A stretch of DNA of 64,000 bases. Source: Chloroflexota bacterium (GTDB taxonomy: Bacteria > Chloroflexota > Limnocylindria > Limnocylindrales > CSP1-4). Position numbers and translations under genes: made by a program. The notes under the pieces are model-generated. The model had not been told where the DNA came from, did no database searches, and was given only the letters and a program-made list of their open reading frames with translations. The stretch lies in assembly GCA_021789435.1 (NCBI GenBank), contig JAJYJO010000005.1, positions 2,521-66,520 on the forward strand, written 5' to 3'. This document shows positions 1 to 64,000 of this stretch, in pieces. How positions within the stretch are numbered: position 1 is the stretch's first letter; each line of letters starts with the position of its first letter.

Positions 1-1
1 C

Positions 2-829
2 ATCGCCCGGGTCCGGGCGATGCGCCGCCTCGTCGACAGCGGGTGGTCTCCCAGCGCCGCCGCCATCGCGGTCCGCTCCGGAGAGGTGGGCCGGCCGGGA
101 TCGTCCGAGAGCGCGGGCGCGGCCGCCGCCGGACCGCGGCCGTCGCCCGCTCGCGACGCGCTCGTCGAGGCATTCGTGGTCGCCGCCGGCGCCTTCGACC
201 AGGGCGGCCTGGAGCGCACGCTGGACGAGATGTTCGCCAGCGGCTCATTCGAGCAGGCGGCCGGGGACTATCTCCTGCCGGCGATGGTCGCCCTCGGCGA
301 GGCGTGGGCGGCCGGGAGGCTCGACGTGGCCGCCGAGCACGGGGCCACCAACGCGGCGCTCCGCAGGCTCGCCGCCGCCTACCAGGCCGCGAGCCGCCCC
401 GTCACGGGCGGCTCGCCCGTCGGCCCGATCCTGGTCGGGCTGCCGGCGGGGAGCCGCCACGAACTCGGGGCACTGGCGTTCAGCGTCGCGGCCCGGCGGG
501 CTGGCCTCCCGGCCCTCTACCTGGGGGCGGACCTGCCGGCGGACGACTGGGTCCGCGCGGCCGCCCGTACGGACGCCGCGGGGGCCGTCATCGGCGTCGT
601 GACCCGCGCCGATGCCGAGGCCGCCGAGCGGGTGGCCGACGCGCTGCAGGCCGCGCCCCCCGATCTCCTGGTGGCATTCGGCGGCAGGGCGGCCGCGGGA
701 CCGCGGGACGGGGCGGCGCAGCGCGCCCGGCTTCGGCTGCCGGAGGACCTGGTCGCGGCGGTCGACGCACTGGCCGAGGCGCTGCGGGCCCCGGAGCGGC
801 CCGGCCCCGCCCGCCGCGCCCGGGCCTGA
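2..829 (+). CDS. MerR-family regulator with C-terminal cobalamin (B12)-binding domain (CarH/LitR-like); 5' end lies outside the window
   Basis: The frame is open back to position 2. IARVRAMRRLVDSGWSPSAAAIAV looks like the end of a MerR HTH/wing. ILVGLPAGSRHELGALAFSVAARRAGLPALYLGADLP...GAVIGVV resembles the B12-binding Rossmann-like module with the xxHxxG loop. GC3 is high. Confidence 0.6.
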   Translation: MARVRAMRRLVDSGWSPSAAAIAVRSGEVGRPGSSESAGAAAAGPRPSPARDALVEAFVVAAGAFDQGGLERTLDEMFASGSFEQAAGDYLLPAMVALGEAWAAGRLDVAAEHGATNAALRRLAAAYQAASRPVTGGSPVGPILVGLPAGSRHELGALAFSVAARRAGLPALYLGADLPADDWVRAAARTDAAGAVIGVVTRADAEAAERVADALQAAPPDLLVAFGGRAAAGPRDGAAQRARLRLPEDLVAAVDALAEALRAPERPGPARRARA

Positions 830-1040
830 CCCGTCGGGCCCTGGTTCCGCGCGGGGAGCCGGCCGCCGGCCGCGGGGCGCACCAGCGTCGGGATGGGCGA
901 GGCATGGCCACGGATCCACGGCCGCCCGCCCATTTTGCGGGGGCGCGCGCGCACCACCTTGCGGGAATCCCCCCCTTCCTGTCTCGGGAGACCGTTGCTA
1001 CACTCCGCCAACCTTCGATCGCAGCGGGGCAAGGGAGGGC

Positions 1041-2090
1041 CTGGCGACGGGAGGCAGCGTCCCGGAATTCGGTGCCGGCAGCGGAGCCGGAGGGGGTGCG
1101 GCAGGGGCGGGCGGTGGCCCGCTCTCCGGCCTCGCCGGCCTCTTCGGCGGCACGACCCTGCCCGCCATCGGCGCCGGCCTGCTGGTAGGCGTCCTGGCCG
1201 GCGGCGGCCTGCTGGCCAGCAACGCGGTCCGCTTCCCGACCTCGTCCCCGCCGCCCGCCGGTTCGAAGCTGACCCTGCTGGCCTGCCCGGGCGCCGGCCA
1301 GCCCCTGGCCCAGGTGGACCCGGGCACCAGGCTGCTGGTGACGGGGCGGAGCTCCGACGGGAGCTGGCTCCAGGTCTACTTCCCGGGACCGGCCCTCGAT
1401 CGGGCCTGGGTCACGGCCTCGGCGCTGTCCGTCACCGGCAGCACCGCCCAGCTTCCGGTCGAGGCCTGCGCGGCCCCGCCCCAGACGTCGGGCCCGACGC
1501 TGATCGCCGAGGCGTCCGAGCCACCCTCGGCCAGCCCGACTGCCTCGCCCACGGCCAGCCCCACCGCCTCGCCGACGGCCAGCCCCACCGCTAGCCCCAC
1601 TGCGAAGCCGACCGCCGAGCCCACCCCGAAGCCGACGCCCAGGCCGACCGCGCCGCCGACCGCACCACCGACGCCGGTACCGACGCCCACCGTTTCAACG
1701 CCCTCGAACCTGCCGCCAGTCATCCTCGGATCAAGCGCCAGGCCGTCAGCCGTCTACGCATTCAGCGCAACCGGGGCCCAGTGCAACAATGCGTACGTGA
1801 CCGTTCAGGCACAGGACCAGGACGCGGATGGCATCGCCGCTCGTGGCGTCTGGCTGACGCTGGTCCCGTACAGCGCGACCCAGGTGACCTACTACCTCTT
1901 GCCGGTCGTGGGCGCTGCCGGGAATCTGTACTCAGCTCAGATCGTGCCTGCCGGTAGCGGGTGGCCGGCTCCCGATCCAGCTCAGTACCCGAACGGATAC
2001 CCGCTCAGGACCACGGTCTATGCGAAAGACAACCTCGGTCTTGTGACGTCCGCCGCCGGTCCGGTATTGACAGAGCTTGGGCCGTGCTGA
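1041..2090 (+). CDS. Membrane-anchored SH3b-domain protein with Pro/Thr-rich linker and C-terminal beta-rich domain (start codon unresolved)
   Basis: Uses the frame of ORF 612..2090. Protein-like sequence and GC3 bias begin near 1040, after AAGGGAGGG (1031-1039). It has one TM (LPAIGAGLLVGVLAGGGLLA), an SH3b-like block LLVTGRSSDGSWLQVYFPG..AWV, and an (ASPT)6 linker. There is no in-frame ATG/GTG/TTG between 963 and the TM, so the 5' coordinate is a guess (CTG at 1041). Confidence 0.5.
   Translation: MATGGSVPEFGAGSGAGGGAAGAGGGPLSGLAGLFGGTTLPAIGAGLLVGVLAGGGLLASNAVRFPTSSPPPAGSKLTLLACPGAGQPLAQVDPGTRLLVTGRSSDGSWLQVYFPGPALDRAWVTASALSVTGSTAQLPVEACAAPPQTSGPTLIAEASEPPSASPTASPTASPTASPTASPTASPTAKPTAEPTPKPTPRPTAPPTAPPTPVPTPTVSTPSNLPPVILGSSARPSAVYAFSATGAQCNNAYVTVQAQDQDADGIAARGVWLTLVPYSATQVTYYLLPVVGAAGNLYSAQIVPAGSGWPAPDPAQYPNGYPLRTTVYAKDNLGLVTSAAGPVLTELGPC
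1530..1601 (+). repeat. In-frame 12-nt tandem repeat (6 copies) encoding (ASPT)6, continuing as a degenerate Pro/Thr linker to about 1700
   Basis: Direct reading: GCC AGC CCn ACn repeated six times, then AKPTAEPTPKPTPRPTAPPTAPPTPVPTPT. Confidence 0.9.
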
Positions 2091-2208
2091 CGCGGGCGTC
2101 ATTGCGGGTTCAGGCGCCCGAGCGCGGCCGCTCCGAGGGCCGGAGCGCCTCGACCAAATACGGGCCCAACAAGCCACCGAAGCCCAACCGAGACGCCAGT
2201 TTGCCGAG

Positions 2209-3747
2209 ATGAGCATCCCCGCTCCAACCACGATCCTGAAGTTCATTTTGGCGGCCGCCGTCGGGATGGGCGGCACCCTGGGCGTCGCGAGCCTGACCCA
2301 GTCCGGTCCGACGTCCACTGCCGTGGCCGGCCCGACGACCCTCTACCAGACGCCGGCCGGCAACGTCCCGGTTGCCTTCAAGGCCGTCTCGGGCGGGGCC
2401 GGCGGCGGGAGCCTGGTCCCGCTCCAGGCGCCGCCGGCCAACCAGGGCATCCAGCTCACCTCGTTCACCTCCAACCCGGTCCCGCCCAACGCCGGCTCGG
2501 ACTACCGGCCCGCCTGGACCAGCCCGAGCGGCTTCCCGCGTGTCCCACCGATCTCCCAGTTCGACGGCGGGCCCCTCCAGGGCTACAACTGCGTGATGGC
2601 CTCCGGGGCGATGCTGGCTCGCCTGGCCTACGGCATCGTCACGAGCGGCAGCCAGCTCCGTGCCCTGCAGGCCGACATCGGCCCGCAGGGCACGACGCTC
2701 GACGACCTGAACCAGGCCGTCGGCAACGGCTGGGGGGTCCACTTCGCCGAGAACTCGCTCACGCCGCTCCAGTTCCGGGCCCTGATCTATGCCGGGGCCG
2801 GCGCGGTCCTGATCGGCATCTACGGCGAGCTCCCGGTCCCCCTGCGCCTCCAGCCCGACTTCGTCGCCGCCCACGCCATCTACATCGACGGCTTCCGGCC
2901 TCCGCAGGGCGGCCGGCCGGCCGCCTACTACGTGATCGACCCGATCGGCCGACCGTGGGCCGGCTACAAGGGCGACTGGTTGCCGGCCGACGCGATCGAG
3001 TCCTTCGCGACGGATTTCGGGAGCGGGCTGATGGTCACCGCCTGGGCCTTCCCGGGCGGCCTGACGCCGCCCGCTCACTACCGGACGCTGCCGCCCGAGG
3101 CGTTCCCGACCAGCAGCCCTGGCCCGAGCCCGTCGGTTCCGGTGCTGCCCAGCCCGTCGGCGGGTGCCTCGCCGTCCGCGGGCTCCTCCGCCTCGCCGTC
3201 CGCGCCGCCGAGCGGTGCCCCGACCCCGCCGCCACTGCCGACCCCCTCCACCGGGAGTGGGGGCGGCGGAGGGAAGCACGTCGGCAGCATCTCGCCGCTG
3301 GTGCCGGCCGATATCGCCAACCTGCTGCACCTGGTGGCGACCAGCGGCGGGTCGTCGGTGGTGCCGAACTTCGGCGTCTGCCTGGCGATCCCCGTCCCGA
3401 CCGGCTGCCCGACCGGCCTGCCGGCCACCTATCCGGGCGGGCTCCATCCGGGGCCCTTCCCCACTCCGCCGCCACCGGTCCAGCTCCTCTTCGCCAGCAT
3501 CCCCGAGCCGGGCCAGGTCCAGGTGATCTTCTCGGCCTCCGGGAGCGCTTCGTCGCTCGACTTCTGGTCGACGAGCGGGTCCGGCGCGGTCCAGCCGGCC
3601 GACGTCCAGCCGGCCACGCTCGGCGGCAAGGCGGTCTGGATCGCGACGTTCCCGGTCCAGGCGGGCAGCTACGGGTTCGCCGCCGGCACCCTCGGCAGCG
3701 GCGTCGCCGGCCTGAGCCAGCTCGGCGGGCTGACGATCGGCCAGTAG
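2209..3747 (+). CDS. Secreted or membrane-anchored papain-fold (peptidase C39-like) cysteine peptidase domain protein with Pro-rich linker and C-terminal domain
   Basis: ATG at 2209 gives MSIPAPTTILKFILAAAVGMGGTLGVASL (signal/anchor). Candidate catalytic Cys in QGYNCVMASGAMLARL. Candidate His/Asp in AHAIYIDGF....YYVIDPIGRP, which matches the HxVVxxG...DP pattern of C39-like peptidases. The 2077 start would add an Arg-rich, non-protein-like leader. Confidence 0.5.
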   Translation: MSIPAPTTILKFILAAAVGMGGTLGVASLTQSGPTSTAVAGPTTLYQTPAGNVPVAFKAVSGGAGGGSLVPLQAPPANQGIQLTSFTSNPVPPNAGSDYRPAWTSPSGFPRVPPISQFDGGPLQGYNCVMASGAMLARLAYGIVTSGSQLRALQADIGPQGTTLDDLNQAVGNGWGVHFAENSLTPLQFRALIYAGAGAVLIGIYGELPVPLRLQPDFVAAHAIYIDGFRPPQGGRPAAYYVIDPIGRPWAGYKGDWLPADAIESFATDFGSGLMVTAWAFPGGLTPPAHYRTLPPEAFPTSSPGPSPSVPVLPSPSAGASPSAGSSASPSAPPSGAPTPPPLPTPSTGSGGGGGKHVGSISPLVPADIANLLHLVATSGGSSVVPNFGVCLAIPVPTGCPTGLPATYPGGLHPGPFPTPPPPVQLLFASIPEPGQVQVIFSASGSASSLDFWSTSGSGAVQPADVQPATLGGKAVWIATFPVQAGSYGFAAGTLGSGVAGLSQLGGLTIGQ

Positions 3748-4081
3748 CCGGCCCTTGCCGGGCCGGGACGGGCGCCGCCGGTCGGCCGCCGGCCGTTCGC
3801 TCCCTGCGTTGGCGCCTGGTCCATTCCCAGCCTGGCCGGGTGGCCGAGTTGCCGTCGACGATCGGAAGGCACAGTGCGCCGGATCGCCCACCTCTGGCGC
3901 ACTCGGCGGCCCGGATGGTACGATCGCAACGAGCATCGCTGTTCGGATACGCAGTCGCAGCGTCTGCGGCCGGCACGCCACGTGGGTGTCGGCGACCGTC
4001 TTCGACTCGACCGCCGTTGCAGGACGAACTCGTCCGCCCGGCCGGGCCGGCACCCGTGATGACTCAGGCAGGAGTCTGTTC

Positions 4082-5362
4082 TTGACATTCGAAGATCTCG
4101 GCCTGTCGGCCGACCTTCTCGCCAACGTCGCGCGAGAAGGATACGAGGAGCCGACGCCCGTCCAGGCGGCGGCCATCCCACTGGTTCTCGCCGGGCGCGA
4201 CGTCCTCGCCGCCGCCCAGACCGGCACCGGCAAGACGGCGGCCTTCGTGCTTCCGATCCTGGAGCGGCTGCGCCACCACGGCAACGCGGCCTTCTCGCCG
4301 GCCCGCCACCCCGTCCGGGTGCTGATCCTGACGCCGACGCGCGAGCTGGCGATGCAGATCGCCGAGTCGGTCAGAACCTACGGCCGGAGCGTCCCGCTCC
4401 GCTCGACCGTCGTCTACGGCGGTACGCGCATGGACCCCGAGATCCGGACCCTGTGGGCCGGAGTCGAGATCCTCGTCGCCACCCCCGGCCGGCTGCTCGA
4501 CCACGTCGGCCAGCGCACCGTCAACCTCAGCCAGGTCGAAGTGCTCGTCCTCGACGAGGGCGATCGGATGCTCGACATGGGCTTCATCCCCGACGTCCGC
4601 CAGATCGTCTCGCTGCTGCCGAAGTCGCGCCAGACGCTGCTCTTCTCGGCCACCTTCTCCGACGACGTCCGGCGGCTGGCGAAGGAGTTCCTGCGGGATC
4701 CCGAGACGGTCGAGGTGGCGGCCCGCAACAGCGTGGCCGACAACCTGGCCGAGGTGCTCTACCCGGTCGACGGCCGCCTGAAGGCCGACCTGTTGATCCA
4801 CCTGATCGAGCGAGACCAGATGGAACAGGTCCTGGTCTTCACCCGCAGCAAGCTCGGCGCCGGCCGGCTGGCGTCGTACCTGGACCGGCGGGGCGTCAAC
4901 ACCTCGGCGATCCATGGCGATCGCAGCCAGGCGGAGCGGACGCGCGCCCTGGCCGCCTTCAAGGGCGGGTTCGTGAAGGTGCTGGTCGCAACCGACGTCG
5001 CCTCGCGCGGCCTCGACATCGAGGGCCTGCCGTACGTCGTCAACTACGAGCTCCCCTACGAACCGCAGGACTACATCCACCGGATCGGTCGGACCGGCCG
5101 GGCCGGCGCGAGCGGCGTCGCGATCTCGCTCGTCTCGCCGGACGAGGTGGACGAGCTGCGCGGCGTCCAGCGCCTGCTGCGACGGGCCATCCCGGTGCAG
5201 GTCGTGGACGAGTTCCTGCCCGACCCGGACCGCGAGCCCGAGCCGGTGCGGCGCTTCGGCCGCGGCCATGGCTCCGCCGCCCCGGGCTCCGTGCCCGCCC
5301 CCGCATCCGGACGGGCGCGCTCCCCGCGCCCCCGGCGCTCCGCCGCGGCGGCCGGTCGCTAG
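4082..5362 (+). CDS. DEAD-box ATP-dependent RNA helicase (RhlE-like), motif II variant DEGD, Arg/Pro-rich C-terminal tail
   Basis: TTG at 4082 preceded by GGAG (4066-4070). Q-motif and motif I (TPVQAAAIP, AQTGTGKT), Ia PTRELA, II VLDEGD, III SAT, VI HRIGRTGRAG. Confidence 0.85.
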   Translation: MTFEDLGLSADLLANVAREGYEEPTPVQAAAIPLVLAGRDVLAAAQTGTGKTAAFVLPILERLRHHGNAAFSPARHPVRVLILTPTRELAMQIAESVRTYGRSVPLRSTVVYGGTRMDPEIRTLWAGVEILVATPGRLLDHVGQRTVNLSQVEVLVLDEGDRMLDMGFIPDVRQIVSLLPKSRQTLLFSATFSDDVRRLAKEFLRDPETVEVAARNSVADNLAEVLYPVDGRLKADLLIHLIERDQMEQVLVFTRSKLGAGRLASYLDRRGVNTSAIHGDRSQAERTRALAAFKGGFVKVLVATDVASRGLDIEGLPYVVNYELPYEPQDYIHRIGRTGRAGASGVAISLVSPDEVDELRGVQRLLRRAIPVQVVDEFLPDPDREPEPVRRFGRGHGSAAPGSVPAPASGRARSPRPRRSAAAAGR

Positions 5363-5394
5363 AGAGGCCGCATCCGCTCCCGCCGCGGTCACCT

Positions 5395-5426
5395 GCGCAT
5401 CCCGGGCGAACCGGCCCGGGATGCGC
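5395..5426 (+). terminator. Perfect 13-bp stem hairpin 33 nt after the helicase stop (no U-tract)
   Basis: GCGCATCCCGGGC-gaaccg-GCCCGGGATGCGC read directly. Confidence 0.5.
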
Positions 5427-5498
5427 ACCGCGAAACCCCTCGCGGGCGCTTCCGGCCCGGCGGGGCTATAGTCGGAGACAAGGCGCCCCGCGGAACCC

Positions 5499-6404
5499 GT
5501 GCCGGCGCCGTGGAACCGATGGCCCCGCTCAGGCCATGCATCCCGAGGCAGCGCGGTGTACACCAAGCTTCCCTCGCCGGGCCGGGACGTCGTCGCCATC
5601 CGGACGCTCGCCGTCCGGGGGTGGAGCGTGGAAGGGCGCTCCGACGCGCTCGCCGGCGAAGAGCCGATGGAGATCCGGGCGGCCGGCCCGGGCCAGCAAC
5701 CGTACGCGGTCGCCATCACGATGCGCACCCCCGGCGACGACGAAGAGCTCGCCGCCGGCTTCCTGTGCACCGAGGGCCTGGTCCGGCCCGGCGACATCGC
5801 CCGGATCGAGCTGGGCGACCCAGTCGAGATCGGCCGGCCCGACAACGTCGTCACCGTCCGGCTCCGCCGGCCCTTCGACGCGTCCGCGGTCGCCGCCCGC
5901 CACTTCGTCGCCACCGCCAGCTGCGGGATCTGCGGCAAGGCCTCGCTGGACGCCGTCGACGCCCGCTGCGACCCGCTGCCACCCGGCCCCACCGTGCGGC
6001 GGGCCACGATCCTCGGCCTGCCAGAGGCGCTCCGCCACAGCCAGCCGGTCTTCGAAGCCACCGGTGGGCTCCACGCCGCCGGGCTCTTCGACCCCGACGG
6101 CCGGCTGCTGGCCGCCCGGGAGGACGTCGGTCGCCACAACGCCCTCGACAAGCTCGTCGGGGCGATGCTCCTGGCCGGTCGCCTGCCCCTCCACCGGACC
6201 GCCCTGCTCGTCTCCGGCCGCGTCAGCTTCGAGATCGTCCAGAAGGCCGCCATGGCCGGCATGCCGATCGTCTGCGCCGTCTCCGCGCCGACCGACCTGG
6301 CGGTCGAGGCCGCCGAGCGCTTCGGCATGACCCTCGTCGGGTTCCTCCGCGGCGAGGGCTTCAACATCTACGTCCGCCCGGAACGGATCGAGCTGGAGGT
6401 CTGA
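5499..6404 (+). CDS. fdhD: Formate dehydrogenase accessory sulfurtransferase FdhD
   Basis: TMRTPGDDEELAAGFLCTEGLV, ASCGICGK, GGLHAAGLF, EDVGRHNALDKLVG, SGRVSFEIVQKAAMAGMPIV. The stop lies 1 nt before the next gene's ATG. The true start may be the internal GTG near 5556. Confidence 0.85.
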   Translation: MPAPWNRWPRSGHASRGSAVYTKLPSPGRDVVAIRTLAVRGWSVEGRSDALAGEEPMEIRAAGPGQQPYAVAITMRTPGDDEELAAGFLCTEGLVRPGDIARIELGDPVEIGRPDNVVTVRLRRPFDASAVAARHFVATASCGICGKASLDAVDARCDPLPPGPTVRRATILGLPEALRHSQPVFEATGGLHAAGLFDPDGRLLAAREDVGRHNALDKLVGAMLLAGRLPLHRTALLVSGRVSFEIVQKAAMAGMPIVCAVSAPTDLAVEAAERFGMTLVGFLRGEGFNIYVRPERIELEV

Positions 6405-6405
6405 A

Positions 6406-8730
6406 ATGGCCATCGCAGGATCCCCGCCGCACAAGCGTCCCCGGCTGGTCGCCCCGGAGCTCTGGGCCGGCTGGCGGCCGAACGGGATCGGCGAGCAGAA
6501 GCCGAACCACTACCAGGAGATCGCCCAGACGGTCTGGGACAACCGGCGCGCCCTGCCCTACGCCTGGCGGATCCTGAGCCAGGGCGTCTGTGACGGCTGC
6601 GCCCTGGGGGTCAGCGGCTTCCACGACTGGACGATCGACGGCGTCCACCTCTGCACGACCCGCCTGAACCTGCTCCGCCTCAACACGATGCGGCCGCTCG
6701 ACCACGACCGTCTCGCCGACGTCGCCGGGCTCCGGGCGATGAGCGGCGCGGAGCTTCGGGACCTGGGCCGCCTCGCCCACCCGATGATCCGCCGCCGTGG
6801 TGACGGCGGCTTCCGAAGGGCCACCTGGGACGAGGCGCTCGACCTCGTCGCGGACCGGATCCGGGCGACCGACCCTGATCGGCTGGCCTTCTACCTGACC
6901 AGCCGGGGGATCACCAACGAGGTCTACTACGTCGCCCAGAAGGTCGCCCGCTTCCTGGGCACGAACAACGTCGACAATGCCGCCCGCGTCTGCCACGCGC
7001 CCTCCACCGCCGGGCTGAAGAAGGCCCTGGGCGTGGGGGCCACCACCATCTCCTACAGCGACGTCCTCCAGAGCGACCTGGTCGTGCTCTTCGGCGCCGA
7101 CGTCGCCAACGCCCAGCCGGTCTTCATGAAGTACCTCTACCTGGCGCGCAAGGGCGGCACCAAGGTCGCGGTGGTCAACCCGCTCCGCGAGCCGGGCCTG
7201 GACCGCTACTGGGTCCCCTCCAACGTCGAGAGCGCGATCTTCGGCACCAAGATGACCGACGCCTGGTTCCAGGTCCACACCGGCGGCGACGTCGCCTTCA
7301 TCAACGGCGTCCTCAAGGTCCTCCTCGATGAGGGCGGGACCGACAGCGCGTTCATCCACGACCAGACGGCCGGCTTCGACGCGCTGCGCGCCTCCCTCGG
7401 CGGCCAGCCGTTCGAGGCGCTGGAGCAGGCCAGCGGGACAACCCGAGCCGAGATGGCCCGCTTCGCCCGCCTCTACGCCGGCGCGCGCTCCGCGGTCCTC
7501 GTCTGGGCGATGGGCATCACCCAGCACGTCTGCGGCAGCGACAACGTCCGGGCGATGGTCAACCTGGCCCTGGCCCGCGGCAACGTGGGCCGCGTCGGGG
7601 CGGGGCTGATGCCGATGCGCGGCCATTCCGGCGTCCAGGGAGGCGCGGAGATGGGCGCCTACGCCACCGTCTTCCCCGGCGGCGTCCCGATCACGCCGGA
7701 GAGCGCGGCCACGCTCACCGAGGCGTACGGTTTTCCGGTCCGCGGCGAGCGCGGCCTCTCGGCCGCGGAGATGATCGAGGCGGCCGGCCGCGGCGAGCTG
7801 GACGTCCTCTACTCGAGCGGCGGCAACTTCCTCGACGTCCTGCCCGACCCGGCGGCAGTCCGGGCGGCTCTCGAGCGGGTCCCGCTCCGCATCCACCAGG
7901 ACATCGTCGTCTCCAGCCAGATGCTGCTCGACCCGGCCGAGGCGGTCGTCCTGCTGCCGGCCCGGACCCGCTACGAGCAGCCGGGCGGCGGGACGGAGAC
8001 GACGACCGAGCGCCGGGTCCTGTTCAGCCCCCGCATCCGCGGCCCCAAGGTGGGCGAGGCGCGCAGCGAGTGGGAGATCCTGGTAGACCTGGCCGGCCGC
8101 GTCCACCCGGACCGGCGGCACCAGGTCGACTTCCGGACGGGCCAGCAGGTCCGCGACGAGATCGCCCGGGTGATCCCCGCCTACCGTGGCATCGAGAAGC
8201 TGCGCCGGGCCGGCGACCAGTTCCAGTGGGGCGGCCCACGGCTGTGCGACGGCTGGGTCTTCACGACGGCGGACGGGAAGGCCCACTTCGATCCGGTCGA
8301 ACCGCCGGAGCTGGCGATCCCCGAGGGCCGCTACCTGCTCTCGACTCGGCGGGGCAAGCAGTTCAACTCGATGGTGATCAAGAAGAAGGATCCCCTGACC
8401 GGGGCGGGCCGCGACGCGCTCTTCATCTCGGCCGAGGACGCGGCGGCGCTGGGGCTCGCGGACGGCGAGCCGGTCACCGTGCGCTCCGAGTCGGGCGAGG
8501 TGGCGGCCCGGGTCAAGGTGGCACCGATCAAGCCGCGCAACGTCCAGATGTTCTTTCCGGAGGCCAACCCGCTCATCGCCCCCGGCCGGCGGGACCCCGT
8601 GGCGCTGGTGCCGGACTACAACGCCACCGTCCAGGTGCTCCCCCGCCGGAGGGTGGCTGCCGCGTCCGAAGGCTCGCCCGGCGAGAGCGCGCCCGGCGGC
8701 GCCGGGGCGGGACGGGCTGCCGCCCGCTGA
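6406..8730 (+). CDS. Molybdopterin oxidoreductase alpha subunit, YdeP/FdhF-like (Cys-type, not selenocysteine)
   Basis: N-terminus KPNHYQEIAQTVWDNRRALPYAWRILSQGVCDGCALGVSGFHDWTIDGVHLCTTRLNLLRLNT is typical of the YdeP-type family. Active-site region AARVCHAPSTAGL has TGC at 6991-6993. It is paired with fdhD. Confidence 0.8.
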   Translation: MAIAGSPPHKRPRLVAPELWAGWRPNGIGEQKPNHYQEIAQTVWDNRRALPYAWRILSQGVCDGCALGVSGFHDWTIDGVHLCTTRLNLLRLNTMRPLDHDRLADVAGLRAMSGAELRDLGRLAHPMIRRRGDGGFRRATWDEALDLVADRIRATDPDRLAFYLTSRGITNEVYYVAQKVARFLGTNNVDNAARVCHAPSTAGLKKALGVGATTISYSDVLQSDLVVLFGADVANAQPVFMKYLYLARKGGTKVAVVNPLREPGLDRYWVPSNVESAIFGTKMTDAWFQVHTGGDVAFINGVLKVLLDEGGTDSAFIHDQTAGFDALRASLGGQPFEALEQASGTTRAEMARFARLYAGARSAVLVWAMGITQHVCGSDNVRAMVNLALARGNVGRVGAGLMPMRGHSGVQGGAEMGAYATVFPGGVPITPESAATLTEAYGFPVRGERGLSAAEMIEAAGRGELDVLYSSGGNFLDVLPDPAAVRAALERVPLRIHQDIVVSSQMLLDPAEAVVLLPARTRYEQPGGGTETTTERRVLFSPRIRGPKVGEARSEWEILVDLAGRVHPDRRHQVDFRTGQQVRDEIARVIPAYRGIEKLRRAGDQFQWGGPRLCDGWVFTTADGKAHFDPVEPPELAIPEGRYLLSTRRGKQFNSMVIKKKDPLTGAGRDALFISAEDAAALGLADGEPVTVRSESGEVAARVKVAPIKPRNVQMFFPEANPLIAPGRRDPVALVPDYNATVQVLPRRRVAAASEGSPGESAPGGAGAGRAAAR

Positions 8731-9083
8731 GGGCAGGCCGCGGACAGTACCCGGCCCCGGCGCCCCAGTACTATCGAGTCACTGGCGGAATGCGCGGGAC
8801 ACGGTAGAGATGGTGGGAGCGGAGTGGTCCGGTCCCCCGCCCCGAGGGCCGACCGGAAGCTCCGGGCCAGGAGGGACCGCGGTGCACGGCGCAGGATCGA
8901 GAGGGCGGCGCGAGAGTACGTCCACGGTCCGTCGCCGCCACGGCGTGGGCCAGCTGGCGATTCCGGCCGGCGCGCCGCAGAAGTTCCGCTGCGACGCCGC
9001 GGTGGCCGGACGCCCTCGACCCGTCAGGCGACCGGACCCTCCCCGGGAGCCGGCAGCTCGTCGAGCCACAGGAGTGCCCCCTG

Positions 9084-9554
9084 ATGGATCCGGCTCCGCT
9101 TCCCGTCGACCAGGATCGTGACGCCCGCATCGAGGCCATCCTCGAGCGGGCGCGACGGCTATCGGCCAATGAACTGCGTCGCCTCGTCGCCACGAGTCGG
9201 GGCGACGGAGGGATCGGTTTCGAGGACCGCCGCCAGGTCGAACGACGGCGCCGCCGGCTCCGCGCGGTCATGATCGCCGTGAGCCGGTCGCGAGCCTCCG
9301 CCCGCGCGGCCGCGGTCCAGGCGGAGGCGGTGGCGGCGGTCCGTTCGGCCGCGGCGCAGGCCCGCGTGCCGGCCGCGTTCGGCCGGCTGGGCACGCTCTT
9401 CGACGCCGAGCTTGCCGTCGCCGACGCCGCGCTCGCCGTCCTGCTCGAGGACCGTCTCGGCGCGGAGGTCGTGGCGCTGCTGAACGAACCCTGGCTGCGG
9501 GCCATCGGCAGGCCGGCGCCGAGCGCCGCGCTCGTCCGGGAGGTGCCGCGATGA
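9084..9554 (+). CDS. Hypothetical Ala/Arg-rich helical protein, translationally coupled to the GGDEF gene
   Basis: Strong GC3 bias. Its stop overlaps the next ATG (ATGA at 9551-9554). I recognise no family. Confidence 0.55.
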   Translation: MDPAPLPVDQDRDARIEAILERARRLSANELRRLVATSRGDGGIGFEDRRQVERRRRRLRAVMIAVSRSRASARAAAVQAEAVAAVRSAAAQARVPAAFGRLGTLFDAELAVADAALAVLLEDRLGAEVVALLNEPWLRAIGRPAPSAALVREVPR

Positions 9555-10816
9555 GCCGCGCCCCTTTGATCGAGCGCCGCCCGACCGGCCCGGAACTGGC
9601 CGTCTACACCGCGGTCGAGATCGCCGCCGGCCTCGGCATTTTGGCCTGGGCCTGCCTGACCCTGCCCCTGGCCGCCACGATCGCCGCTCCGGACCTGCCC
9701 GTGCCCGCGGCGGACGCAGCCGGGGTCGGCCTGGCCTTCTGGGTCGGCATCGGCCTGCTCGGCTCCCTCCGGACCTCCACGCTCCAGGGACGGGCGGTCC
9801 TGACCTTCGACGTGCCGTTCATCGTGGCCGCCATGATCCTCGGCGGCCCCCTGGCGGCCGGCTGGGTCGCGGCCCTGGCCGGCCTGGAGCTGCGCGAGCT
9901 GCGCGGCGAGGTCCCCTGGTACGGCGCCCTGGCCAATCACGCGGTGGCCGGCCTGGCCGGCGTGATCGGCGGTCTCGTGGTGATCTCGCTCCGGGTGACG
10001 CTGGTGGCCCTCGCGGGCGACCAGCTGGCCGCGCTCGTCGCCGCCCTGGCCGGGGCCTTCGTCTTCGCAGCTCTCGACGTCGGCATGGTGACGGTCACGA
10101 TCTCGCTGCGCGAGCGGCTCTCGCCGACCGAGGCGTCCGACATCTTCGGCGGCGCGTTCCGCCGGACGGCCGGGGCCGAGGCGATCCTCGGCTGGGTCCT
10201 GGCCCTCGGCTACCGGGAGGTCGGCTGGTGGGCGCCGGTCGCCTGCATCGCGCTCGTCCTCCTGGCCTGGCAGGCCAACGACGATCGCGAGGAGACGAGC
10301 CACGATGCGATGACCGCGCTGCTCAACCGCCGGGGCTTCCAGCGACAGCTGGGCCAGGCGGTCTGGCGGGCCCGGAAGGGAGCCGCTCACAGCGCGCTGA
10401 TCGCCATCGACCTGGACGGCTTCCACGACGTCAACAACCGGCTCGGCCACGCGGTGGGCGACGAGGTGATCAAGGCGATCGGCGGCCGCCTGCGCGCCGC
10501 GATCCGGCTCACGGACCAGGCCGCACGCCTGGGCGGTGACGAGTTCGCCCTGCTGCTGCCGGGAGTCCCGGACCTCACGACGGCGGAGATGCTCGCCCGG
10601 CGGATCCACGCCCGACTGACCGAGCCGCTCGGGCTGGCCTCGGGCCAGCTCGCGGTCGGGGCGTCGCTCGGCCTGGTCCTGCTCGACGAATCGGTCGTCT
10701 CCGGCGCCCAGGCGCTCGACGTTGCCGATGGGCTCATGTACGAAGCGAAGCGAGCCGGCGGCGGTGTCGCCAGCCGGCGGGCGAACTTGCCCGCCCTGGC
10801 GGCCGCTCCCGCCTGA
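9551..10816 (+). CDS. Membrane-bound diguanylate cyclase (multi-TM N-terminal domain + GGDEF domain with I-site)
   Basis: [55 protein letters not shown] (RxxD five residues before GGDEF). About 6-7 hydrophobic segments lie N-terminal to it. Confidence 0.85.
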
Positions 10817-11011
10817 GCACTCCCCCTTCCGCAGCCGCTGGCCGCGGGAACCGGGTGCCGGTCCCCCTCGGCGACCAATCGGCCGGGACGAGTCGGGCGG
10901 CTTGCCACTGGACCGGACCCTCACCGCGGGCCAGACTCGACGGCGTCGAGACCGACCGCGGTCCGGATCGGGCCGCAGGCTCGACCCGCCTCGACGAGCC
11001 TCGGCCGGCAG

Positions 11012-11830
11012 GTGCCTGGAATGGTGAGTGGAGCCAGCTTCCGGCGGCGGGTCCGAATCCCGGGGATCCATCCGGTCCCGGTCCTCGCGCTGGGCGTCAC
11101 GGGCGGCCTGATGGCGCTCTGTCTCGTCGAGCGCGGGGCCGCGGCCGGCCAGGACGCCTTCGCCTACTGGCAGGGCGCCAGGACCTGGCTGAACGGCGGA
11201 GACCCCTACCAGCCCGCCGGTCCGTGGTGGCCGTATGTCTACGCTGTCTGGCTGCTGCCCCTCTTCGCGCCCTGGGCCCTGCTGCCCTGGCCGGTCGCCT
11301 GGGCGCTCTGGCGCGGCGCGATGCTGGTGCTCCTCGGCTGGTCCGTGACCTGGGCCTACGAGCGGCGGCCTGCCGCGACCGCCCTGGCCTTCCTGTTGCT
11401 TGCGATTCCGATCGGCGTCGTGCTCGATTCGGGCAACGTGGCTCTCTTCCTGGCCCTCGGCATCTGGGCCACCCGCTTCGTGCGACCGCCGGCCGGAGGC
11501 TTCCTGCTGGCGCTCGCCTCGGCCATGAAGTGGTTTCCGATCGTCTTCCTGCCCCTGCTCGGCGCCCCGGCCCGGCGCTGGGCTCTCCTCTTCCTCGGCG
11601 TGGCCGCGCTGCTCTACGCGGTCACCTGGCCCGCGACCGTCGAGCAGTTTCGGGCCGTGCAGGTCTCCGGGATCCCCAGCCTGTTCGAGGGTCCGCACGG
11701 ACTGCGGGTGGATCACCTCGTCTTCGGCTGGGCGGCGATCCCCTGGCTCTGGAGCCTCCTGGACCGGCCGCCACGCCCCCATCTCCACCTGCCGACCCGG
11801 CCGCACGGAGCGCTCCACCGGGCCGGCTAG
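11012..11830 (+). CDS. Polytopic membrane protein, GT87/DUF2029-like (putative glycosyltransferase)
   Basis: Multi-TM, Trp/Leu-rich. The [14 protein letters not shown] block resembles GT87-type mannosyltransferases. GTG at 11012 or ATG at 11021. Confidence 0.4.
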
Positions 11831-11904
11831 GGACGGAGGGCCCTGTCCCGGCCCGCCCGGCCCGTGTACCCTGTGGCCCACACGGCGTCCCGGGAGGGAC
11901 CGAG

Positions 11905-13032
11905 ATGGCGCCCGAGGTCAACCAGCGGCCCGGTCTCGACGACGAGACGATCCGCAGCGCTCCCAAGGTCCTCCTGCACGACCATCTCGACGGCGGCCTG
12001 CGGCCGGCCACCATCGTGGACCTCGCCCGCGAGCAGGGCTACCACGGCCTGCCGACCTCGGATCCGGAAGCGCTCCGCCAGTGGTTCACTCGCGGCGCCG
12101 ATCGCAAGAGCCTGGAGCTCTACCTGGAGGGGTTCGCCCACACCGTCGGCGTGATGCAGCGCCGGGACGCCCTGGAGCGGGTCGCCGCCGAATGCGCCGA
12201 GGACCTGGCCGCGGACGGGGTCGTCTATGCCGAGGTGCGTTACGCCCCGGAGCTCCACCTGGAGGGCGGGCTGACGCTCGACGAAACCGTGGCCGCGGTC
12301 CTGGAGGGCTTCCGGCAGGGCTCGGCGGAGCGGCCCATCACCGTCCGCACGCTGCTCACGGCGATGCGGACCGGGGCCCACTCGCTCGAGATCGCCGAGC
12401 TGGCCGTCCGCCACCGCGACGAAGGCGTGGTGGGCTTCGACATCGCCGGCGCGGAGGCCGGCTACCCGCCGACCCGCCACCTCGACGCCTTCCACTACAT
12501 CGCCCGGGAGAACTTCCACTTCACCATCCACGCCGGCGAGGCGTTCGGGCTGCCCTCGATCTGGGAGGCACTCCAGTGGTGCGGTGCCGAGCGGCTGGGC
12601 CACGGGGTCCGGATCGTGGACGACATCCATCCCCAGGCGAACGGGCGCATCTCCATCGGCCGTCTCGCCGCCTACGTCCGCGATCGGCGGATCCCGCTCG
12701 AGATGTGCCCCACCTCCAACGTCCACACCGGGGCGGTGGCCTCCATCGACCAACACCCGATCGACCTGCTGCGCCGGCTCCGCTTCCGGGTGACCGTCAA
12801 CACCGACAACCGCCTGATGAGCGGGGTCACGCTCTCGTCGGAGTTCGCCACGCTGGTCCGAGTCTTCGGCCTGGACGTCACTGAGATGGAGTGGCTGACC
12901 CTCAACGCGATGAAGAGCGCCTTCTGCTCGTTCGACCTGCGGCTGCGCCTGATCAACGAGCAGATCAAGCCGGGCTATGCGCACCTGCGGGCGCTCGCCT
13001 CGCAGGCGGACATGCCGAGCCTGGTGGACTGA
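11905..13032 (+). CDS. add: Adenosine deaminase
   Basis: ATG at 11905 after [55 protein letters not shown]. Confidence 0.9.
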
Positions 13033-13090
13033 GGTCCGGCCTGCGCCGGAAGCGTCCGGGACGGGGCCCGGGCCCCGGGCGCTCGGGGCT

Positions 13091-13118
13091 CCGCCAATGC
13101 GGCGAGCCGCATTGGCGG
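13091..13118. terminator. 12-bp perfect-stem hairpin between the convergent add and carbamoyltransferase genes
   Basis: CCGCCAATGCGG-cgag-CCGCATTGGCGG. It is preceded by the 14-nt palindrome GGGGCCCGGGCCCC (13063-13076). Confidence 0.45.
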
Positions 13119-13340
13119 GCGAGGTGGCCCCCCGACGCATGGGCCGCGGACCTCCCGAACCCAGCGCGGGCCGGACCGGCCTCGCGGCGGCTTGTCCGGC
13201 AGGACCTTGCGGGCCCCGGCGCGGAACTCCCCGGTAGCACTCCTCGAGGTTATGCGGCTCGTCGCATCGCCGGGCCGGCCCGGCCGGGCCGGCCAAGCCT
13301 GGCGGCCCGGCCGGGCGGCAGTGACGAACGGGCTGGATGG

Positions 13341-13370
13341 ACGGGCTGGATGGACGGCGGGCCAGCCCGT
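13341..13370 (-). terminator. 9-bp stem hairpin immediately after the stop of the 13372-14349 gene; overlaps a 13-nt tandem duplication
   Basis: ACGGGCTGG-12 nt-CCAGCCCGT. GGGCTGGATGGAC occurs twice in tandem (13330-13355). Confidence 0.4.
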
Positions 13371-13371
13371 T

Positions 13372-14349
13372 TCAACGCATCGTGAGCGCCATCACGGCCT
13401 TCTGGACGTGGAGCCGGTTCTCCGCCTCGTCGTAGACCACCGAATGCGGGCCGTCGATGACCGCGTCGGCCACCTCGATCCCCCGGTCGGCCGGCAGCGG
13501 GTGCATGTAGAGGGCCTCGTCGGCCGCCATGGCCATCCGCCGCTCGTCGGTGATCCAGTCGGTGTACTGGCCGGCGATCGCGGCCCCCTCGGCATCGTCC
13601 TTGGCCGTCATCAGGGCGCCCCAGCTCTTGGCGTAGACGACATCGGAGCCGCGCATGCCGGCCTCGAAGTCGTCGAGCAGCTCGAGCGAGCCGCCCGAGC
13701 GCCGGGCGTTCTCGGTCGCCTGATCGACGATCTCCGGCATCAGCCGGAACTCCGGCGGGTGGACCAGCCGGACATTCATCCCGAAGCGGGTCGCCAGGAG
13801 CGCCAGGTCCTGCGGGACGCTCAGCGGCTTCTGGTAGGAGGCTGCGTAGGCCCAGGAGACCGTGATCGTCCGGCCGCGCGGGTCGCCCAGCTTCTCGCGG
13901 ATCGTCAGCAGGTCCGCCAGCACCTGGAAGGGATGGCAGACCTCGCACTGCATGTTGAGGACCGGGACCCGGCTGGCCGCGGCCACGTCGCGGATGTAGC
14001 GGTTGCCGACGCCCCAGTCCACGTTGCGGATGGCAATGCCGTCGTTGTAGCGGCCCAGGATCTCACCGATCTCGTGGGCCGTGTCGCCATGGGCGATCTG
14101 CGTCGTCCGGCTCTCGATGAACTGGGCATGGCCGCCGAGCTGGGCCATGCCCGCCTCGAACGACGCCCGCGTCCGGGTCGACGAGAAGAAGAAGAGCATG
14201 GCCAGCACCTTGTCCCGCAGGAGCGGGTGCGGCTGGCCGAGGGCGCGCTCCAGCTTGAGCCGAGCCGCCACCTCCAGGACGGTCTCGATCTCTTCGTTCG
14301 ACCATCCCTGGAGGCTGACGAGGTCGCGGCCGCGAAGGTCCGTCTGCAT
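13372..14349 (-). CDS. Knotted-type carbamoyltransferase of the N-acetyl/N-succinyl-ornithine carbamoyltransferase (AOTCase/SOTCase)-YgeW clade
   Basis: STRTR, CHPFQVLADL, TVSWAYAASYQKPLSVPQ, SDVVYAKSWGAL, ALYMHPLPAD, DEAENRLHVQKAVMAL. From memory, these blocks are near-identical to Xanthomonas AOTCase and E. coli YgeW rather than classical ArgF (no DVWxSMG). Confidence 0.75.
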   Translation of the reverse strand: MQTDLRGRDLVSLQGWSNEEIETVLEVAARLKLERALGQPHPLLRDKVLAMLFFFSSTRTRASFEAGMAQLGGHAQFIESRTTQIAHGDTAHEIGEILGRYNDGIAIRNVDWGVGNRYIRDVAAASRVPVLNMQCEVCHPFQVLADLLTIREKLGDPRGRTITVSWAYAASYQKPLSVPQDLALLATRFGMNVRLVHPPEFRLMPEIVDQATENARRSGGSLELLDDFEAGMRGSDVVYAKSWGALMTAKDDAEGAAIAGQYTDWITDERRMAMAADEALYMHPLPADRGIEVADAVIDGPHSVVYDEAENRLHVQKAVMALTMR

Positions 14350-14359
14350 GGCGCGCCTC

Positions 14360-15313
14360 CTACTCCGCAGCGCCCAGGACCAGCGAGAGGAGAGCCATCC
14401 GCATCACGACGCCGTTGAAGGCCTCCACCCAGTAGCGCTGGTGGCGCGTCTCGTCCACGTCCTCCGGCAGCTCGTCCATGCGCGGCAGCGAGTGGAGGAT
14501 GATGGCGTCGCGCTTCGCCCGGTCGGCGAGCAGCGGCCGCGTGACTCGGTAGGCCTCGGGCGTGCGGCCGGTCTCGCTGCCGCGCTCCACCCGCGACTGG
14601 GTGTAGTCGGCCTGGACGACCGGCTCCATGTAGATCACGTCGGCGTCGGCGAGGCAGTCGGCGACCGACGGCACCTCGCGGTAGCTGACGCCCATCGCGT
14701 CGAGCTCGGCCTTGAACTCCGGGAGCAGCGACATCTCGGGCGGCGAGACGACGTCGGCGCTCAGGTCGAACTGCGACGCGGCGTAGAGGATCGAGTGCAT
14801 CGTCCGCATCCGCATATCGCCGACGCACAGGACGCGGAGACCATCCAGGGTCCCCTTCTCCAGCCAGATCGTGTAGAGGTCGGTCAGGACCTGGGTGGGG
14901 TGTTCGCCCCAGCCGTCGCCGCAGTTGATGACCGGCACCGAGGCCCACCTGGCCGCCTCGGCCGGCGCCCCCTGCTGGAAGTGCCGGATGGCGATCACGT
15001 CGGCGTAGTACTCCAGCATGTGGAAGGTGTCCTTGATCGACTCCTGGTAGAAGTCGCCGGCCCGCGTCATCTTTGCGTCGCTGAAACCCAGGACGTGGCC
15101 GCCCAGCCGGTGCATCGCCGCCTCCGTGGAGAGGCGCGTCCGGGTGCTCGGCTGGTAGAAGGCCGTCAGCAGCGTCTTGTTCTTGAGCAGGTCGGTGTTG
15201 CGGCGGTCGCGGGCGTACGGCTTGAGGTCTTCGGCGACCTGGAAGACACGCAGGAACTCGTCGCGGCTGAAATCCTTGAGCGACAGGATGTCGCGGCCCA
15301 GGAAGCTTCTCAT
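14360..15313 (-). CDS. Divergent aspartate-carbamoyltransferase-family paralog (carbamoyl-phosphate site kept, aspartate site altered)
   Basis: QPSTRTRLS, VINCGDGWGEHPTQVLTDL and NGVVMRMALLSLVLG are all PyrB-like. The usual SSxxKGE is MTRAGDFYQES, LYxTRVQKER is IYMEPVVQADY, and HPLPR is HSLPR. Its ATG overlaps the upstream stop (ATGA, 15310-15313). Confidence 0.7.
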   Translation of the reverse strand: MRSFLGRDILSLKDFSRDEFLRVFQVAEDLKPYARDRRNTDLLKNKTLLTAFYQPSTRTRLSTEAAMHRLGGHVLGFSDAKMTRAGDFYQESIKDTFHMLEYYADVIAIRHFQQGAPAEAARWASVPVINCGDGWGEHPTQVLTDLYTIWLEKGTLDGLRVLCVGDMRMRTMHSILYAASQFDLSADVVSPPEMSLLPEFKAELDAMGVSYREVPSVADCLADADVIYMEPVVQADYTQSRVERGSETGRTPEAYRVTRPLLADRAKRDAIILHSLPRMDELPEDVDETRHQRYWVEAFNGVVMRMALLSLVLGAAE

Positions 15314-16836
15314 GATCGTTCTCCCCTCGCTGACGGTATGGCGATCGACGGCCGGGCGGGCGACGACCGGTTGGGCGGTGGGCGACGGCGGACGCCCGTG
15401 AAGAGGACGGCCACCGTCTCGTCCGGGCGGAGGACGCCGCGCCGGGTGAGCTCGATCAGGCCGGCCAGGCCGGCCGACCCGGTCGGGTCGACGTCGATGC
15501 CGGTGGTGGCCCGGCCGGTCTCGTTGGCCTCCACGAGCGTCGGCTCGTCCACGACGATCGGGTAGCCGCCGCTCTCCAGCATCCCCCGGACGACGGCCAG
15601 CCAGTCGTAGGTCTCGTCGTCGAGAATGCCCCCGGCGACGCTCCGCGGCTCCTCCTCCCAGGGCCACATGAAGGCGGAGCGGTGCCGGGCGGCCCCGGCC
15701 AGGACCCGCCGGCCGGCGGCGGAGGCGGCCGCGACCCGCAGGCGCTCCGCGCGGGCCTCCTGGTCGGCCGGCGGCGCGGCCGGATCCTCGCCCAGCAGCC
15801 GCGCGGCCAGGCGATCATAGGCCCGGGCGAGGGGGAAGACCCCGCGCGCCTGGACGGCATGGAGCCGCGGCAGCGCGACCGGCTCTCCGAGCGACCTCGC
15901 GTCGTCGAAGGCCTGGACGCAGGCGGAGGCAAGCGCCCCGCCGCCGACCTGGACGAAGAGCCGATCCAGGGTGCGGCCGGCGGCCCGCAGCTCGCTCACC
16001 AGCTCCCAGCCGAGTGTCTCGCCCCCCTCGATCGCCAGCCCGTTCAGGTTGCCCTGGCAGGTGAAGGCGAGGGCGCCCCCGGCCAGGGCCGCCAGCAGCC
16101 GGTGGTAGGTCGGGTCGCCCCGCACGCCGGCCGGGCGCTCGCAGACTTCCAGCCGCGCCCCGAGCTCGCGCAGCCGGGCCACCACCGCCGGGTCCGCATC
16201 GGGGGGGATGAAGACGTCGAGCGGCCGCCCGGCGGCCCGGGCGACCACCGCCGCGGCCAGGGCGGCGTTGCCGCAGCTGGCGATCGCCAGCCGCCGGCCG
16301 GCCAGCCCGGGCTCGAGGCCTTCGGCCACGGTCAACTCCAGGAGCGTGCCCATCAGGTGGCGCGCCTTGTGCGAGCCGCTCACGTTGCCCGTCTCGTCCT
16401 TGACGAGGACCGTTCCCCGCTCCCCGAGCCCGATGGCCGCTGCCAGCGCTGCCTCCGGCGCGAAGGGCGTGGCCCGGAAGCCGTGCCCGTCCAGCGCCGC
16501 GATCGCGTCGTCCAGCCGGTTCACCAGGCCGACGTAGTCGGCGTCGGTCCAGCCGGCCGCCCGGGCGACGTGGTAGGCGTGGAAGAGCTCCCGGTAGCGA
16601 ACGAACGGGTTGGGTTCCTCGCCGGCCGGGGCGCCGGGGAAGTGGAGACGGGCGGGGTCCAGGCGGCGGCCGAGGACGTGGTCGACATCGTCTCGCGGAG
16701 TGGCCGCCGGGCAGGCGAGGGGAACCGGCTCCCCGGCCGGCGCCCTCCAGCCGCAGCCGGCGCAGGCGATCCGGGTCGGCAGGTCGGGCGCCGCGACCGC
16801 CGCCCCGCGGCGGTTGGGCCGGGTCCGGGACGTCAC
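15310..16836 (-). CDS. Fold-type II PLP enzyme, threonine synthase/TrpB-like, with N-terminal Cys-rich (Zn-ribbon-like) segment
   Basis: GTG at 16836 overlaps the upstream stop (GTGA, 16833-16836). CAGCGW...C at the N-terminus. [19 protein letters not shown] (PLP lysine), [23 protein letters not shown]. The 869-aa ORF upstream of 16836 is Arg/Gly-rich and non-protein-like. Confidence 0.65.
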
Positions 16837-18329
16837 GCCCCGGCCATCCCGGTCCGGGCGTTGAATTCCTCGATCAGGAGGTCCCAGGTCGGGAGGACCG
16901 CCCGGATCTCGGCCCAGAAGGCCGGCTGGCGGCGGGCCTGGAACTCCTCGATCGTCACACCCCGCTGCTCGACCCAGGTGAAGTACCCCAGGTTGAAGAT
17001 CCGCTCGCGATCGGCCCGCGTCAGCTCCAGCAGGTTGTCCGCCCCGGCTCCCAGCACCACCTCGCCGAAGGTCTCGCCGGCGGCCACCGCGTCGAAGCCG
17101 GCGGGGAAGTCGCGAGCCAGGATCCGAGGCCACTCCGTCGCGTACATCGCCGCCCCGTCGGTGGCGACCGTCATCACCACGTCGGCGGGCCCCAGGCCCT
17201 GGTGGCGGGCCAGCTTGATCGCCGCCAGGACGTTGCAGAGAGCGGAGATCCCGAGCGACGGCAGGGCCGCCAAGAGCTCGTCCGGGACCCCGCGGCGACC
17301 GGCCAGGTACTCGCGACCGGCGGGCTCGTCGAAGAGGATGCCCAGCCGGTCGGTCGCGCGGTCGGAGATGGCGACCACGAAGTCGGTCGCCATCACGTCG
17401 TGGATCAGCGGGATGTGCTTGTCGCCGATCCCCTGGATGTTGTGCTCGCCGAAGCCGTTGGCCAGCATGGTCGGGCACTCGAGGGCCTCCACGGCGGCCG
17501 TCTTTGCGCCGAGCCGCTCCTTGAGGTAGTCGCCGGCCGCGATCGTGCCGGCCGAACCGGTGGCCGAGACGAACGCCGCCAGGCGCAGCTCGGGCCGGTC
17601 CGCCCGGAGGGCCTCGAAGACCCGCTCCAGGGCGCGGCCGGTCACAAGGTAGTGGACCAGGTGGTTCCCGAACTCGGAGAACTGGTTGAGGATGACGTTG
17701 GCGGGATCCGTCTCCAGCTCGGCGCAGCGGTCGTAGATCTCGCGGACGTTGCTCTCCGTGCCTGGCGTCCGGACGATGTCCGCGGGATCGGCCACCCAGC
17801 GCTCCAGCCAGGCGAAGCGCTCGCGGCTCATCCCCTCCGGCAGGACGGCCACGCCCCGGCAGCCCATGATCCGCGAGATCGCCACGCCGCCCCGGCAGTA
17901 GTTGCCGGTGGACGGCCACACGGCGCGCTGGGTCGTGGGGTCGAACTGGCCGGTGATCAGGCGCGGCGCCAGGCAGGCGTAGGCGGCCAGGACCTTGTGG
18001 GCGGCGATCATCGGGAACCGGTCGCCCAGGGCCACGACGATGGGTGCCTCCACGCCGGTCAGCGCCGGCGGAAGGACGACGTGGTCCGGCACCTCGACCC
18101 GGCTCCGGCGGTCGCCGCCGTTGTGCCAGTGGACGCGGAAGAGGTTGCGGGCATCGGGGGCGTCGGGGTCCACCTCTGCCAGCGAGGCGGTCACGCTCGC
18201 CGAGATCGTGGCCGGGTGGGCGAGCTGGGCGAAGGTCGGCAGGCGGATCCCGTTCTCCCGGAAGCGCCCGACCGTCCGGTCGTAGACGGCCCGGTCAACC
18301 AGTTCGTGCTCGAGCCCGAATCGCCGCAT
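16833..18329 (-). CDS. Fold-type II PLP enzyme, cysteine synthase/CBS-fold with long N- and C-terminal extensions (unassigned subfamily)
   Basis: [13 protein letters not shown] (candidate PLP Lys), [38 protein letters not shown] (compare TSGNTG...MPxxMSxER of CysK), [24 protein letters not shown] (compare HxIQGIGAGFIP). Confidence 0.65.
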
Positions 18330-18495
18330 CGCGCTCCCCTCTCACCCCGAAGCGGGGCGGAACCTCCCGCCGGGACGCCGCGTCGCCGCGCCCGCCGGCG
18401 GGCCGTGGGCGCCCGGCCGCGATGACGGCGGCGGGCCTCCGGCCGACGACCGGGTCGTGATGCCGGTCCAGGTCGGGCCGAACAGCACGCGTCGG

Positions 18496-18507
18496 GCGAA
18501 CGTTCGC
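18496..18507. promoter_or_regulatory. Perfect 12-bp palindrome GCGAACGTTCGC in the divergent PLP-operon/guaD intergenic region (candidate operator)
   Basis: Read directly. A second palindrome, ACGACCGGGTCGT, lies at 18446-18458. Confidence 0.35.
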
Positions 18508-18548
18508 TCGCTAGATTCCGCGTCGGCGGCCGCCGCCGGAAGGGCCAC

Positions 18549-20108
18549 ATGGCCTCTCCGGCGGGACCCGCGAGCGGGGAGGAGCATCGGATGGAGCGGC
18601 CGGACGCCGAGCCCCGCCTCGCCTCGGAGGCCGCGCCGCGGCATCCGGGTACGCGGCGCCCGGCACCCCGCCCCGACCCGGCCGCGGCGCCGCTGCCCTC
18701 CGCCCCCCCGTTCCGCCTCCGCGCCCGCATCCTGACGCCGCTCCCGGGGGGCGCCACGCGCTTCCTGCCCGACGGCCTGCTCGAGGTCGACGCCGCGGGA
18801 CGGATCACCTCCGTCTCCCCCTGGCAGGCGCCGGACGGGACGGTCGAGCCGGGCCAGGCCGTCGGGCCCGACACGGCACCCATCCACGACCTGCGGCCGC
18901 TGCTCCTGCTGCCGGGGCTGGTCGACCTCCACACGCACGTCCCACAGCTCCCCAACGCCGGGATCGGGGCGGGGTTGGACCTCCTGACCTGGCTCGAGCG
19001 CTACACCCTGCCCCTCGAGCGCAGTTTCGACGTCCCCACCGCCGAGCGCCTGGCGCCGCTCGCCTTCCGGGCATACGCGGCGGCCGGAACGACCACGGTC
19101 GCGGCCTACGCCACGGCCGACCCCGCGGCCACCGAGGCGGTCTTCGCCGCGGCCGAGGCGCACGGCATCCGGGCAGCGATCGGCCTCGTCCTGATGGACC
19201 GGGGGGTCGGCTCGACCGAGATCGACCGCTGGCCCTCCGGCACAGAGCAGCTCGACGCGTCGGCCGCGCTCTGCGCCCGCTGGCACGGCCGCGACGGGGG
19301 CCGGCTCCGCTACGCGGTCACTCCCCGCTTCGCCGTCAGCTGCTCCGCTGACCTGCTGCGCGCCTCCGTCCGCCTGGCCGGCGAGACGGGAGCGCTCTGG
19401 CAGACGCATCTCTCCGAGGACCCGCGCGAGCTGGCCGAGGTCCGGCGGGCCTTCCCCGGCGCCGCCGACTACCTCGCGGTCTACGAGGCGGCGGGGGCGC
19501 TCGGGCCGCGAGCCCTCTTCGCCCACGCCATCCACCTGTCGGCGGGTGAGGTCGCCCGTCTCGCCGCGAGCGGCTCCGGCATCGCCCATTGCCCGGCCTC
19601 CAACCTCTTCCTGCCCAGCGGGGTCATGCCCCTGGCGAGCTACCTCGCGGCCGGCCTGAAGGTCGGCCTCGGCTCGGACGTGTCGGGCGGGCCCAGCCCT
19701 TCGCTCTTCGAGACGATGCGGGCCGGCTTCTACGCCGGCCACGCCCTCCAGTCGCTGGCGCCGGGCGGTCCGCCGCCGATCGTCGACCCGCTGGCCTGGC
19801 TGCGCCTGGCGACGCTCGACGGCGCCGGGGCGATCGGCCTGGCCGACCTGGTCGGCTCGCTGGAGGCCGGCAAGGAGGCCGACCTCGTCGCCGTCGATCC
19901 GCGCCCGACCGAGCCGGTGCCGGGGGCGAGCTGCCGCGACGATCCCGCCGAGCTCGTCAGCCGCCTGATCTTCCGGACCCACCCGGAGATGGTCCGGGCC
20001 GCCTGGGTCCGGGGCCGGCTGCTCCCCACCGGGCCGAGCTCCCGCGGGCCGGTCAGCCCGCTGCCGGCGATCCGGTCCGACCGCGACCCGGCGCGCAGCC
20101 GTCGGTAG
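18549..20108 (+). CDS. guaD: Guanine deaminase
   Basis: Collinear with E. coli GuaD as I recall it: LPGLVDLHTHVPQ, TWLERYTLPLER, GTTTV, VTPRFAVSCS, WQTHLSED, FAHAIHLS, IAHCPASNLFL, VGLGSDVSGG, LEAGKEADLV. The start could instead be the ATG at 18591. Confidence 0.8.
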   Translation: MASPAGPASGEEHRMERPDAEPRLASEAAPRHPGTRRPAPRPDPAAAPLPSAPPFRLRARILTPLPGGATRFLPDGLLEVDAAGRITSVSPWQAPDGTVEPGQAVGPDTAPIHDLRPLLLLPGLVDLHTHVPQLPNAGIGAGLDLLTWLERYTLPLERSFDVPTAERLAPLAFRAYAAAGTTTVAAYATADPAATEAVFAAAEAHGIRAAIGLVLMDRGVGSTEIDRWPSGTEQLDASAALCARWHGRDGGRLRYAVTPRFAVSCSADLLRASVRLAGETGALWQTHLSEDPRELAEVRRAFPGAADYLAVYEAAGALGPRALFAHAIHLSAGEVARLAASGSGIAHCPASNLFLPSGVMPLASYLAAGLKVGLGSDVSGGPSPSLFETMRAGFYAGHALQSLAPGGPPPIVDPLAWLRLATLDGAGAIGLADLVGSLEAGKEADLVAVDPRPTEPVPGASCRDDPAELVSRLIFRTHPEMVRAAWVRGRLLPTGPSSRGPVSPLPAIRSDRDPARSRR

Positions 20109-20357
20109 GATCGACAGGCGCGCACCGGAGCGTTGCCCCGGCTGATCCGCGACCCGGCGGCCGCGGGTTTCCGGTCACGGCGATGGGGCCGACGTCCGGC
20201 AGCGGCGCTCCGCCGTCCGCGGCCGGCGGAGCTCAGGGCGCGGCGCGGCGGGGAGGTCGGGCCGAACGGCACGGGTCCCGGGCGTCCGGGGCGGGCTAGA
20301 TTGACCCCACGTGCGGCGTCGCGTCCCCGTCGCCGGCAGGGAGGAGCGGACGCCCGG

Positions 20358-23015
20358 ATGCACCTGACGCTCAACGGCCGGCCCGTTTCGGTCGAGGTCG
20401 AGCCCGACGAGAGTCTCCTTGAGCTGCTGCGCGAGCGGCTCGGACTGCGCTCGATGAAGGACGGCTGCGCGCCCGAAGGCTCGTGCGGGGCCTGCACGGT
20501 GATCGTCGGTGGGCGGCCGGTGGTCGCCTGCTCACAGCCCGCTCTTCGTTTCGCGGGCAAGGACGTCCTGACGCTGGAAGGGCTGCCTGCGGACGCCCGG
20601 GCCCTGTGGGCGGACGCCTTCGTGGCCGCCGGCGCGGTCCAGTGCGGCTACTGCACTCCCGGCATCGTGATGAAGGCGGAGGCGCTCCTCCGACGGACGC
20701 CCGATCCGAGCCCCGGGGAGGTGGCGACCGCCCTGGCCGGCAACCTCTGCCGCTGCACCGGCTACGTCAAGGTGATCGAGGCGATCCGCCAGGTGACCGC
20801 GGTCCGGCGCGGCGTGGAGTCCGCCCCCGCCGTTCCGGCCGACGGCGGCGTCGGCGAGCGCGCTCCACGCTACGAGGGCCGCGAGCTGGTCCTCGGGGAG
20901 CGGCCGTTCGTCCGTGACCTGGCCGTCCCGGGCATGCTCCATGGCGCCGTCCGCCTCTCGGACCATCCCCGGGCGCTCGTCCGGCGGATCGACCCGACCC
21001 GGGCCGCGGCGCTGCCCGGGGTCGTCCGGATCGCGACCGCCGCCGACGTGCCGGGCCGGCGCGTCCAGGGCCTGATCGAGGCGGACTGGCCGCTCCTCGT
21101 CGCCGAGGGCGAGGAGACGCACTGCGTCGGCGACGTCCTGGCGATCGTGGCCGCGGAGACGCGCCGGGCGGCCCGCCGGGCCGCGGCCGCGATCGACGTG
21201 GACTACGACGTTCGCGAGCCGCTCACCGATCCCTTCGCCGCGATGGCGGACGGTGCGCCGCGCCTCCACGCCGGCGGCAACGTCCGCTCACTCTCCGTCG
21301 TCCGCCACGGCGACGTCGAGGCGGCCCTGGCCGGCGCCGCCAACGTCGTGAGCGAGACCTTCCGGACGCAGCCGATCGAGCACGCCTTCCTGGAGCCGGA
21401 GGCCTGCCTGGCCGTCCCGAACCGGGCCGGCGAACCGGGGACGGACGGCCGACCGGCTCCGACCCTCCGGGTCCACTCGCAGGGCCAGGGCGCCTGGGAG
21501 GACCGCCGCCAGATCGCCTCGTTCCTGGGCCTGCCCGAGTCCGCGGTCCGGGTCACCCAGGTGCCCACCGGCGGCGGCTTCGGCGGCAAGGAGGATCTGA
21601 GCGTCCAGGGCCAGGCCGCCCTGCTGGCCCTGCTCACCGGCCGGCCGGTCCACCTGGCCCTGAGCCGCGGCGAGAGCATCCGCCTCCACCCGAAGCGCCA
21701 CGCCATGACCATGGACTACACGGCCGGCTGCGACCCCGAAGGGCGGCTCGTGGCGGTCCGGGCCCGGATCGTCGGCGACACCGGCGCCTACCTGAGCGTC
21801 GGCGACAAGGTCCTAGAGCGGGCCGCCGGCCACGCCTGCGGCGCCTACCGCGTGCCGAACGTGGACGTGGAGGCCAGAGCGGTGGCCACCAACAACCCGC
21901 CGGCCGGGGCGATGCGCGGCTTCGGCGTCGTCCAGGTCACCTTCGCCATGGAGGGGCTGCTGGACCGCCTGGCCGAGCGGGTCGGCCTCGACGGCTGGGA
22001 GATACGCTGGCGCAACGCGGTGGAGGCGGGCGACCGCTTCGGCACGGGCCAGCTCCTGGGGCCCGGCGTGGGTGTCAAGCGGACCCTGCTGGCGGTCCGG
22101 GACGCCTACCGCGGCGCCCGCTTCGCCGGGATCGCCTGCGGGGCCAAGAACACCGGTGTCGGCAACGGGATGATCGAGCGGGGCAGGGCGATCCTGCGGC
22201 CGGAGGCCGACGGCACGATCACGCTCCTCCATTCCTGGACGGAGATGGGCCAGGGTGTCCACACGGTCCTCCGCCAGCTCGCCGCCGGGGCGCTGGGCTT
22301 CCCGGCCGAGCGGATCCGCGTCGCGGTGGACACCGAGCGCGAGCTCGACACCGGCGAGACGACGGCCTCGCGCGCGACCGCGCTCGGCGGCCAGGCGGTG
22401 CTCGACGCGGCCCGGCGGCTGAAGGCGGCCCTGGCCGACGCACCCCTGGAAGCCCTGGCCGGGCGCGAGTTCGACGGGGAGTTCGTGGTCGACTGGACGA
22501 CCGACAACGCGGCCGCCGAGCCGGTCACCCACTTCGCCTACGGCTGGTCGAGCCAGGTGGTGATCCTCGACGAGACCGGCCGGCTGGCCCGCGTGGTGGC
22601 CGCCCAAGACGTCGGACGGGCGATCAACCCGGCGGCGATGGAGGGCCAGGTGGAGGGCGGCGTCCACATGGGCCTCGGCTACGCCCTCAGCGAGGAGCTG
22701 CGGCTCGAGGGCGGTTGGCCGGTCACCCACAGCCTCAAGTCGCTGGGTATGATCCCGCCGGCGGGGATGCCGCCGCTCGAGGTGATCCTGGTCGAGGAGC
22801 CGCAGCCGGAGGGGCCGCTCGGCGCCAAGGGCGCCGGCGAGGCCGTCCTGGTCCCGACGCCGGCGGCGGTCGCGGGCGCGCTCCACGCCTTCGACGGGGC
22901 CTGGCGGACGCGGCTGCCGATGCGCGATTCGCCCGCCGCCCGGGCCGCCGCCCCCCGGGCAGCCGGGGCGGCCGCCGGGCGCAGGCAGGCGTCGGTCTCG
23001 GAAACGGTGCCGTGA
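20358..23015 (+). CDS. Fused [2Fe-2S]x2 + molybdopterin-binding subunit of the xanthine dehydrogenase/aldehyde oxidase family (XdhD-like architecture, no FAD domain)
   Basis: ATG at 20358 after GGGAGGAGCGG. CAPEGSCGACTV, CGYCTPGIVM and CRCTGYVKV, followed by the Mo domain (PRYEGRELVLGERPF, GGGFGGKED, many XDH-family blocks). Confidence 0.8.
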   Translation: MHLTLNGRPVSVEVEPDESLLELLRERLGLRSMKDGCAPEGSCGACTVIVGGRPVVACSQPALRFAGKDVLTLEGLPADARALWADAFVAAGAVQCGYCTPGIVMKAEALLRRTPDPSPGEVATALAGNLCRCTGYVKVIEAIRQVTAVRRGVESAPAVPADGGVGERAPRYEGRELVLGERPFVRDLAVPGMLHGAVRLSDHPRALVRRIDPTRAAALPGVVRIATAADVPGRRVQGLIEADWPLLVAEGEETHCVGDVLAIVAAETRRAARRAAAAIDVDYDVREPLTDPFAAMADGAPRLHAGGNVRSLSVVRHGDVEAALAGAANVVSETFRTQPIEHAFLEPEACLAVPNRAGEPGTDGRPAPTLRVHSQGQGAWEDRRQIASFLGLPESAVRVTQVPTGGGFGGKEDLSVQGQAALLALLTGRPVHLALSRGESIRLHPKRHAMTMDYTAGCDPEGRLVAVRARIVGDTGAYLSVGDKVLERAAGHACGAYRVPNVDVEARAVATNNPPAGAMRGFGVVQVTFAMEGLLDRLAERVGLDGWEIRWRNAVEAGDRFGTGQLLGPGVGVKRTLLAVRDAYRGARFAGIACGAKNTGVGNGMIERGRAILRPEADGTITLLHSWTEMGQGVHTVLRQLAAGALGFPAERIRVAVDTERELDTGETTASRATALGGQAVLDAARRLKAALADAPLEALAGREFDGEFVVDWTTDNAAAEPVTHFAYGWSSQVVILDETGRLARVVAAQDVGRAINPAAMEGQVEGGVHMGLGYALSEELRLEGGWPVTHSLKSLGMIPPAGMPPLEVILVEEPQPEGPLGAKGAGEAVLVPTPAAVAGALHAFDGAWRTRLPMRDSPAARAAAPRAAGAAAGRRQASVSETVP

Positions 23016-23103
23016 GCCGGCTGCCGGCAGGCCGAGCGCGCTCGCTCCTTTCGTCCCGGCGGCCCGGGCCGCGCGGCCGGCTGATCGCCTCCCGGCCGGC
23101 GGG

Positions 23104-24528
23104 TCAGCCGGCTTTACGGCCGGGGACGGCGTCCAGGATCAGGCGGCGCAGGACCCGCGCCGTCACCGAGCGGCGGTAAACGGCGGTCGAGCGGACGTCG
23201 TCGATCGGGCTGATCTCCGCGGCGACGGCCGCAGCGGCCCGGTCGGCCAGTGCCGCTGTGGGTCGCTGGCCCTCCAGCACGGCCTCCGTGGCGAGGGCCC
23301 GGACCGGCGTCGGGGCGAGTGAACCGAGCGCGACCCGGACGTCGCGCCAGGTGCCGCCCTCCTCGCGCCAGGCGAGGGCCACGGACGCCTTGGCGATCGC
23401 CTGCGCCTGCCGCGTGCCGACCTTGCGGAAGCGGACGTGGCGGCCGACCGGCAGCGGGACCCGGACCGCCAAGACCAGCTCGTCGGACGCCAGGGCCGTC
23501 TGCCGGTAGGCGGGCCAGAAGGCGGCGGCGGGGACAGATCGCCGGCCGCGGAGGCTCTCGACCAGGATCTCCGCGTCGGTCGCGAGGAGCAGCGGCAGGC
23601 TGTCGCCGGCAGGCGAGGCGGTCACGATGTTGCCGCCCAGGGTGCCGCGGTTCTGGACCTGGACCGCGCCGACGGAGGCGGCCATCTCGGCGAGGACGGG
23701 CAGGTGCTCGGCCACGAGCGCCGACCGGCGGAGCTCGGCGTAGGTGGTCAGGGCCCCCAAAACGAGCGCCCCGAACTGTGCCGCCCGGCCCGGCTCCAGG
23801 CGGATCCCCCGCAGCTCGTCGAGGTCGCCCAGGTCCAGCAGCGGCCAGGCCGCGGTGGCCGCCCGGGAGGCCAGGCCTACCATCAGGTCGGTCCCGCCGG
23901 CGATCGGTCGAGGATGCTCCGCCGCCAGCACCGCCAGGGCGTCGGCCAGGCTGCCGGGCGAGACCACCTCCGGGGCACCGGAGGGCAGAGCGGCCGGGGA
24001 GCCCCCGGCTTCGGCCAGCGGCGCCAGAGCGGGCGCCGGGATCGCCGCGCCCGGTGGGTCCGTCGCGGCCAGCCGGATCCCCTCGACGATCCGCGTGTAG
24101 CCGGTGCAGCGGCAGAGCGTGCCCGCGATCGCCTCCCGGATGGCGTCCTCGGTCGGCTCCGCGCCGGAGGCCAGGAACGCCCGGCCCGCCAGCAGCATCG
24201 CCGGCGTGCAGAAGCCGCACTGGCTCGCGCCGGTCTCGAGGAAGGCCACCTGGAGGGGGTCGAGCCGGCCCTCCCGGGCCAGGCCCTCGACCGTAAGCAC
24301 CGCCCGGCCCTGGACCTGGGCCACCGGGACCAGGCAGCTCGCCACGAGCTCGCCGTCGAGCAGCACCGAGCAGGCGCCGCACTCGCCCTCGCCGCAGCCC
24401 TCTTTCGTGCCGGTCAGGCCGAGCTCCAGGCGCAGGAGGTCGAGGAGGCGCCGGCCACCTGGCCCGGCCACCTCGGCCGGCCGGCCGTTGACCGTGAAGC
24501 GCAGCCGGGCCGCCGTCGCGAGCGTCAT
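23104..24528 (-). CDS. Xanthine dehydrogenase-family fused [2Fe-2S] + FAD-binding subunit
   Basis: CGEGECGACSV, CGFCTPAML, CRCTGYTRI, then IAGGTDLMVGL and TLGGNIVTASPAGDSLP (CO-dehydrogenase flavoprotein-type FAD domain). Its ATG overlaps the upstream stop (ATGA, 24525-24528). Confidence 0.85.
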   Translation of the reverse strand: MTLATAARLRFTVNGRPAEVAGPGGRRLLDLLRLELGLTGTKEGCGEGECGACSVLLDGELVASCLVPVAQVQGRAVLTVEGLAREGRLDPLQVAFLETGASQCGFCTPAMLLAGRAFLASGAEPTEDAIREAIAGTLCRCTGYTRIVEGIRLAATDPPGAAIPAPALAPLAEAGGSPAALPSGAPEVVSPGSLADALAVLAAEHPRPIAGGTDLMVGLASRAATAAWPLLDLGDLDELRGIRLEPGRAAQFGALVLGALTTYAELRRSALVAEHLPVLAEMAASVGAVQVQNRGTLGGNIVTASPAGDSLPLLLATDAEILVESLRGRRSVPAAAFWPAYRQTALASDELVLAVRVPLPVGRHVRFRKVGTRQAQAIAKASVALAWREEGGTWRDVRVALGSLAPTPVRALATEAVLEGQRPTAALADRAAAAVAAEISPIDDVRSTAVYRRSVTARVLRRLILDAVPGRKAG

Positions 24529-26897
24529 CGCCGGCCCTCCCGGGCCTCGAGCGCGGCCAAGACCCGCTCGGGCGTCGCCGGCAGCTCGGCGATCCAGGCA
24601 CCCGTCGCGTCGTGGATCGCGTCGATGACGGCCGGTGCGCCGACGTCCATCGGCAGCTCGCCCAGCCCCTTGGCCCGGTGCGGCGCGCCGGCGAACGGCT
24701 CTTCGAGCAGGATCGCCTCGATCCGCGGCGCGTCGACGGCCGTCGGCACCAGGTAGGTCGCCAGCCGGTCGTTCAGGTAGCGTCCGTCCCGGGCCTGCAG
24801 CTCCTCGATGGTCGCGTAGCCGACGGCCTGGAGCGTGCCGCCCTCGACCTGGCCGGCGGCCAGGACCGGGTTGACCACGCGGCCGATCTCGTCGGCGGCC
24901 ACGACCGAGCCGACCCGGACCTCGCCGGTGTCGAGGTCGACGTCCACCTCGGCCACGGCGGCCGCCCAGCTGTAGGCCGGGTAGGCGTCGCCGCGGTGGG
25001 TCGCGTCGTCCCAGACAATGCCGGGGTAGCCCTCGAACTGCTCATCGAAGCGGACGCGGCCGGCCTGCGCCGCGTCGGTGCGATAGGAGGTCGCGAACGG
25101 GGCGCCGGTCCGCGCCTCGACGTCGGCCCGGAGCCGCTCGGCGGCCCGGATCAGCAGGCCGCCGACGACCATGGTCGTCCGCGAGGCGACCGTGGGGCCG
25201 CTGTTCGGCACGACGGACGTGTCGCCGGGCGCCACCTCCACGGCCTCGGCCGGCACCCCGAGGGCCTCGGCGACGAGCTGGGACAGGACGGTCCTGGCTC
25301 CCTGGCCGATCTCGGTCGAGTCCGTGTAGACGAGGACCTGCCCGTCGGCCGACCGCTCCACGCCGGCCACGCTGGCCAGGAAGCGCTCCCCGGCGCCGGT
25401 GAAGCCGGCCCCGTGCCAGGCCAGGGCGAGCCCGATGCCGTGGGCCGTTCGGCCATCGAGCCTGTCGGTGCGGGCGCCTGCCGGGCGCGTCGCCCGCGCC
25501 ATTCGCGCCTCGGCCGTGCGAGCGCGCACCGGCTCGTAGTCGGCCGCCTCCGCCACCCTCTCCAGGACCACCCCCGCGCCCACGCTCTCGCGGAGGACCT
25601 GGCCGGTCGGCGTCACGTCGCCCGGCCGGTAGGCCCAGCGGCGCCGGAGCTCCAGCGGGCTGACGCCGAGGGCTTCGGCCACCCGGTTCACCTGCGTCTC
25701 CGCCGCGAACTCGGTCTGGGGCGCGCCGAAGCCGCGGAACGCCCCGTTCGGCGGCGTGTTGGTGGCCATCGTCCGGGCCCGGATCCGCACGTTCGGGCAG
25801 GCATAGGGGCCGGCCGCGTGGATCGCCCCCCGCGAAAGGACGACGGGCGACAGCGTCGCGTAGGCCCCCGCGTCCATGACCACGTCCACGTCCTGGGCGA
25901 CCAGGCGGCCATCGCGCGTGACACCGGTCCGGTGGGTGACGACGGCCGGATGGCGCTTGGTGGTCGCCGCGACATCCTCGTGGCGGTCGTAGACGATCCG
26001 CACGGGACGGCCGGCCCGCAGGGCCAGCAGCGAGGCATGGATCGCCAGCATGGAGGGGTACTCCTCCTTGCCGCCGAATCCGCCGCCCGTCTCCTCCTGG
26101 ATGACCACGACCTGCTCCCCGGCCAGGCCGAGGGCCCGCGCCAGCGCGGCGTGGACGTAGTAGGGACACTGGAGCGAACCGTGGACGGTCACGCCACGGT
26201 CCTCGCCCGGGACCGCGATCATCGCCTGCGGCTCCAGGTAGAGCTGCTCCTGGTAGCCGACGCGGTAGGTCCCCTCGACGACCAGGTCGGCCGCCGCCAG
26301 GCCGGCCTCCACGTCGCCGCGGCCGATCTCGTAGCGGGCGAAGGCGCGCTCGGAGGCGAGCGGGTCCAGGATCGCCGGCAGCGGCTCGGTTCGCAGGCGG
26401 ATCGCGTCGCGCGCGGCCCGCGCGGTGGCCGGGTCCGCGGCCGCCACCAGGGCGACCGGCTCGGCGACGTGCCGGATGACGTCGGCGACGAGGGCGGGCT
26501 GGTCGTCGGCCATCAGGTGGACGACGTTCTCGCCGGGGATCTCCGCGGCGGTCACGACGACGACCCGCGACCAGTCGAAGGCGGGATCGAGCTCCAGGCC
26601 CAGCAGGCGGGCGTGCGCTTCCGTCGAGCGGAGGGTGAAGCCGAACCAGGCGCCCGGGACGATCAGGTCGTCGGTGTAGCGGGCGGCGCCGGTCAGCTTG
26701 GCCGGGCCCTCGCGGCGGGGCAGGGAGCGGCCGACCACGGTCCCGGCGGAGGCTGCCGGGGGACGCCCGACCGTGGCCGCCAGGTCGGCGCGGGAGTCGG
26801 CGCGGGAGTCGCCGCGGCGGGGGGCCACGCGGCGACGATGGCCGCCTGGCGGGTCGCCTGTCAAGGTTCCTCGGTCACCTAGTGGCGGGGGTGTCAC
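24525..26897 (-). CDS. Xanthine dehydrogenase-family molybdopterin-binding large subunit (start uncertain)
   Basis: VGRSLPRREGPAKLTGAARYTDD, GGGFGGKEEYPS and C-terminal XDH blocks. Several in-frame GTG/TTG starts lie between 26897 and about 26740. The annotated GTG sits inside a palindrome. Confidence 0.8.
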   Translation of the reverse strand: MTPPPLGDRGTLTGDPPGGHRRRVAPRRGDSRADSRADLAATVGRPPAASAGTVVGRSLPRREGPAKLTGAARYTDDLIVPGAWFGFTLRSTEAHARLLGLELDPAFDWSRVVVVTAAEIPGENVVHLMADDQPALVADVIRHVAEPVALVAAADPATARAARDAIRLRTEPLPAILDPLASERAFARYEIGRGDVEAGLAAADLVVEGTYRVGYQEQLYLEPQAMIAVPGEDRGVTVHGSLQCPYYVHAALARALGLAGEQVVVIQEETGGGFGGKEEYPSMLAIHASLLALRAGRPVRIVYDRHEDVAATTKRHPAVVTHRTGVTRDGRLVAQDVDVVMDAGAYATLSPVVLSRGAIHAAGPYACPNVRIRARTMATNTPPNGAFRGFGAPQTEFAAETQVNRVAEALGVSPLELRRRWAYRPGDVTPTGQVLRESVGAGVVLERVAEAADYEPVRARTAEARMARATRPAGARTDRLDGRTAHGIGLALAWHGAGFTGAGERFLASVAGVERSADGQVLVYTDSTEIGQGARTVLSQLVAEALGVPAEAVEVAPGDTSVVPNSGPTVASRTTMVVGGLLIRAAERLRADVEARTGAPFATSYRTDAAQAGRVRFDEQFEGYPGIVWDDATHRGDAYPAYSWAAAVAEVDVDLDTGEVRVGSVVAADEIGRVVNPVLAAGQVEGGTLQAVGYATIEELQARDGRYLNDRLATYLVPTAVDAPRIEAILLEEPFAGAPHRAKGLGELPMDVGAPAVIDAIHDATGAWIAELPATPERVLAALEAREGRR

Positions 26898-26912
26898 GTC
26901 CCGCGCGGGACG
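26897..26912. promoter_or_regulatory. Perfect 16-bp palindrome CGTCCCGCGCGGGACG between lysA and the xdh large-subunit gene (hairpin/attenuator or operator)
   Basis: Read directly; it overlaps the most upstream candidate start of the Mo-subunit gene. Confidence 0.35.
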
Positions 26913-26970
26913 CCGGGCTCCGATCGTCCCTTCGCCGGTCCCGCAGACGTGCCGGAGACCGGCCGGCCCC

Positions 26971-28332
26971 CTACCAGGCCGGCAGGATCTGCCGCTCCAG
27001 GAGCTCGGATGGTTCGATCCGCGGTCGGATCAGCTCGGCCCGGCCACCACGGACGGCTACCTCGGCGGGCATGGGGTGGGAGAGGAAGAGCGGCATCGAT
27101 TCGGTGTAGCCGTAGGCGCCGGCGTCGAGGATCGCGACCAGGTCGCCCACCGCCGGTGGCGGCAGGTCCGCCCGCCGCCCGAAGACGTCCAGCCCGGTGC
27201 AGAGCGGGCCGGCGACGGTGACGGGCTCCCGGCGGTTTCCGTCTCCCGCCCTCCCGAGCACCCCGAGGGTCGCGATCCGGTGCTCCTGCCCGGTCAGCGC
27301 CGGCCGGACCAGGTGGTGGATGCCACCATCCAGGATGGCCACATCCGCGCCCCCGACGCGCTTGCGGTCGACGACTCGGGCCAGGTAGGCACCGGCCGGG
27401 CCGACGAGGAAGCGGCCCGGCTCGAGCAGGACGCGCGCCCCCGCCACCAGCGGATCGGCGGCCCAGGCTTCCCGGAGGCCGGCCAGGCCAGCCCCGAGCG
27501 CCGCGAGGTCGAGCGGCTCCTCGTCGGGCCCATAGGGGATGCCGAGGCCGCCGCCGACGTCGACCAGCCGCAGGGGCAGTCCGGTCGCCCGGGCGAGGCC
27601 GGCCGCCAGCTCCAGCGTGGCCTGGACGTGCGCGACGATGGCCGCCGCCGAAAGTACGTTGGAGGCACCGAAGGCATGCAGGCCGAGGAGCTCGAGGTGA
27701 GGCGAGTCGATCGCCCGCCGGCCGCAGGCCAGCAGGTCGTCGCGGTCCATCCCGAACTTGGCCGCCCCGTCGCCACCGATCAGGCGCACCCGCTTGGCGC
27801 CGTCGTCCGTGACCGCCGCGCGGAGCAAAATCGGCGTCCGCCGTTCGAGCGCCGCCGCGGTGGCCTCCAGGCGGTCGAGCTCACCGGGGGATTCGACCGT
27901 GACCGCCCGGACTCGCGAACCGACGGCCAGCTCCAGCTCGCCGGAACGCTTGCCCGGCCCGGTGACGACGATGCGCGCGGCAGGAATCCCGGCCCGCAGC
28001 GCCGCGGCCAGCTCGCCGGCCGAGGCGACGTCCGCGCCGGCCCCGAGCGCGCCGAGCCGGGCGATGACCGCCAGGGCCGGGTTGGCCTTGACCGCATAGG
28101 CGACCTCGAACGATGGCGGAAGGGCGGCGCGGAGGGCGGCGAAGCGGCAGGCGACGACGTCCAGGTCGTAGACGTAGAGCGGGGTCCCGAAGCGCTCCGC
28201 CAGACGCTCCGGCTCGAGGCCGGCCAGCAGGTCGCTCTCCAGGATCCCGGCGGCTCCCGACTCCACCCGGGCCGCCCTGGTCCGGTTGGAGTCCATGGCC
28301 CTCGCCGCTGAGCCTGTCCCGGTCGCCCTCAT
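26971..28332 (-). CDS. lysA: Diaminopimelate decarboxylase
   Basis: GTPLYVYD, YAVKANP (PLP Lys), VDVGGGLGIPY, EPGRFLVG, ILDAGAYG. Its ATG overlaps the dapD stop (ATGA). Confidence 0.8.
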   Translation of the reverse strand: MRATGTGSAARAMDSNRTRAARVESGAAGILESDLLAGLEPERLAERFGTPLYVYDLDVVACRFAALRAALPPSFEVAYAVKANPALAVIARLGALGAGADVASAGELAAALRAGIPAARIVVTGPGKRSGELELAVGSRVRAVTVESPGELDRLEATAAALERRTPILLRAAVTDDGAKRVRLIGGDGAAKFGMDRDDLLACGRRAIDSPHLELLGLHAFGASNVLSAAAIVAHVQATLELAAGLARATGLPLRLVDVGGGLGIPYGPDEEPLDLAALGAGLAGLREAWAADPLVAGARVLLEPGRFLVGPAGAYLARVVDRKRVGGADVAILDGGIHHLVRPALTGQEHRIATLGVLGRAGDGNRREPVTVAGPLCTGLDVFGRRADLPPPAVGDLVAILDAGAYGYTESMPLFLSHPMPAEVAVRGGRAELIRPRIEPSELLERQILPAW

Positions 28333-29186
28333 CGGAGGGCTGCTTCCAGGGCCACCCGGGCGTCGGTTCCCGGCGTCCGGTCCTTGACGATCAGGGCGGT
28401 GATCGCGCCCAGGCCGTTGGCCTCGGCGAACGACCCGCCGAGCCGCCGGACGCCGGGCACGACCACCGCTCCCGGCGGGACGGCGAGCGGCTCCGCCGCC
28501 GTGCCGGCCAGCTCGCGCTCGCGAACGAGGTCGAAGAGGCGCGAGGTGCCGGTCAGGGTGACGCCGGCCCCGATCACCGCGCCCGCGCCGACGAGGACGC
28601 CCTCGAGCAGCGTGGCGGCCGCGCCGACGAAGGCGTCGTCCTCCACGATGACGGGCCGCGCCCCGGGCGGCTCCAGCACGCCCCCCAGCAGGACCCCGGC
28701 GGCCAGATGGACGCGCGCCCCGACCTGGGCGCAGGAGCCGACCAGGACATGCGAGTCGATCATCGCCTCCTCGCCGATCCAGGCCCCGACGTTGACGAAG
28801 GCGGGCGGCATGATGACGACGCCGGGCCCCAGGCGGACGCCGGCCCGAACGCTGGTGCCACCCGGCACCACCCGCCAGGGGCGGCCAGCCGTCACCTCGG
28901 CCGTGCCGGCCGGGTCGCCGAGCAGGTTTCGCGGCGGCAGGCCCACGCGGTCCCGGAACTGGAGAGCACCGCCCAGGTCCCAGTCACGCGTCCGGCGGTC
29001 GGCGAAACGGGCCAGGATCGCCGACTTGACCTCCGGATCCACGCGCCAGCCGCCCGCCGCCCCAGCGTCCGGCCAGGCGGCGCGGACCCGGCCGCACTCC
29101 AGGTCGGCCAGGAGGGTCACCGGGTCGATGGCGGGGCGGGTCCTCGCATCCCCTGCCTCCCCGGCCGGGTTCGTCCAGGCGGTCAT
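28329..29186 (-). CDS. dapD: Tetrahydrodipicolinate N-succinyltransferase (hexapeptide-repeat acyltransferase)
   Basis: ATG at 29186 overlaps the dapA stop. It has a left-handed beta-helix repeat region (VVIMPPAFVNVGAWIGEEAMIDSHVLVGSCAQVGARVHLAAGVLLGGVLEP...VIVEDDAFVGA) and sits between dapA and lysA. Confidence 0.7.
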   Translation of the reverse strand: MTAWTNPAGEAGDARTRPAIDPVTLLADLECGRVRAAWPDAGAAGGWRVDPEVKSAILARFADRRTRDWDLGGALQFRDRVGLPPRNLLGDPAGTAEVTAGRPWRVVPGGTSVRAGVRLGPGVVIMPPAFVNVGAWIGEEAMIDSHVLVGSCAQVGARVHLAAGVLLGGVLEPPGARPVIVEDDAFVGAAATLLEGVLVGAGAVIGAGVTLTGTSRLFDLVRERELAGTAAEPLAVPPGAVVVPGVRRLGGSFAEANGLGAITALIVKDRTPGTDARVALEAALR

Positions 29187-30265
29187 GCGGCCGCCCCACG
29201 GCGCGTCGTCGTGCGAGCCGTCGGGTGGGTGGAGGCCGGGTGGGTCGAAGCCGGCCTGGTCGAAGCCGCCGCCTCCACGGCCGGGCCGGCGGGCTCGGCG
29301 ATCGGTTGCGCCGCCAGCCGACCGCCACCCTCGAGCAGCCCCAGGCCCCGCAGCAGCTCGACCAGGCGCTCGCGATCGGCGGCGGCCAGCGGCAGCAGGG
29401 GCCGCCGGACCGCGTCGCTGCGGAGGACGCCCATCGCCTCCAGGGCCGCCTTGGCCGGGACCGGATTGGGCCCGCCACGGAAATTCGCCAGGAAGAGCGG
29501 CAGCCAGCGGGCATGGATCCGGCGGGCGGCGTCCCAGTCGCCGGCCGACACGGCAGTGCAGAGGGCGACCATCTCGCCGGGGATCTCGTTCGAGGCGACC
29601 GAGACGACGCCGTCGCCGCCCATGGCCATGACGGCCAGCGCCCAGGCGTCGTCCCCGGCCAGGACGGCCACGTCCCGCGGTCGGTCGCGGCAGATCGTGG
29701 AGATCTGCTCCATCGCGCCTGAGGCCTCCTTGACGCCGATCACGCGCGGGTGCTCGGCCAGGCGGAGGAGGACGTCGGCCGTGACGTTCGACCCGGTCCG
29801 GGACGGCACGTTGTAGACGACGATCGGCAGGTCGCCCTCGTCGGCCACCGCCCGAAAGTGCGCCTCGAGCATCCGGCCGTCCGGCCGGTTGTAGTAGGGC
29901 GCGACGACGAGCGCGGCGTCCGCGCCCAGCTCCCCCGCCCGGCGAGTGGCCGCGATCGTGGCGCTCGTGTCGTTGGTGCCGGTCCCCGCGACGACGGCGA
30001 TCCGGCTGCGCGACGGTCGCTCGGCCAGCGTCTCCACGGTCAGGGCGATCAAGCGGTCGCGCTCGGCGGGCGTCAGGGTCGGCGACTCGCCGGTGGTCCC
30101 GCAGGGGACCAGGCCGTCGATCCCGGCCAGGGCCTGCCAGCGGACGAGCTCGCGGAGGGCGTCCTCGTCGAGGGCACCCCCCGGGGTGAAGGGCGTGACG
30201 AGGGCGGTGAGCGCGCCCCTGAGGAGGGGTCGCGTCGGCGTGGCGGTGCGTTCGAGGCGGTTCAT
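29183..30265 (-). CDS. dapA: 4-hydroxy-tetrahydrodipicolinate synthase with about 55-aa low-complexity C-terminal tail
   Basis: ALVTPF, CGTTGESPTL, VVAPYYNRP, VVYNVPSRTG, VIGVKEASG. The tail contains (ASTxP)3 from a 15-nt repeat at 29223-29267. Confidence 0.85.
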   Translation of the reverse strand: MNRLERTATPTRPLLRGALTALVTPFTPGGALDEDALRELVRWQALAGIDGLVPCGTTGESPTLTPAERDRLIALTVETLAERPSRSRIAVVAGTGTNDTSATIAATRRAGELGADAALVVAPYYNRPDGRMLEAHFRAVADEGDLPIVVYNVPSRTGSNVTADVLLRLAEHPRVIGVKEASGAMEQISTICRDRPRDVAVLAGDDAWALAVMAMGGDGVVSVASNEIPGEMVALCTAVSAGDWDAARRIHARWLPLFLANFRGGPNPVPAKAALEAMGVLRSDAVRRPLLPLAAADRERLVELLRGLGLLEGGGRLAAQPIAEPAGPAVEAAASTRPASTHPASTHPTARTTTRRGAAA

Positions 30266-31092
30266 CGGGCGGCTCCTGGCGACTGGGTCCGGCCGCGGCG
30301 GCCGGGACGGGCGGCGGGCAAGACGGCCGGCGGTCCGTCGCGGCGGGCGACGACCGCCCGCCGTTTCGAGGGATCGCCCACCCCACCGCAGAGCAGCTCG
30401 TCGACGACTTCCTCGAAAGAATGGAGGCCGGCGGCGCGCTCCGACCGAGCGAGCCAGTCGGCGGCGAGCAGGGCGCCGGCCGCGTAGGCCGAGCGGTCGC
30501 GGGCCGTCAGGCGCAGCTCGAGCGTCTCGCCCGGGGCGTCGAAGGCGACCAGGTGCATCCCCGGCGACGAGCCGGCGCGGATCGAGACGACCTCCAGTCC
30601 CGCCCCCCCGCCGGGCGAGCGGGTGGGCGCGAGCCGGCGGGCGATCTCGCGAGCGGTCCCCGAGGGCCGGTCGGCCTTGCCCCGCCGGTGCCACTCGAGC
30701 AGGTACGGCTCGAAACCGCCCAGCGCGGCCAGCGCCTCGTCGGCCGACTCGACGAGGCGGAGGAAGACGGCGACGCCGGGGCTCAGGTTGGGGGCGGCGA
30801 CGGCGGCGGCGCCGTGCTCTCGAAGGCTAGCCTCCACCGCCGCCCGGTCGGCGTCCCAGGCCGTCGTCCCGATGACGAACCGGCGGCAGCCTCCGGCCAG
30901 CGCCACTTCGACGTTCGGCAGGACGGACGCGGCGCGCGAGGCCTCGAACGCGAGCCGGGCGCCGGCCACGTCGGCGGCGGCGTGGCGCCCGTCCGCGGGG
31001 CGCCCGAGGACCCGCGGGCTGTCACCGGCCGCGACCAGGGCGCCGGCGATCGCCCGACCCAGGTTGCCGTCCCCGAAGACGATCGTGTCCAT
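30262..31092 (-). CDS. dapB: 4-hydroxy-tetrahydrodipicolinate reductase with C-terminal Arg/Pro-rich tail
   Basis: N-terminal Rossmann GDGNLGRAI, GTTAW, APNLSPGV, EWHRRGKADRPSGTA (compare E(A)HHxxKxDAPSGTA). Its stop overlaps the dapA ATG. Confidence 0.7.
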   Translation of the reverse strand: MDTIVFGDGNLGRAIAGALVAAGDSPRVLGRPADGRHAAADVAGARLAFEASRAASVLPNVEVALAGGCRRFVIGTTAWDADRAAVEASLREHGAAAVAAPNLSPGVAVFLRLVESADEALAALGGFEPYLLEWHRRGKADRPSGTAREIARRLAPTRSPGGGAGLEVVSIRAGSSPGMHLVAFDAPGETLELRLTARDRSAYAAGALLAADWLARSERAAGLHSFEEVVDELLCGGVGDPSKRRAVVARRDGPPAVLPAARPGRRGRTQSPGAAR

Positions 31093-31124
31093 CGCTGGTC
31101 CTCTCGTTCACCCGCCCCGGGTCC

Positions 31125-31192
31125 GGAGGCTCCTTCCGAAGAACACGAAGGCCGCGGCACCATCCTCGGTGTCCGCGGCCCCTGGAGCCTCC
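31125..31192 (-). promoter_or_regulatory. Nested stem-loop in the dapB 5' leader (9-bp outer + 8-bp inner perfect stems)
   Basis: mRNA sense: GGAGGCUCC-agg-GGCCGCGG-15 nt loop containing CCGAGGA-CCGCGGCC-16 nt-GGAGCCUCC, ending 33 nt before the ATG. Confidence 0.35.
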
Positions 31193-31509
31193 GCGCCCGG
31201 AAGCTCCGTTCGGTCGTCGCTGTTGCGCGCCGTCAGAGCCCCGGCGCCCGTGCCTCCCGGCAGGGCCGCCAGAGCTTCTGCTTCGCCTCGCTCGTGACGA
31301 TGCGGCGCGTCATGGCGCGGAAGTCTGCCACGAAAGGTCCACGGCCGCAACCGCGGCGCGGAATCTCCCCAGGCAGGGCCGTCGCGAGCAGCTGCCGTGC
31401 CGCGGCGCTTACGGAGCGCTTACCTCCGCCGCCTTGACCGCGAACCCCGCCCGGCCATCGTCCCTTCCGCCACGGCCCCGGCCCGGGGCTGACGACAAGG
31501 AGAACCACG

Positions 31510-31851
31510 GTGTTCATCCCCGTCCCGGGGGCGGCTCGCCTGGTCCCCGCCTTCCTGCTGGCGACGGCCCTCGCCGCCGGCTGCGGAAGTCGGGCGGGAG
31601 TGGTCGCGACGAACCCCCGGCCGGCGGCGATTTCGTCCGCCGCGGATTCGGCCGCGGCCCCCGGCGCCACGCCGTCCGCGGGCACGGCGGCCACGGCCTC
31701 ATCGACCAGGAGTTCGGCGACAGCCGGCCCGGGCCCGGCCAGGACGCCCGACCCCGATGCGGCGCTGCTCCGGCAGATCGACAGCGCGCTCGGCTCGGCC
31801 GACCAGGCGATCAGCGACGCGACGAACGACCTCAACACGAAGGGAGAATGA
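31510..31851 (+). CDS. Small lipoprotein (113 aa), Ala/Ser/Thr-rich
   Basis: GTG start after AAGGAGAA. Signal peptide with lipobox LAAGC. Confidence 0.6.
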   Translation: MFIPVPGAARLVPAFLLATALAAGCGSRAGVVATNPRPAAISSAADSAAAPGATPSAGTAATASSTRSSATAGPGPARTPDPDAALLRQIDSALGSADQAISDATNDLNTKGE

Positions 31852-31852
31852 C

Positions 31853-32635
31853 GTGCAGCTCACCGTCCGACGTGCCGCCGCGGGCCTCCTGGCCAGCGGT
31901 CTCCTCGTCCTCACCTCGGCCGGCTCGGCCTTTGCCGCCTCGCCGGCCCCGTCCAAGACGGCCCCCAGCGCACCACCGCTCGCCCAGAGCACCGCCTGCG
32001 CCGGCCTGCGCCAGGCCGCCAGGGCCGATCCGACTGTCGGCAACCTGAAGGCACTCGGCGACTGCGAGATCAACCGGCGCTTCACCACCCTCGACACGCT
32101 CGCCGCCCGCGTCCAGTCGGCGACCGTCCTGACGGCGGGCGCCCGGACCGCCCTGGCCGCCGAGATCTCCGGCACGCAGAGCGGCCTGACCGCCCTGAAG
32201 GGCACCATCGACGCCGACACGACCGTCGCCCAGCTGCGGATCGACCTGCCGAAGATCGCCACCCAGTACCGGGTCTACCTTCTCGTGGCACCACAGGTCA
32301 ACCTGGTGATCGGCGCCGATGCCGAGACCGTCGCCATCGGCAAGTTCCAGACGCTGGCCGCGAACCTGGCCGGCCGGATCGCCGAGGCCAAGGCGAACGG
32401 GCGGGACGTGACCGCTGCCCAGGCCGACCTCGATGCCATGGACCAGAACGTGGCCACGGCGCAGACGCAGGTCGGTCCGCTCGTGGCAGGGCTCCTGCCG
32501 CTGACGCCAGCCCAGTGGAACGCCGGGACGGCCGGGCCGGTCCTGCGGGCCGCCCGCTCGACCGAGGCATCGGCCCGCGACCTGCTGCGGGCCGCCCGGG
32601 ACGATGCCGCGGCCTGCGTCGCCGCCCTGCGCTGA
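31853..32635 (+). CDS. Secreted alpha-helical protein of unknown function
   Basis: GTG at 31853 after AAGGGAGAA, 1 nt after the previous stop. Signal peptide LLVLTSAGSAFAASP. Long Ala/Leu/Thr helical repeats and three Cys. Confidence 0.55.
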   Translation: MQLTVRRAAAGLLASGLLVLTSAGSAFAASPAPSKTAPSAPPLAQSTACAGLRQAARADPTVGNLKALGDCEINRRFTTLDTLAARVQSATVLTAGARTALAAEISGTQSGLTALKGTIDADTTVAQLRIDLPKIATQYRVYLLVAPQVNLVIGADAETVAIGKFQTLAANLAGRIAEAKANGRDVTAAQADLDAMDQNVATAQTQVGPLVAGLLPLTPAQWNAGTAGPVLRAARSTEASARDLLRAARDDAAACVAALR

Positions 32636-32760
32636 CCTCTCCCGGCCCGCGCCCCAGCCCTCGTCCAGCGGACGAGGGCTGGGGCGCATCCGGCGTCCCC
32701 CGCGCTCCAGCCGGCCGCGTCCGCCGCACCGGCTCTCGACGGAGGGGCGAGAATCGGACC

Positions 32761-33855
32761 ATGACCGTCCAGGTCGAACCGTCGGCCGCTCCCACCCGCT
32801 TCTGGCACGCCCTGCCCGACGGCCGGATCCAGTGCGACGTCTGCCCCCGGGAGTGCCGCCTGCACGAGGGTCAGCGCGGTCTCTGCTTCGTCCGCGCGCG
32901 CCAGGGCGATTCGATCGTCCTGACCACCTACGGGCGATCATCCGGCTTTTGCGTGGATCCGATCGAGAAGAAGCCGCTCGATCACTTCCTGCCCGGGAGC
33001 GCGGTCCTCTCCTTCGGCACCGCCGGCTGCAACCTGGCCTGCCGCTTCTGCCAGAACTGGGACATCTCGAAGTCGCGCGAGATCGACACGCTGGCCGATG
33101 CCGCGTCGCCGGCCACCATCGCGGCGACCGCCCGGCGGCTCGGCTGCCGCAGCGTCGCCTTCACCTACAACGATCCGGTCGTCTTCCTCGAGTACGCCGC
33201 GGACGTGGCCGACGCCTGCCACGAGGCGGGCCTGCGGGCAGTGGCCGTGACCGCCGGTTACATCAACCCCGAGCCGCGGGTCGAGTTCTACCGCCACATC
33301 GACGCGGCCAACGTGGACCTGAAGGGTTTCACGAACGGCTTCTACGAGGAGCTCTGCGCCGGCCGCCTCGCGCCGGTCCTTGACACCCTCCGCTACCTGC
33401 GGCAGGAGACGAAGGTCTGGCTGGAGATCGCGACCCTGCTGATCCCGGGCCGCAACGACTCGGACGAGGAGATCGACGCCGAGACGCGCTGGATCGCCGA
33501 GGCGCTGGGGCCGGACGTGCCGCTCCACTTCACGGCCTTCCACCCCGATTATCGGTTGCTTGACGTGCCGCCCACGCCCGGCGCGACCCTCCGCCGCGCC
33601 CGCCGCATCGCCCTCGCCAACGGCCTCCGCTACGTCTACACCGGCAACGTCTCCGACCGTGACGGTCAGAGCACCCGCTGCCACGGCTGCGGGGCGCTGG
33701 TCATCGAGCGGGACTGGTACGACCTGGGGGCCTACCGCCTGACCGACGACGGCCACTGCCGGGCCTGCGGAACGCGGATCCCGGGCGTCTTCGAGGGGCC
33801 GCCCGGCGACTGGGGTCGGCGGCGCCTGCCGGTCCGCCTCGCCGGAGGGACCTGA
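32761..33855 (+). CDS. AmmeMemoRadiSam-system-type radical SAM enzyme (PflA-like activase fold)
   Basis: RIQCDVCPRECRL..GQRGLCFVR, IEKKPLDHF, GTAGCNLACRFCQNWDIS (CxxxCxxC), FTAFHPDYRL, C-terminal CHGCG...CRACG. Confidence 0.75.
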   Translation: MTVQVEPSAAPTRFWHALPDGRIQCDVCPRECRLHEGQRGLCFVRARQGDSIVLTTYGRSSGFCVDPIEKKPLDHFLPGSAVLSFGTAGCNLACRFCQNWDISKSREIDTLADAASPATIAATARRLGCRSVAFTYNDPVVFLEYAADVADACHEAGLRAVAVTAGYINPEPRVEFYRHIDAANVDLKGFTNGFYEELCAGRLAPVLDTLRYLRQETKVWLEIATLLIPGRNDSDEEIDAETRWIAEALGPDVPLHFTAFHPDYRLLDVPPTPGATLRRARRIALANGLRYVYTGNVSDRDGQSTRCHGCGALVIERDWYDLGAYRLTDDGHCRACGTRIPGVFEGPPGDWGRRRLPVRLAGGT

Positions 33856-33969
33856 CTCGCGTGCCCGGGGCGCCCGCTCCGGCGCGACCGGCCCGACCGC
33901 CTGGGCTGTCCGGGGCGGCCCGCCAGGTCGGCCGTGGTGTTCCGCCCGACCGCCTGGACTGTCGGGGGC

Positions 33970-34626
33970 CTAGCCTTCGCGCGGCCGGGCGAGCGTCGCC
34001 GCCAGGTCGTCCAGCTCGGCCACCACGGCGACCCGCGCCGGCAGGCTGCGGGCCTCCGTCTGGACGACCAGCCGCACGAAGGCCGTCACGAGGATCGCCG
34101 CCTCGCACATGACCGCCGCGAGCAGGAACCCTCCGGCCTGCGGCGCGATGGCCACCGCCAGGTTGAGGAGGGGCACTCCGGCCACGGCCGCGGCCACCAG
34201 CATCAGGATCGTGACCGCCGTCAGGGCCAGCCCGCCCAGCACGTGCAGGACACGTTGCACCTCGGCCAGGACTTCCGCCCGAACCGGCTCGGGCAGCCGG
34301 CCCATCGCCCGGTGGGCGGCGCGGCGGGTCTCGCCCGCCTGGCGGACCACCTCCTCGACCGTCCGGTTGACTTGGAGGCCGCGGGTCGTGAAGCGGGCGG
34401 CCCCGACCGCGGCGGCGAGCAGGATCAGGCAGGCGGCGTCGGCCAGCCGTCCCACCTCGAGCCCGGCCCGGTTCAGGACGAGCGCCGCCACGCCGAGCCC
34501 GAAGACGGCGGTGGCGAAGACCATCGGCCGCGACCAGACGTCAAGAAAGGAGCTCTCGACACCGCGGACGCGGGTCCGCCAGCGGTCGTAACGCTCCCCG
34601 AACTGGTTCGGAAGAAGAACGTGCAT
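33970..34626 (-). CDS. Hypothetical membrane protein (about 4 TM)
   Basis: ATG at 34626 (MHVLLPNQFGERYDRW). Hydrophobic segments and good GC3. No family recognised. Confidence 0.5.
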   Translation of the reverse strand: MHVLLPNQFGERYDRWRTRVRGVESSFLDVWSRPMVFATAVFGLGVAALVLNRAGLEVGRLADAACLILLAAAVGAARFTTRGLQVNRTVEEVVRQAGETRRAAHRAMGRLPEPVRAEVLAEVQRVLHVLGGLALTAVTILMLVAAAVAGVPLLNLAVAIAPQAGGFLLAAVMCEAAILVTAFVRLVVQTEARSLPARVAVVAELDDLAATLARPREG

Positions 34627-34867
34627 TGGCGTCACCCGACTCGTCTGAAGCCCGGCCGTCCGGGCGCAGGAACGCTGGCTCCCGTCCTGGCCGGGGAGTG
34701 TGACTCTCCGCCCCGCGACGCGGATCGTCAACGACCCCCGCCTCCTGTTCCACCCTTCGACCCGCCGACCGGATCGGATCGCGCGACCCCGGCACCGCCG
34801 GCCGCGCGACTCCCGGAAACCTCGGCGCGACCGGCCGGCGGCGTCACGGGCGCGGCTCCGGCGACCC

Positions 34868-36292
34868 TCAGACGAGCCGCGCGAACAGCTCGTTGGAGAG
34901 GAGCCGACCCCGCACGCTCAGCCGCAGCCGGTCACTCTCGCCGGCAGCGAGCCGCTCGAGGAGACCGTTCGCCATCGCCCAACCGATCGCGGCCGCGAAG
35001 CGCGGTCGCTCACCAAGCGCTGCCGGCACGCCCCGGTCGAGCCGGAGGCCCAGGACGATCGACTCGACCTCAGCCTGGGCCGGGTCCGGGGTCTCCGCCC
35101 CGCCCGGGGGCAAATGGGGCGGGCCGCTCCGCGGCCGGAGCGCCGCCAGGTAGGCGTCCAGGCGAGCTGCATTCCAGCGCCTGGTCCGGCCGTCGAAGGC
35201 GTGGGCCCCCGGGCCGAGCGCCTCGTATGGGCGGCGCTCCCAGTAGGCCAGGTTGTGGCGACTCTCGTGCCCGGCGCGGGCCCAGTTGGAGAGCTCGTAG
35301 CCACGCCAGCCGGCGGCGGCGAGTCGTTCCGTCGCGAGCTCGTAGGCGGCCGCCGCACGGTCCTCATCCTGGTCGGCCCTGGCTCGCTCGCGCCAGCGCC
35401 GGGCGCCCGGCCGCGTCGCCAGGTGATCGCCGAGCGGACCCGCCAGCCCCTCGGCCTCCGGGTCGTCGAGAGTGAGCGCGTAGAGCGAGAGGTGGTCGGG
35501 CGCCAGGGCCAGCGCGGCGTCGAGGCTCGCGCCCCAGCGCTCCTGGTCCTGGCCTGGCAGGTCGTAGAGGAGGTCGAGGTTCAGCGAGGTGATGCCGGCC
35601 CGGCGCGCCGCGGCGACGGCGTCCGCCACGTCGTCGGGGGCGTGGCGACGACCCAGGCGCCGCAGCTCGGCGTCGGCGAAGCTCTGCGCCCCGAACGACA
35701 CGCGCGTGACGCCGGCGGCCCGGAAGCCGGCCAGGTCACCGCGCTCGTCGGGCCCGGGGTTTGCCTCGATGGTCACCTCGGCGTGGGGGGCCAGGCCGAA
35801 GCGAGCCACGACCCGCTCCAACAGCCGCTCCACCGCCCCGGCGCCCAGCAGGGACGGCGTGCCGCCGCCGAGGTAGAGGGAGGCGAGCGCGGGGCGGGCC
35901 GATGTGGCGGGCGCGCCGAAGGCCATGTCCAGCCCGTCCGCGCGCAGCTCCAGCTCGGCCAGCACCGCGTCGAGGAACGGCTCGACGAGCGATCGCGGGC
36001 CGCGAGCGGCGCTCCCGGCATAGACCACGAAGTCGCAGTAGGGGCAGACCGAGACGCAGAAGGGGACATGGAGGTAGAGCGCCACCGGCGGCCGCCGCTC
36101 GGCGGGGGGTTCAGCCGCGGGCGCGGCGTCCGCGGGGGCAGCGGGGGCGGGGGCTGGGGCGGGCGCGGGCGCGGGCGACGTCTCCGCCGGCGCGGCCTCC
36201 GCGGGGGCGATGTCCACGGTCGACTCGGCGGGCGCGGCCTCCGCCGGCGCGCTCGCTCCCGTACCGTCGCCGACGGCGGGAACCTTCGCCAT
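34868..36292 (-). CDS. hemW: Radical SAM heme chaperone HemW (HemN-like) with about 75-aa Ala/Pro-rich N-terminal extension
   Basis: LYLHVPFCVSVCPYCDF, GGGTPS and the HemN C-domain. ATG at 36292 after GGCGGAGA. It lies downstream of lepA, as in many bacteria. Confidence 0.8.
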   Translation of the reverse strand: MAKVPAVGDGTGASAPAEAAPAESTVDIAPAEAAPAETSPAPAPAPAPAPAAPADAAPAAEPPAERRPPVALYLHVPFCVSVCPYCDFVVYAGSAARGPRSLVEPFLDAVLAELELRADGLDMAFGAPATSARPALASLYLGGGTPSLLGAGAVERLLERVVARFGLAPHAEVTIEANPGPDERGDLAGFRAAGVTRVSFGAQSFADAELRRLGRRHAPDDVADAVAAARRAGITSLNLDLLYDLPGQDQERWGASLDAALALAPDHLSLYALTLDDPEAEGLAGPLGDHLATRPGARRWRERARADQDEDRAAAAYELATERLAAAGWRGYELSNWARAGHESRHNLAYWERRPYEALGPGAHAFDGRTRRWNAARLDAYLAALRPRSGPPHLPPGGAETPDPAQAEVESIVLGLRLDRGVPAALGERPRFAAAIGWAMANGLLERLAAGESDRLRLSVRGRLLSNELFARLV

Positions 36293-36306
36293 GGCCGATC
36301 TCCGCC

Positions 36307-37059
36307 TCAGCGCCTCCGGCGCGCGCCGTCCGGGACGACCTGCCAGCCCTCGGGCGGACGGTGAACCCGCTCGACGTCCTCGCTCTCGTGGCCCGGCAGG
36401 GCCACCCGGCCCGGGTGGCCGGTGGTCAGGAAGGTCGCGAAGCGGGTGATCGAGTGGCCCACGAAGGCCGCGCCGATGCCGCCGGTCGCCAGCGTCAGCC
36501 AGCCACCGGCCAGGCCGATCAGCAGCACCAGGACCAGCATGTAGCGATCGCGGCCCGGGGCACCGAGGCGCGTCGCCAGCGCGTAGAGCAGGGCCTGGAT
36601 GACGTTGGCCGTCGACCCGTCCACGCCTGCCAGCAGTACGAAGCCCATCAGGACGCCGCGGAAGGCCGCCTCGTCGATGAGGGCCGTGCCCAGCGCGTTG
36701 ACCACCGCCCCGGCATAGAGCTTCGGCTCCGGCAGCCGGAGGCGCCGGTAGCGCAGCCAGGCGAAGGCGACCGCCTGGGCCGTCCCGACCGCTCCGAAGC
36801 CGAGACCGAAGAGGATCGCCTCCAGCCGATCGCCGGTCGTGAGGTGGAGGTCGCTCCGGGGCGCCGGGTAGGCCACGAAGATGACGAAGAGGAGGATGAG
36901 CCCGAGCGCGTACCAGCTCAGCCGCCGCCGGAGGGCCGGCAGGTGGCCCGCCGTCGCCTCGTCGTACTCGGCCGCTCCGAAGCGCTCCGCCTCAAGGCGG
37001 AGCATCACCAGGAGCAGGGCGATGCCGAGGGCGACCATGGCCCGGAGGGTCGATTCCAC
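36307..37059 (-). CDS. CPBP-family (CAAX) intramembrane metalloprotease
   Basis: Multi-TM. TALIDEAAFRGVLMG (EExxxR-type motif) and FVGHSITRF (His motif). Confidence 0.65.
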   Translation of the reverse strand: MESTLRAMVALGIALLLVMLRLEAERFGAAEYDEATAGHLPALRRRLSWYALGLILLFVIFVAYPAPRSDLHLTTGDRLEAILFGLGFGAVGTAQAVAFAWLRYRRLRLPEPKLYAGAVVNALGTALIDEAAFRGVLMGFVLLAGVDGSTANVIQALLYALATRLGAPGRDRYMLVLVLLIGLAGGWLTLATGGIGAAFVGHSITRFATFLTTGHPGRVALPGHESEDVERVHRPPEGWQVVPDGARRRR

Positions 37060-37062
37060 CGC

Positions 37063-38874
<1,812 letters not shown>

Positions 38875-38982
38875 GGGGCAGCAGTGTACCGGGAGGGCGC
38901 CACCCTGCCGGCCGGAATCCGCGTCCGGCGCGTCAGGATGGGATCGGTCGGCGCCGGCGGCTGCGCCCCGTGACGTACCTGG

Positions 38983-39252
38983 TCAGGAGAACGACCGGGA
39001 GGCCGAGGACGAGGCCCCGAGCAGGGACTCGTCGCGTGCCAGACCGTCGACAATGGGCTGGATCTCCTCTCCAGTGAGGCTCCCCCAGACGACCTCGCTC
39101 GCGAACAGGCCACCGCTGAACCGGGCAGTCCCGCCGATGAGCCACAACCGGCGGGTCGCCGAGCTCCGGAAGATGGCCTGGGCGATCTTGCCGAAGGCCA
39201 GGGAGATGCCGACCAGAAGGGCCGGGCCCTCGAGTCCGAGATCGAATTGCAC
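38983..39252 (-). CDS. Small hypothetical protein (89 aa from the GTG; could extend to the ATG at 39330), possibly a remnant truncated by the adjacent IS
   Basis: Clear GC3 bias over 38983-39252 (VQFDLGLEGPALLVGISLAFGKIAQAIF...). The frame stays open into the IS left end. Confidence 0.35.
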   Translation of the reverse strand: MQFDLGLEGPALLVGISLAFGKIAQAIFRSSATRRLWLIGGTARFSGGLFASEVVWGSLTGEEIQPIVDGLARDESLLGASSSASRSFS

Positions 39253-39460
39253 GCGCGAGCGCCGCGGACATGCCCTCGCGACATCAGGCCGCGATAGGCG
39301 GGCGTCGAGCCCGGATGCGGCCGGCGACATCTGCCGGGCTGGCCGGTGACGGCCGGCTCGTGGATATGCGGTGACTCGCATACGTTGGGAAGTGACCGGC
39401 GGCCGTGGTAAGGTGGCCGGCACGAGCCGGCGGGCGTGGGCCGGCCCGGTGCAGGCGCTG

Positions 39461-40844
39461 TCGAAGCGGAGTGAATCCGTCAGCTCATCTGCCGACTGAA
39501 TCTGACAGTCGCTGAGCCAACCTGCTGTCGGAGCGTACGCGCTTCCAGGGGTGGTCGGGTGGCGGGACCCAGGGGAGCCTGGCGGACGCCGGGACGAGAC
39601 CCGGAGCCGCCCGCGGGTCGTCGTGGGCCCGCAGCTGGCCAGGATCGGCCGGAGCGACGGCCGTTGCCAGGCGGCGCTGGCCGTCCCAGGCGACGATCGA
39701 GCCGTCGAGGGCCTCGTGGACCTCGATGAGCTTGCCCGCGTAGTTCGCCGCCCCGGTCGCCCGGCGCGGCAGCTGCAGGACCCGGGCACCGACCCGAACG
39801 GTGTGGTCCTTGGCGACCTTGCGGCGGTACTTGAAGACGAGGACACGGTCGAGGTCGAGGCCATCCGGCAGCGCCCGCCAGGCGGGCTCGGGATCCTCGG
39901 CGGGGACGCCGAAGCGGACGTTGTGGCGCTCGATGAAGCCCGGCAGGAAGGCGGACGCCCCGTCCCGATCGCCGGCGCCGGCGAGGCGAAGCTCGGCGAC
40001 GAGGCGGTCCTGGAAGGTCCCCCAGAGCCGCTCGATCCGGCCCTTGGCCTGCGGCGAGCCGGCCGCGATCGAGGCGATCCCGAGCTCAACGAGCGCCCGC
40101 CCAACCTGGGTCAGGTCGGGCTCGCCCGAGCGCCGCGGCCTCGTCACCTCGAAGGCGCTGTGACCGTCGCGGTAGATCGCCCTGGGCAGCCCGTAGCGGG
40201 TCGCCACCTGGTCGAGAACGGCCAGGTAGCCGGCGCTGTCCTCGTGGTCGCGGAAGACGGCTCCCACGACCTGCCCGGTCGCATCGTCGATCGCTCCCAC
40301 CAGGGTCAGCCACGGGCCTCGGCCCTCGAGCCAGTCGTGGCGGCTGCCGTCGAGCTGGAGGAGCGCGCCGGCCATCGCCAGGCGTGGCCGGCGGCTGCGA
40401 TACGCGGGCGGTCGGCGACGGCGGGGGCTCGCGACCCCGGCCGCCCGCAGGACCGATCTGAGGCACTCCCGGCTGATCTCGATCCCCTCACGCTCGGCGA
40501 GCAGCTCCCGGAAGTGGCAGTCGTTGATCGGGCCGTATGCCGCGCGGATGGCGAGGATGGCGTCGCGGACCGGCGACGGTGTTCGGCGCGGCGAGCGCCG
40601 GCCACGATTGCCGTGGGCGAGCCCGGCCGGACCGGCGTCGCCGACGATCCGCCGCAGGCGCCACACCTGCCGCTCCGAGAGGCCCATCAGCGCGGCTCCC
40701 TCGGTGACCGTCAGCTCGCCGTTGCCGATCCGCCAGAGGACCCTCGCTCGCTGCTGCTCGCGCACCGTCATCGTGATCGTCTCCATCCGTGGAGACTGAC
40801 AAAATCACTCGGCAGTCAGCACTGACGGATTCACTCGGCATCGA
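39461..40844 (-). mobile_element. Insertion sequence, ISNCY-family-like (about 1.38 kb), with imperfect terminal inverted repeats and duplicated subterminal motif
   Basis: GAGTGAATCCGTCAG (39469-39483) is the exact reverse complement of CTGACGGATTCACTC (40822-40836). The match extends to about 21/23 (39461 / 40844). The right end carries ACTGACAAAATCACTCGGCA + ACTGACGGATTCACTCGGCA in tandem, with a related second copy inside the left end. No target-site duplication was identified. Confidence 0.7.
39485..40786 (-). CDS. DDE (rve-type) transposase with N-terminal HTH, ISNCY-family-like
   Basis: HTH region LTVTEGAALMGLSERQVWRL, AHGNRGRRSPRR, LQLDGSRHDWLEGRGPWLTLVGAIDDATG, YRDGHSAF, SPQAKGRIERLWGTFQDRLV. 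These blocks match ISNCY-type transposases as I recall them. Confidence 0.75.
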   Translation of the reverse strand: METITMTVREQQRARVLWRIGNGELTVTEGAALMGLSERQVWRLRRIVGDAGPAGLAHGNRGRRSPRRTPSPVRDAILAIRAAYGPINDCHFRELLAEREGIEISRECLRSVLRAAGVASPRRRRPPAYRSRRPRLAMAGALLQLDGSRHDWLEGRGPWLTLVGAIDDATGQVVGAVFRDHEDSAGYLAVLDQVATRYGLPRAIYRDGHSAFEVTRPRRSGEPDLTQVGRALVELGIASIAAGSPQAKGRIERLWGTFQDRLVAELRLAGAGDRDGASAFLPGFIERHNVRFGVPAEDPEPAWRALPDGLDLDRVLVFKYRRKVAKDHTVRVGARVLQLPRRATGAANYAGKLIEVHEALDGSIVAWDGQRRLATAVAPADPGQLRAHDDPRAAPGLVPASARLPWVPPPDHPWKRVRSDSRLAQRLSDSVGR

Positions 40845-40888
40845 GAGCGGGCGTCCGGCGGTGCGGTCCCCTTCGCTACACTGGCCTC

Positions 40889-41797
40889 GTGCCGGACGCC
40901 GTCGTCGCGCTCGACTTCGATCCATACCTCCGTCTTGGGGGGCTGAGCCTCCGTCTCGAGACGCTCGGCGTGGCCGCCGCCATCCTGGTTGCGCTGACTC
41001 TGGCCGCCGTGCTTGCCGGGAGAACCGCCGTCGGCCGCCAGCCGGAGGCCGGGCGAGCGCTGGAGGGGTGGTCCGAGCCCTGGCACCTGAGGCGCGACGA
41101 CCTCCTCTTCATCGTCCTCGGCGCCGTTCCCGGCGCGGTGGTGGTGGGGCGGCTTGGCTACGCCCTCATCCACCTGGACTACTACGCGGCGAACCCGGCG
41201 GCTCTGGCCGACCCGTCGCAGGGCAGCCTGTCGCTATCCGGCGCGCTGGTGGGTGGAACCCTGACCGGGGCCTACGTCGCGCGGCTGCTCGACGCTCCCG
41301 TTGGCCGCTGGCTCGGGCTTGCCGCGGGGCCCGTCCTGCTGGGCATCGCGCTCGGCAAGCTGGCGATGGCCCTCGGCGGCACCGGGCAGGGAGCCTTCTC
41401 CGACGCGAGCTGGGCGACCGCCTACGCGCGCGACGCGGCGTGGGGCAGCGGCCTGGCCGACCAGCCGGCGATCCCGTCGCAGGTGCTGGAGGCGGGCATG
41501 ACCCTGCTGGTCCTGCTCGCGCTGCTGATGATCGGCCGGGCCCGACCCTTCCGCCGCCGGCCCGCCCGCCGCTACCTGGCGGCCGTCGCGCTCTGGTGCC
41601 TCGGCCGCGCCGTCGTCGCCACGACCTGGCGGGACGCCACGGTCCTGGGCCCCCTCCGCGCGGAGCAGCTCCTCGATGTCGGCCTGGCGGCCGGCTGCCT
41701 CGTCGTGCTGGCCGTGCTCGCCCGCGACGCGGCCGCCCGCCAGGCCCGGGCAACCGCCCCGGCCTGGCCCGACCCGGCGACGCGCCCTCGCTTCTGA
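40889..41797 (+). CDS. lgt: Prolipoprotein diacylglyceryl transferase-like membrane protein
   Basis: GTG start. Multi-TM. VVVGRLGYALIH, SLSGALVGG and AIPSQVLEAG (compare HPTQLYE) resemble Lgt motifs, with divergence. Confidence 0.55.
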   Translation: MPDAVVALDFDPYLRLGGLSLRLETLGVAAAILVALTLAAVLAGRTAVGRQPEAGRALEGWSEPWHLRRDDLLFIVLGAVPGAVVVGRLGYALIHLDYYAANPAALADPSQGSLSLSGALVGGTLTGAYVARLLDAPVGRWLGLAAGPVLLGIALGKLAMALGGTGQGAFSDASWATAYARDAAWGSGLADQPAIPSQVLEAGMTLLVLLALLMIGRARPFRRRPARRYLAAVALWCLGRAVVATTWRDATVLGPLRAEQLLDVGLAAGCLVVLAVLARDAAARQARATAPAWPDPATRPRF

Positions 41798-41915
41798 CCC
41801 GGCTCCCGGACCCGGGCCCGTCGCTGGCCGACCAGGGCGCGGCCGGGTATCGTTGGGCCTGCCAGCGCGGGCAGCGTCCCATTCCCGCGCCGGCCGGAAC
41901 CGTGAGGTGCGTCCC

Positions 41916-43481
41916 ATGACCCAGGTTGCCGATCCGCGGGCCGCCGCCCGCCGGGCCGCCGGCCCCGCCACCGCCCCCCTCGCCGCGGCGTCGCCGCGGG
42001 TCCACCACTGGATCGACGGCCGGCCCGTCGCCGCGGCCTCGGGCCGGAGCGGCCCGGTCTACGACCCGGCCAGCGGCCGGATCGCCCGCGAAGTCGGCTT
42101 CGCCTCCGTCGAGGAGGTCGACGCCGCGGTCGCGGCGGCCCGGGCCGCCTTCCCCGCCTGGCGGGCCATGTCGCTCTCCCGCCGGACCGAGATCCTCTTC
42201 CGGATCCGAAACCTGGTGGAGGCGCACCGGAGGGAGCTCGCGGCTCTCATCACGGCCGAGCACGGCAAGGTCGTCTCGGACGCGCAGGGCGAGGTCGCCC
42301 GCGGCCTGGAGAACATCGAGTTCGCGACCGGCATCGCCCACCTGCTCAAGGGCGACTTCAGCGAGCAGGCCTCGACGGGGGTCGACGTCTACCAGATCCG
42401 CCAGCCGCTGGGCGTCGTGGCCGGGATCACCCCGTTCAACTTCCCGGCCATGGTCCCGATGTGGATGTTCGCCAACGCGATCGCCTGCGGGAACACCTTC
42501 GTGCTCAAGCCGTCCGAGAAGGACCCCTCGGCCTCGCTCTACATTGCCGAGCTGCTCCGGGAGGCCGGCCTGCCGGACGGCGTCTTCAATGTCGTCCAGG
42601 GCGACAGGGTGGCCGTCGACCGGATCCTCGAGCATCCCGACATCGAGGCGGTCAGCTTCGTCGGCTCCACCCCGATCGCGCGCTACGTCTACGAGCACGC
42701 CACGGCGGCCGGCAAGCGCTGCCAGGCGCTCGGCGGGGCCAAGAACCACATGATCGTGCTGCCCGACGCCGACCTGGAGATGGCCGCCGACGCGGCGATC
42801 TCGGCCGGCTACGGCTCGGCCGGCGAACGCTGCATGGCGATCGCAACGGTCGTCGCGGTGGGCGATGTCGCGGACAGGCTGGTCGAGGCGATCGAGGCCC
42901 GCCTGCCGAAGGTGAAGATCGGGCCGGGCGGCGACCCTTCGTCCGAGATGGGGCCGCTGGTCACGCGCCAGCATCGCGACAGGGTCGCCTCCTACCTCGA
43001 TTCGGCCGCCGCCCAGGGGGCACGGGTCGTGGCCGACGGCCGCTCGCATCCGCTCTACCGCGAGGAAGGCTTCTTCCTGGGCGTCTCGCTCATCGACGCG
43101 GTGACGCCCGAGATGGACTGCTACCGGGACGAGATCTTCGGGCCGGTGCTGACGGTGGTGCGCGTGCCGGCCTACGCCGACGCCGTGAAGCTGGTCAACG
43201 ACAACCCCTACGGCAACGGGACGGCGATCTTCACCCGGGACGGGGGGGCGGCGCGACAGTTCCAGTTCGAGGTCAAGGCCGGCATGGTCGGGGTCAACGT
43301 GCCGATCCCGGTGCCCGTCGCCTACTACAGCTTCGGCGGCTGGAAGGCTTCCCTCTTTGGCGACTCCCACATGTACGGGCCCGAAGGGATCCAGTTCTAC
43401 ACCCGGGCCAAGGTCGTCACCTCGCGCTGGCCGGATCCCCGGACCTCCGAGATCGACCTGGGCTTCCCTCGAACGCGCTGA
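41916..43481 (+). CDS. mmsA: CoA-acylating methylmalonate/malonate-semialdehyde dehydrogenase
   Basis: ATG at 41916. FNFPAMVPMWMF, VLKPSEKDP, GAKNH, GSAGERCMA, and the C-terminal YYSFGGWKASLFGD typical of MmsA/IolA. Confidence 0.85.
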   Translation: MTQVADPRAAARRAAGPATAPLAAASPRVHHWIDGRPVAAASGRSGPVYDPASGRIAREVGFASVEEVDAAVAAARAAFPAWRAMSLSRRTEILFRIRNLVEAHRRELAALITAEHGKVVSDAQGEVARGLENIEFATGIAHLLKGDFSEQASTGVDVYQIRQPLGVVAGITPFNFPAMVPMWMFANAIACGNTFVLKPSEKDPSASLYIAELLREAGLPDGVFNVVQGDRVAVDRILEHPDIEAVSFVGSTPIARYVYEHATAAGKRCQALGGAKNHMIVLPDADLEMAADAAISAGYGSAGERCMAIATVVAVGDVADRLVEAIEARLPKVKIGPGGDPSSEMGPLVTRQHRDRVASYLDSAAAQGARVVADGRSHPLYREEGFFLGVSLIDAVTPEMDCYRDEIFGPVLTVVRVPAYADAVKLVNDNPYGNGTAIFTRDGGAARQFQFEVKAGMVGVNVPIPVPVAYYSFGGWKASLFGDSHMYGPEGIQFYTRAKVVTSRWPDPRTSEIDLGFPRTR

Positions 43482-43490
43482 AGGGCAGAC

Positions 43491-43518
43491 GAAGCGGGCG
43501 GCAGCCGCCGCCCGCTTC
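43491..43518. terminator. 12-bp perfect-stem hairpin between the convergent mmsA and LLM genes
   Basis: GAAGCGGGCGGC-agcc-GCCGCCCGCTTC. Confidence 0.5.
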
Positions 43519-43583
43519 CGTCGCCGACGAGGCTGGCCGGTCCGGGCCGGACGGCACTTCCGCGGCTCGTCACGCCCCGGCTG

Positions 43584-44603
43584 TCAGGCCCCGGCCGCCG
43601 CGGATGCCTGAAACGCCGGGATCACCTCCCGGCCGTAGATCTCGAGCTGCTCTTCCTCGTCCCCGTTCATCAGGTAGAGGTTGAACTGGTCGACGCCGGC
43701 ATCGGCGAGCGCCCGCAGCTTCCGGACGTGGTCCTCGACCGAACCCACCAGGCAGAAGCGGTCGACGATCTCGTCGGTCACGAACGCGGCATTGGACGAG
43801 CCGACCTCGGCGTGATGGTGGTAGTCGTAGCCCTCGCGGTTGCGGATGTAGGCCGTCAGGCCGGGCGGGAGGTCGTCGCGGTCGTAGCGGTTGACCAAGT
43901 CGACGACATGGTTGCCCACGAGGGCCGGGAACCAGCGGACCCGGTCACGGCAGAGGGCGAGGTCGCCGACGTGGGCCGGGGCCGCGGCCATCACCTGGAC
44001 GGAGGCCGGGTCGCGGCCGGCCTCCACGGCGGATGCGCGCGCCTGGCCCCCAAACCAACGGATCAGGTCGGGGTCGCCGATCTGGAGCATGGCCCCGTCC
44101 CCGATCCGCCCGGTCAGGCGGAGGGCGACCGGTCCATAGCCAGCGAGCCAGACCCGCAGCGGCCAGCCCGTGGTCCAGGACAGCTGAAGGACCGTGCCCT
44201 CGTACTCGATCTCCTGCCCGGCGACCAGCGCCCGGATGACGTGGACCGCCTCCTCCAGCTGGGCCATCGTCGTCGGCCCCTTGCCCAGGACGCGGCGGGC
44301 CGAGTCGCCCCGGCCGATCCCGAGGTCCATCCGGCCGCCACTGATCTCCTGGAGGACGGCCAGGGCGCTGGCGGTGACCGAGGGCTCGCGGGTCGCCGGG
44401 TTGGTCACGCAGGTCCCGAGCCGGAGGGTGGTGGTCTTCTCGGCCATCACCGTCAGGAGCGGGTACGGGTCGCGCCAGAGGACGTGCGAGTCGAAGAGCC
44501 AGCCGTGGGTGAAGCCCGCCGCCTCGGCCTGCCGGGCGATGGCCACCGTCCGCTCGACGCTGTGCTCGGGCTTGAGGGTGAAGCCGAACTGCATGGCCGT
44601 CAT
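43584..44603 (-). CDS. Luciferase-like (LLM class) flavin/F420-dependent oxidoreductase
   Basis: ATG at 44603 after GGAGG. MQFGFTL, GFTHGWLFDSH, LGTCVTNP, MDLGIGRGDS, GYGP, FCLVGS. Confidence 0.7.
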   Translation of the reverse strand: MTAMQFGFTLKPEHSVERTVAIARQAEAAGFTHGWLFDSHVLWRDPYPLLTVMAEKTTTLRLGTCVTNPATREPSVTASALAVLQEISGGRMDLGIGRGDSARRVLGKGPTTMAQLEEAVHVIRALVAGQEIEYEGTVLQLSWTTGWPLRVWLAGYGPVALRLTGRIGDGAMLQIGDPDLIRWFGGQARASAVEAGRDPASVQVMAAAPAHVGDLALCRDRVRWFPALVGNHVVDLVNRYDRDDLPPGLTAYIRNREGYDYHHHAEVGSSNAAFVTDEIVDRFCLVGSVEDHVRKLRALADAGVDQFNLYLMNGDEEEQLEIYGREVIPAFQASAAAGA

Positions 44604-44686
44604 GCCTCCTGGAGCGCGTCGTCCTCCAACCGTCGGCCGGCGCACCGCCGCCCGACCCGCCTCCCGATCCTGCGCCCGGGTCCAGC

Positions 44687-45544
44687 CTACGGCGCGACGA
44701 GGTCGCCGTAGGCCTCCGGCCGCCGGTCGCGGAAGAACTGCCAGGTCTGGCGGGCCTCGAGGACCTTGTCGAGATCGAGGTCGCGCACCAGCAGCTCTTC
44801 GGCGTGGGTGTCGCCGATCTCGCCGACGAACTGGCCCCGCGGGTCGCAGAAGTAGCTCTGGCCGTAGAAGTCGTCCTCGCCGAGCGGCTCGACCCCGACC
44901 CGGTTGATGGTACCGACGAAGTAGCCGTTGGCGAGGGCGTGGCTGACCTGCTCCACCCGCCAGAGGTACTCCGAGAGGCCGCGGCTCGTGGCCGACGGGA
45001 TGAAGACGAGCTCGGCGCCGTTGAGCCCGAGCGCCCGGGCGCCCTCGGGGAAGTGGCGGTCGTAGCAGATGTAGACCCCGACCTTGCCGACGGCGGTCTC
45101 GAAGACCGGGTAGCCAAGGTTGCCCGGCCGGAAGTAGAACTTCTCCCAGAAGCCCGCCACGTGGGGGATGTGGGTCTTGCGGTACTTGCCGAGGTACGTT
45201 CCGTCGGCGTCGATCACCGCCGCGGTGTTGTAGTAGATGCCGCGGGTCCGCTCGTCCTCCTCGTACATCGGCACGATCAGGACCATCCCGGTCTGGCGGG
45301 CCAGGTCCTGCATCCGCTTGGTGGTCGGGCCGTCGGGGATGTGCTCGGTGTAGCTGTAGTACTGGGCGTCCTGGACCTGGCAGAAGTAGGGCCCGTAGAA
45401 GAGCTCCTGGAAGCACATCACCCCCGCGCCCTGGTCGGCTGCCCGGTGGGCATAGCCCTCGTGCTTCTGGATCATCGATTCCTTGTCGCCGGTCCATTCC
45501 GCCTGGAGCAAGGCCGCCCGCACGATCCGCGGCATGACGTGCAC
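44687..45544 (-). CDS. Beta-ureidopropionase / N-carbamoyl-amine amidohydrolase (nitrilase superfamily)
   Basis: Glu-Lys-Cys triad context: MCFQELF, YRKTHIP, VYICYDRHFPE. Overall similar to beta-alanine synthase type CN-hydrolases. Confidence 0.75.
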   Translation of the reverse strand: MHVMPRIVRAALLQAEWTGDKESMIQKHEGYAHRAADQGAGVMCFQELFYGPYFCQVQDAQYYSYTEHIPDGPTTKRMQDLARQTGMVLIVPMYEEDERTRGIYYNTAAVIDADGTYLGKYRKTHIPHVAGFWEKFYFRPGNLGYPVFETAVGKVGVYICYDRHFPEGARALGLNGAELVFIPSATSRGLSEYLWRVEQVSHALANGYFVGTINRVGVEPLGEDDFYGQSYFCDPRGQFVGEIGDTHAEELLVRDLDLDKVLEARQTWQFFRDRRPEAYGDLVAP

Positions 45545-45794
45545 CTCCCCGCTGGTTCGGACCGCCGGGCCGGCCGCCGCCGGTCGTTCCCCGCGGCGCC
45601 TTCGACGCTGGGTCGCCTCCGGCGAACGACCGACCGGCCGTCGCCTGGATGAGGTGTGAGAGCGTACACCGTGACCGGCGCGCGGCGCCGGGCGGGCCTT
45701 TCGGCGCCGACCTGGTTCGCCGCGCCGGCGCCGGGCCGCCGTCGGCGTGGCCGTCGAGCGCGCCGCCCGGGCCGTCGATCCCGGCCCGGCTCGC

Positions 45795-47072
45795 TCAGTG
45801 CCCGGCGGCGATCCGCTCGAGCTCCGTCAGCAGGCGGTCCACCTCGTCGGCCGTGTTGTAGTGCGCGAGGCCGATCCGGAGCAGCCCGCCGCTGTCGAAC
45901 AGGCCCAGGCGCTCGATCAGGGCCTGGGCGTAGAAGTCGCCGTCCCACGTGAAGATGCCGGCCTCGCCCAGGGCCCGCGCCGCGTCCCGCGGAGAGACGG
46001 CGTCCAGCGTCAGAGCGAGCGTGGGGGCGCGCTCGGTCTCGAAGCGGGCGGGGTCCGTGATCCCCCAGACCCGCAGCCGGGGGATCGCCGCGAGGCCCTC
46101 CATCAGCCGGCGGAAGAGCCCCAGCTCGTGGTCGCGGATGGCGGCCATCGCGCACTTCAACTCGAGGGCCCGCCCCGTCCGCGGCGCGAAACGCGCGGCC
46201 CGCTCCATCCCGAAACGCCGGCCGACCGATCGCAGGTACTCGACCGCGGCCAGCGTCCCGGCGATCCCCTCGTGGTTCTGCGTGCCGGTCTCGAACCGGT
46301 CGTGGGCCGGTCGAACCTTGTAGGCCGGCAGCCGGTCGAGCACGTCGCGCCGCCCGTAGAGCGCGCCGACGTGCGGCCCGAACCACTTGTAGGCCGAACA
46401 GACCAGGAAGTCAGTGTCCAGGGCCGCGACGTCGATCGGGTGGTGCGGCGCCAGGTGAACCGCGTCGACGTACGCCAGGGCATCGATGGCGTGGGCCCGG
46501 GCCACGATCTCGCCGACCGGGTTGATGGTCCCGACAGCGTTCGAGGCGTAGCCGACCGCGACGAGCCGCGTCCGCGGCCCCAGCTTGGCGTCCAGGTCGG
46601 CCAGGTCGAGCGTGCAGTCCTCGGGGCGGATCCCCACGGTCCTGACGACCAGCCCACGGTCCGTGGCGATCGCCCGCCAAGGCGAGACGTTGGCTTCGTG
46701 GTCGAGGCTCGTGACCACGATCTCGTCGCCCGGCGAGAAGGTGGCCGCGATCGATCGGCTGACGTGGAAGGTCAGGCTGGTCATGTTGGCCCCGAACTTG
46801 ATCTCGTCCGGGGCCCGCGCACCCAGGAAGTCGGCCACGGCCGCGTGCGCCTCGGCCAGGATGGCGTCGCTCCGCTCGCTTGTCGCGAAGGCGCCGCCTT
46901 CGTTGGCGTTGGCCTCGCGGTAGTAGTCGGCGACGGCCTGGATGACCCGATCGGGGACCTGGGTCCCGCCCGGGCCGTCGAAATAGACGACCGGCCGGCC
47001 GCCGCTGGTCAGGCTGAGGGACGGGAACTCGGCGCGGAGCGCCGTCGGGTCGAGGTTCATCGACTTCTCCAT
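45795..47072 (-). CDS. Class V aminotransferase / cysteine desulfurase-like PLP enzyme
   Basis: ATG at 47072 (MEKSMNLDP). TSLDHEANV, VDAVHLAPH, SAYKWFGPHVG (PLP Lys). Confidence 0.7.
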   Translation of the reverse strand: MEKSMNLDPTALRAEFPSLSLTSGGRPVVYFDGPGGTQVPDRVIQAVADYYREANANEGGAFATSERSDAILAEAHAAVADFLGARAPDEIKFGANMTSLTFHVSRSIAATFSPGDEIVVTSLDHEANVSPWRAIATDRGLVVRTVGIRPEDCTLDLADLDAKLGPRTRLVAVGYASNAVGTINPVGEIVARAHAIDALAYVDAVHLAPHHPIDVAALDTDFLVCSAYKWFGPHVGALYGRRDVLDRLPAYKVRPAHDRFETGTQNHEGIAGTLAAVEYLRSVGRRFGMERAARFAPRTGRALELKCAMAAIRDHELGLFRRLMEGLAAIPRLRVWGITDPARFETERAPTLALTLDAVSPRDAARALGEAGIFTWDGDFYAQALIERLGLFDSGGLLRIGLAHYNTADEVDRLLTELERIAAGH

Positions 47073-47089
47073 CGGGCCGAATGTGGGCG

Positions 47090-47250
47090 GGGTGACTGCG
47101 GGCCGGGGACCCCGGGCCGGGACGTATGCAAGCCGGCGACCCCTGGGGCCGGCGACTGCGGGCCAAGACTCATGCGGGCCGGCGACCCCCGGGGCCGGCG
47201 ACCCCGGACCGGGACATGTGTGGGCCGGCGACTGCGGGCGCGATCGAGGT
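47090..47250. repeat. Degenerate direct-repeat/palindrome cluster in the aminotransferase-iolE intergenic region
   Basis: GGyGACTGCGGGC x3 (GACTGCG at 47094, 47154, 47230). GCCGGCGACCCC x3. CCCCnGGGG palindromes. Confidence 0.8.
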
Positions 47251-47400
47251 GGACTCGGGCGGACGCAGGCTCGGCGGGGAGCCCGCTCGCCACGCGTCAG
47301 GGTAGCCCCTCGAGCGGCCGGCGATGGAGCCCCCGAGGCGGCCGCCGCGACCCGCAGGGCGGCGGCCGGCAGGCGGGCGCGCAACGCCGCGAAAGAGGCC

Positions 47401-47428
47401 TTGACAGGCGGCATCCCGAGACTATTCT
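47401..47428 (+). promoter_or_regulatory. Sigma-70-like promoter candidate for the iol operon
   Basis: TTGACA (47401-47406), a 16-nt spacer, then TATTCT (47423-47428), in a locally AT-richer patch. Confidence 0.45.
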
Positions 47429-47437
47429 GAGGTCGCT

Positions 47438-47449
47438 GTAATCGTTTAC
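47438..47449. promoter_or_regulatory. LacI-type operator candidate GTAATCGTTTAC
   Basis: An 11/12 match to the perfect palindrome at 50749-50760, placed 10 nt after the -10 element. Confidence 0.5.
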
Positions 47450-47625
47450 GCCGGGCTACGCGGGCCAGGCCGATCCACGCCGGTCATGCCGGACTGCGCT
47501 GGGCCGGACTGCGCTCGCTCGCGCCAGCTTGGCCGACCTTCTGGAAGGGCCCCGGGCCGGGGCGTCGCCGGTCCGCCTCCATCCCGCGCAGCGCCCGCGC
47601 CGCCAGGGCGGGCCGAGGAGCAGCC

Positions 47626-48615
47626 GTGACCGCCACCCAGACCGCCACCCGCGCCACGCAGGGTTGGCTCCGCCGATCGGGCGGGCCGCTCGACGGAGCC
47701 TCCATCGGGATCGTTCCGATCACCTGGAACAATGGCGACCTGCCCGACCTGGCACCGCCGGTCCCGGCCGACTTCGTCCTCGACGAGATCGCCCGCCTCG
47801 GATTCGAGGGAACCCAGACCGGTGTCGGCTACCCGGCCGGCGAGCAGCTGGCTGCGGAGCTCGCCGGGCGGGGACTCCGCCTGGCGGAGATCTACGCCGC
47901 CCTGCCCTGCACCCAGGATGGACCGACGGCCGACGCGCTGGCGGTCGGTCGGGCCAGGCTGGCGGAGCTGGTGGCCGCGAAGGGCGAGGTCCTGGTCGCC
48001 GCGCTCGACCTCTCTCCGGCGCGCGAGCCGTGGGCGGGACGCGCGACCTCCCCCGGCGCCCCCCGGCTCACCGACGGCGGCTGGCACGCCCTGGCCCAGG
48101 TCATCGAGACGCTGGCCCGTGAAGCCGAGGCGGCCGGCTGCAGGCTGGCCTACCACCAGCACGCCGGCACCTTCGTCGAGCGACCGGAGGAACTGGACCG
48201 CCTGGTCGCCGAGCTCGATGCGGTCGCCGCGCCGGCGCCCAGCGCCACGGGGATCTGCCTCGACGTCGGCCACTTCACGGTCGGCGGTGGCGACCCGGTG
48301 GCGGCCCTCCGGCGCTACGGCGAACGAGTCGTGCACGTCCACCTCAAGGATGTCGACCCGGAGGTGCTGGCCGGCCTCCAGGAGGGTTCGATCCGGGGGT
48401 TCCTGGCCGCGCTCCGGGCCCGCATCTACACCGAGCTCGGCGGCGGCGTCCTCGACGTTCCGGGGGTCCTGGAGCAGCTGGCGGCTCGGCGCTACCACGG
48501 CTGGATCATGCTCGAGCAGGACACGACCTGGAACCCGGCCTCCGAGTCGGCCGCCATCGGTCGGCGGGTCCTGGCCTACGCGATGCGCCATCTCGAAGTG
48601 GGAGGCGAGCGATGA
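47626..48615 (+). CDS. iolE: Inosose dehydratase-like sugar-phosphate isomerase/epimerase (TIM barrel)
   Basis: GTG after GAGGAG. IGIVPITWNNGDLPDL, LAYHQHAGTFVE, LDVGHFTVGGGD, VHVHLKDV, GWIMLEQD. Collinear with B. subtilis IolE as I recall it. Confidence 0.7.
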   Translation: MTATQTATRATQGWLRRSGGPLDGASIGIVPITWNNGDLPDLAPPVPADFVLDEIARLGFEGTQTGVGYPAGEQLAAELAGRGLRLAEIYAALPCTQDGPTADALAVGRARLAELVAAKGEVLVAALDLSPAREPWAGRATSPGAPRLTDGGWHALAQVIETLAREAEAAGCRLAYHQHAGTFVERPEELDRLVAELDAVAAPAPSATGICLDVGHFTVGGGDPVAALRRYGERVVHVHLKDVDPEVLAGLQEGSIRGFLAALRARIYTELGGGVLDVPGVLEQLAARRYHGWIMLEQDTTWNPASESAAIGRRVLAYAMRHLEVGGER

Positions 48616-49607
48616 AGATTGCGCTCCTCGGGGCGGGCCGGATCGGCCAGCTCCACGCCCGGATCCTGGCCGCCGAGATCGGTGGGCCGGACCTGATCAT
48701 CGCCGACGTGGATGCCGAGCGGGCCCGGGCGGCGGCGGAGGAGAGCGGCGCGCGCTCCGCGACGATCGAGGAGGCGCTGGGGGCGGCCGACGCGCTGGTG
48801 ATCGCCGCCGGGACCGACGCCCACGCCGCCCTCATCGAGGCGGGCACCGAGCGGCGCCTGCCGATCTTCTGCGAGAAGCCCCTGGCCAGGACGATGGCGG
48901 AGAGCCGCCACGTCGTCGAGATGGTCGAGGCGGCCGGCGTCCAGCTGCAGGTGGGGTTCCAGCGCCGCTTCGACCCCGGCTACCGCGAGGCCCGGCGGCT
49001 GATCGCCAGCGGGGAGCTCGGGACGGTCTACGCGCTCCGTCTGGCCGGCCACGATCCGGCACCGCCCCACGAGGCCTACATCCCGGTCTCCGGCGGCCTC
49101 TTCCGGGACTTCTCGATCCACGATTTCGACGTGGTCCGCTGGCTGACGGGCGTCGAGGTGGACGAGGTCTACGCCGTCGGCTCGGTCCGCGGCTTCCCGG
49201 TCTTCGCCAAGTACGGCGACGTGGACACGGCGGTCGCCACCCTCCGGCTGAGCAACGGGGCGCTGGCCGCCATGACCGTCGCCCGTCACGACCCGCTGGG
49301 CTACGACGTCCGGACCGAGATCTTCGGCTCGCTCGACAGCGTGAGCGTCGGCCTTGGGCCCCGGATGCCCCTGCGGTCTGTCGAACCGGGTGTCCCACCG
49401 CCGGCCGGGCCGGCCTGGGAGGGCTTCCTGGTTCGCTTCGCCGATGCCTACCGGAACGAGATCATCGAGTTCCTGCGGGTCGCGCGCGGCGAGATCGAGA
49501 GCCCGTGCACAGGACGCGACGGGATCGCGGCGCTGCGGATTGCGGAGGCGGCTACGCTTTCCGTCAGCGAGCATCGCCCGGTCCGCGTCGCGGAAATCGC
49601 CGGCTGA
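48612..49607 (+). CDS. iolG: Gfo/Idh/MocA-family inositol 2-dehydrogenase
   Basis: MKIALLGAGRIG, FCEKPLA. ATGA overlap with iolE. Sits in iol context. Confidence 0.7.
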   Translation: MKIALLGAGRIGQLHARILAAEIGGPDLIIADVDAERARAAAEESGARSATIEEALGAADALVIAAGTDAHAALIEAGTERRLPIFCEKPLARTMAESRHVVEMVEAAGVQLQVGFQRRFDPGYREARRLIASGELGTVYALRLAGHDPAPPHEAYIPVSGGLFRDFSIHDFDVVRWLTGVEVDEVYAVGSVRGFPVFAKYGDVDTAVATLRLSNGALAAMTVARHDPLGYDVRTEIFGSLDSVSVGLGPRMPLRSVEPGVPPPAGPAWEGFLVRFADAYRNEIIEFLRVARGEIESPCTGRDGIAALRIAEAATLSVSEHRPVRVAEIAG

Positions 49608-49676
49608 GCCGCTCAACGGTCGGCCGCCGGGAGCCCTCGCGGTCGACCTGCACGGGAAGGAGGAGCCCGACCGCCG

Positions 49677-50732
49677 ATGCCGGCCACCATCGCCGACGTC
49701 GCGCGCCGCGCCGGCGTCTCCACGGCGACCGTCAGCCGGATCCTCTCCGGCGCGGCGACGTCGCCGCCGGGCACGGTCGCGCGCGTCCGGGCGGCGGCGA
49801 CGGACCTCGACTACCGGCCGTCGGGCATCGCCCGTTCGCTCAAGCTGCGCCGGACGCGCACGATCGGCCTGATCGTCACCGACATCGAGAACCCGTTCTT
49901 CCCGGAGATGGTCCGCGCCGTCGACGAGGCGGCCGGCGACCTCGGCAACACGATCCTGCTCGGCAACGCCGGTGGGGACCCGCAGCGGGAGGAGCGTTAC
50001 CTGGACCTGCTGGTGGAGCGGCGCGTCGATGGGATCATCGTCGCCGTCAGCCGCTTCACGGAGCATCACGGGGCCTGGCTCGCCCGGGCGCCCGTCCCGA
50101 TCGTGCTGATCAACAGCGAGTCGGACGACCCGCGAGTCCCCTCGATCGTCAGCGACAACCGCCAGGGCGGGCGCCTCGCAGCAGAGCACCTGCTGAGCCT
50201 GGGCCACAGCCGGATCGGCATCCTGGCCGGGCCGGCGTCCCACGCCGCAACGGCGCCCCGTCTCGAGGGGATCCGCGAGGCGCTCTCGGCGGCCGGCCTG
50301 GACCCGGCCGCCGTGCCGACCGTTCACGGCGACGGCGAGGTGGCCGGGGGCGAGCGCGCGGCGGCCGAGCTGCGAGCGCTGGATCCCGCCCCTACCGGGC
50401 TTCTCTGCCACAACGACCTGACGGCGATCGGCGCCGTCCGGCACCTCCTGCGGTCCGGCCTGCGGGTCCCCGCCGACGTGAGCGTGGTCGGGTTCGACGA
50501 TGTGGCCGCGGCGGCCTGGATCCATCCGGGCCTGACCACGATCACCCAGCGCAAGGCCGAGATGGGCCGCTGGGCGGTCGACCGGCTGGTCGAGCTGATC
50601 CAGGGCCGGCCGGCGAGCGACCCTCGGCAGGTCCACCTGCCCGTCCTCCTGACCGTCCGCGAATCGACGGCGCCCCCGCCGGGTGTCGGCCCTACGGCCG
50701 GCGTCAGCGCAGCCGGCGCCTCGACAGACTAG
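49677..50732 (+). CDS. LacI-family transcriptional regulator
   Basis: ATIADVARRAGVSTATVSRILSG HTH plus a periplasmic-binding-fold core. Confidence 0.85.
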   Translation: MPATIADVARRAGVSTATVSRILSGAATSPPGTVARVRAAATDLDYRPSGIARSLKLRRTRTIGLIVTDIENPFFPEMVRAVDEAAGDLGNTILLGNAGGDPQREERYLDLLVERRVDGIIVAVSRFTEHHGAWLARAPVPIVLINSESDDPRVPSIVSDNRQGGRLAAEHLLSLGHSRIGILAGPASHAATAPRLEGIREALSAAGLDPAAVPTVHGDGEVAGGERAAAELRALDPAPTGLLCHNDLTAIGAVRHLLRSGLRVPADVSVVGFDDVAAAAWIHPGLTTITQRKAEMGRWAVDRLVELIQGRPASDPRQVHLPVLLTVRESTAPPPGVGPTAGVSAAGASTD

Positions 50733-50748
50733 ACTCGGGGTCAGCGGC

Positions 50749-50760
50749 GTAATCGATTAC
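50749..50760. promoter_or_regulatory. Perfect 12-bp palindrome GTAATCGATTAC (LacI-type operator) 12 nt upstream of iolB
   Basis: Read directly. It lies between the lacI stop (50732) and the iolB ATG (50772). Confidence 0.55.
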
Positions 50761-50771
50761 GGGAGGCCGGC

Positions 50772-51635
50772 ATGACCGACGAAGGGACGGAGCGCGCGAC
50801 GGATCGCCCGGCGACGGGCCTGCTGCGCCGGCCGTCGGCGCCGGACGACCAGGGGGCGGTGCTGCGGATCACGCCGGTGGACGCCGGCTGGTCCTACGTC
50901 TCGCTGGCGGTCCATCGCCTGGGGCCGGGGATCGTCGCCCGCCGGCCGGCCGACGACCAGGAGGTGCTGGTGCTCGTCCTGGAGGGCAGCGCAACGGTCC
51001 GGGCGGGCGACCGGACTTTCGACGGGGTGGGGTCTCGGGCAAGCGTCTTCGACGGCCCGCCCGCCGGCCAGGTGCTCGTCGCGCCCGGATCCGCGGTGGA
51101 GGTCGCCTCCGACGGGACGGCGCTCGTCGTGATCGCCGCCGCTCCCGGCGGAGAGCGGCGGGTCACCCGCCGGATCGAGCCGGAGGAGGTCTTCGTCGAG
51201 TCGCGGGGGAGCGGGGACATGGCCCGCCGCGTTCTCCACCTGCTCGACACGACCGCCGACGCCGGACGCCTGATCGCCTTCGAGGTCTTCACCCCGGCGG
51301 GCAACTGGTCGAGCTATCCGCCCCACAAGCACGACACGGAGGACCCACCCCGCGAGGCCTACCTGGAGGAGGTCTACTACTATCGATTCACCCGGCCCAC
51401 CGGCTTCGCCTTCCAGCGGGTCTACACCCCGGACCGCGCCCTCGACGAGACCGTCACGGCCGGCGACGGCGAGCTGATCCTGGTGCCGCGCGGCTACCAC
51501 GTGGTGGGCGCGGCGGCCGGCTACGAGACCTACTACCTGAACGTGATGGCCGGCCCGAACCGGGCCTGGTTCTTCACGGTCGATCCGGACCACGCCTGGC
51601 TGATGGACTGGGACCCGAACCGGCCGCGCGGCTGA
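50772..51635 (+). CDS. iolB: 5-deoxy-glucuronate isomerase
   Basis: Cupin with SSYPPHKHD, EEVYYYRF, VPRGYHVV. Confidence 0.8.
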   Translation: MTDEGTERATDRPATGLLRRPSAPDDQGAVLRITPVDAGWSYVSLAVHRLGPGIVARRPADDQEVLVLVLEGSATVRAGDRTFDGVGSRASVFDGPPAGQVLVAPGSAVEVASDGTALVVIAAAPGGERRVTRRIEPEEVFVESRGSGDMARRVLHLLDTTADAGRLIAFEVFTPAGNWSSYPPHKHDTEDPPREAYLEEVYYYRFTRPTGFAFQRVYTPDRALDETVTAGDGELILVPRGYHVVGAAAGYETYYLNVMAGPNRAWFFTVDPDHAWLMDWDPNRPRG

Positions 51636-51664
51636 ACCCGGTCCTGAGGACGGAGAACGAGCGC

Positions 51665-52750
51665 ATGGACAGCACTAAGAGCCCACTGCTCCGGATGGTC
51701 GAAACGACGCCGACCGACTACTGGAACGACTCCTGCGCGGTGGACGAGCTCGAGTACGCCATCGCCCGCGGCGCGACCGGGGCGACGACGAACCCCCAGA
51801 TCGTCCTCGACGTGCTCAAGAAGGAGCCCGAGCACTGGAAGGCGCGGGCCCGCGAGCTCTACGCCGCCTGCCCGATCTGGTCGGAGGCCGACATCACCTG
51901 GGCCATCGTGGAGGAGCTGGCTGTCCGCGGGGCGAAGATGCTCCAGCCCGTCTTCGAGCGGACCGCGGGCGCCAAAGGCCGGCTCTCGATCCAGACCAAC
52001 CCGACGCTCTACCGGGACACCCCGGCGATGGTCGAGCAGGGCCTCCACTTCGCGGGCCTCGCTCCCAACATGCAGGTCAAGTTCCCGGTCACGGCCGCCG
52101 GCCTGGCGGCGATCGAGGAGGCGACCTACCGGGGCGTGAACATCAACGCCACGGTCTCCTTCACCGTGCCGCAGGCGCTGGCCGTGGGGGCGGCCGTCGA
52201 GCGGGCCCTGGAGCGGCGGGCGGCCGAGGGCCTTGACACCGCTTCGCTGCACCCGGTCTGCACGATCATGATCGGCCGGCTCGACGACTGGCTGAAGGCG
52301 ATCTGCGACCGGGACGACATCGTCGTCACACCGGGCTACACCGACTGGGCCGGGGTGGCCGCCTTCAAGCGGGCCTACGGGATCTACCGGGAGCGGGGCT
52401 ACCGGACGCGGCTGCTGGCCGCCGCCTACCGCAACCACCTCCACTGGTCGCAGCTGATCGGCGGCGACGTGATCCTGACGCTGCCCCATCTCTGGCAGGT
52501 CCGCTTCAACGGTTCCGCGGTGGAGGTGAAGAAGCGGATTGACGACCCGGTGGAGCCGGCCGTCGTCGCCGAGCTCACCGCGCGGATCCGGGACTTCGGC
52601 CGGGCCTACGAGCCGGACGGGCTGACGCCGGCCGAGTTCGACACGTTCGGCGCCAGTGTCCGGACGCTTCGCACCTTCATCAAGGCCTACCACGACCTCC
52701 AGGGCACCATCCGCGATTTCGTGCTGCCGGACCCCGACAGGAGGGGGTAG
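51665..52750 (+). CDS. tal: Transaldolase-family (class I aldolase fold) protein
   Basis: TPTDYWNDSC, GATGATTNPQIV, NMQVKFPVTAAG (Schiff-base Lys context). Confidence 0.7.
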   Translation: MDSTKSPLLRMVETTPTDYWNDSCAVDELEYAIARGATGATTNPQIVLDVLKKEPEHWKARARELYAACPIWSEADITWAIVEELAVRGAKMLQPVFERTAGAKGRLSIQTNPTLYRDTPAMVEQGLHFAGLAPNMQVKFPVTAAGLAAIEEATYRGVNINATVSFTVPQALAVGAAVERALERRAAEGLDTASLHPVCTIMIGRLDDWLKAICDRDDIVVTPGYTDWAGVAAFKRAYGIYRERGYRTRLLAAAYRNHLHWSQLIGGDVILTLPHLWQVRFNGSAVEVKKRIDDPVEPAVVAELTARIRDFGRAYEPDGLTPAEFDTFGASVRTLRTFIKAYHDLQGTIRDFVLPDPDRRG

Positions 52751-52869
52751 TCGCGGCTGGCGGCCGCGGGTCAGCCGAGATGGCGGAACCCGACACGACG
52801 CCCGTCAGGCACCGCCTTCAGCACGTCAACGTGGCAGCTGGAACCGACGGCAGGCAGCGTGGTGTGGGC

Positions 52870-52974
52870 TTCGGGGCGAGCGTCCGGACCCTGCGCTCCT
52901 TCGCCAAGGCCTACCAGGACCTCCAGGGCACCATCCGCGATTTCGTGCTGCCGGACCCCGGGCGGAAGGGATAG
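52870..52974 (+). pseudogene. Duplicated 3' fragment of the transaldolase gene (105 bp, includes a 43-nt identical run and its own stop)
   Basis: 52870-52974 aligns without gaps to 52646-52750. FGASVRTLRSFAKAYQDLQGTIRDFVLPDPGRKG compares with FGASVRTLRTFIKAYHDLQGTIRDFVLPDPDRRG. The upstream part of ORF 52780..52974 has no tal similarity. Confidence 0.7.
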
Positions 52975-52994
52975 TCGCCGCCGGCGGCCGTGGC

Positions 52995-53630
52995 TCAGCC
53001 CAGCGTCGCCCGGGTCGCGGCGGCGAGGTCCCTGCGGCCCTCCGCCTCGAGGCCGGCGGCGACGCCCGCCCGGTCGGCCGTCGAGCGGTTCTGGCCGAGC
53101 TTGAACTTGGCCTCGATGCGTTCGATCGCCACCTCCACGCCCACGATCTCCCGGAGCTGCCCGGCAACATACTCCGGCGGCGCGTCGTCGACGGACCAGG
53201 GCTCCCGGCGTGAAGCTTCGTGGTAGACCGTGAGCCGGCGGACGAGCGCCTCCACCCACGCCGGGTCGTCATGGACGACCAGCCGGCCGTAGATGTGGGC
53301 CGTGATGTAGTTCCAGGTCGGGACCACGCGACCGTGTTCGCGCTTCGTGGCGTACCAGGAAGGCGTCACGTAGGCATCGGGACCCCGCACGATCACAAGC
53401 GCCTCCCCCAGGGCCGGCTCGCGCCAGTGCTCGTTGTTGCGGGCGACGTGGCCGACGAGCGCGCCGTGCTCGCCTGCCTCCGGCCGGCTGCCCGGCGGGT
53501 CGTAGAGCAGCGGGAGCATCGTCGCCAGCAGGCCGCGTGGCGTCGCGGTGACCAGGTCGGCTGCGCCCATCTTGAGGAGCAGCTCCCGGACGGCCGCGTC
53601 GTCGGGCTTGAAGTGGGCGGGGACGTACAC
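52995..53630 (-). CDS. paiB: FMN-binding negative transcriptional regulator PaiB-like
   Basis: GTG at 53630 gives VYVPAHFKPDD. GHVARNNEHW, YVTPSWY, VPTWNY, KFKLGQNR. Confidence 0.75.
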   Translation of the reverse strand: MYVPAHFKPDDAAVRELLLKMGAADLVTATPRGLLATMLPLLYDPPGSRPEAGEHGALVGHVARNNEHWREPALGEALVIVRGPDAYVTPSWYATKREHGRVVPTWNYITAHIYGRLVVHDDPAWVEALVRRLTVYHEASRREPWSVDDAPPEYVAGQLREIVGVEVAIERIEAKFKLGQNRSTADRAGVAAGLEAEGRRDLAAATRATLG

Positions 53631-53730
53631 CTGGCTGGTCTCCCGGGGGTGAAGGCGTCCCCGGAGTATAGGGCGGCCGCCCGGAGCGGCCCCGAGCCGA
53701 TCAGCGGCGGACTTGGCGCGCGTCGCTCCC

Positions 53731-54621
53731 TCAGCCGCCTCCACCGGCTTCGTGAGCGAGCGTCTCGGCGACCTCCTGGAGAGCGGGTTGCCCCGCGCCG
53801 ATCTGCTGCAGCTCATGGCTGAGCTCCGCGAGCTCCTGGCCACCCGCCATCATCTGGGTGAGATCCTCGATGCTGATCTCGTCCTTGGTGAAGTTGCCGA
53901 CGAGCTGGCCCCGCTTGAGGAGCACGAACCGGTCGCCGACCGGATAGGCGTGGTGGGGGTTGTGGGTGATCAGGATCACCCCGCGACCCAGGTCCCTCGC
54001 CTGGATCACGTACTTGAGGACGATGCCGGACTGGCGGACACCCAGCGCCGAGGTCGGCTCGTCGAGGATGAGGACCCGAGCCCCGAAGTAGACGGCCCGG
54101 GCGATGGCCAACGCCTGTCGCTCGCCACCGGAAAGCGTTCCCACCATCTGGTCAGGGTCCTGGATGTCGATCCCCATCTTGCGCAGTTCGAGCTTCATCG
54201 CCTCCCTGGCGTGCCGCATCCTCAACCAGCGAACGGGCCCGACGCCCCCGCTGGGCTCCTGCCCCAGGAAGAAGTTGCGCCAGATCGACATCAGGGGGAT
54301 GAGGGCCAGGTCCTGGAAGACGATCGCGATCCCGTGGCTGCGCGCCGCCCGCGGGCCGCCGAAGTGGATGGGCTGGCCATCGACCAGCAGCTCGCCGGCA
54401 TCCGGCGGGAAGACACCGGAGAGGATCTTGACGAGGGTCGACTTGCCGGCGCCGTTGTCGCCGAGCACGCACGTCACTTCGCCGGGGTGCACCTCCAGGG
54501 AGACATCGCTCAGGGCGACGACGCTTCCGAAGTGCTTGCTGATGTTGCGAACCTCGAGGAACGGGGTACGTGCCTCGCCGATCGGCTGGCCGCTGCCGGC
54601 CGGCGATCCAATGGCGCTCAT
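53731..54621 (-). CDS. Sugar ABC transporter ATP-binding protein (single NBD)
   Basis: [32 protein letters not shown] overlap with the permease gene. Confidence 0.85.
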
Positions 54622-55706
54622 GACCGTGCACTCTGTGCCCGGCGGTAGACCAACACGTTCACCATGACCCCGAGCAGGAGCAGGGCACCGAGGAAGGTGA
54701 AGCCCCACTGGCTCGGCCATCCGGCGTAGATGACGCCCTGGAGGGACATCCCGATCATGGCGGCGCCGATGCTGGCGCCGACGGCCGAACCGAAGCCTCC
54801 GGTCAGCAGGCAGCCGCCGACCACGGCGGCGACGATGTAGTACAGCTCGTAGCCGACGCCCTGCTCGGCCACGGCCGACAGACCCTGCGTGAACTGGATG
54901 GTCCCGACCAGCCAGGCGGAGACGGCGGTGCCCACGAAGAGGAGGACCTTGGTCCGGTCCACGGGCACCCCGACGCTGCGGGCGGCACTGGCGTCCCCGC
55001 CGGTCGCGAAGATCCAGTTGCCGAACGTGGTGCGAGTGAGCAGCCAGGTGCCGAGGATGGTGACGCCGATCCACCACAGGACGGCGATCGGGTAGGACGG
55101 GTTGCTGCCGAAGCTCCCCCCGAAGATGGCCCGGGCGGTGTCAACTCCACCGGGATGGCCGAGCACCGTGACCACGGTGCTGTTGGCGTTCAGCGCCTCT
55201 ACCATCCCGACGCTGGCGCCGCGCAGGATGAAGAAGGTCGCCAAGGTGACGATAAAGCTGTTCAGTCGCGTCTTGATCACGAGGAATCCGTTGATCAGCC
55301 CGACCAGGACGGCGAAGACCAGGGCGCCCGCGATGCACGCCCAGATGTTCCAGTGCAGCTCGTTGGCGAGAAGGGCGGAGGTGATCGCGGTGGCCCCCGT
55401 CATGACCCCCGCGGAGAGATCGAACTCGCCGCCGATCATCAAGAGGCCAACCGGGACCGCCACGATCCCGAACTGCCACGACTGGCTCAGCCAGCCCACC
55501 AGGCCCGCCTGCGAAAGCCAGAGGGCGTGGGCAGTCGGGTTGAGGGCGAACAGCAGGAAGATGACGACCGCCCCGATGGTGGCTCCCACCTCCGGCCGTC
55601 GCAGCAGGCGGGTCACCGCGCGTGCGCCGACCACCCGCTCTTCGACTCGGCCCTCGGGCGGGCCCGCTCCCCCCGTCCGGGTCTCCACAGTCATGGCACC
55701 GCTCAC
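54618..55706 (-). CDS. Sugar ABC transporter permease (RbsC/XylH-type)
   Basis: About 10 TM; typical BPD_transp_2-like blocks ([22 protein letters not shown]). Confidence 0.8.
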
Positions 55707-55793
55707 ATTCTCAATGCGCTTGCCCGGAGGCGCCGGGCCGGACGTTGCCGCCCGGCCCGGCGCCTCCTCATGCTGTGCCTTCGGGCCGGCCGA

Positions 55794-56846
55794 CTACTCC
55801 CCGGCAGCCGCCCCGGCCGCGGCCTGGGCCGCGTTGTTCTTGTCGATGATGAAGGGACCAGTGGGCACGGTGGTTCCGCCACCCACGCTGACGCCGTGAT
55901 GCGCCTTGTAGAGGTACAGGAAAACCACGGGCAGGTAGCCCTGGAGGTACTGCTGCTGATCGATGACGAAGTCGACCTTGCCGCTCTCGACCGCGGACAC
56001 GTCCCACGAGTTGAGGTCGAAGGTGGCCACCTTGACCGTGCTACCGCTCGGAAGGGCCGTCACCACTCCCTGGGCGATGGCGTTGTTGAGCGTCATCACC
56101 GCGTTGATCTGTGGATTGGCCTGCAGATAGGCCATGACCACCTGAGCCGCCGCCGACGGGTTCGAGGCCGCGTTGGGGACGGTCAGGGTCAGTTCGGTGC
56201 AGCCCGGTCCGGATTTGGGGGGAGTCCCCGTGGAGCAGGTGCTGCCCGTGCCCAGCCCCTGGGCGATTCCGTTGCAGCGGTCGAGGAGGTTCTGGCCGCT
56301 CTGGTGGATGACGCAGAGGATGTTGGAGGCGCCCTCGCTCATGAACCGCGCGCCGGCCTTCTGCCCGGCCAGAGTCTCGGGCTGGCCCACGCAGGTCATC
56401 GCGTGCGAAGCCGTGATGTCGGCATCGTCGCATCCGGCGTTGGCGAGGACGACCGGAATGCCCGCGGCCACCGCGGACGCGATGGTCGGGTTCATCAGGC
56501 TCGCGTTGTGGTCGGTGACCACGATGCCATCGACCTTGGCGTTGATGGCGTTCTGGATCTGGGCGTTCTCGGCGTTGTCGTCCGGCTCCGCCTGGCCCTG
56601 CTGCTGTGAGCCGTAGACCTCGGTCAGGGTGCAGCCGAGCTTGCTGGCCCCGTCCCTGGCGCCCTTGTAGAAGACACTCCAGAAGCTGCCGTTGTCCCCG
56701 TGCGTGATCACGGCGAACTTGTAGGGACAGCTGTTGTCGCTGGTGCCGCTGCCTGTCGCCGAGGCACTCGGTGTGGTTGAGCTACCGCAGGCACTGACCA
56801 GCAGCGCGACGATGGCGATGGCGCCCGTGAACCATGTTCGTCTCAT
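55794..56846 (-). CDS. Sugar ABC transporter substrate-binding lipoprotein (type I periplasmic binding fold)
   Basis: Lipobox LLVSAC. FAVITHGDNGSFW, DGIVVTD. AGGGAG RBS. Confidence 0.8.
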   Translation of the reverse strand: MRRTWFTGAIAIVALLVSACGSSTTPSASATGSGTSDNSCPYKFAVITHGDNGSFWSVFYKGARDGASKLGCTLTEVYGSQQQGQAEPDDNAENAQIQNAINAKVDGIVVTDHNASLMNPTIASAVAAGIPVVLANAGCDDADITASHAMTCVGQPETLAGQKAGARFMSEGASNILCVIHQSGQNLLDRCNGIAQGLGTGSTCSTGTPPKSGPGCTELTLTVPNAASNPSAAAQVVMAYLQANPQINAVMTLNNAIAQGVVTALPSGSTVKVATFDLNSWDVSAVESGKVDFVIDQQQYLQGYLPVVFLYLYKAHHGVSVGGGTTVPTGPFIIDKNNAAQAAAGAAAGE

Positions 56847-57657
56847 CTGTTCGGCTCCCTGTTACCCGACCTTCGTGGACCGCCGGCCCTCACTCGAAGA
56901 ACCCCACGTCGGCCACGACTTGGCGGCGGTCGATGAACGGACGCGACGATCGCAATCGCCGCGCCGCTTGCCCCTGGCTTCGGAACCTCAACACTCCTAC
57001 TCAGGATCGGGCGGCGCGCCGGCGGCGCGGCCCCGTCGACGATATCCGATCAGACAATGCCCAACCGGAGTCAGCCCTTCGAGAGCAGTCGTTTCCTCCT
57101 TTCCGGATGCTGGTGAGTCTCCCGCCGTGCCGCGGTGCGCCGGACTGACAGAGCGGCGTCCTCGTGCTCCGCGTCTCGGTCGGCCGTCAGCTCTTCCGTC
57201 ATGCCACTGGCCCGAGCGCGACCGGAACCGGCCGCTCAGGCCAGTCGTCGCGGATCCCGGCGACGGATGGGTCGGTGAACCCGGTCACCGGTTTCGGGTC
57301 GCCGGCGGGGAGTCGCGGTCGCGGCGGGCGTCCGCGTCACGTGCGCCGGCGCCCGCGTTGCAGCCCTCGTGGAAGAGACCGAGGTCGGGTCGCCTGCTGC
57401 GATCGGCGTCCGGGCCGCATGCGACCGACCACCTCAGCGCCCACGCCACCACCTCCGCCGTGACCTCGTCACCTGCACCAGCCGGCCTGAGAAAAGGTCC
57501 GCCTCGCCGGCGACGGCGAGCCGGAGCGTGCACGGGTGCCTCCCATCGTACGGGCGTAAGCCTGCCGGTCGCCCTGACCATCGGCTGCCCAGCCTCTGTT
57601 TCCTCCGAACATGGCCTGGGCTCGGTCCACCCGGACACCGCGGATCCCGGGACCCGT

Positions 57658-57709
57658 GCAACCGATTACAAGCCTAGCATTGACCCTCTCGGATGGGCAA
57701 GACTATGAT
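57658..57709 (+). promoter_or_regulatory. Operator-like site GCAACCGATTAC (10/12 to the iol palindrome) followed by promoter candidate TTGACC-18-TATGAT
   Basis: Site at 57658-57669, -35 at 57680-57685, -10 at 57704-57709, about 160 nt upstream of the ADH gene. Confidence 0.35.
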
Positions 57710-57866
57710 CGTTCGGGCCTGCAGGGCAGGACGTGTCGGTGGGGCCGCGGCCCGTTTGCCGCGGCCCGTTGGCCGCGCTCTGGTGGCGTGAGAGCTGCGC
57801 ACGCGACAGCGTGGCCACGCGGCTGACCGTCGGGAGCGGACTCGGGCTGGCCCAGAGGGGTGGCGA

Positions 57867-59000
57867 ATGGCATCGGTTCGGGCGGCGACGCTGGTCGCCC
57901 CACGCCAGCTCGAGGTGCGCCAGTACCCCTATCCGGCCGGCCTGGAGGCAGGCGCCGTGCTGCTGCGGATGCTGGCTTCGGGCATCTGCGGCACGGACAA
58001 GCACACCTACCGCGGTGAGACGGCGCAGTACGTCGGCACCGACTACGAGCGCGCCACGCCCTTTCCGATCATCCAGGGCCACGAGAACGTCGGGGTCGTC
58101 GCCGAGCTGGGCCCGGGCGGAGCCTTCGCCTTCGATGGCACGCCTCTCGCGGTCGGCGATCGAGTGGTGCCCGCGCCGAATCGCGCGTGCGGCCACTGCC
58201 ACATGTGCTCGCGCGGCTTCCCCTACTACCTGTGCCGCAACCTCGAGAACTACGGCAACTCGCTCTCGTGCGCGGACCCGCCCCACCTGTTCGGCGGCTG
58301 GTCCGAGTACCTCTACCTCAGGCCGCACACGGCGGTCTTCCGGGTCCCGGAGGTCCTCCCCGACGATGTGGCCGTCCTGACGGAGGTGTTTGCCGTCACC
58401 CACAGCCTGGAGCGCGCCGCCCGGCTTCCGCGTCCGAACGGGTACCGCCCCGGTGACGCGGTCGTCGTGGTCGGCGTCGGCCCGCTGGGCCTCGCTCACG
58501 CGATCAAGGCGTCGCTGATGGGCGCCGGACAGGTGCTGGTCGTCGATCGCTCCGCCAGCCGCCTCGAGCTGGCCGCTCGGCTGGCCGGCGCGACCCCGAT
58601 ACCGGCGGACGAGGACGCGGCGCGCCAGGTGCGCGAGCGGTGCGGCGGCGAGGGTGCCGACCTCGTCGTCAACGCAACCGGCTTTCCGGGGTCCTTCGCC
58701 GGGGCGACCGCCATGGTTCGCGACGGAGGCACGATCGTCGAGGTCGGTGCCTTTGTCGAGATGGGTCAGGAGCGGTTCGACCCGGCCGCGGTCTGTGGCC
58801 GGAGTCTTGCCATCCTGGGTGTCGGCGGGGAGGACCTCACCTGCTACGAGGGCACCATGGCCCTCTTCGCGCGCCACCTCCGCACGATCCCGTTCGCCGA
58901 CATGGTCTCTCACCACTTCGTCATCGAGGACGCCGCGCGGGCCATGACCGTGGCGCTTGACCCGGAGGCCTCCGCCAAGGTCCTGATCACCCCAGCCTGA
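57867..59000 (+). CDS. Zinc-dependent medium-chain alcohol/polyol dehydrogenase
   Basis: SGICGTDKH, GHENVG, CGHCHMCSRG, VVGVGPLG. Confidence 0.8.
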   Translation: MASVRAATLVAPRQLEVRQYPYPAGLEAGAVLLRMLASGICGTDKHTYRGETAQYVGTDYERATPFPIIQGHENVGVVAELGPGGAFAFDGTPLAVGDRVVPAPNRACGHCHMCSRGFPYYLCRNLENYGNSLSCADPPHLFGGWSEYLYLRPHTAVFRVPEVLPDDVAVLTEVFAVTHSLERAARLPRPNGYRPGDAVVVVGVGPLGLAHAIKASLMGAGQVLVVDRSASRLELAARLAGATPIPADEDAARQVRERCGGEGADLVVNATGFPGSFAGATAMVRDGGTIVEVGAFVEMGQERFDPAAVCGRSLAILGVGGEDLTCYEGTMALFARHLRTIPFADMVSHHFVIEDAARAMTVALDPEASAKVLITPA

Positions 59001-59036
59001 CGCAGGGCCGGCCTCGACCGGCAGCCCGAATCGGGG

Positions 59037-59139
59037 CCGGCCACCGGGCCTCCCCCGGCCACCGGGCCTCCCCCGGCCACCGGGCCTCCCCCGGCCACCG
59101 GGCCTCCCCCGGCCACCGCGCCCCCCCCGGCCACCCGTG
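59037..59139. repeat. 18-bp tandem repeat CCGGCCACCGGGCCTCCC, 4 perfect + about 1.7 degenerate copies, between ADH and mgtA
   Basis: Read directly. Perfect units at 59037, 59055, 59073 and 59091. Confidence 0.95.
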
Positions 59140-59154
59140 TACGATTGAGGCTCG

Positions 59155-61728
59155 ATGCCGCCTCTCGACGCCGCTGGGTCGAGCCCCTCCGGGTCGGTCG
59201 CGCCCGGGGGGGCCGCGGCCGGCGGCCTGACCTCGGCCGAGGCGGGCGAGCATCTCCGCTCCGACGGCCCCAACGCGATCGGCGGCAGCGGGCGGCGGAC
59301 ACGCCTCGCCATCCTGGTCTCCCAGGTCGCCAGCCCGCTGGTCCTGATCCTCGTCGGCGCGAGCCTGGTCAGCCTCGTCGTGGGCGACGAGGTCAACGCC
59401 TCGATCATCCTCGCCATCGTCGTCATAAGCGCCGCCCTCGGGTTCATCCAGGAAGCCCGGTCCGAGACCGCGGTGGCCGCCCTGCAGGCGCGCCTGACCC
59501 TCCGCGCGACGGTCGTCCGCGACGGGGAGCAGCGGGAGATCCCGATCCACGACGTGGTCCGCGGCGACCTCGTGATCCTCGGTGCCGGAGACATCGTGCC
59601 GGCCGACGGTCGCGTCCTGGAGGCCAACCACCTCTACATCGACGAGGCGTCGCTGACCGGCGAGTCGGCACCGGCCACCAAGACGCCGCGGGAGGGAACC
59701 CTCGATCCCGCTCGCGAGGCCGATCACGACGGGCTGGTCTTCTTCGGGACGAGCGTCGTCAGCGGCACCGGCCGCGCCGTCATCACGGCCACCGGGACGC
59801 GCACGAGCTACGGCGCGATCGCGCAACGTCTTGCCGAGCGCGCGCCCGAGAACGACTTCCAGCGCGGCGTGCGGACCTTCGGATCCCTCATCTTCAGAGT
59901 CACGGCGATCCTCGTTATCGCCGTGCTGGTGATCAACGTGGCGCTCCACCGGCCCATCCTGGAGTCACTCCTCTTCGCGATCGCCCTGGCCGTGGGCTTG
60001 ACGCCCGAGCTGCTGCCGGCGATCGTCACGCTCAACCTCACCCAGGGGGCGCACGCTCTCGCCTCTTATGGAGTGCTCGTCAAGCGGCTGCCCGCGATCC
60101 AGAATCTCGGCAGCGTCACGGTCTTCGCGACCGACAAGACCGGGACCCTGACCGAAGGGCGCCTGGCGCTCGTGCGGGCCGTCGGGATCGACGACGAGGA
60201 TGAGGACGAGGCCGCCCAGACACTGGAGCTGGCCTACCTCAACAGCCACTTCCAGACCGGCTTCACAAACCCTCTCGACGCGGCCCTCCTGTCGGGCACC
60301 CCTGAGCCGGCGGATCTCGGGTCGTATCGGAAGCTCGCCGAACTGCCCTACGACTTCTCGCGACGGCTCCTGAGCGTTGTGGTGCAGCGCGACGGGGAAC
60401 CGCCGCTCCTCGTCACGAAGGGCGCCCCCGAGGCCGTGATGCTGCGCGCGGCGAAGGTCCGGGAGGACCACTCGGCCCGGCCGATCGCGACGGCGGAGCA
60501 CGAGCGCCTCGCGAAGCTCGTCGACACGGCCTCGGCCGACGGCTTCCGGCTGGTGGCGGTGGGCTCCCGTGCCCTCGCCCCCGAGGATCTCCGCGCCCCC
60601 GCCACGGGAGGCGCGGGGGCCGGTCTCGACGACGCGGCCCGGCTCGAACGCGATCTCGTCTTCGAGGGTGTCATCCTCTTCAGCGACCCGCCCAAGTCCG
60701 GCGTCGGCGACACGATCGCCGAGCTTGCCCGCCAGGGGGTTGCGCTCAAGGTCGTCACCGGCGACAACGAGCTCGTGGCTCGCCATGTCGCGGCGCAGGT
60801 CGGGCTGACGGTCGAGGGAGTGCTGACCGGCGCGGAGATGCGTGCGCTGAGCCACCCGGCGCTGATCGCCCGGGCCCGCCGGACGACGCTCTTCACCCGC
60901 GTCGACCCGGACCAGAAGCTCCAGGTCATCCGCGCCCTGCACGATTCCGGCGCGGTCGTCGGCTATCTCGGCGACGGCATCAACGATGCGCCGGCCCTGC
61001 ACACGGCCGATGTCGGCATCAGCGTCGACAACGCCACGGATGTGGCCCGCTCGGCGGCCGACATCATCCTGCTCGAGCCCAGCCTGGAAGCGATCAGCCG
61101 CGGGGTGATCGAAGGTCGGCGCACCTTTGCCAACACCCTCAAGTACATCCGGATGGGCACCAGCTCGAACTTCGGCAACATGCTGAGCATGACGGGGGCG
61201 GCCCTCCTGCTGCCGTTCCTGCCCATGACACCCGGCCAGATCCTGCTCAACAACCTGATCTACGATGCCTCGCAGACCGCCATCCCCACCGACACGATCG
61301 ATCCCGACGTGGGAGCCGTGCCGGCCCGCTGGGATGTCCACGCGATCCAGCGGTTCATGCTGATCTTCGGTCCGATCTCCTCGATCTTCGACTACGTCAC
61401 CTTCGGGCTTCTGCTTCTTGCGCTGGGCGTCAACGAGCGGGCCTTCCACACCGGCTGGTTCATCGAATCCCTCTTCACCCAGGTCCTGGTCGTCCTGGTC
61501 ATCCGCACCCGGCGCAGCCCTTTCTGGCTCAGCCGGCCGAGCCCTCAGCTGCTGGCGGCCATCGTGGGGGCGCTCGCCCTCGCCGTCATCATCCCGTTGA
61601 GTCCGCTGGGCGGGGTCCTGGGGTTGACGGGCCTGCCGCCGGTCTACTGGGTGCTGCTGATCCTCGTCGTGGCCGCCTACCTGGCGCTCGTGGAGCTGGC
61701 CAAGCGACGCTTCGAGCCGCGGCTCTGA
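59155..61728 (+). CDS. mgtA: Magnesium-translocating P-type ATPase (MgtA/MgtB type)
   Basis: SLTGES, DKTGTLT, VTGDN, GDGINDAPAL, about 10 TM. The N-terminal GLTSAEAGEHLRSDGPN block is typical of the family. Confidence 0.8.
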   Translation: MPPLDAAGSSPSGSVAPGGAAAGGLTSAEAGEHLRSDGPNAIGGSGRRTRLAILVSQVASPLVLILVGASLVSLVVGDEVNASIILAIVVISAALGFIQEARSETAVAALQARLTLRATVVRDGEQREIPIHDVVRGDLVILGAGDIVPADGRVLEANHLYIDEASLTGESAPATKTPREGTLDPAREADHDGLVFFGTSVVSGTGRAVITATGTRTSYGAIAQRLAERAPENDFQRGVRTFGSLIFRVTAILVIAVLVINVALHRPILESLLFAIALAVGLTPELLPAIVTLNLTQGAHALASYGVLVKRLPAIQNLGSVTVFATDKTGTLTEGRLALVRAVGIDDEDEDEAAQTLELAYLNSHFQTGFTNPLDAALLSGTPEPADLGSYRKLAELPYDFSRRLLSVVVQRDGEPPLLVTKGAPEAVMLRAAKVREDHSARPIATAEHERLAKLVDTASADGFRLVAVGSRALAPEDLRAPATGGAGAGLDDAARLERDLVFEGVILFSDPPKSGVGDTIAELARQGVALKVVTGDNELVARHVAAQVGLTVEGVLTGAEMRALSHPALIARARRTTLFTRVDPDQKLQVIRALHDSGAVVGYLGDGINDAPALHTADVGISVDNATDVARSAADIILLEPSLEAISRGVIEGRRTFANTLKYIRMGTSSNFGNMLSMTGAALLLPFLPMTPGQILLNNLIYDASQTAIPTDTIDPDVGAVPARWDVHAIQRFMLIFGPISSIFDYVTFGLLLLALGVNERAFHTGWFIESLFTQVLVVLVIRTRRSPFWLSRPSPQLLAAIVGALALAVIIPLSPLGGVLGLTGLPPVYWVLLILVVAAYLALVELAKRRFEPRL

Positions 61729-61759
61729 CCGGGCCGCGCCGTGCCCCACGGGGCACGAC

Positions 61760-62305
61760 ATGGCGCGTTGGTACGATGGCGAAGTGGACACGCTGCTGAG
61801 TCGTCTCCTCTCCCTGGGAGTCGACGCCCACGACGATGCGGACACCCGGCTCCGCAAGTTCCTCCTCGTCGCCGCAGTCGTGACGATCCTGCCGCTCACG
61901 ATCCTGTGGGGCGCGATCTACTGGCTCGCGGGGGTTCCCCAGGCTGCCCTGATCCCCTGGCTCTACGCGGCGATCTCCGCCGTCAGTCTCATCGTCTACG
62001 CGCGCAGCCACGCGTACCGTTGGCTCGCGGTCAGCCAGTTCGCCCCCTACAGCACGTTCCCCTTCTGGTTGATGTGGCTGCTGGGTGGCTTTGTCTCCGG
62101 TAGTGCGGTGGCGCTCTGGGCAGCGCTTGGACCCATCGCCGCGCTGCTGCTCGGGCACCGGCGATTGGCGCTCGCGCTGGCCCTCGAGTACGCGCTCCTG
62201 ATGCTCGTGGTCGCGCTCGCGGCGTCACCGGCCGGACCCGGGTTCCCGGCCTGGCTGCGCGATGCCATGTTCGTCCTCAAGCCGATCCACGGCGGGCCGA
62301 CCTAG
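61760..62305 (+). CDS. Polytopic membrane domain protein, probably the N-terminal part of a disrupted membrane-anchored nucleotidyl cyclase
   Basis: About 5 TM segments. It ends at TAG 62303-62305, 24 nt before and out of frame with the cyclase domain ORF. Confidence 0.45.
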   Translation: MARWYDGEVDTLLSRLLSLGVDAHDDADTRLRKFLLVAAVVTILPLTILWGAIYWLAGVPQAALIPWLYAAISAVSLIVYARSHAYRWLAVSQFAPYSTFPFWLMWLLGGFVSGSAVALWAALGPIAALLLGHRRLALALALEYALLMLVVALAASPAGPGFPAWLRDAMFVLKPIHGGPT

Positions 62306-62328
62306 GCGGCGAGATCGCCCAGATCAGC

Positions 62329-62856
62329 GTGCTGTTCGCCGACCTGGGTGGCTACTCGACCTACGCCGAGCATCGCTCGCCAGTCGAGGTCGTGCGTATG
62401 CTGAACGATTACTTCGCGATCGCCTTGCCGGCCATCCTCGAGGAGGGCGGGGCGCCGACCCAGCTGCCCGGCGACGCCGTGATGGCCGTCTTCGGCGCCC
62501 CCCGACCGCAGCCCGATCACGCAGACCGAGCGTTCCGCGCGGCTCGCGCCATCCTCGATCGAACGGCGCCGCTGGCCAAAGGATCGCTGCGAGGGCCGCG
62601 CTTTCACATCGGGATCAACTCGGGCCCGGCTCTCGTGGGGAACATCGGCAGCGAGGAGTACCGTAACTTCACGGCGATCGGCGACACGGTCAACGTCGCC
62701 TCCCGCCTTCAGGGCGTGGCACAGCCCGGCGAGGTCGTCATCGGCTCGGCCACGGCCAAGCTCGTCGGTGAGTCCGTCGGGCTCACGCCGCTCGGGTCGG
62801 TGCCCGTGAAGGGCCGTGCCGAGCCCGTCGAGGCCTTCCTCATCCGCGACTTCTGA
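62329..62856 (+). CDS. Class III adenylate/guanylate cyclase catalytic domain (stand-alone as annotated; frame open upstream to 62104 without a start)
   Basis: VLFADLGGYS, GDAVMAVFGAP, GINSGPALVGNIG, FTAIGDTVNVASRLQ. The cyclase-like sequence GGEIAQIS precedes the GTG in the same frame. Confidence 0.7.
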   Translation: MLFADLGGYSTYAEHRSPVEVVRMLNDYFAIALPAILEEGGAPTQLPGDAVMAVFGAPRPQPDHADRAFRAARAILDRTAPLAKGSLRGPRFHIGINSGPALVGNIGSEEYRNFTAIGDTVNVASRLQGVAQPGEVVIGSATAKLVGESVGLTPLGSVPVKGRAEPVEAFLIRDF

Positions 62857-63017
62857 TCGCGCCGCATCGTGGACGTTCGCGCCAGCCGCGGATCCCGCGG
62901 TACGGGCAGCGTTCGCAGTCGAAGCCGGTAACGCAGAGGGTGTCGGCGTGCGCGAAGACGTGGCGCTCGTGCTGGCGCTCGTCGTCGGGATCGCGCCCGC
63001 CGCCGGACGCGATCTCG

Positions 63018-63482
63018 CTACGCCGTGAGGTGCGGCAGATGCTCGGGGTAGTGCCTGATCGAATCCCACGCGACGGCAGTCGCGAGCGTCTCCTCCCCCA
63101 GCCAGGGGAACCGGTCAGCCGTGAACAGGTCCTCGTCCGATGCAGCCTCGGCCGCCGCGACGAGCCGCTGGAATGCTGCCGCCTCGAACGCTCGCACCTC
63201 GCCCGGGTCTCGACCGCGGAACTGCTCGAGGATTGATCTGTTCTGGGCGTCGATGTCGAAGTCGGGGTCCCGCTCGTACGGCACCCCGCCCGCCCTCTCC
63301 GTCGTGACCACGCCCGCCGAGTGGTCACTCCACCAGCCGACGTGCGCGAGCGCATCCTGGCGGGTCCAGCCATTCATGTCCGGGAGCGGTTCGGCCCACG
63401 CGTCGTCGGCCAGGGTGCCGACAGCGGCGGCGAGCGGCTCGTGGGTCGCGCGGATCTCGGCGAGGAAGCTCTGCTTCTTCAT
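63018..63482 (-). CDS. DinB-like four-helix-bundle protein (DinB_2 / ClbS-like superfamily)
   Basis: MKKQSFLAEIRATHEPLAAAVGTL..W...GWTRQDALAHVGWW...IRHYPEHL pattern. Family assignment is tentative. Confidence 0.45.
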   Translation of the reverse strand: MKKQSFLAEIRATHEPLAAAVGTLADDAWAEPLPDMNGWTRQDALAHVGWWSDHSAGVVTTERAGGVPYERDPDFDIDAQNRSILEQFRGRDPGEVRAFEAAAFQRLVAAAEAASDEDLFTADRFPWLGEETLATAVAWDSIRHYPEHLPHLTA

Positions 63483-63840
63483 CCGGCGAAAGCATGCCCC
63501 AGAGCCGGCAGGTTCGCTCTTGCGAGCGACCTTAGGCCACGCGAACTTGGTCGCGAGAAGGCCGCCCTGGAACCGGAGGAGAGTGTGGTAGTGAGAACTC
63601 AGGTCTGCGCCGCGGTCGTGCGTGAGACGCTGTGTTCGGGCCTTTCGCTCAGCGTCATCCGTGCGAGTCTGCGTTGCGCGACGTTCCCACCCGGGGGGCG
63701 CCCAACCTGCTTCACAGGGGCGCCGTCAATCGCGCGAAATCCAGGGGCTGCTCAAGCTGCTCCTGCTCCGCAAGACCGACTCCTTACGTTTACGCGCGGC
63801 CTTGAAATCCTGCCACCCGCCGAGGGGCCTGGAGGCCCTG

Positions 63841-64000
63841 GGCCACGACCTCCCCATGGGCTCGGCGCGCCAGCTCGCGTCCTGGGCGAGCATGTGCCCG
63901 GGAAACTACGAGAGCGCGGGCGTCCAGCGTGGTGGCAGGACCCGCCGGGGCAGTCCCTGGCTGCGGACCGCGCTCGTCGGCTCCGCCCGTTCCGCCTCCT
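63841..64000 (+). pseudogene. IS110-family transposase C-terminal fragment (runs off the window; upstream part degenerate)
   Basis: GHDLPMGSARQLASWASMCPGNYESAGVQRGGRTRRGSPWLRTALVGSA matches the conserved IS110 C-domain (F.SA..LASWAG.CPGN.ESAGK...G.TRKG..WLR.AL). The expected IPGxG helix-hairpin segment upstream is not recognisable. Confidence 0.55.

Follow-up and report, generated by a model that had tools for sequence, protein, structure and literature searches.

The reductive pathway of urate degradation through 2,8-dioxopurine and yanthine was solved in 2025 in gut bacteria, and in Escherichia coli and Clostridium it comprises the genes xdhD-ygfM, ygfK, ssnA, hyuA, ygeW, yqeA, ygeY, and ygeX (Liu et al., 2025, 10.1101/2025.04.24.650524; Li et al., 2025, PMC12507026). 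The two studies disagree on which ureido group is removed by the knotted catabolic transcarbamylase YgeW (YTCase). Clustering of SsnA with an F420 reductase in Chloroflexota has already been noted (PMC12507026).

The nearest described relatives of one protein considered below are pseudo-ATCases, including the ureidoglycine carbamoyltransferase Rxyl_2847 (Barba et al., 2013, PMC4016543; Shi et al., 2015, PMC4581275). They are annotated as ATCases, occur in purine-catabolic contexts, and have been proposed to phosphorolyze the α-ureido group of a di-ureido acid; allantoate is a one-carbon-shorter analog of 2,3-diureidopropionate. In the related ureidoglycine transcarbamylase, Ser/Thr of the H(T/S)LP motif is proposed to bind the ureido nitrogen (PMC4581275), and a subgroup 2 pseudo-ATCase of Nocardioides JS614 was described in 2013 beside a ygeW homolog, xdhABC, and hyuA (PMC4016543). 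A more distant parallel is provided by the arginine deiminase and agmatine deiminase pathways, where a catabolic OTCase or PTCase together with carbamate kinase gains ATP via phosphorolysis of a ureido group to carbamoyl phosphate.

Structure of the Operon and Its Surroundings

The window, that is, the whole 64,000-nt (64-kb) stretch analyzed here, belongs to a metagenome contig and has a GC content of 72–77%. It contains four head-to-tail genes on the minus strand: G1 (16833–18329), the first gene of the operon, encoding a PLP enzyme with the CysK/CBS fold; G2 (15310–16836), a PLP enzyme with a ThrC/TdcB/racemase-like fold; G3 (14360–15313), a pseudo-ATCase; and the last gene, G4 (13372–14349), a predicted compact transcarbamylase of the YgeW clade. 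All four are cleanly translated (498, 508, 317, and 325 aa, respectively) and have GC3 of 0.94–0.96, a coding signature in this GC-rich window. The stop codon of G1 and the start codon of G2 overlap in GTGA (16833–16836), those of G2 and G3, in ATGA (15310–15313), and the TAG stop codon of G3 is separated from the ATG of G4 by 10 nt, GAGGCGCGCC (14350–14359), containing a GGAGG-like Shine–Dalgarno sequence. The coordinates and junctions thus bear out the initial annotation, which correctly described two fold-type-II PLP enzymes and two atypical transcarbamylases encoded in one coupled operon within a purine island; all motifs quoted there are found in the translations, and Pfam searches identify PALP in G1 (41 bits) and G2 (126 bits), and OTCace_N and OTCace in G3 and G4.

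A hairpin had also been reported after the last stop codon. The inverted repeat is present at 13327–13371 (minus strand; arms 13327–13336 and 13362–13371, a perfect 10-bp stem with a 25-nt loop, beginning one base past the G4 stop codon); two further perfect inverted repeats occur in the same convergent spacer between add and G4. The hairpin has no U-tract, folding of its 81-nt region is not more favorable than that of shuffled sequence (z = –0.28), and a terminator scan yielded no match, so it is real as sequence but statistically unremarkable in GC-rich DNA. The divergent intergenic region upstream of G1 (18330–18590) is presumed to be the promoter/operator region; its palindromes are GC-rich ones only, and neither a sigma-70 consensus nor an Rfam family is found within it.

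The adenosine deaminase gene add (11905–13032, plus strand; A_deaminase, 355 bits) is convergent with the operon, and its orthologs with 80–81% identity are located on the same side in loci L003, L012, L026, and L062. The other flank starts with a plus-strand GuaD-like amidohydrolase gene (18591–20108; Amidohydro_1; TIGR02967, 324 bits vs. the cutoff of 375), whose product has 35% identity with E. coli GuaD and is a probable guanine-type deaminase feeding the pathway. SsnA was also considered as the identity of this gene and ruled out (42 vs. the cutoff of 455). The next gene (20133–23015, plus strand) encodes a fused 2Fe–2S and MoCo hydroxylase (TIGR03311, 921 vs. the cutoff of 830) with approximately 26% identity to E. 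coli XdhD; we propose it as the urate/2,8-dioxopurine dehydrogenase, the first step of the pathway. It is followed by two minus-strand genes of a conventional xanthine dehydrogenase (XDH; 23104–26864), encoding, according to Pfam domains, the FeS/FAD subunit (23104–24528) and the Mo subunit (24525–26864); this enzyme is 30% identical to E. coli XdhA and syntenic in L003, L006, L026, and L062. Domain searches therefore agree with the flanks reported earlier, add on one side and guaD plus two XDH-family enzymes on the other, and the likeness to the E. coli ygeW-ygeX…ssnA-xdhD-guaD region noted there is correct.

A search of the 64-kb window upheld the reported absence of carbamate kinase, uricase-type, and allantoinase-type genes; it contains no ssnA, no yanthine-reductase candidate of the types found in relatives, and no hydantoinase either. 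As ssnA, the reductase, the hydantoinase, and carbamate kinase are all missing from these 64 kb, the pathway is incomplete as seen here, unlike in E. coli and Clostridium.

Conservation of the Block in Other Genomes

At least 594 relatives of G1 were found in GTDB species genomes; the best 80 loci were examined, with a stricter set of 40 well-flanked loci, where 7 kb or more is available to either side of G1. G2 adjoins G1 in 74 of the best 80 loci and in 38 of the 40 well-flanked ones. The order G1-G2-G3-G4 recurs among the matches in Chloroflexota, Actinomycetota, NC10-division, and other MAGs, and this adjacency, kept in dozens of genomes, is not a one-off arrangement. Orthologs of the Mo enzyme, with 54–76% identity, adjoin G1 in 53 of the best 80 loci, most often divergently.

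Within the well-flanked set, a DOPDH/XdhD-type molybdenum enzyme is encoded in 33 loci, SsnA in 31, and a yanthine-reductase candidate in 29 (YgfK-type in 12, F420-LLM in 9, and PreA/UacX-type in 8), and carbamate kinase in 20, mostly straight after G4; YgeX is found in none of the 40. Purine-type ABC transporters are also among the steady partners of the block. NCBIfam models recognize neighboring YgfK (869 vs. the cutoff of 835), carbamate kinase (400 vs. 266), D-hydantoinase (529 vs. 393), and 8-oxoguanine deaminase (580 vs. 532), and SsnA falls slightly under its cutoff (439 vs. 444 bits). A hydantoinase gene is present in just 11 of the best 80 loci, leaving one ring-opening step unaccounted for in most clusters, and at L016 and L070 no purine genes are seen within 10 kb of G1(-G2).

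The gene set of these neighborhoods is that of the reductive urate (2,8-dioxopurine) pathway, with the enzymes reconstituted in E. coli and C. sporogenes (10.1101/2025.04.24.650524; PMC12507026). Shared with the described systems are the fused FeS/MoCo hydroxylase, a YgfK, PreA/UacX-type, or F420 reductase, SsnA, a YgeW-clade transcarbamylase, carbamate kinase, and sometimes D-hydantoinase, as well as the split into upper and lower operons and purine-funneling neighbors (guanine, adenosine, and 8-oxoguanine deaminases, XDH). The carriers differ, being mostly soil Chloroflexota and Actinomycetota here and gut anaerobes there, and so does the lower operon, as the M20 hydrolase YgeY there corresponds to the second transcarbamylase G3 here, and YgeX, to the two unrelated PLP enzymes G1 and G2. 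Swaps in the lower operon are also seen among the 40 loci: 25 contain G3 and G4, four have YgeW-like and YgeY-like genes, and one (L076), G4 and YgeY without G3.

Two Transcarbamylases

G4 shows 37% identity with E. coli YgeW vs. 30% with ArgI, and in an NJ tree it is sister to YgeW-like sequences. It contains VVYAKSWGAL, WAYAASYQKPLSVPQ, and DEAENRLHVQKA, and shares with YgeW the motifs STRT, HP[TMF]Q (HPFQ in G4), TQIAHG(D/E)T (TQIAHGDT), WAYxxSYxKPLSVPQ, VY(A/P)KSW (VYAKSW), and LPAD; like YgeW, it has carbamate kinase directly downstream in relatives. At the same time, it has HPLP compared to H[AVC]LP of YgeW, is shorter (325 vs. 396 aa) since three YgeW insertions are missing, and scores 186 and 171 bits with YgeW models against cutoffs of 453 and 500. 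It is also under every other NCBIfam cutoff, including those of OTCase and AOTCase models, and has no arg neighbors of the kind expected for ArgF’. Hence, of the AOTCase/SOTCase/YgeW placement suggested initially, the YgeW part stands by motifs and tree, and the AOTCase cutoff is failed.

G3 retains the carbamoyl-phosphate residues (STRTR, R105, HPTQ, and R167/T168), whereas the aspartate-specific ones are lost: the 80s loop MTRAGDFYQES, or KMTRAGDFYQES, lacks S80/K84 of PyrB, EPVVQADYTQSRVER (segment IYMEPVVQADY) replaces TRVQKER with its R229/Q231, and HSLP(R) stands in place of HPLP. It passes the ATCase model TIGR00670 (255 vs. the cutoff of 237) and fails NF002032 (219 vs. 263); pyrC and pyrI are not adjacent. 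Representatives of the G3 clade are 78–82% identical, the next sequences being at most 50% identical, so that both the motifs and this gap place G3 outside true PyrB, as an atypical ATCase-branch paralog. Intact STRT and HPTQ, H[ST]LP, and the loss of RxQ are common to G3 and pseudo-ATCases, but the RxQ position is occupied by PVV (with inserted EPVVQADYT) compared to published AIA, GX[SC], and VXP, no uricase or allantoinase accompanies G3, and its clade is tied to the reductive rather than the oxidative pathway. Since G3 alternates with the hydrolase YgeY across loci, it probably phosphorolyzes the second (α-, or 2-) ureido group.

Two PLP Enzymes

G1 and G2 are each a new PLP family, although public sources name their homologs cysteine synthase and threonine synthase, respectively. 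G1 has N- and C-terminal extensions of approximately 75–100 aa beyond the CysK/CBS fold, both quoted motifs, and a score of 69 with the CysK model TIGR01139 (cutoff 351); its AF2 model (pLDDT 86) is closest in PDB to CysK, CBS, and β-cyanoalanine synthase (20–27% identity), and K112, STGN, and GSAGT are invariant among 36 homologs. G2 carries SGSHKAR and an N-terminal Cys-rich ribbon (CAGCG…C), scores 87 with the best ThrC model NF006050 (cutoff 303), and its AF2 model (pLDDT 85) is matched best by Foldseek to threonine synthases, TdcB, and serine/aspartate racemases. Both are apparently active fold-type-II PLP enzymes, and in each of them the carboxylate-binding S-x-G-N loop is preserved, a feature typical for enzymes whose substrates are free α-amino acids.

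G1 and G2 occupy the place of the 2,3-diaminopropionate ammonia-lyase YgeX, sharing with it the fold type and the position in the operon; a diaminopropionate-consuming step is needed once both ureido groups have been removed. Still, neither is orthologous to YgeX: they are two proteins instead of one, each approximately 100 aa longer, and hhalign yields a probability of 1% for G1 and a superfamily-level match only for G2 (81% over 190 columns). Contigs of one Dermatophilaceae lineage contain YgeX only, YgeX with G1-G2, or G1-G2 only, the pattern expected under non-orthologous displacement.

Proposed Reconstruction of the Pathway and Alternatives

We suggest, with a probability of roughly 60%, that the reductive urate pathway has a variant in soil bacteria whose lower operon is made up of these four genes, with G3 and G4 responsible for phosphorolysis, and G1 and G2, for disposal of the amino acid. 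The identities of the genes, their conservation, their co-localization with pathway partners, and the swaps are shown by the data, whereas what G3 and G4 act on, which of their cleavages comes first, and, above all, what G1 and G2 catalyze are inferred in this scheme. Conventional XDH and deaminases would yield urate, from which the TIGR03311-type Mo enzyme would strip the 6-oxo group; the ring system would then be opened by the reductase and SsnA, whose genes are neighbors in relatives but absent from this window, and a hydantoinase would produce 2,3-diureidopropionate. G4, as the YgeW counterpart, would phosphorolyze one ureido group to carbamoyl phosphate, and G3, given the kept carbamoyl-phosphate site and the lost site for the aspartate β-carboxylate, would phosphorolyze the remaining α-N-ureido group, replacing the YgeY hydrolysis of E. 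coli. As the two 2025 papers disagree on the group removed by YgeW, the order of G3 and G4 is uncertain. Two carbamoyl phosphates per urate could thus be cashed in by carbamate kinase, and G1 with G2 would dispose of the 2,3-diaminopropionate-type amino acid in YgeX’s stead, probably to pyruvate and ammonia. Compared to the deiminase pathways, a single substrate skeleton would here be attacked by two transcarbamylases in succession, and it would come from a purine. Phosphorolysis of purine-derived ureido intermediates was the first of two readings offered initially, and it gains support from the co-localization with SsnA, YgfK/PreA/F420 reductases, a DOPDH-type Mo enzyme, and carbamate kinase across phyla, from G4 being in the YgeW clade, and from G3 being outside PyrB.

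The proposed reconstruction does not explain the need for two active PLP enzymes, and this weakens it. One may suppose, with distinctly lower probability, that G3 and G4 act as proposed and G1-G2 form an accessory module not consuming diaminopropionate, for which the enzyme is encoded elsewhere; the module might then handle a side product, racemize a stereoisomer, β-eliminate urea from 3-ureidoalanine, or supply S/Se for the Mo hydroxylase. A genuine YgeX gene indeed co-occurs with G1-G2 in L074, L084–L087, L095, L099, and L100, so they may add a function rather than replace YgeX, and among contigs that are otherwise almost the same, some carry G1-G2 inserted between ygeX and a yqeB-like gene and others do not. 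The mostly divergent position of G1 beside the Mo enzyme, a transketolase-like gene preceding G1 in L028, L035, L044, and L060, and the few G1 loci without purine genes point in the same direction. On the other hand, YgeX is missing at 79 of the 80 G1-anchored loci, where all other steps of the pathway are represented, the operon is common with the transcarbamylases and carbamate kinase, as that of ygeX in E. coli, and the S-x-G-N loop is kept in both proteins; as for S/Se supply, the PLP enzymes known to mobilize these elements are of fold type I rather than II.

It is rather improbable that the module is a leftover, with the reductase and SsnA of the upper pathway lost together with carbamate kinase, and the four genes idle or re-used for another ureide. 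The genes missing from the window fit this assumption, as does the interval between the XdhD-like gene and XDH, which spans just 89 bp here and holds the reductase and ssnA in the closest syntenic relatives L003 and L026; but the four ORFs are intact, with the coding signature and the residues invariant across homologs retained, parts of the cluster are kept apart in L035 and L060 as well, and only 64 kb of a metagenomic contig is in view, so that the absent genes may just be encoded outside it.

The second initial reading, biosynthesis of a non-proteinogenic ureido amino acid by PLP-dependent β-replacement and subsequent N-carbamoylation, is very unlikely. In the viomycin and zwittermicin clusters, 2,3-diaminopropionate and β-ureidoalanine are indeed products of CysK-like enzymes and transcarbamylases (PMC4581275), and transcarbamylase equilibria favor carbamoylation; yet neither in the window nor in the 80 loci is the block adjoined by NRPS, ligase, export, or resistance genes, its steady partners belong to catabolism (Mo hydroxylases, SsnA, deaminases, purine-type ABC transporters, and, in relatives, carbamate kinase), and G3 and G4 match SbnA-family and other biosynthetic models weakly. 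Finally, the ordinary annotation (G3, housekeeping ATCase; G4, (acetyl)ornithine transcarbamylase; G1, cysteine synthase; G2, threonine synthase), backed by the TIGR00670 score of G3 and the public names of G1 and G2 homologs, is hardly credible given the lost PyrB residues, the YgeW motifs of G4, the failed family cutoffs, and the purine-catabolism context in dozens of genomes.

The block is widespread and probably serves soil bacteria as their form of the later steps of urate degradation. The pathway itself is already known since 2025, and what is new here are three uncharacterized enzyme families.

Structure of the Operon and Its Genomic Surroundings

The four-gene coupled operon proposed in the initial annotation is confirmed, with all reading frames uninterrupted on the minus strand. 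In operon order, G1 (16833–18329, 498 aa) encodes a PLP enzyme of the CysK/CBS fold, G2 (15310–16836, 508 aa) a PLP enzyme of the ThrC/TdcB fold, G3 (14360–15313, 317 aa) a candidate pseudo-ATCase, and G4 (13372–14349, 325 aa) a transcarbamylase assigned here to the YgeW clade. The stop codon of G1 and the start of G2 overlap in GTGA, those of G2 and G3 in ATGA, and a 10-nt gap separates G3 from G4, with a GGAGG-like ribosome-binding site. Pfam profiles identify PALP in G1 and G2, and OTCace_N with OTCace in G3 and G4; the motifs quoted in the initial annotation are all found in the translations. The GC content is 68–77% in the window and about 71–77% near the operon, the coding frames being marked by GC3 > 0.9.

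The hairpin noted after the G4 stop is indeed there, as a perfect 10-bp inverted repeat starting one base past the stop codon; folding of this region is no better than that of shuffled sequence. It is one of three perfect inverted repeats in the spacer between G4 and the convergent add gene (13033–13371), located at 13091–13118 (13-nt arms), 13278–13316 (14-nt arms), and 13327–13371 (the hairpin, 10-nt arms). A tandem CCATCCAGCCCGT duplication in the spacer provides two alternative 3′ arms for the hairpin. Scans with promoter and terminator consensuses yielded no match, and an Rfam search of the whole window, including the region upstream of the operon, matched no riboswitch or known RNA.

The convergent gene encodes adenosine deaminase (11905–13032, plus strand). 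On the other side, a GuaD-like amidohydrolase (18591–20108, plus strand; TIGR02967, 324 bits with the cutoff 375) is divergent from G1 and is followed by a 960-aa fused 2Fe-2S/MoCo hydroxylase (20133–23015, plus strand), which has the Fer2, Fer2_2, Ald_Xan_dh_C, and MoCoBD_1/2 domains and passes the TIGR03311 equivalog cutoff (921 vs. 830). With its fused FeS/MoCo architecture and its place beside the other genes, this hydroxylase has the features predicted for an enzyme of the XdhD/DOPDH kind, at only 26% identity to E. coli XdhD. A conventional two-gene xanthine dehydrogenase (XDH; 23104–26864, minus strand) comes next. As the genes beyond it belong to lysine biosynthesis (dapA, dapD, lysA-like), we delimit the purine island to approximately 11.9–26.9 kb.

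The lysine genes form an operon (26971–30265, minus strand) directly abutting XDH; the lysA-like decarboxylase scores slightly under the lysA cutoff (283 vs. 298) and also under that of its top-scoring model, the exosortase-associated decarboxylase (300 vs. 478). Upstream of the island, at 9551–10816 and 4247–8730, are genes for a GGDEF diguanylate cyclase, a DEAD-box helicase, FdhD, and a molybdopterin oxidoreductase, as far as we see with no relation to the operon. About 25 kb from the operon, a three-gene run (43584–47414, minus strand) encodes an F420-dependent LLM oxidoreductase (43584–44645, minus strand; TIGR03842 family, 433 vs. 295), a carbon-nitrogen hydrolase (N-carbamoylputrescine-amidase-like, under cutoff), and a cysteine-desulfurase-like protein (TIGR01976, 450 vs. 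352).

Conservation of the Block and Its Association With Reductive Urate Genes

Scanning one genome per GTDB species, we identified at least 594 relatives of G1. The best 80 of these have 65–75% identity and, by record titles, come from Chloroflexota, Actinomycetota, candidate division NC10, Eisenbacteria, Acidobacteriota, Planctomycetota, and Dormibacterales, among others. Their loci were queried by tblastn with the window proteins, the E. coli ygeW-guaD region, and recurrent neighbor families. Conservation of the block outside this genome is clear: G1-G2(-G3-G4-carbamate kinase) on one strand is strongly recurrent, and an operon of an XdhD-like molybdenum enzyme, SsnA, and a reductase adjoins it.

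Genes were counted in the 40 loci whose flanks extend for 7 kb or more to either side of G1. G2 is present in 38 of them, G3 in 29, G4 in 26, the XdhD-like enzyme in 33, SsnA in 31, carbamate kinase in 20, hydantoinase in five, and YgeX, the E. coli 2,3-diaminopropionate (DAP) ammonia-lyase, in none; a reductase of some type is found in 29 (YgfK-type in 12, F420-dependent LLM in nine, PreA/UacX-type in eight). Across the best 80 relatives, there are 11 loci with hydantoinase, eight with YgeY, and one with YgeX; in at least 20 related loci, the gene after G4 encodes carbamate kinase. The identities of neighbors were checked against NCBIfam (score vs. cutoff): YgfK, 869 vs. 835; SsnA, 439 vs. 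444; carbamate kinase, 400 vs. 266; D-hydantoinase, 529 vs. 393; 8-oxoguanine deaminase, 580 vs. 532.

Judged by homology, the genes beside the block in relatives are those of the reductive urate pathway, whose solution and reconstitution date only from 2025 and concern gut anaerobes alone (10.1101/2025.04.24.650524; PMC12507026). In the first step, XdhD/DOPDH dehydroxylates urate to 2,8-dioxopurine (yanthine), which is then reduced by YgfK or UacX, and ring opening by SsnA and HyuA yields 2,3-diureidopropionate, from which the two ureido groups are removed by YgeW with phosphate and by YgeY by hydrolysis; YgeX then converts 2,3-diaminopropionate to pyruvate and ammonia, and YqeA makes ATP from carbamoyl phosphate (10.1101/2025.04.24.650524; PMC12507026). 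Li et al. observed clustering of SsnA with a putative F420 reductase in Chloroflexota and Actinomycetota; as neighbors were scored by Pfam family alone (PF00185, PF00291), G1–G4 are not separable from YgeW and YgeX in that study (PMC12507026). None of the papers searched here treats this soil-type variant.

Several further features of these loci deserve mention. One amidohydrolase (L021:8635–9771, 28% identity to E. coli GuaD) is by its NF006055 score (580 vs. 532) an 8-oxoguanine deaminase, an enzyme whose product is urate directly; similar GuaD-like neighbors are found in L038, L036, L042, L060, L068, L069, and L076. In four Chloroflexota-type loci an 800-aa transketolase-like thiamine-diphosphate protein, reaching about 99 bits against transketolase models with cutoffs of 488–788, is encoded directly 5′ of G1 on the same strand (L028:375–2680, L035:912–3314, L044:1346–4108, L060:7526–9931), and it is also nearby in L046 and L056. 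A 65% identical G1 homolog in a Vicinamibacterales MAG (L070:10001–12702) has neither G2 nor purine genes within 10 kb, and the gene 3′ of it has, by eye, a homoserine-kinase-like N-terminus. In L065, G1 is followed by hydantoinase, not by G2.

Transcarbamylases

The closest solved relatives of G3 are ATCases (P. abyssi, human CAD), and reading it as an ordinary ATCase agrees with its passing the TIGR00670 cutoff (255 vs. 237), but it remains under that of NF002032 (219 vs. 263), and the aspartate site (RxQxER, S80/K84, HPLP) is absent. In an alignment of 42 orthologs with E. coli PyrB, the carbamoyl-phosphate residues STRTR, R105, HPTQ, and R167/T168 are kept. On the other hand, the 80s loop has KMTRAGDFYQES in place of SxxxKGE (S80/K84), the 229–234 segment has an inserted EPVVQADYTQSRVER in place of TRVQKER, with R229/Q231 lost, and HPLP is replaced by HSLP, all three changes being conserved in the 42 orthologs. 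In those representatives that are true PyrBs, SSxxKGE and TR[VI]Q[KR]ER are both intact. The initial description of G3 as an atypical ATCase paralog thus holds, the carbamoyl-phosphate site being present and the aspartate-site residues absent. An exhaustive search of 50%-identity representatives, followed by alignment, places G3 in a discrete clade: full-length representatives have 78–82% identity and the next relatives at most 50%, the latter forming a wider paralog set with TRAGDxYxE and without RxQ, while sequences with canonical PyrB motifs have 35–42% identity.

By these signatures (STRT/HPTQ kept, H[ST]LP, RxQ lost, non-pyrimidine context), G3 matches the pseudo-ATCases of Barba et al. 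(2013), although it differs from the published subgroup signatures at the RxQ position (AIA, GX[SC], VXP) in having PVV. One pseudo-ATCase subgroup is the Rubrobacter ureidoglycine transcarbamylase (UGTCase), acting on allantoate and phosphate, and another was described from a single Nocardioides genome, beside a ygeW homolog, xdhABC, and hyuA (PMC4016543). Compared with this description of the Nocardioides-type subgroup 2, G3 likewise has the ygeW-clade G4 10 nt downstream and XDH at 23104–26864. The Ser/Thr of H(T/S)LP has been proposed to bind a ureido nitrogen (Shi et al., 2015; PMC4581275). The role of an oxidative-pathway UGTCase was considered for G3 and rejected, as there is no uricase or allantoinase in the window, and the hydantoinase-like neighbors in relatives are D-hydantoinases by score, not allantoinases.

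Among well-flanked loci, G3 and G4 occur together in 25, a YgeW-like and YgeY-like pair is found instead in four, and G3 alone in three; L076 has G4 and YgeY without G3. Hence G3 alternates with YgeY, an M20 hydrolase.

G4 has 37% identity to YgeW of E. coli and 30% to ArgI, and shares with YgeW the segments TQIAHG(D/E)T, GxGNxY(I/M)R(D/E)V, WAYxxSYxKPLSVPQ, VY(A/P)KSW, and LPAD, absent from ArgI. In a simple NJ tree built without AOTCase or SOTCase references it is sister to YgeW-like sequences of other loci. It lacks three YgeW insertions and is under every curated cutoff, its highest scores coming from the models for AOTCase (251 bits) and OTCase (249 bits), with the YgeW family models at 186 vs. 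453 and 171 vs. 500. Of the YgeW motif set, STRT and HPFQ match S[LT]RT and HP[TMF]Q, and HPLP departs from H[AVC]LP. In our reading, G4 is a compact member of the YgeW clade and would play the YgeW role. A third transcarbamylase type with 47–55% identity to G4, branching between G4 and YgeW, adjoins a different XDH-like molybdenum enzyme (L043:18710–19675, L065:7149–8114, L030:1–906).

PLP Enzymes

G1 and G2 are far under the cutoffs of the CysK, CysM, and ThrC models (G1: TIGR01139, CysK, 69 vs. 351, and CysM, 37 vs. 413; G2: best ThrC model, 87 vs. 303), and the reading of G1–G4 as ordinary ATCase, OTCase, CysK, and ThrC is not supported. By sequence, both proteins are remote from characterized families, the best PDB matches having E-values of about 1e-15. 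Metagenome-protein homologs scored at E up to 1e-5 number 8,000 for G1 and 7,251 for G2, and are named cysteine synthase, threonine synthase, or plain PLP-dependent enzyme at the source.

AlphaFold models are confident (pLDDT 86 for G1 and 85 for G2). The G1 model can be laid over CysK, CBS, and beta-cyanoalanine synthase and has additional helices at both termini; the fold is all that G1 shares with CysK. For G2, the structures matched are those of threonine synthases, TdcB, and serine/aspartate racemases. As all aligned homologs retain the PLP lysine, the glycine-rich phosphate loop, and the S-x-G-N loop, G1 and G2 both seem to be active enzymes with free alpha-amino acids as substrates. In G2, the Cys of S-C-G-N is invariant; this is where the second catalytic base of serine racemase lies.

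Neither G1 nor G2 is a YgeX ortholog: the DAP-lyase models NF006058 and TIGR03528 give no match at E ≤ 0.01, and the hhalign probability is 1% for G1 and, over part of the alignment only, 81% for G2. Replacement of hydantoinase was rejected as well, since hydantoinase co-occurs in 11 loci and both proteins keep features of amino-acid enzymes. Long G1 homologs proved uninformative as fusion clues. P0147 has a low-complexity tail, and P0002 and P0003 (665 aa) an internal duplication of about 170 G1 residues, most likely an assembly artifact and not a fusion.

In operon position, G1 and G2 correspond to ygeX (and hyuA) of E. coli, and 79 of the 80 G1-anchored loci have no YgeX. The exception, in L074, is a true DAP ammonia-lyase (333 vs. 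276), and a metagenome scan anchored on it retrieved 20 contigs of one Dermatophilaceae-like lineage. Three states are observed in this lineage (L074 and L084–L100, with L075 and L033): YgeX alone (XdhD-like, ygeX, yqeB-like), YgeX then G1-G2 (XdhD-like, ygeX, G1, G2, yqeB-like), and G1-G2 alone (XdhD-like, G1, G2). Therefore G1-G2 behave as a mobile two-gene cassette. This pattern fits non-orthologous displacement of YgeX and equally allows G1-G2 as an add-on.

Genes Absent From the Window

A tblastn search with E. coli proteins and cluster proteins of relatives identified no SsnA, YgfK/PreA/LLM-type reductase, hydantoinase, YgeX, YgeY, or carbamate kinase in the 64 kb. In the closest syntenic relatives, L003 and L026, the XdhD-like gene is separated from XDH by a reductase gene and ssnA; the corresponding interval in the window is 89 bp. 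Two candidates for missing functions were rejected: the F420-LLM protein at 43584–44645 is dissimilar to the cluster-associated LLM of relatives, and the amidohydrolase at 18591–20108 is GuaD-like, not SsnA. The upper-pathway genes and carbamate kinase may be elsewhere in the genome, beyond the visible 64 kb of a metagenome contig, or else the module may be orphaned here; the G1–G4 reading frames are apparently intact and retain the family-invariant residues. The system belongs to the reductive-urate clusters only at the level of its relatives.

Discussion

These data indicate that the block is a widespread environmental variant of the reductive urate pathway. A more far-reaching reading, with a probability of roughly 0.4, is that soil bacteria degrade urate by a fully phosphorolytic reductive route, in which the YgeW-type enzyme and the pseudo-ATCase, acting as an N-carbamoyl-diaminopropionate phosphorylase, would release each of the two ureido groups as carbamoyl phosphate, for a yield of two ATP per urate, and a new two-enzyme PLP system with non-YgeX chemistry would then process the diaminopropionate skeleton. 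Of the two pathways suggested initially, ureide phosphorolysis and biosynthesis of a ureido amino acid, the biosynthetic one is not supported.

In the phosphorolytic route, G3 would phosphorolyze the 2-ureido group of the diaminopropionate-derived ureide, because ATCase chemistry concerns an alpha-N-carbamoyl group, and G4 the 3-ureido group, as YgeW does in the Dodd assignment, so that two carbamoyl phosphates, not one, would be formed per urate. The order of cleavage is uncertain, since the two 2025 papers disagree on the ureido group attacked by YgeW (10.1101/2025.04.24.650524; PMC12507026). The G1–G4 system would work like the lower operon of E. coli and follow the same logic as the arginine and agmatine deiminase pathways.

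We propose, with moderate confidence only, that the diaminopropionate-type product is consumed by G1 and G2. The labor might be divided between G2 as a Cys-dependent racemase and G1 as an L-specific beta-lyase; a ureido-alanine such as 3-ureidoalanine might instead undergo beta-elimination directly; or beta-replacement to serine might be followed by dehydration. This raises the question of the stereochemistry and fate of purine-derived diaminopropionate.

G1, G2, and G3 do not appear to be members of the families whose names they bear in databases, the misannotation being systematic: G3 scores above the cutoff of an ATCase equivalog, and the names cysteine and threonine synthase are given to G1 and G2. 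Among the three uncharacterized enzyme families of the block, the pseudo-ATCase clade, unexplained since 2013, now has a concrete candidate function. The alternative enzymes may be of use for engineering urate-degrading strains. If the proposed pathway is true, three new enzyme activities would be defined and thousands of “cysteine synthase,” “threonine synthase,” and “ATCase” annotations corrected, and the environmental variant would have swapped an irreversible hydrolase step for a second energy-conserving phosphorolysis, and the terminal lyase for two PLP enzymes without characterized relatives.
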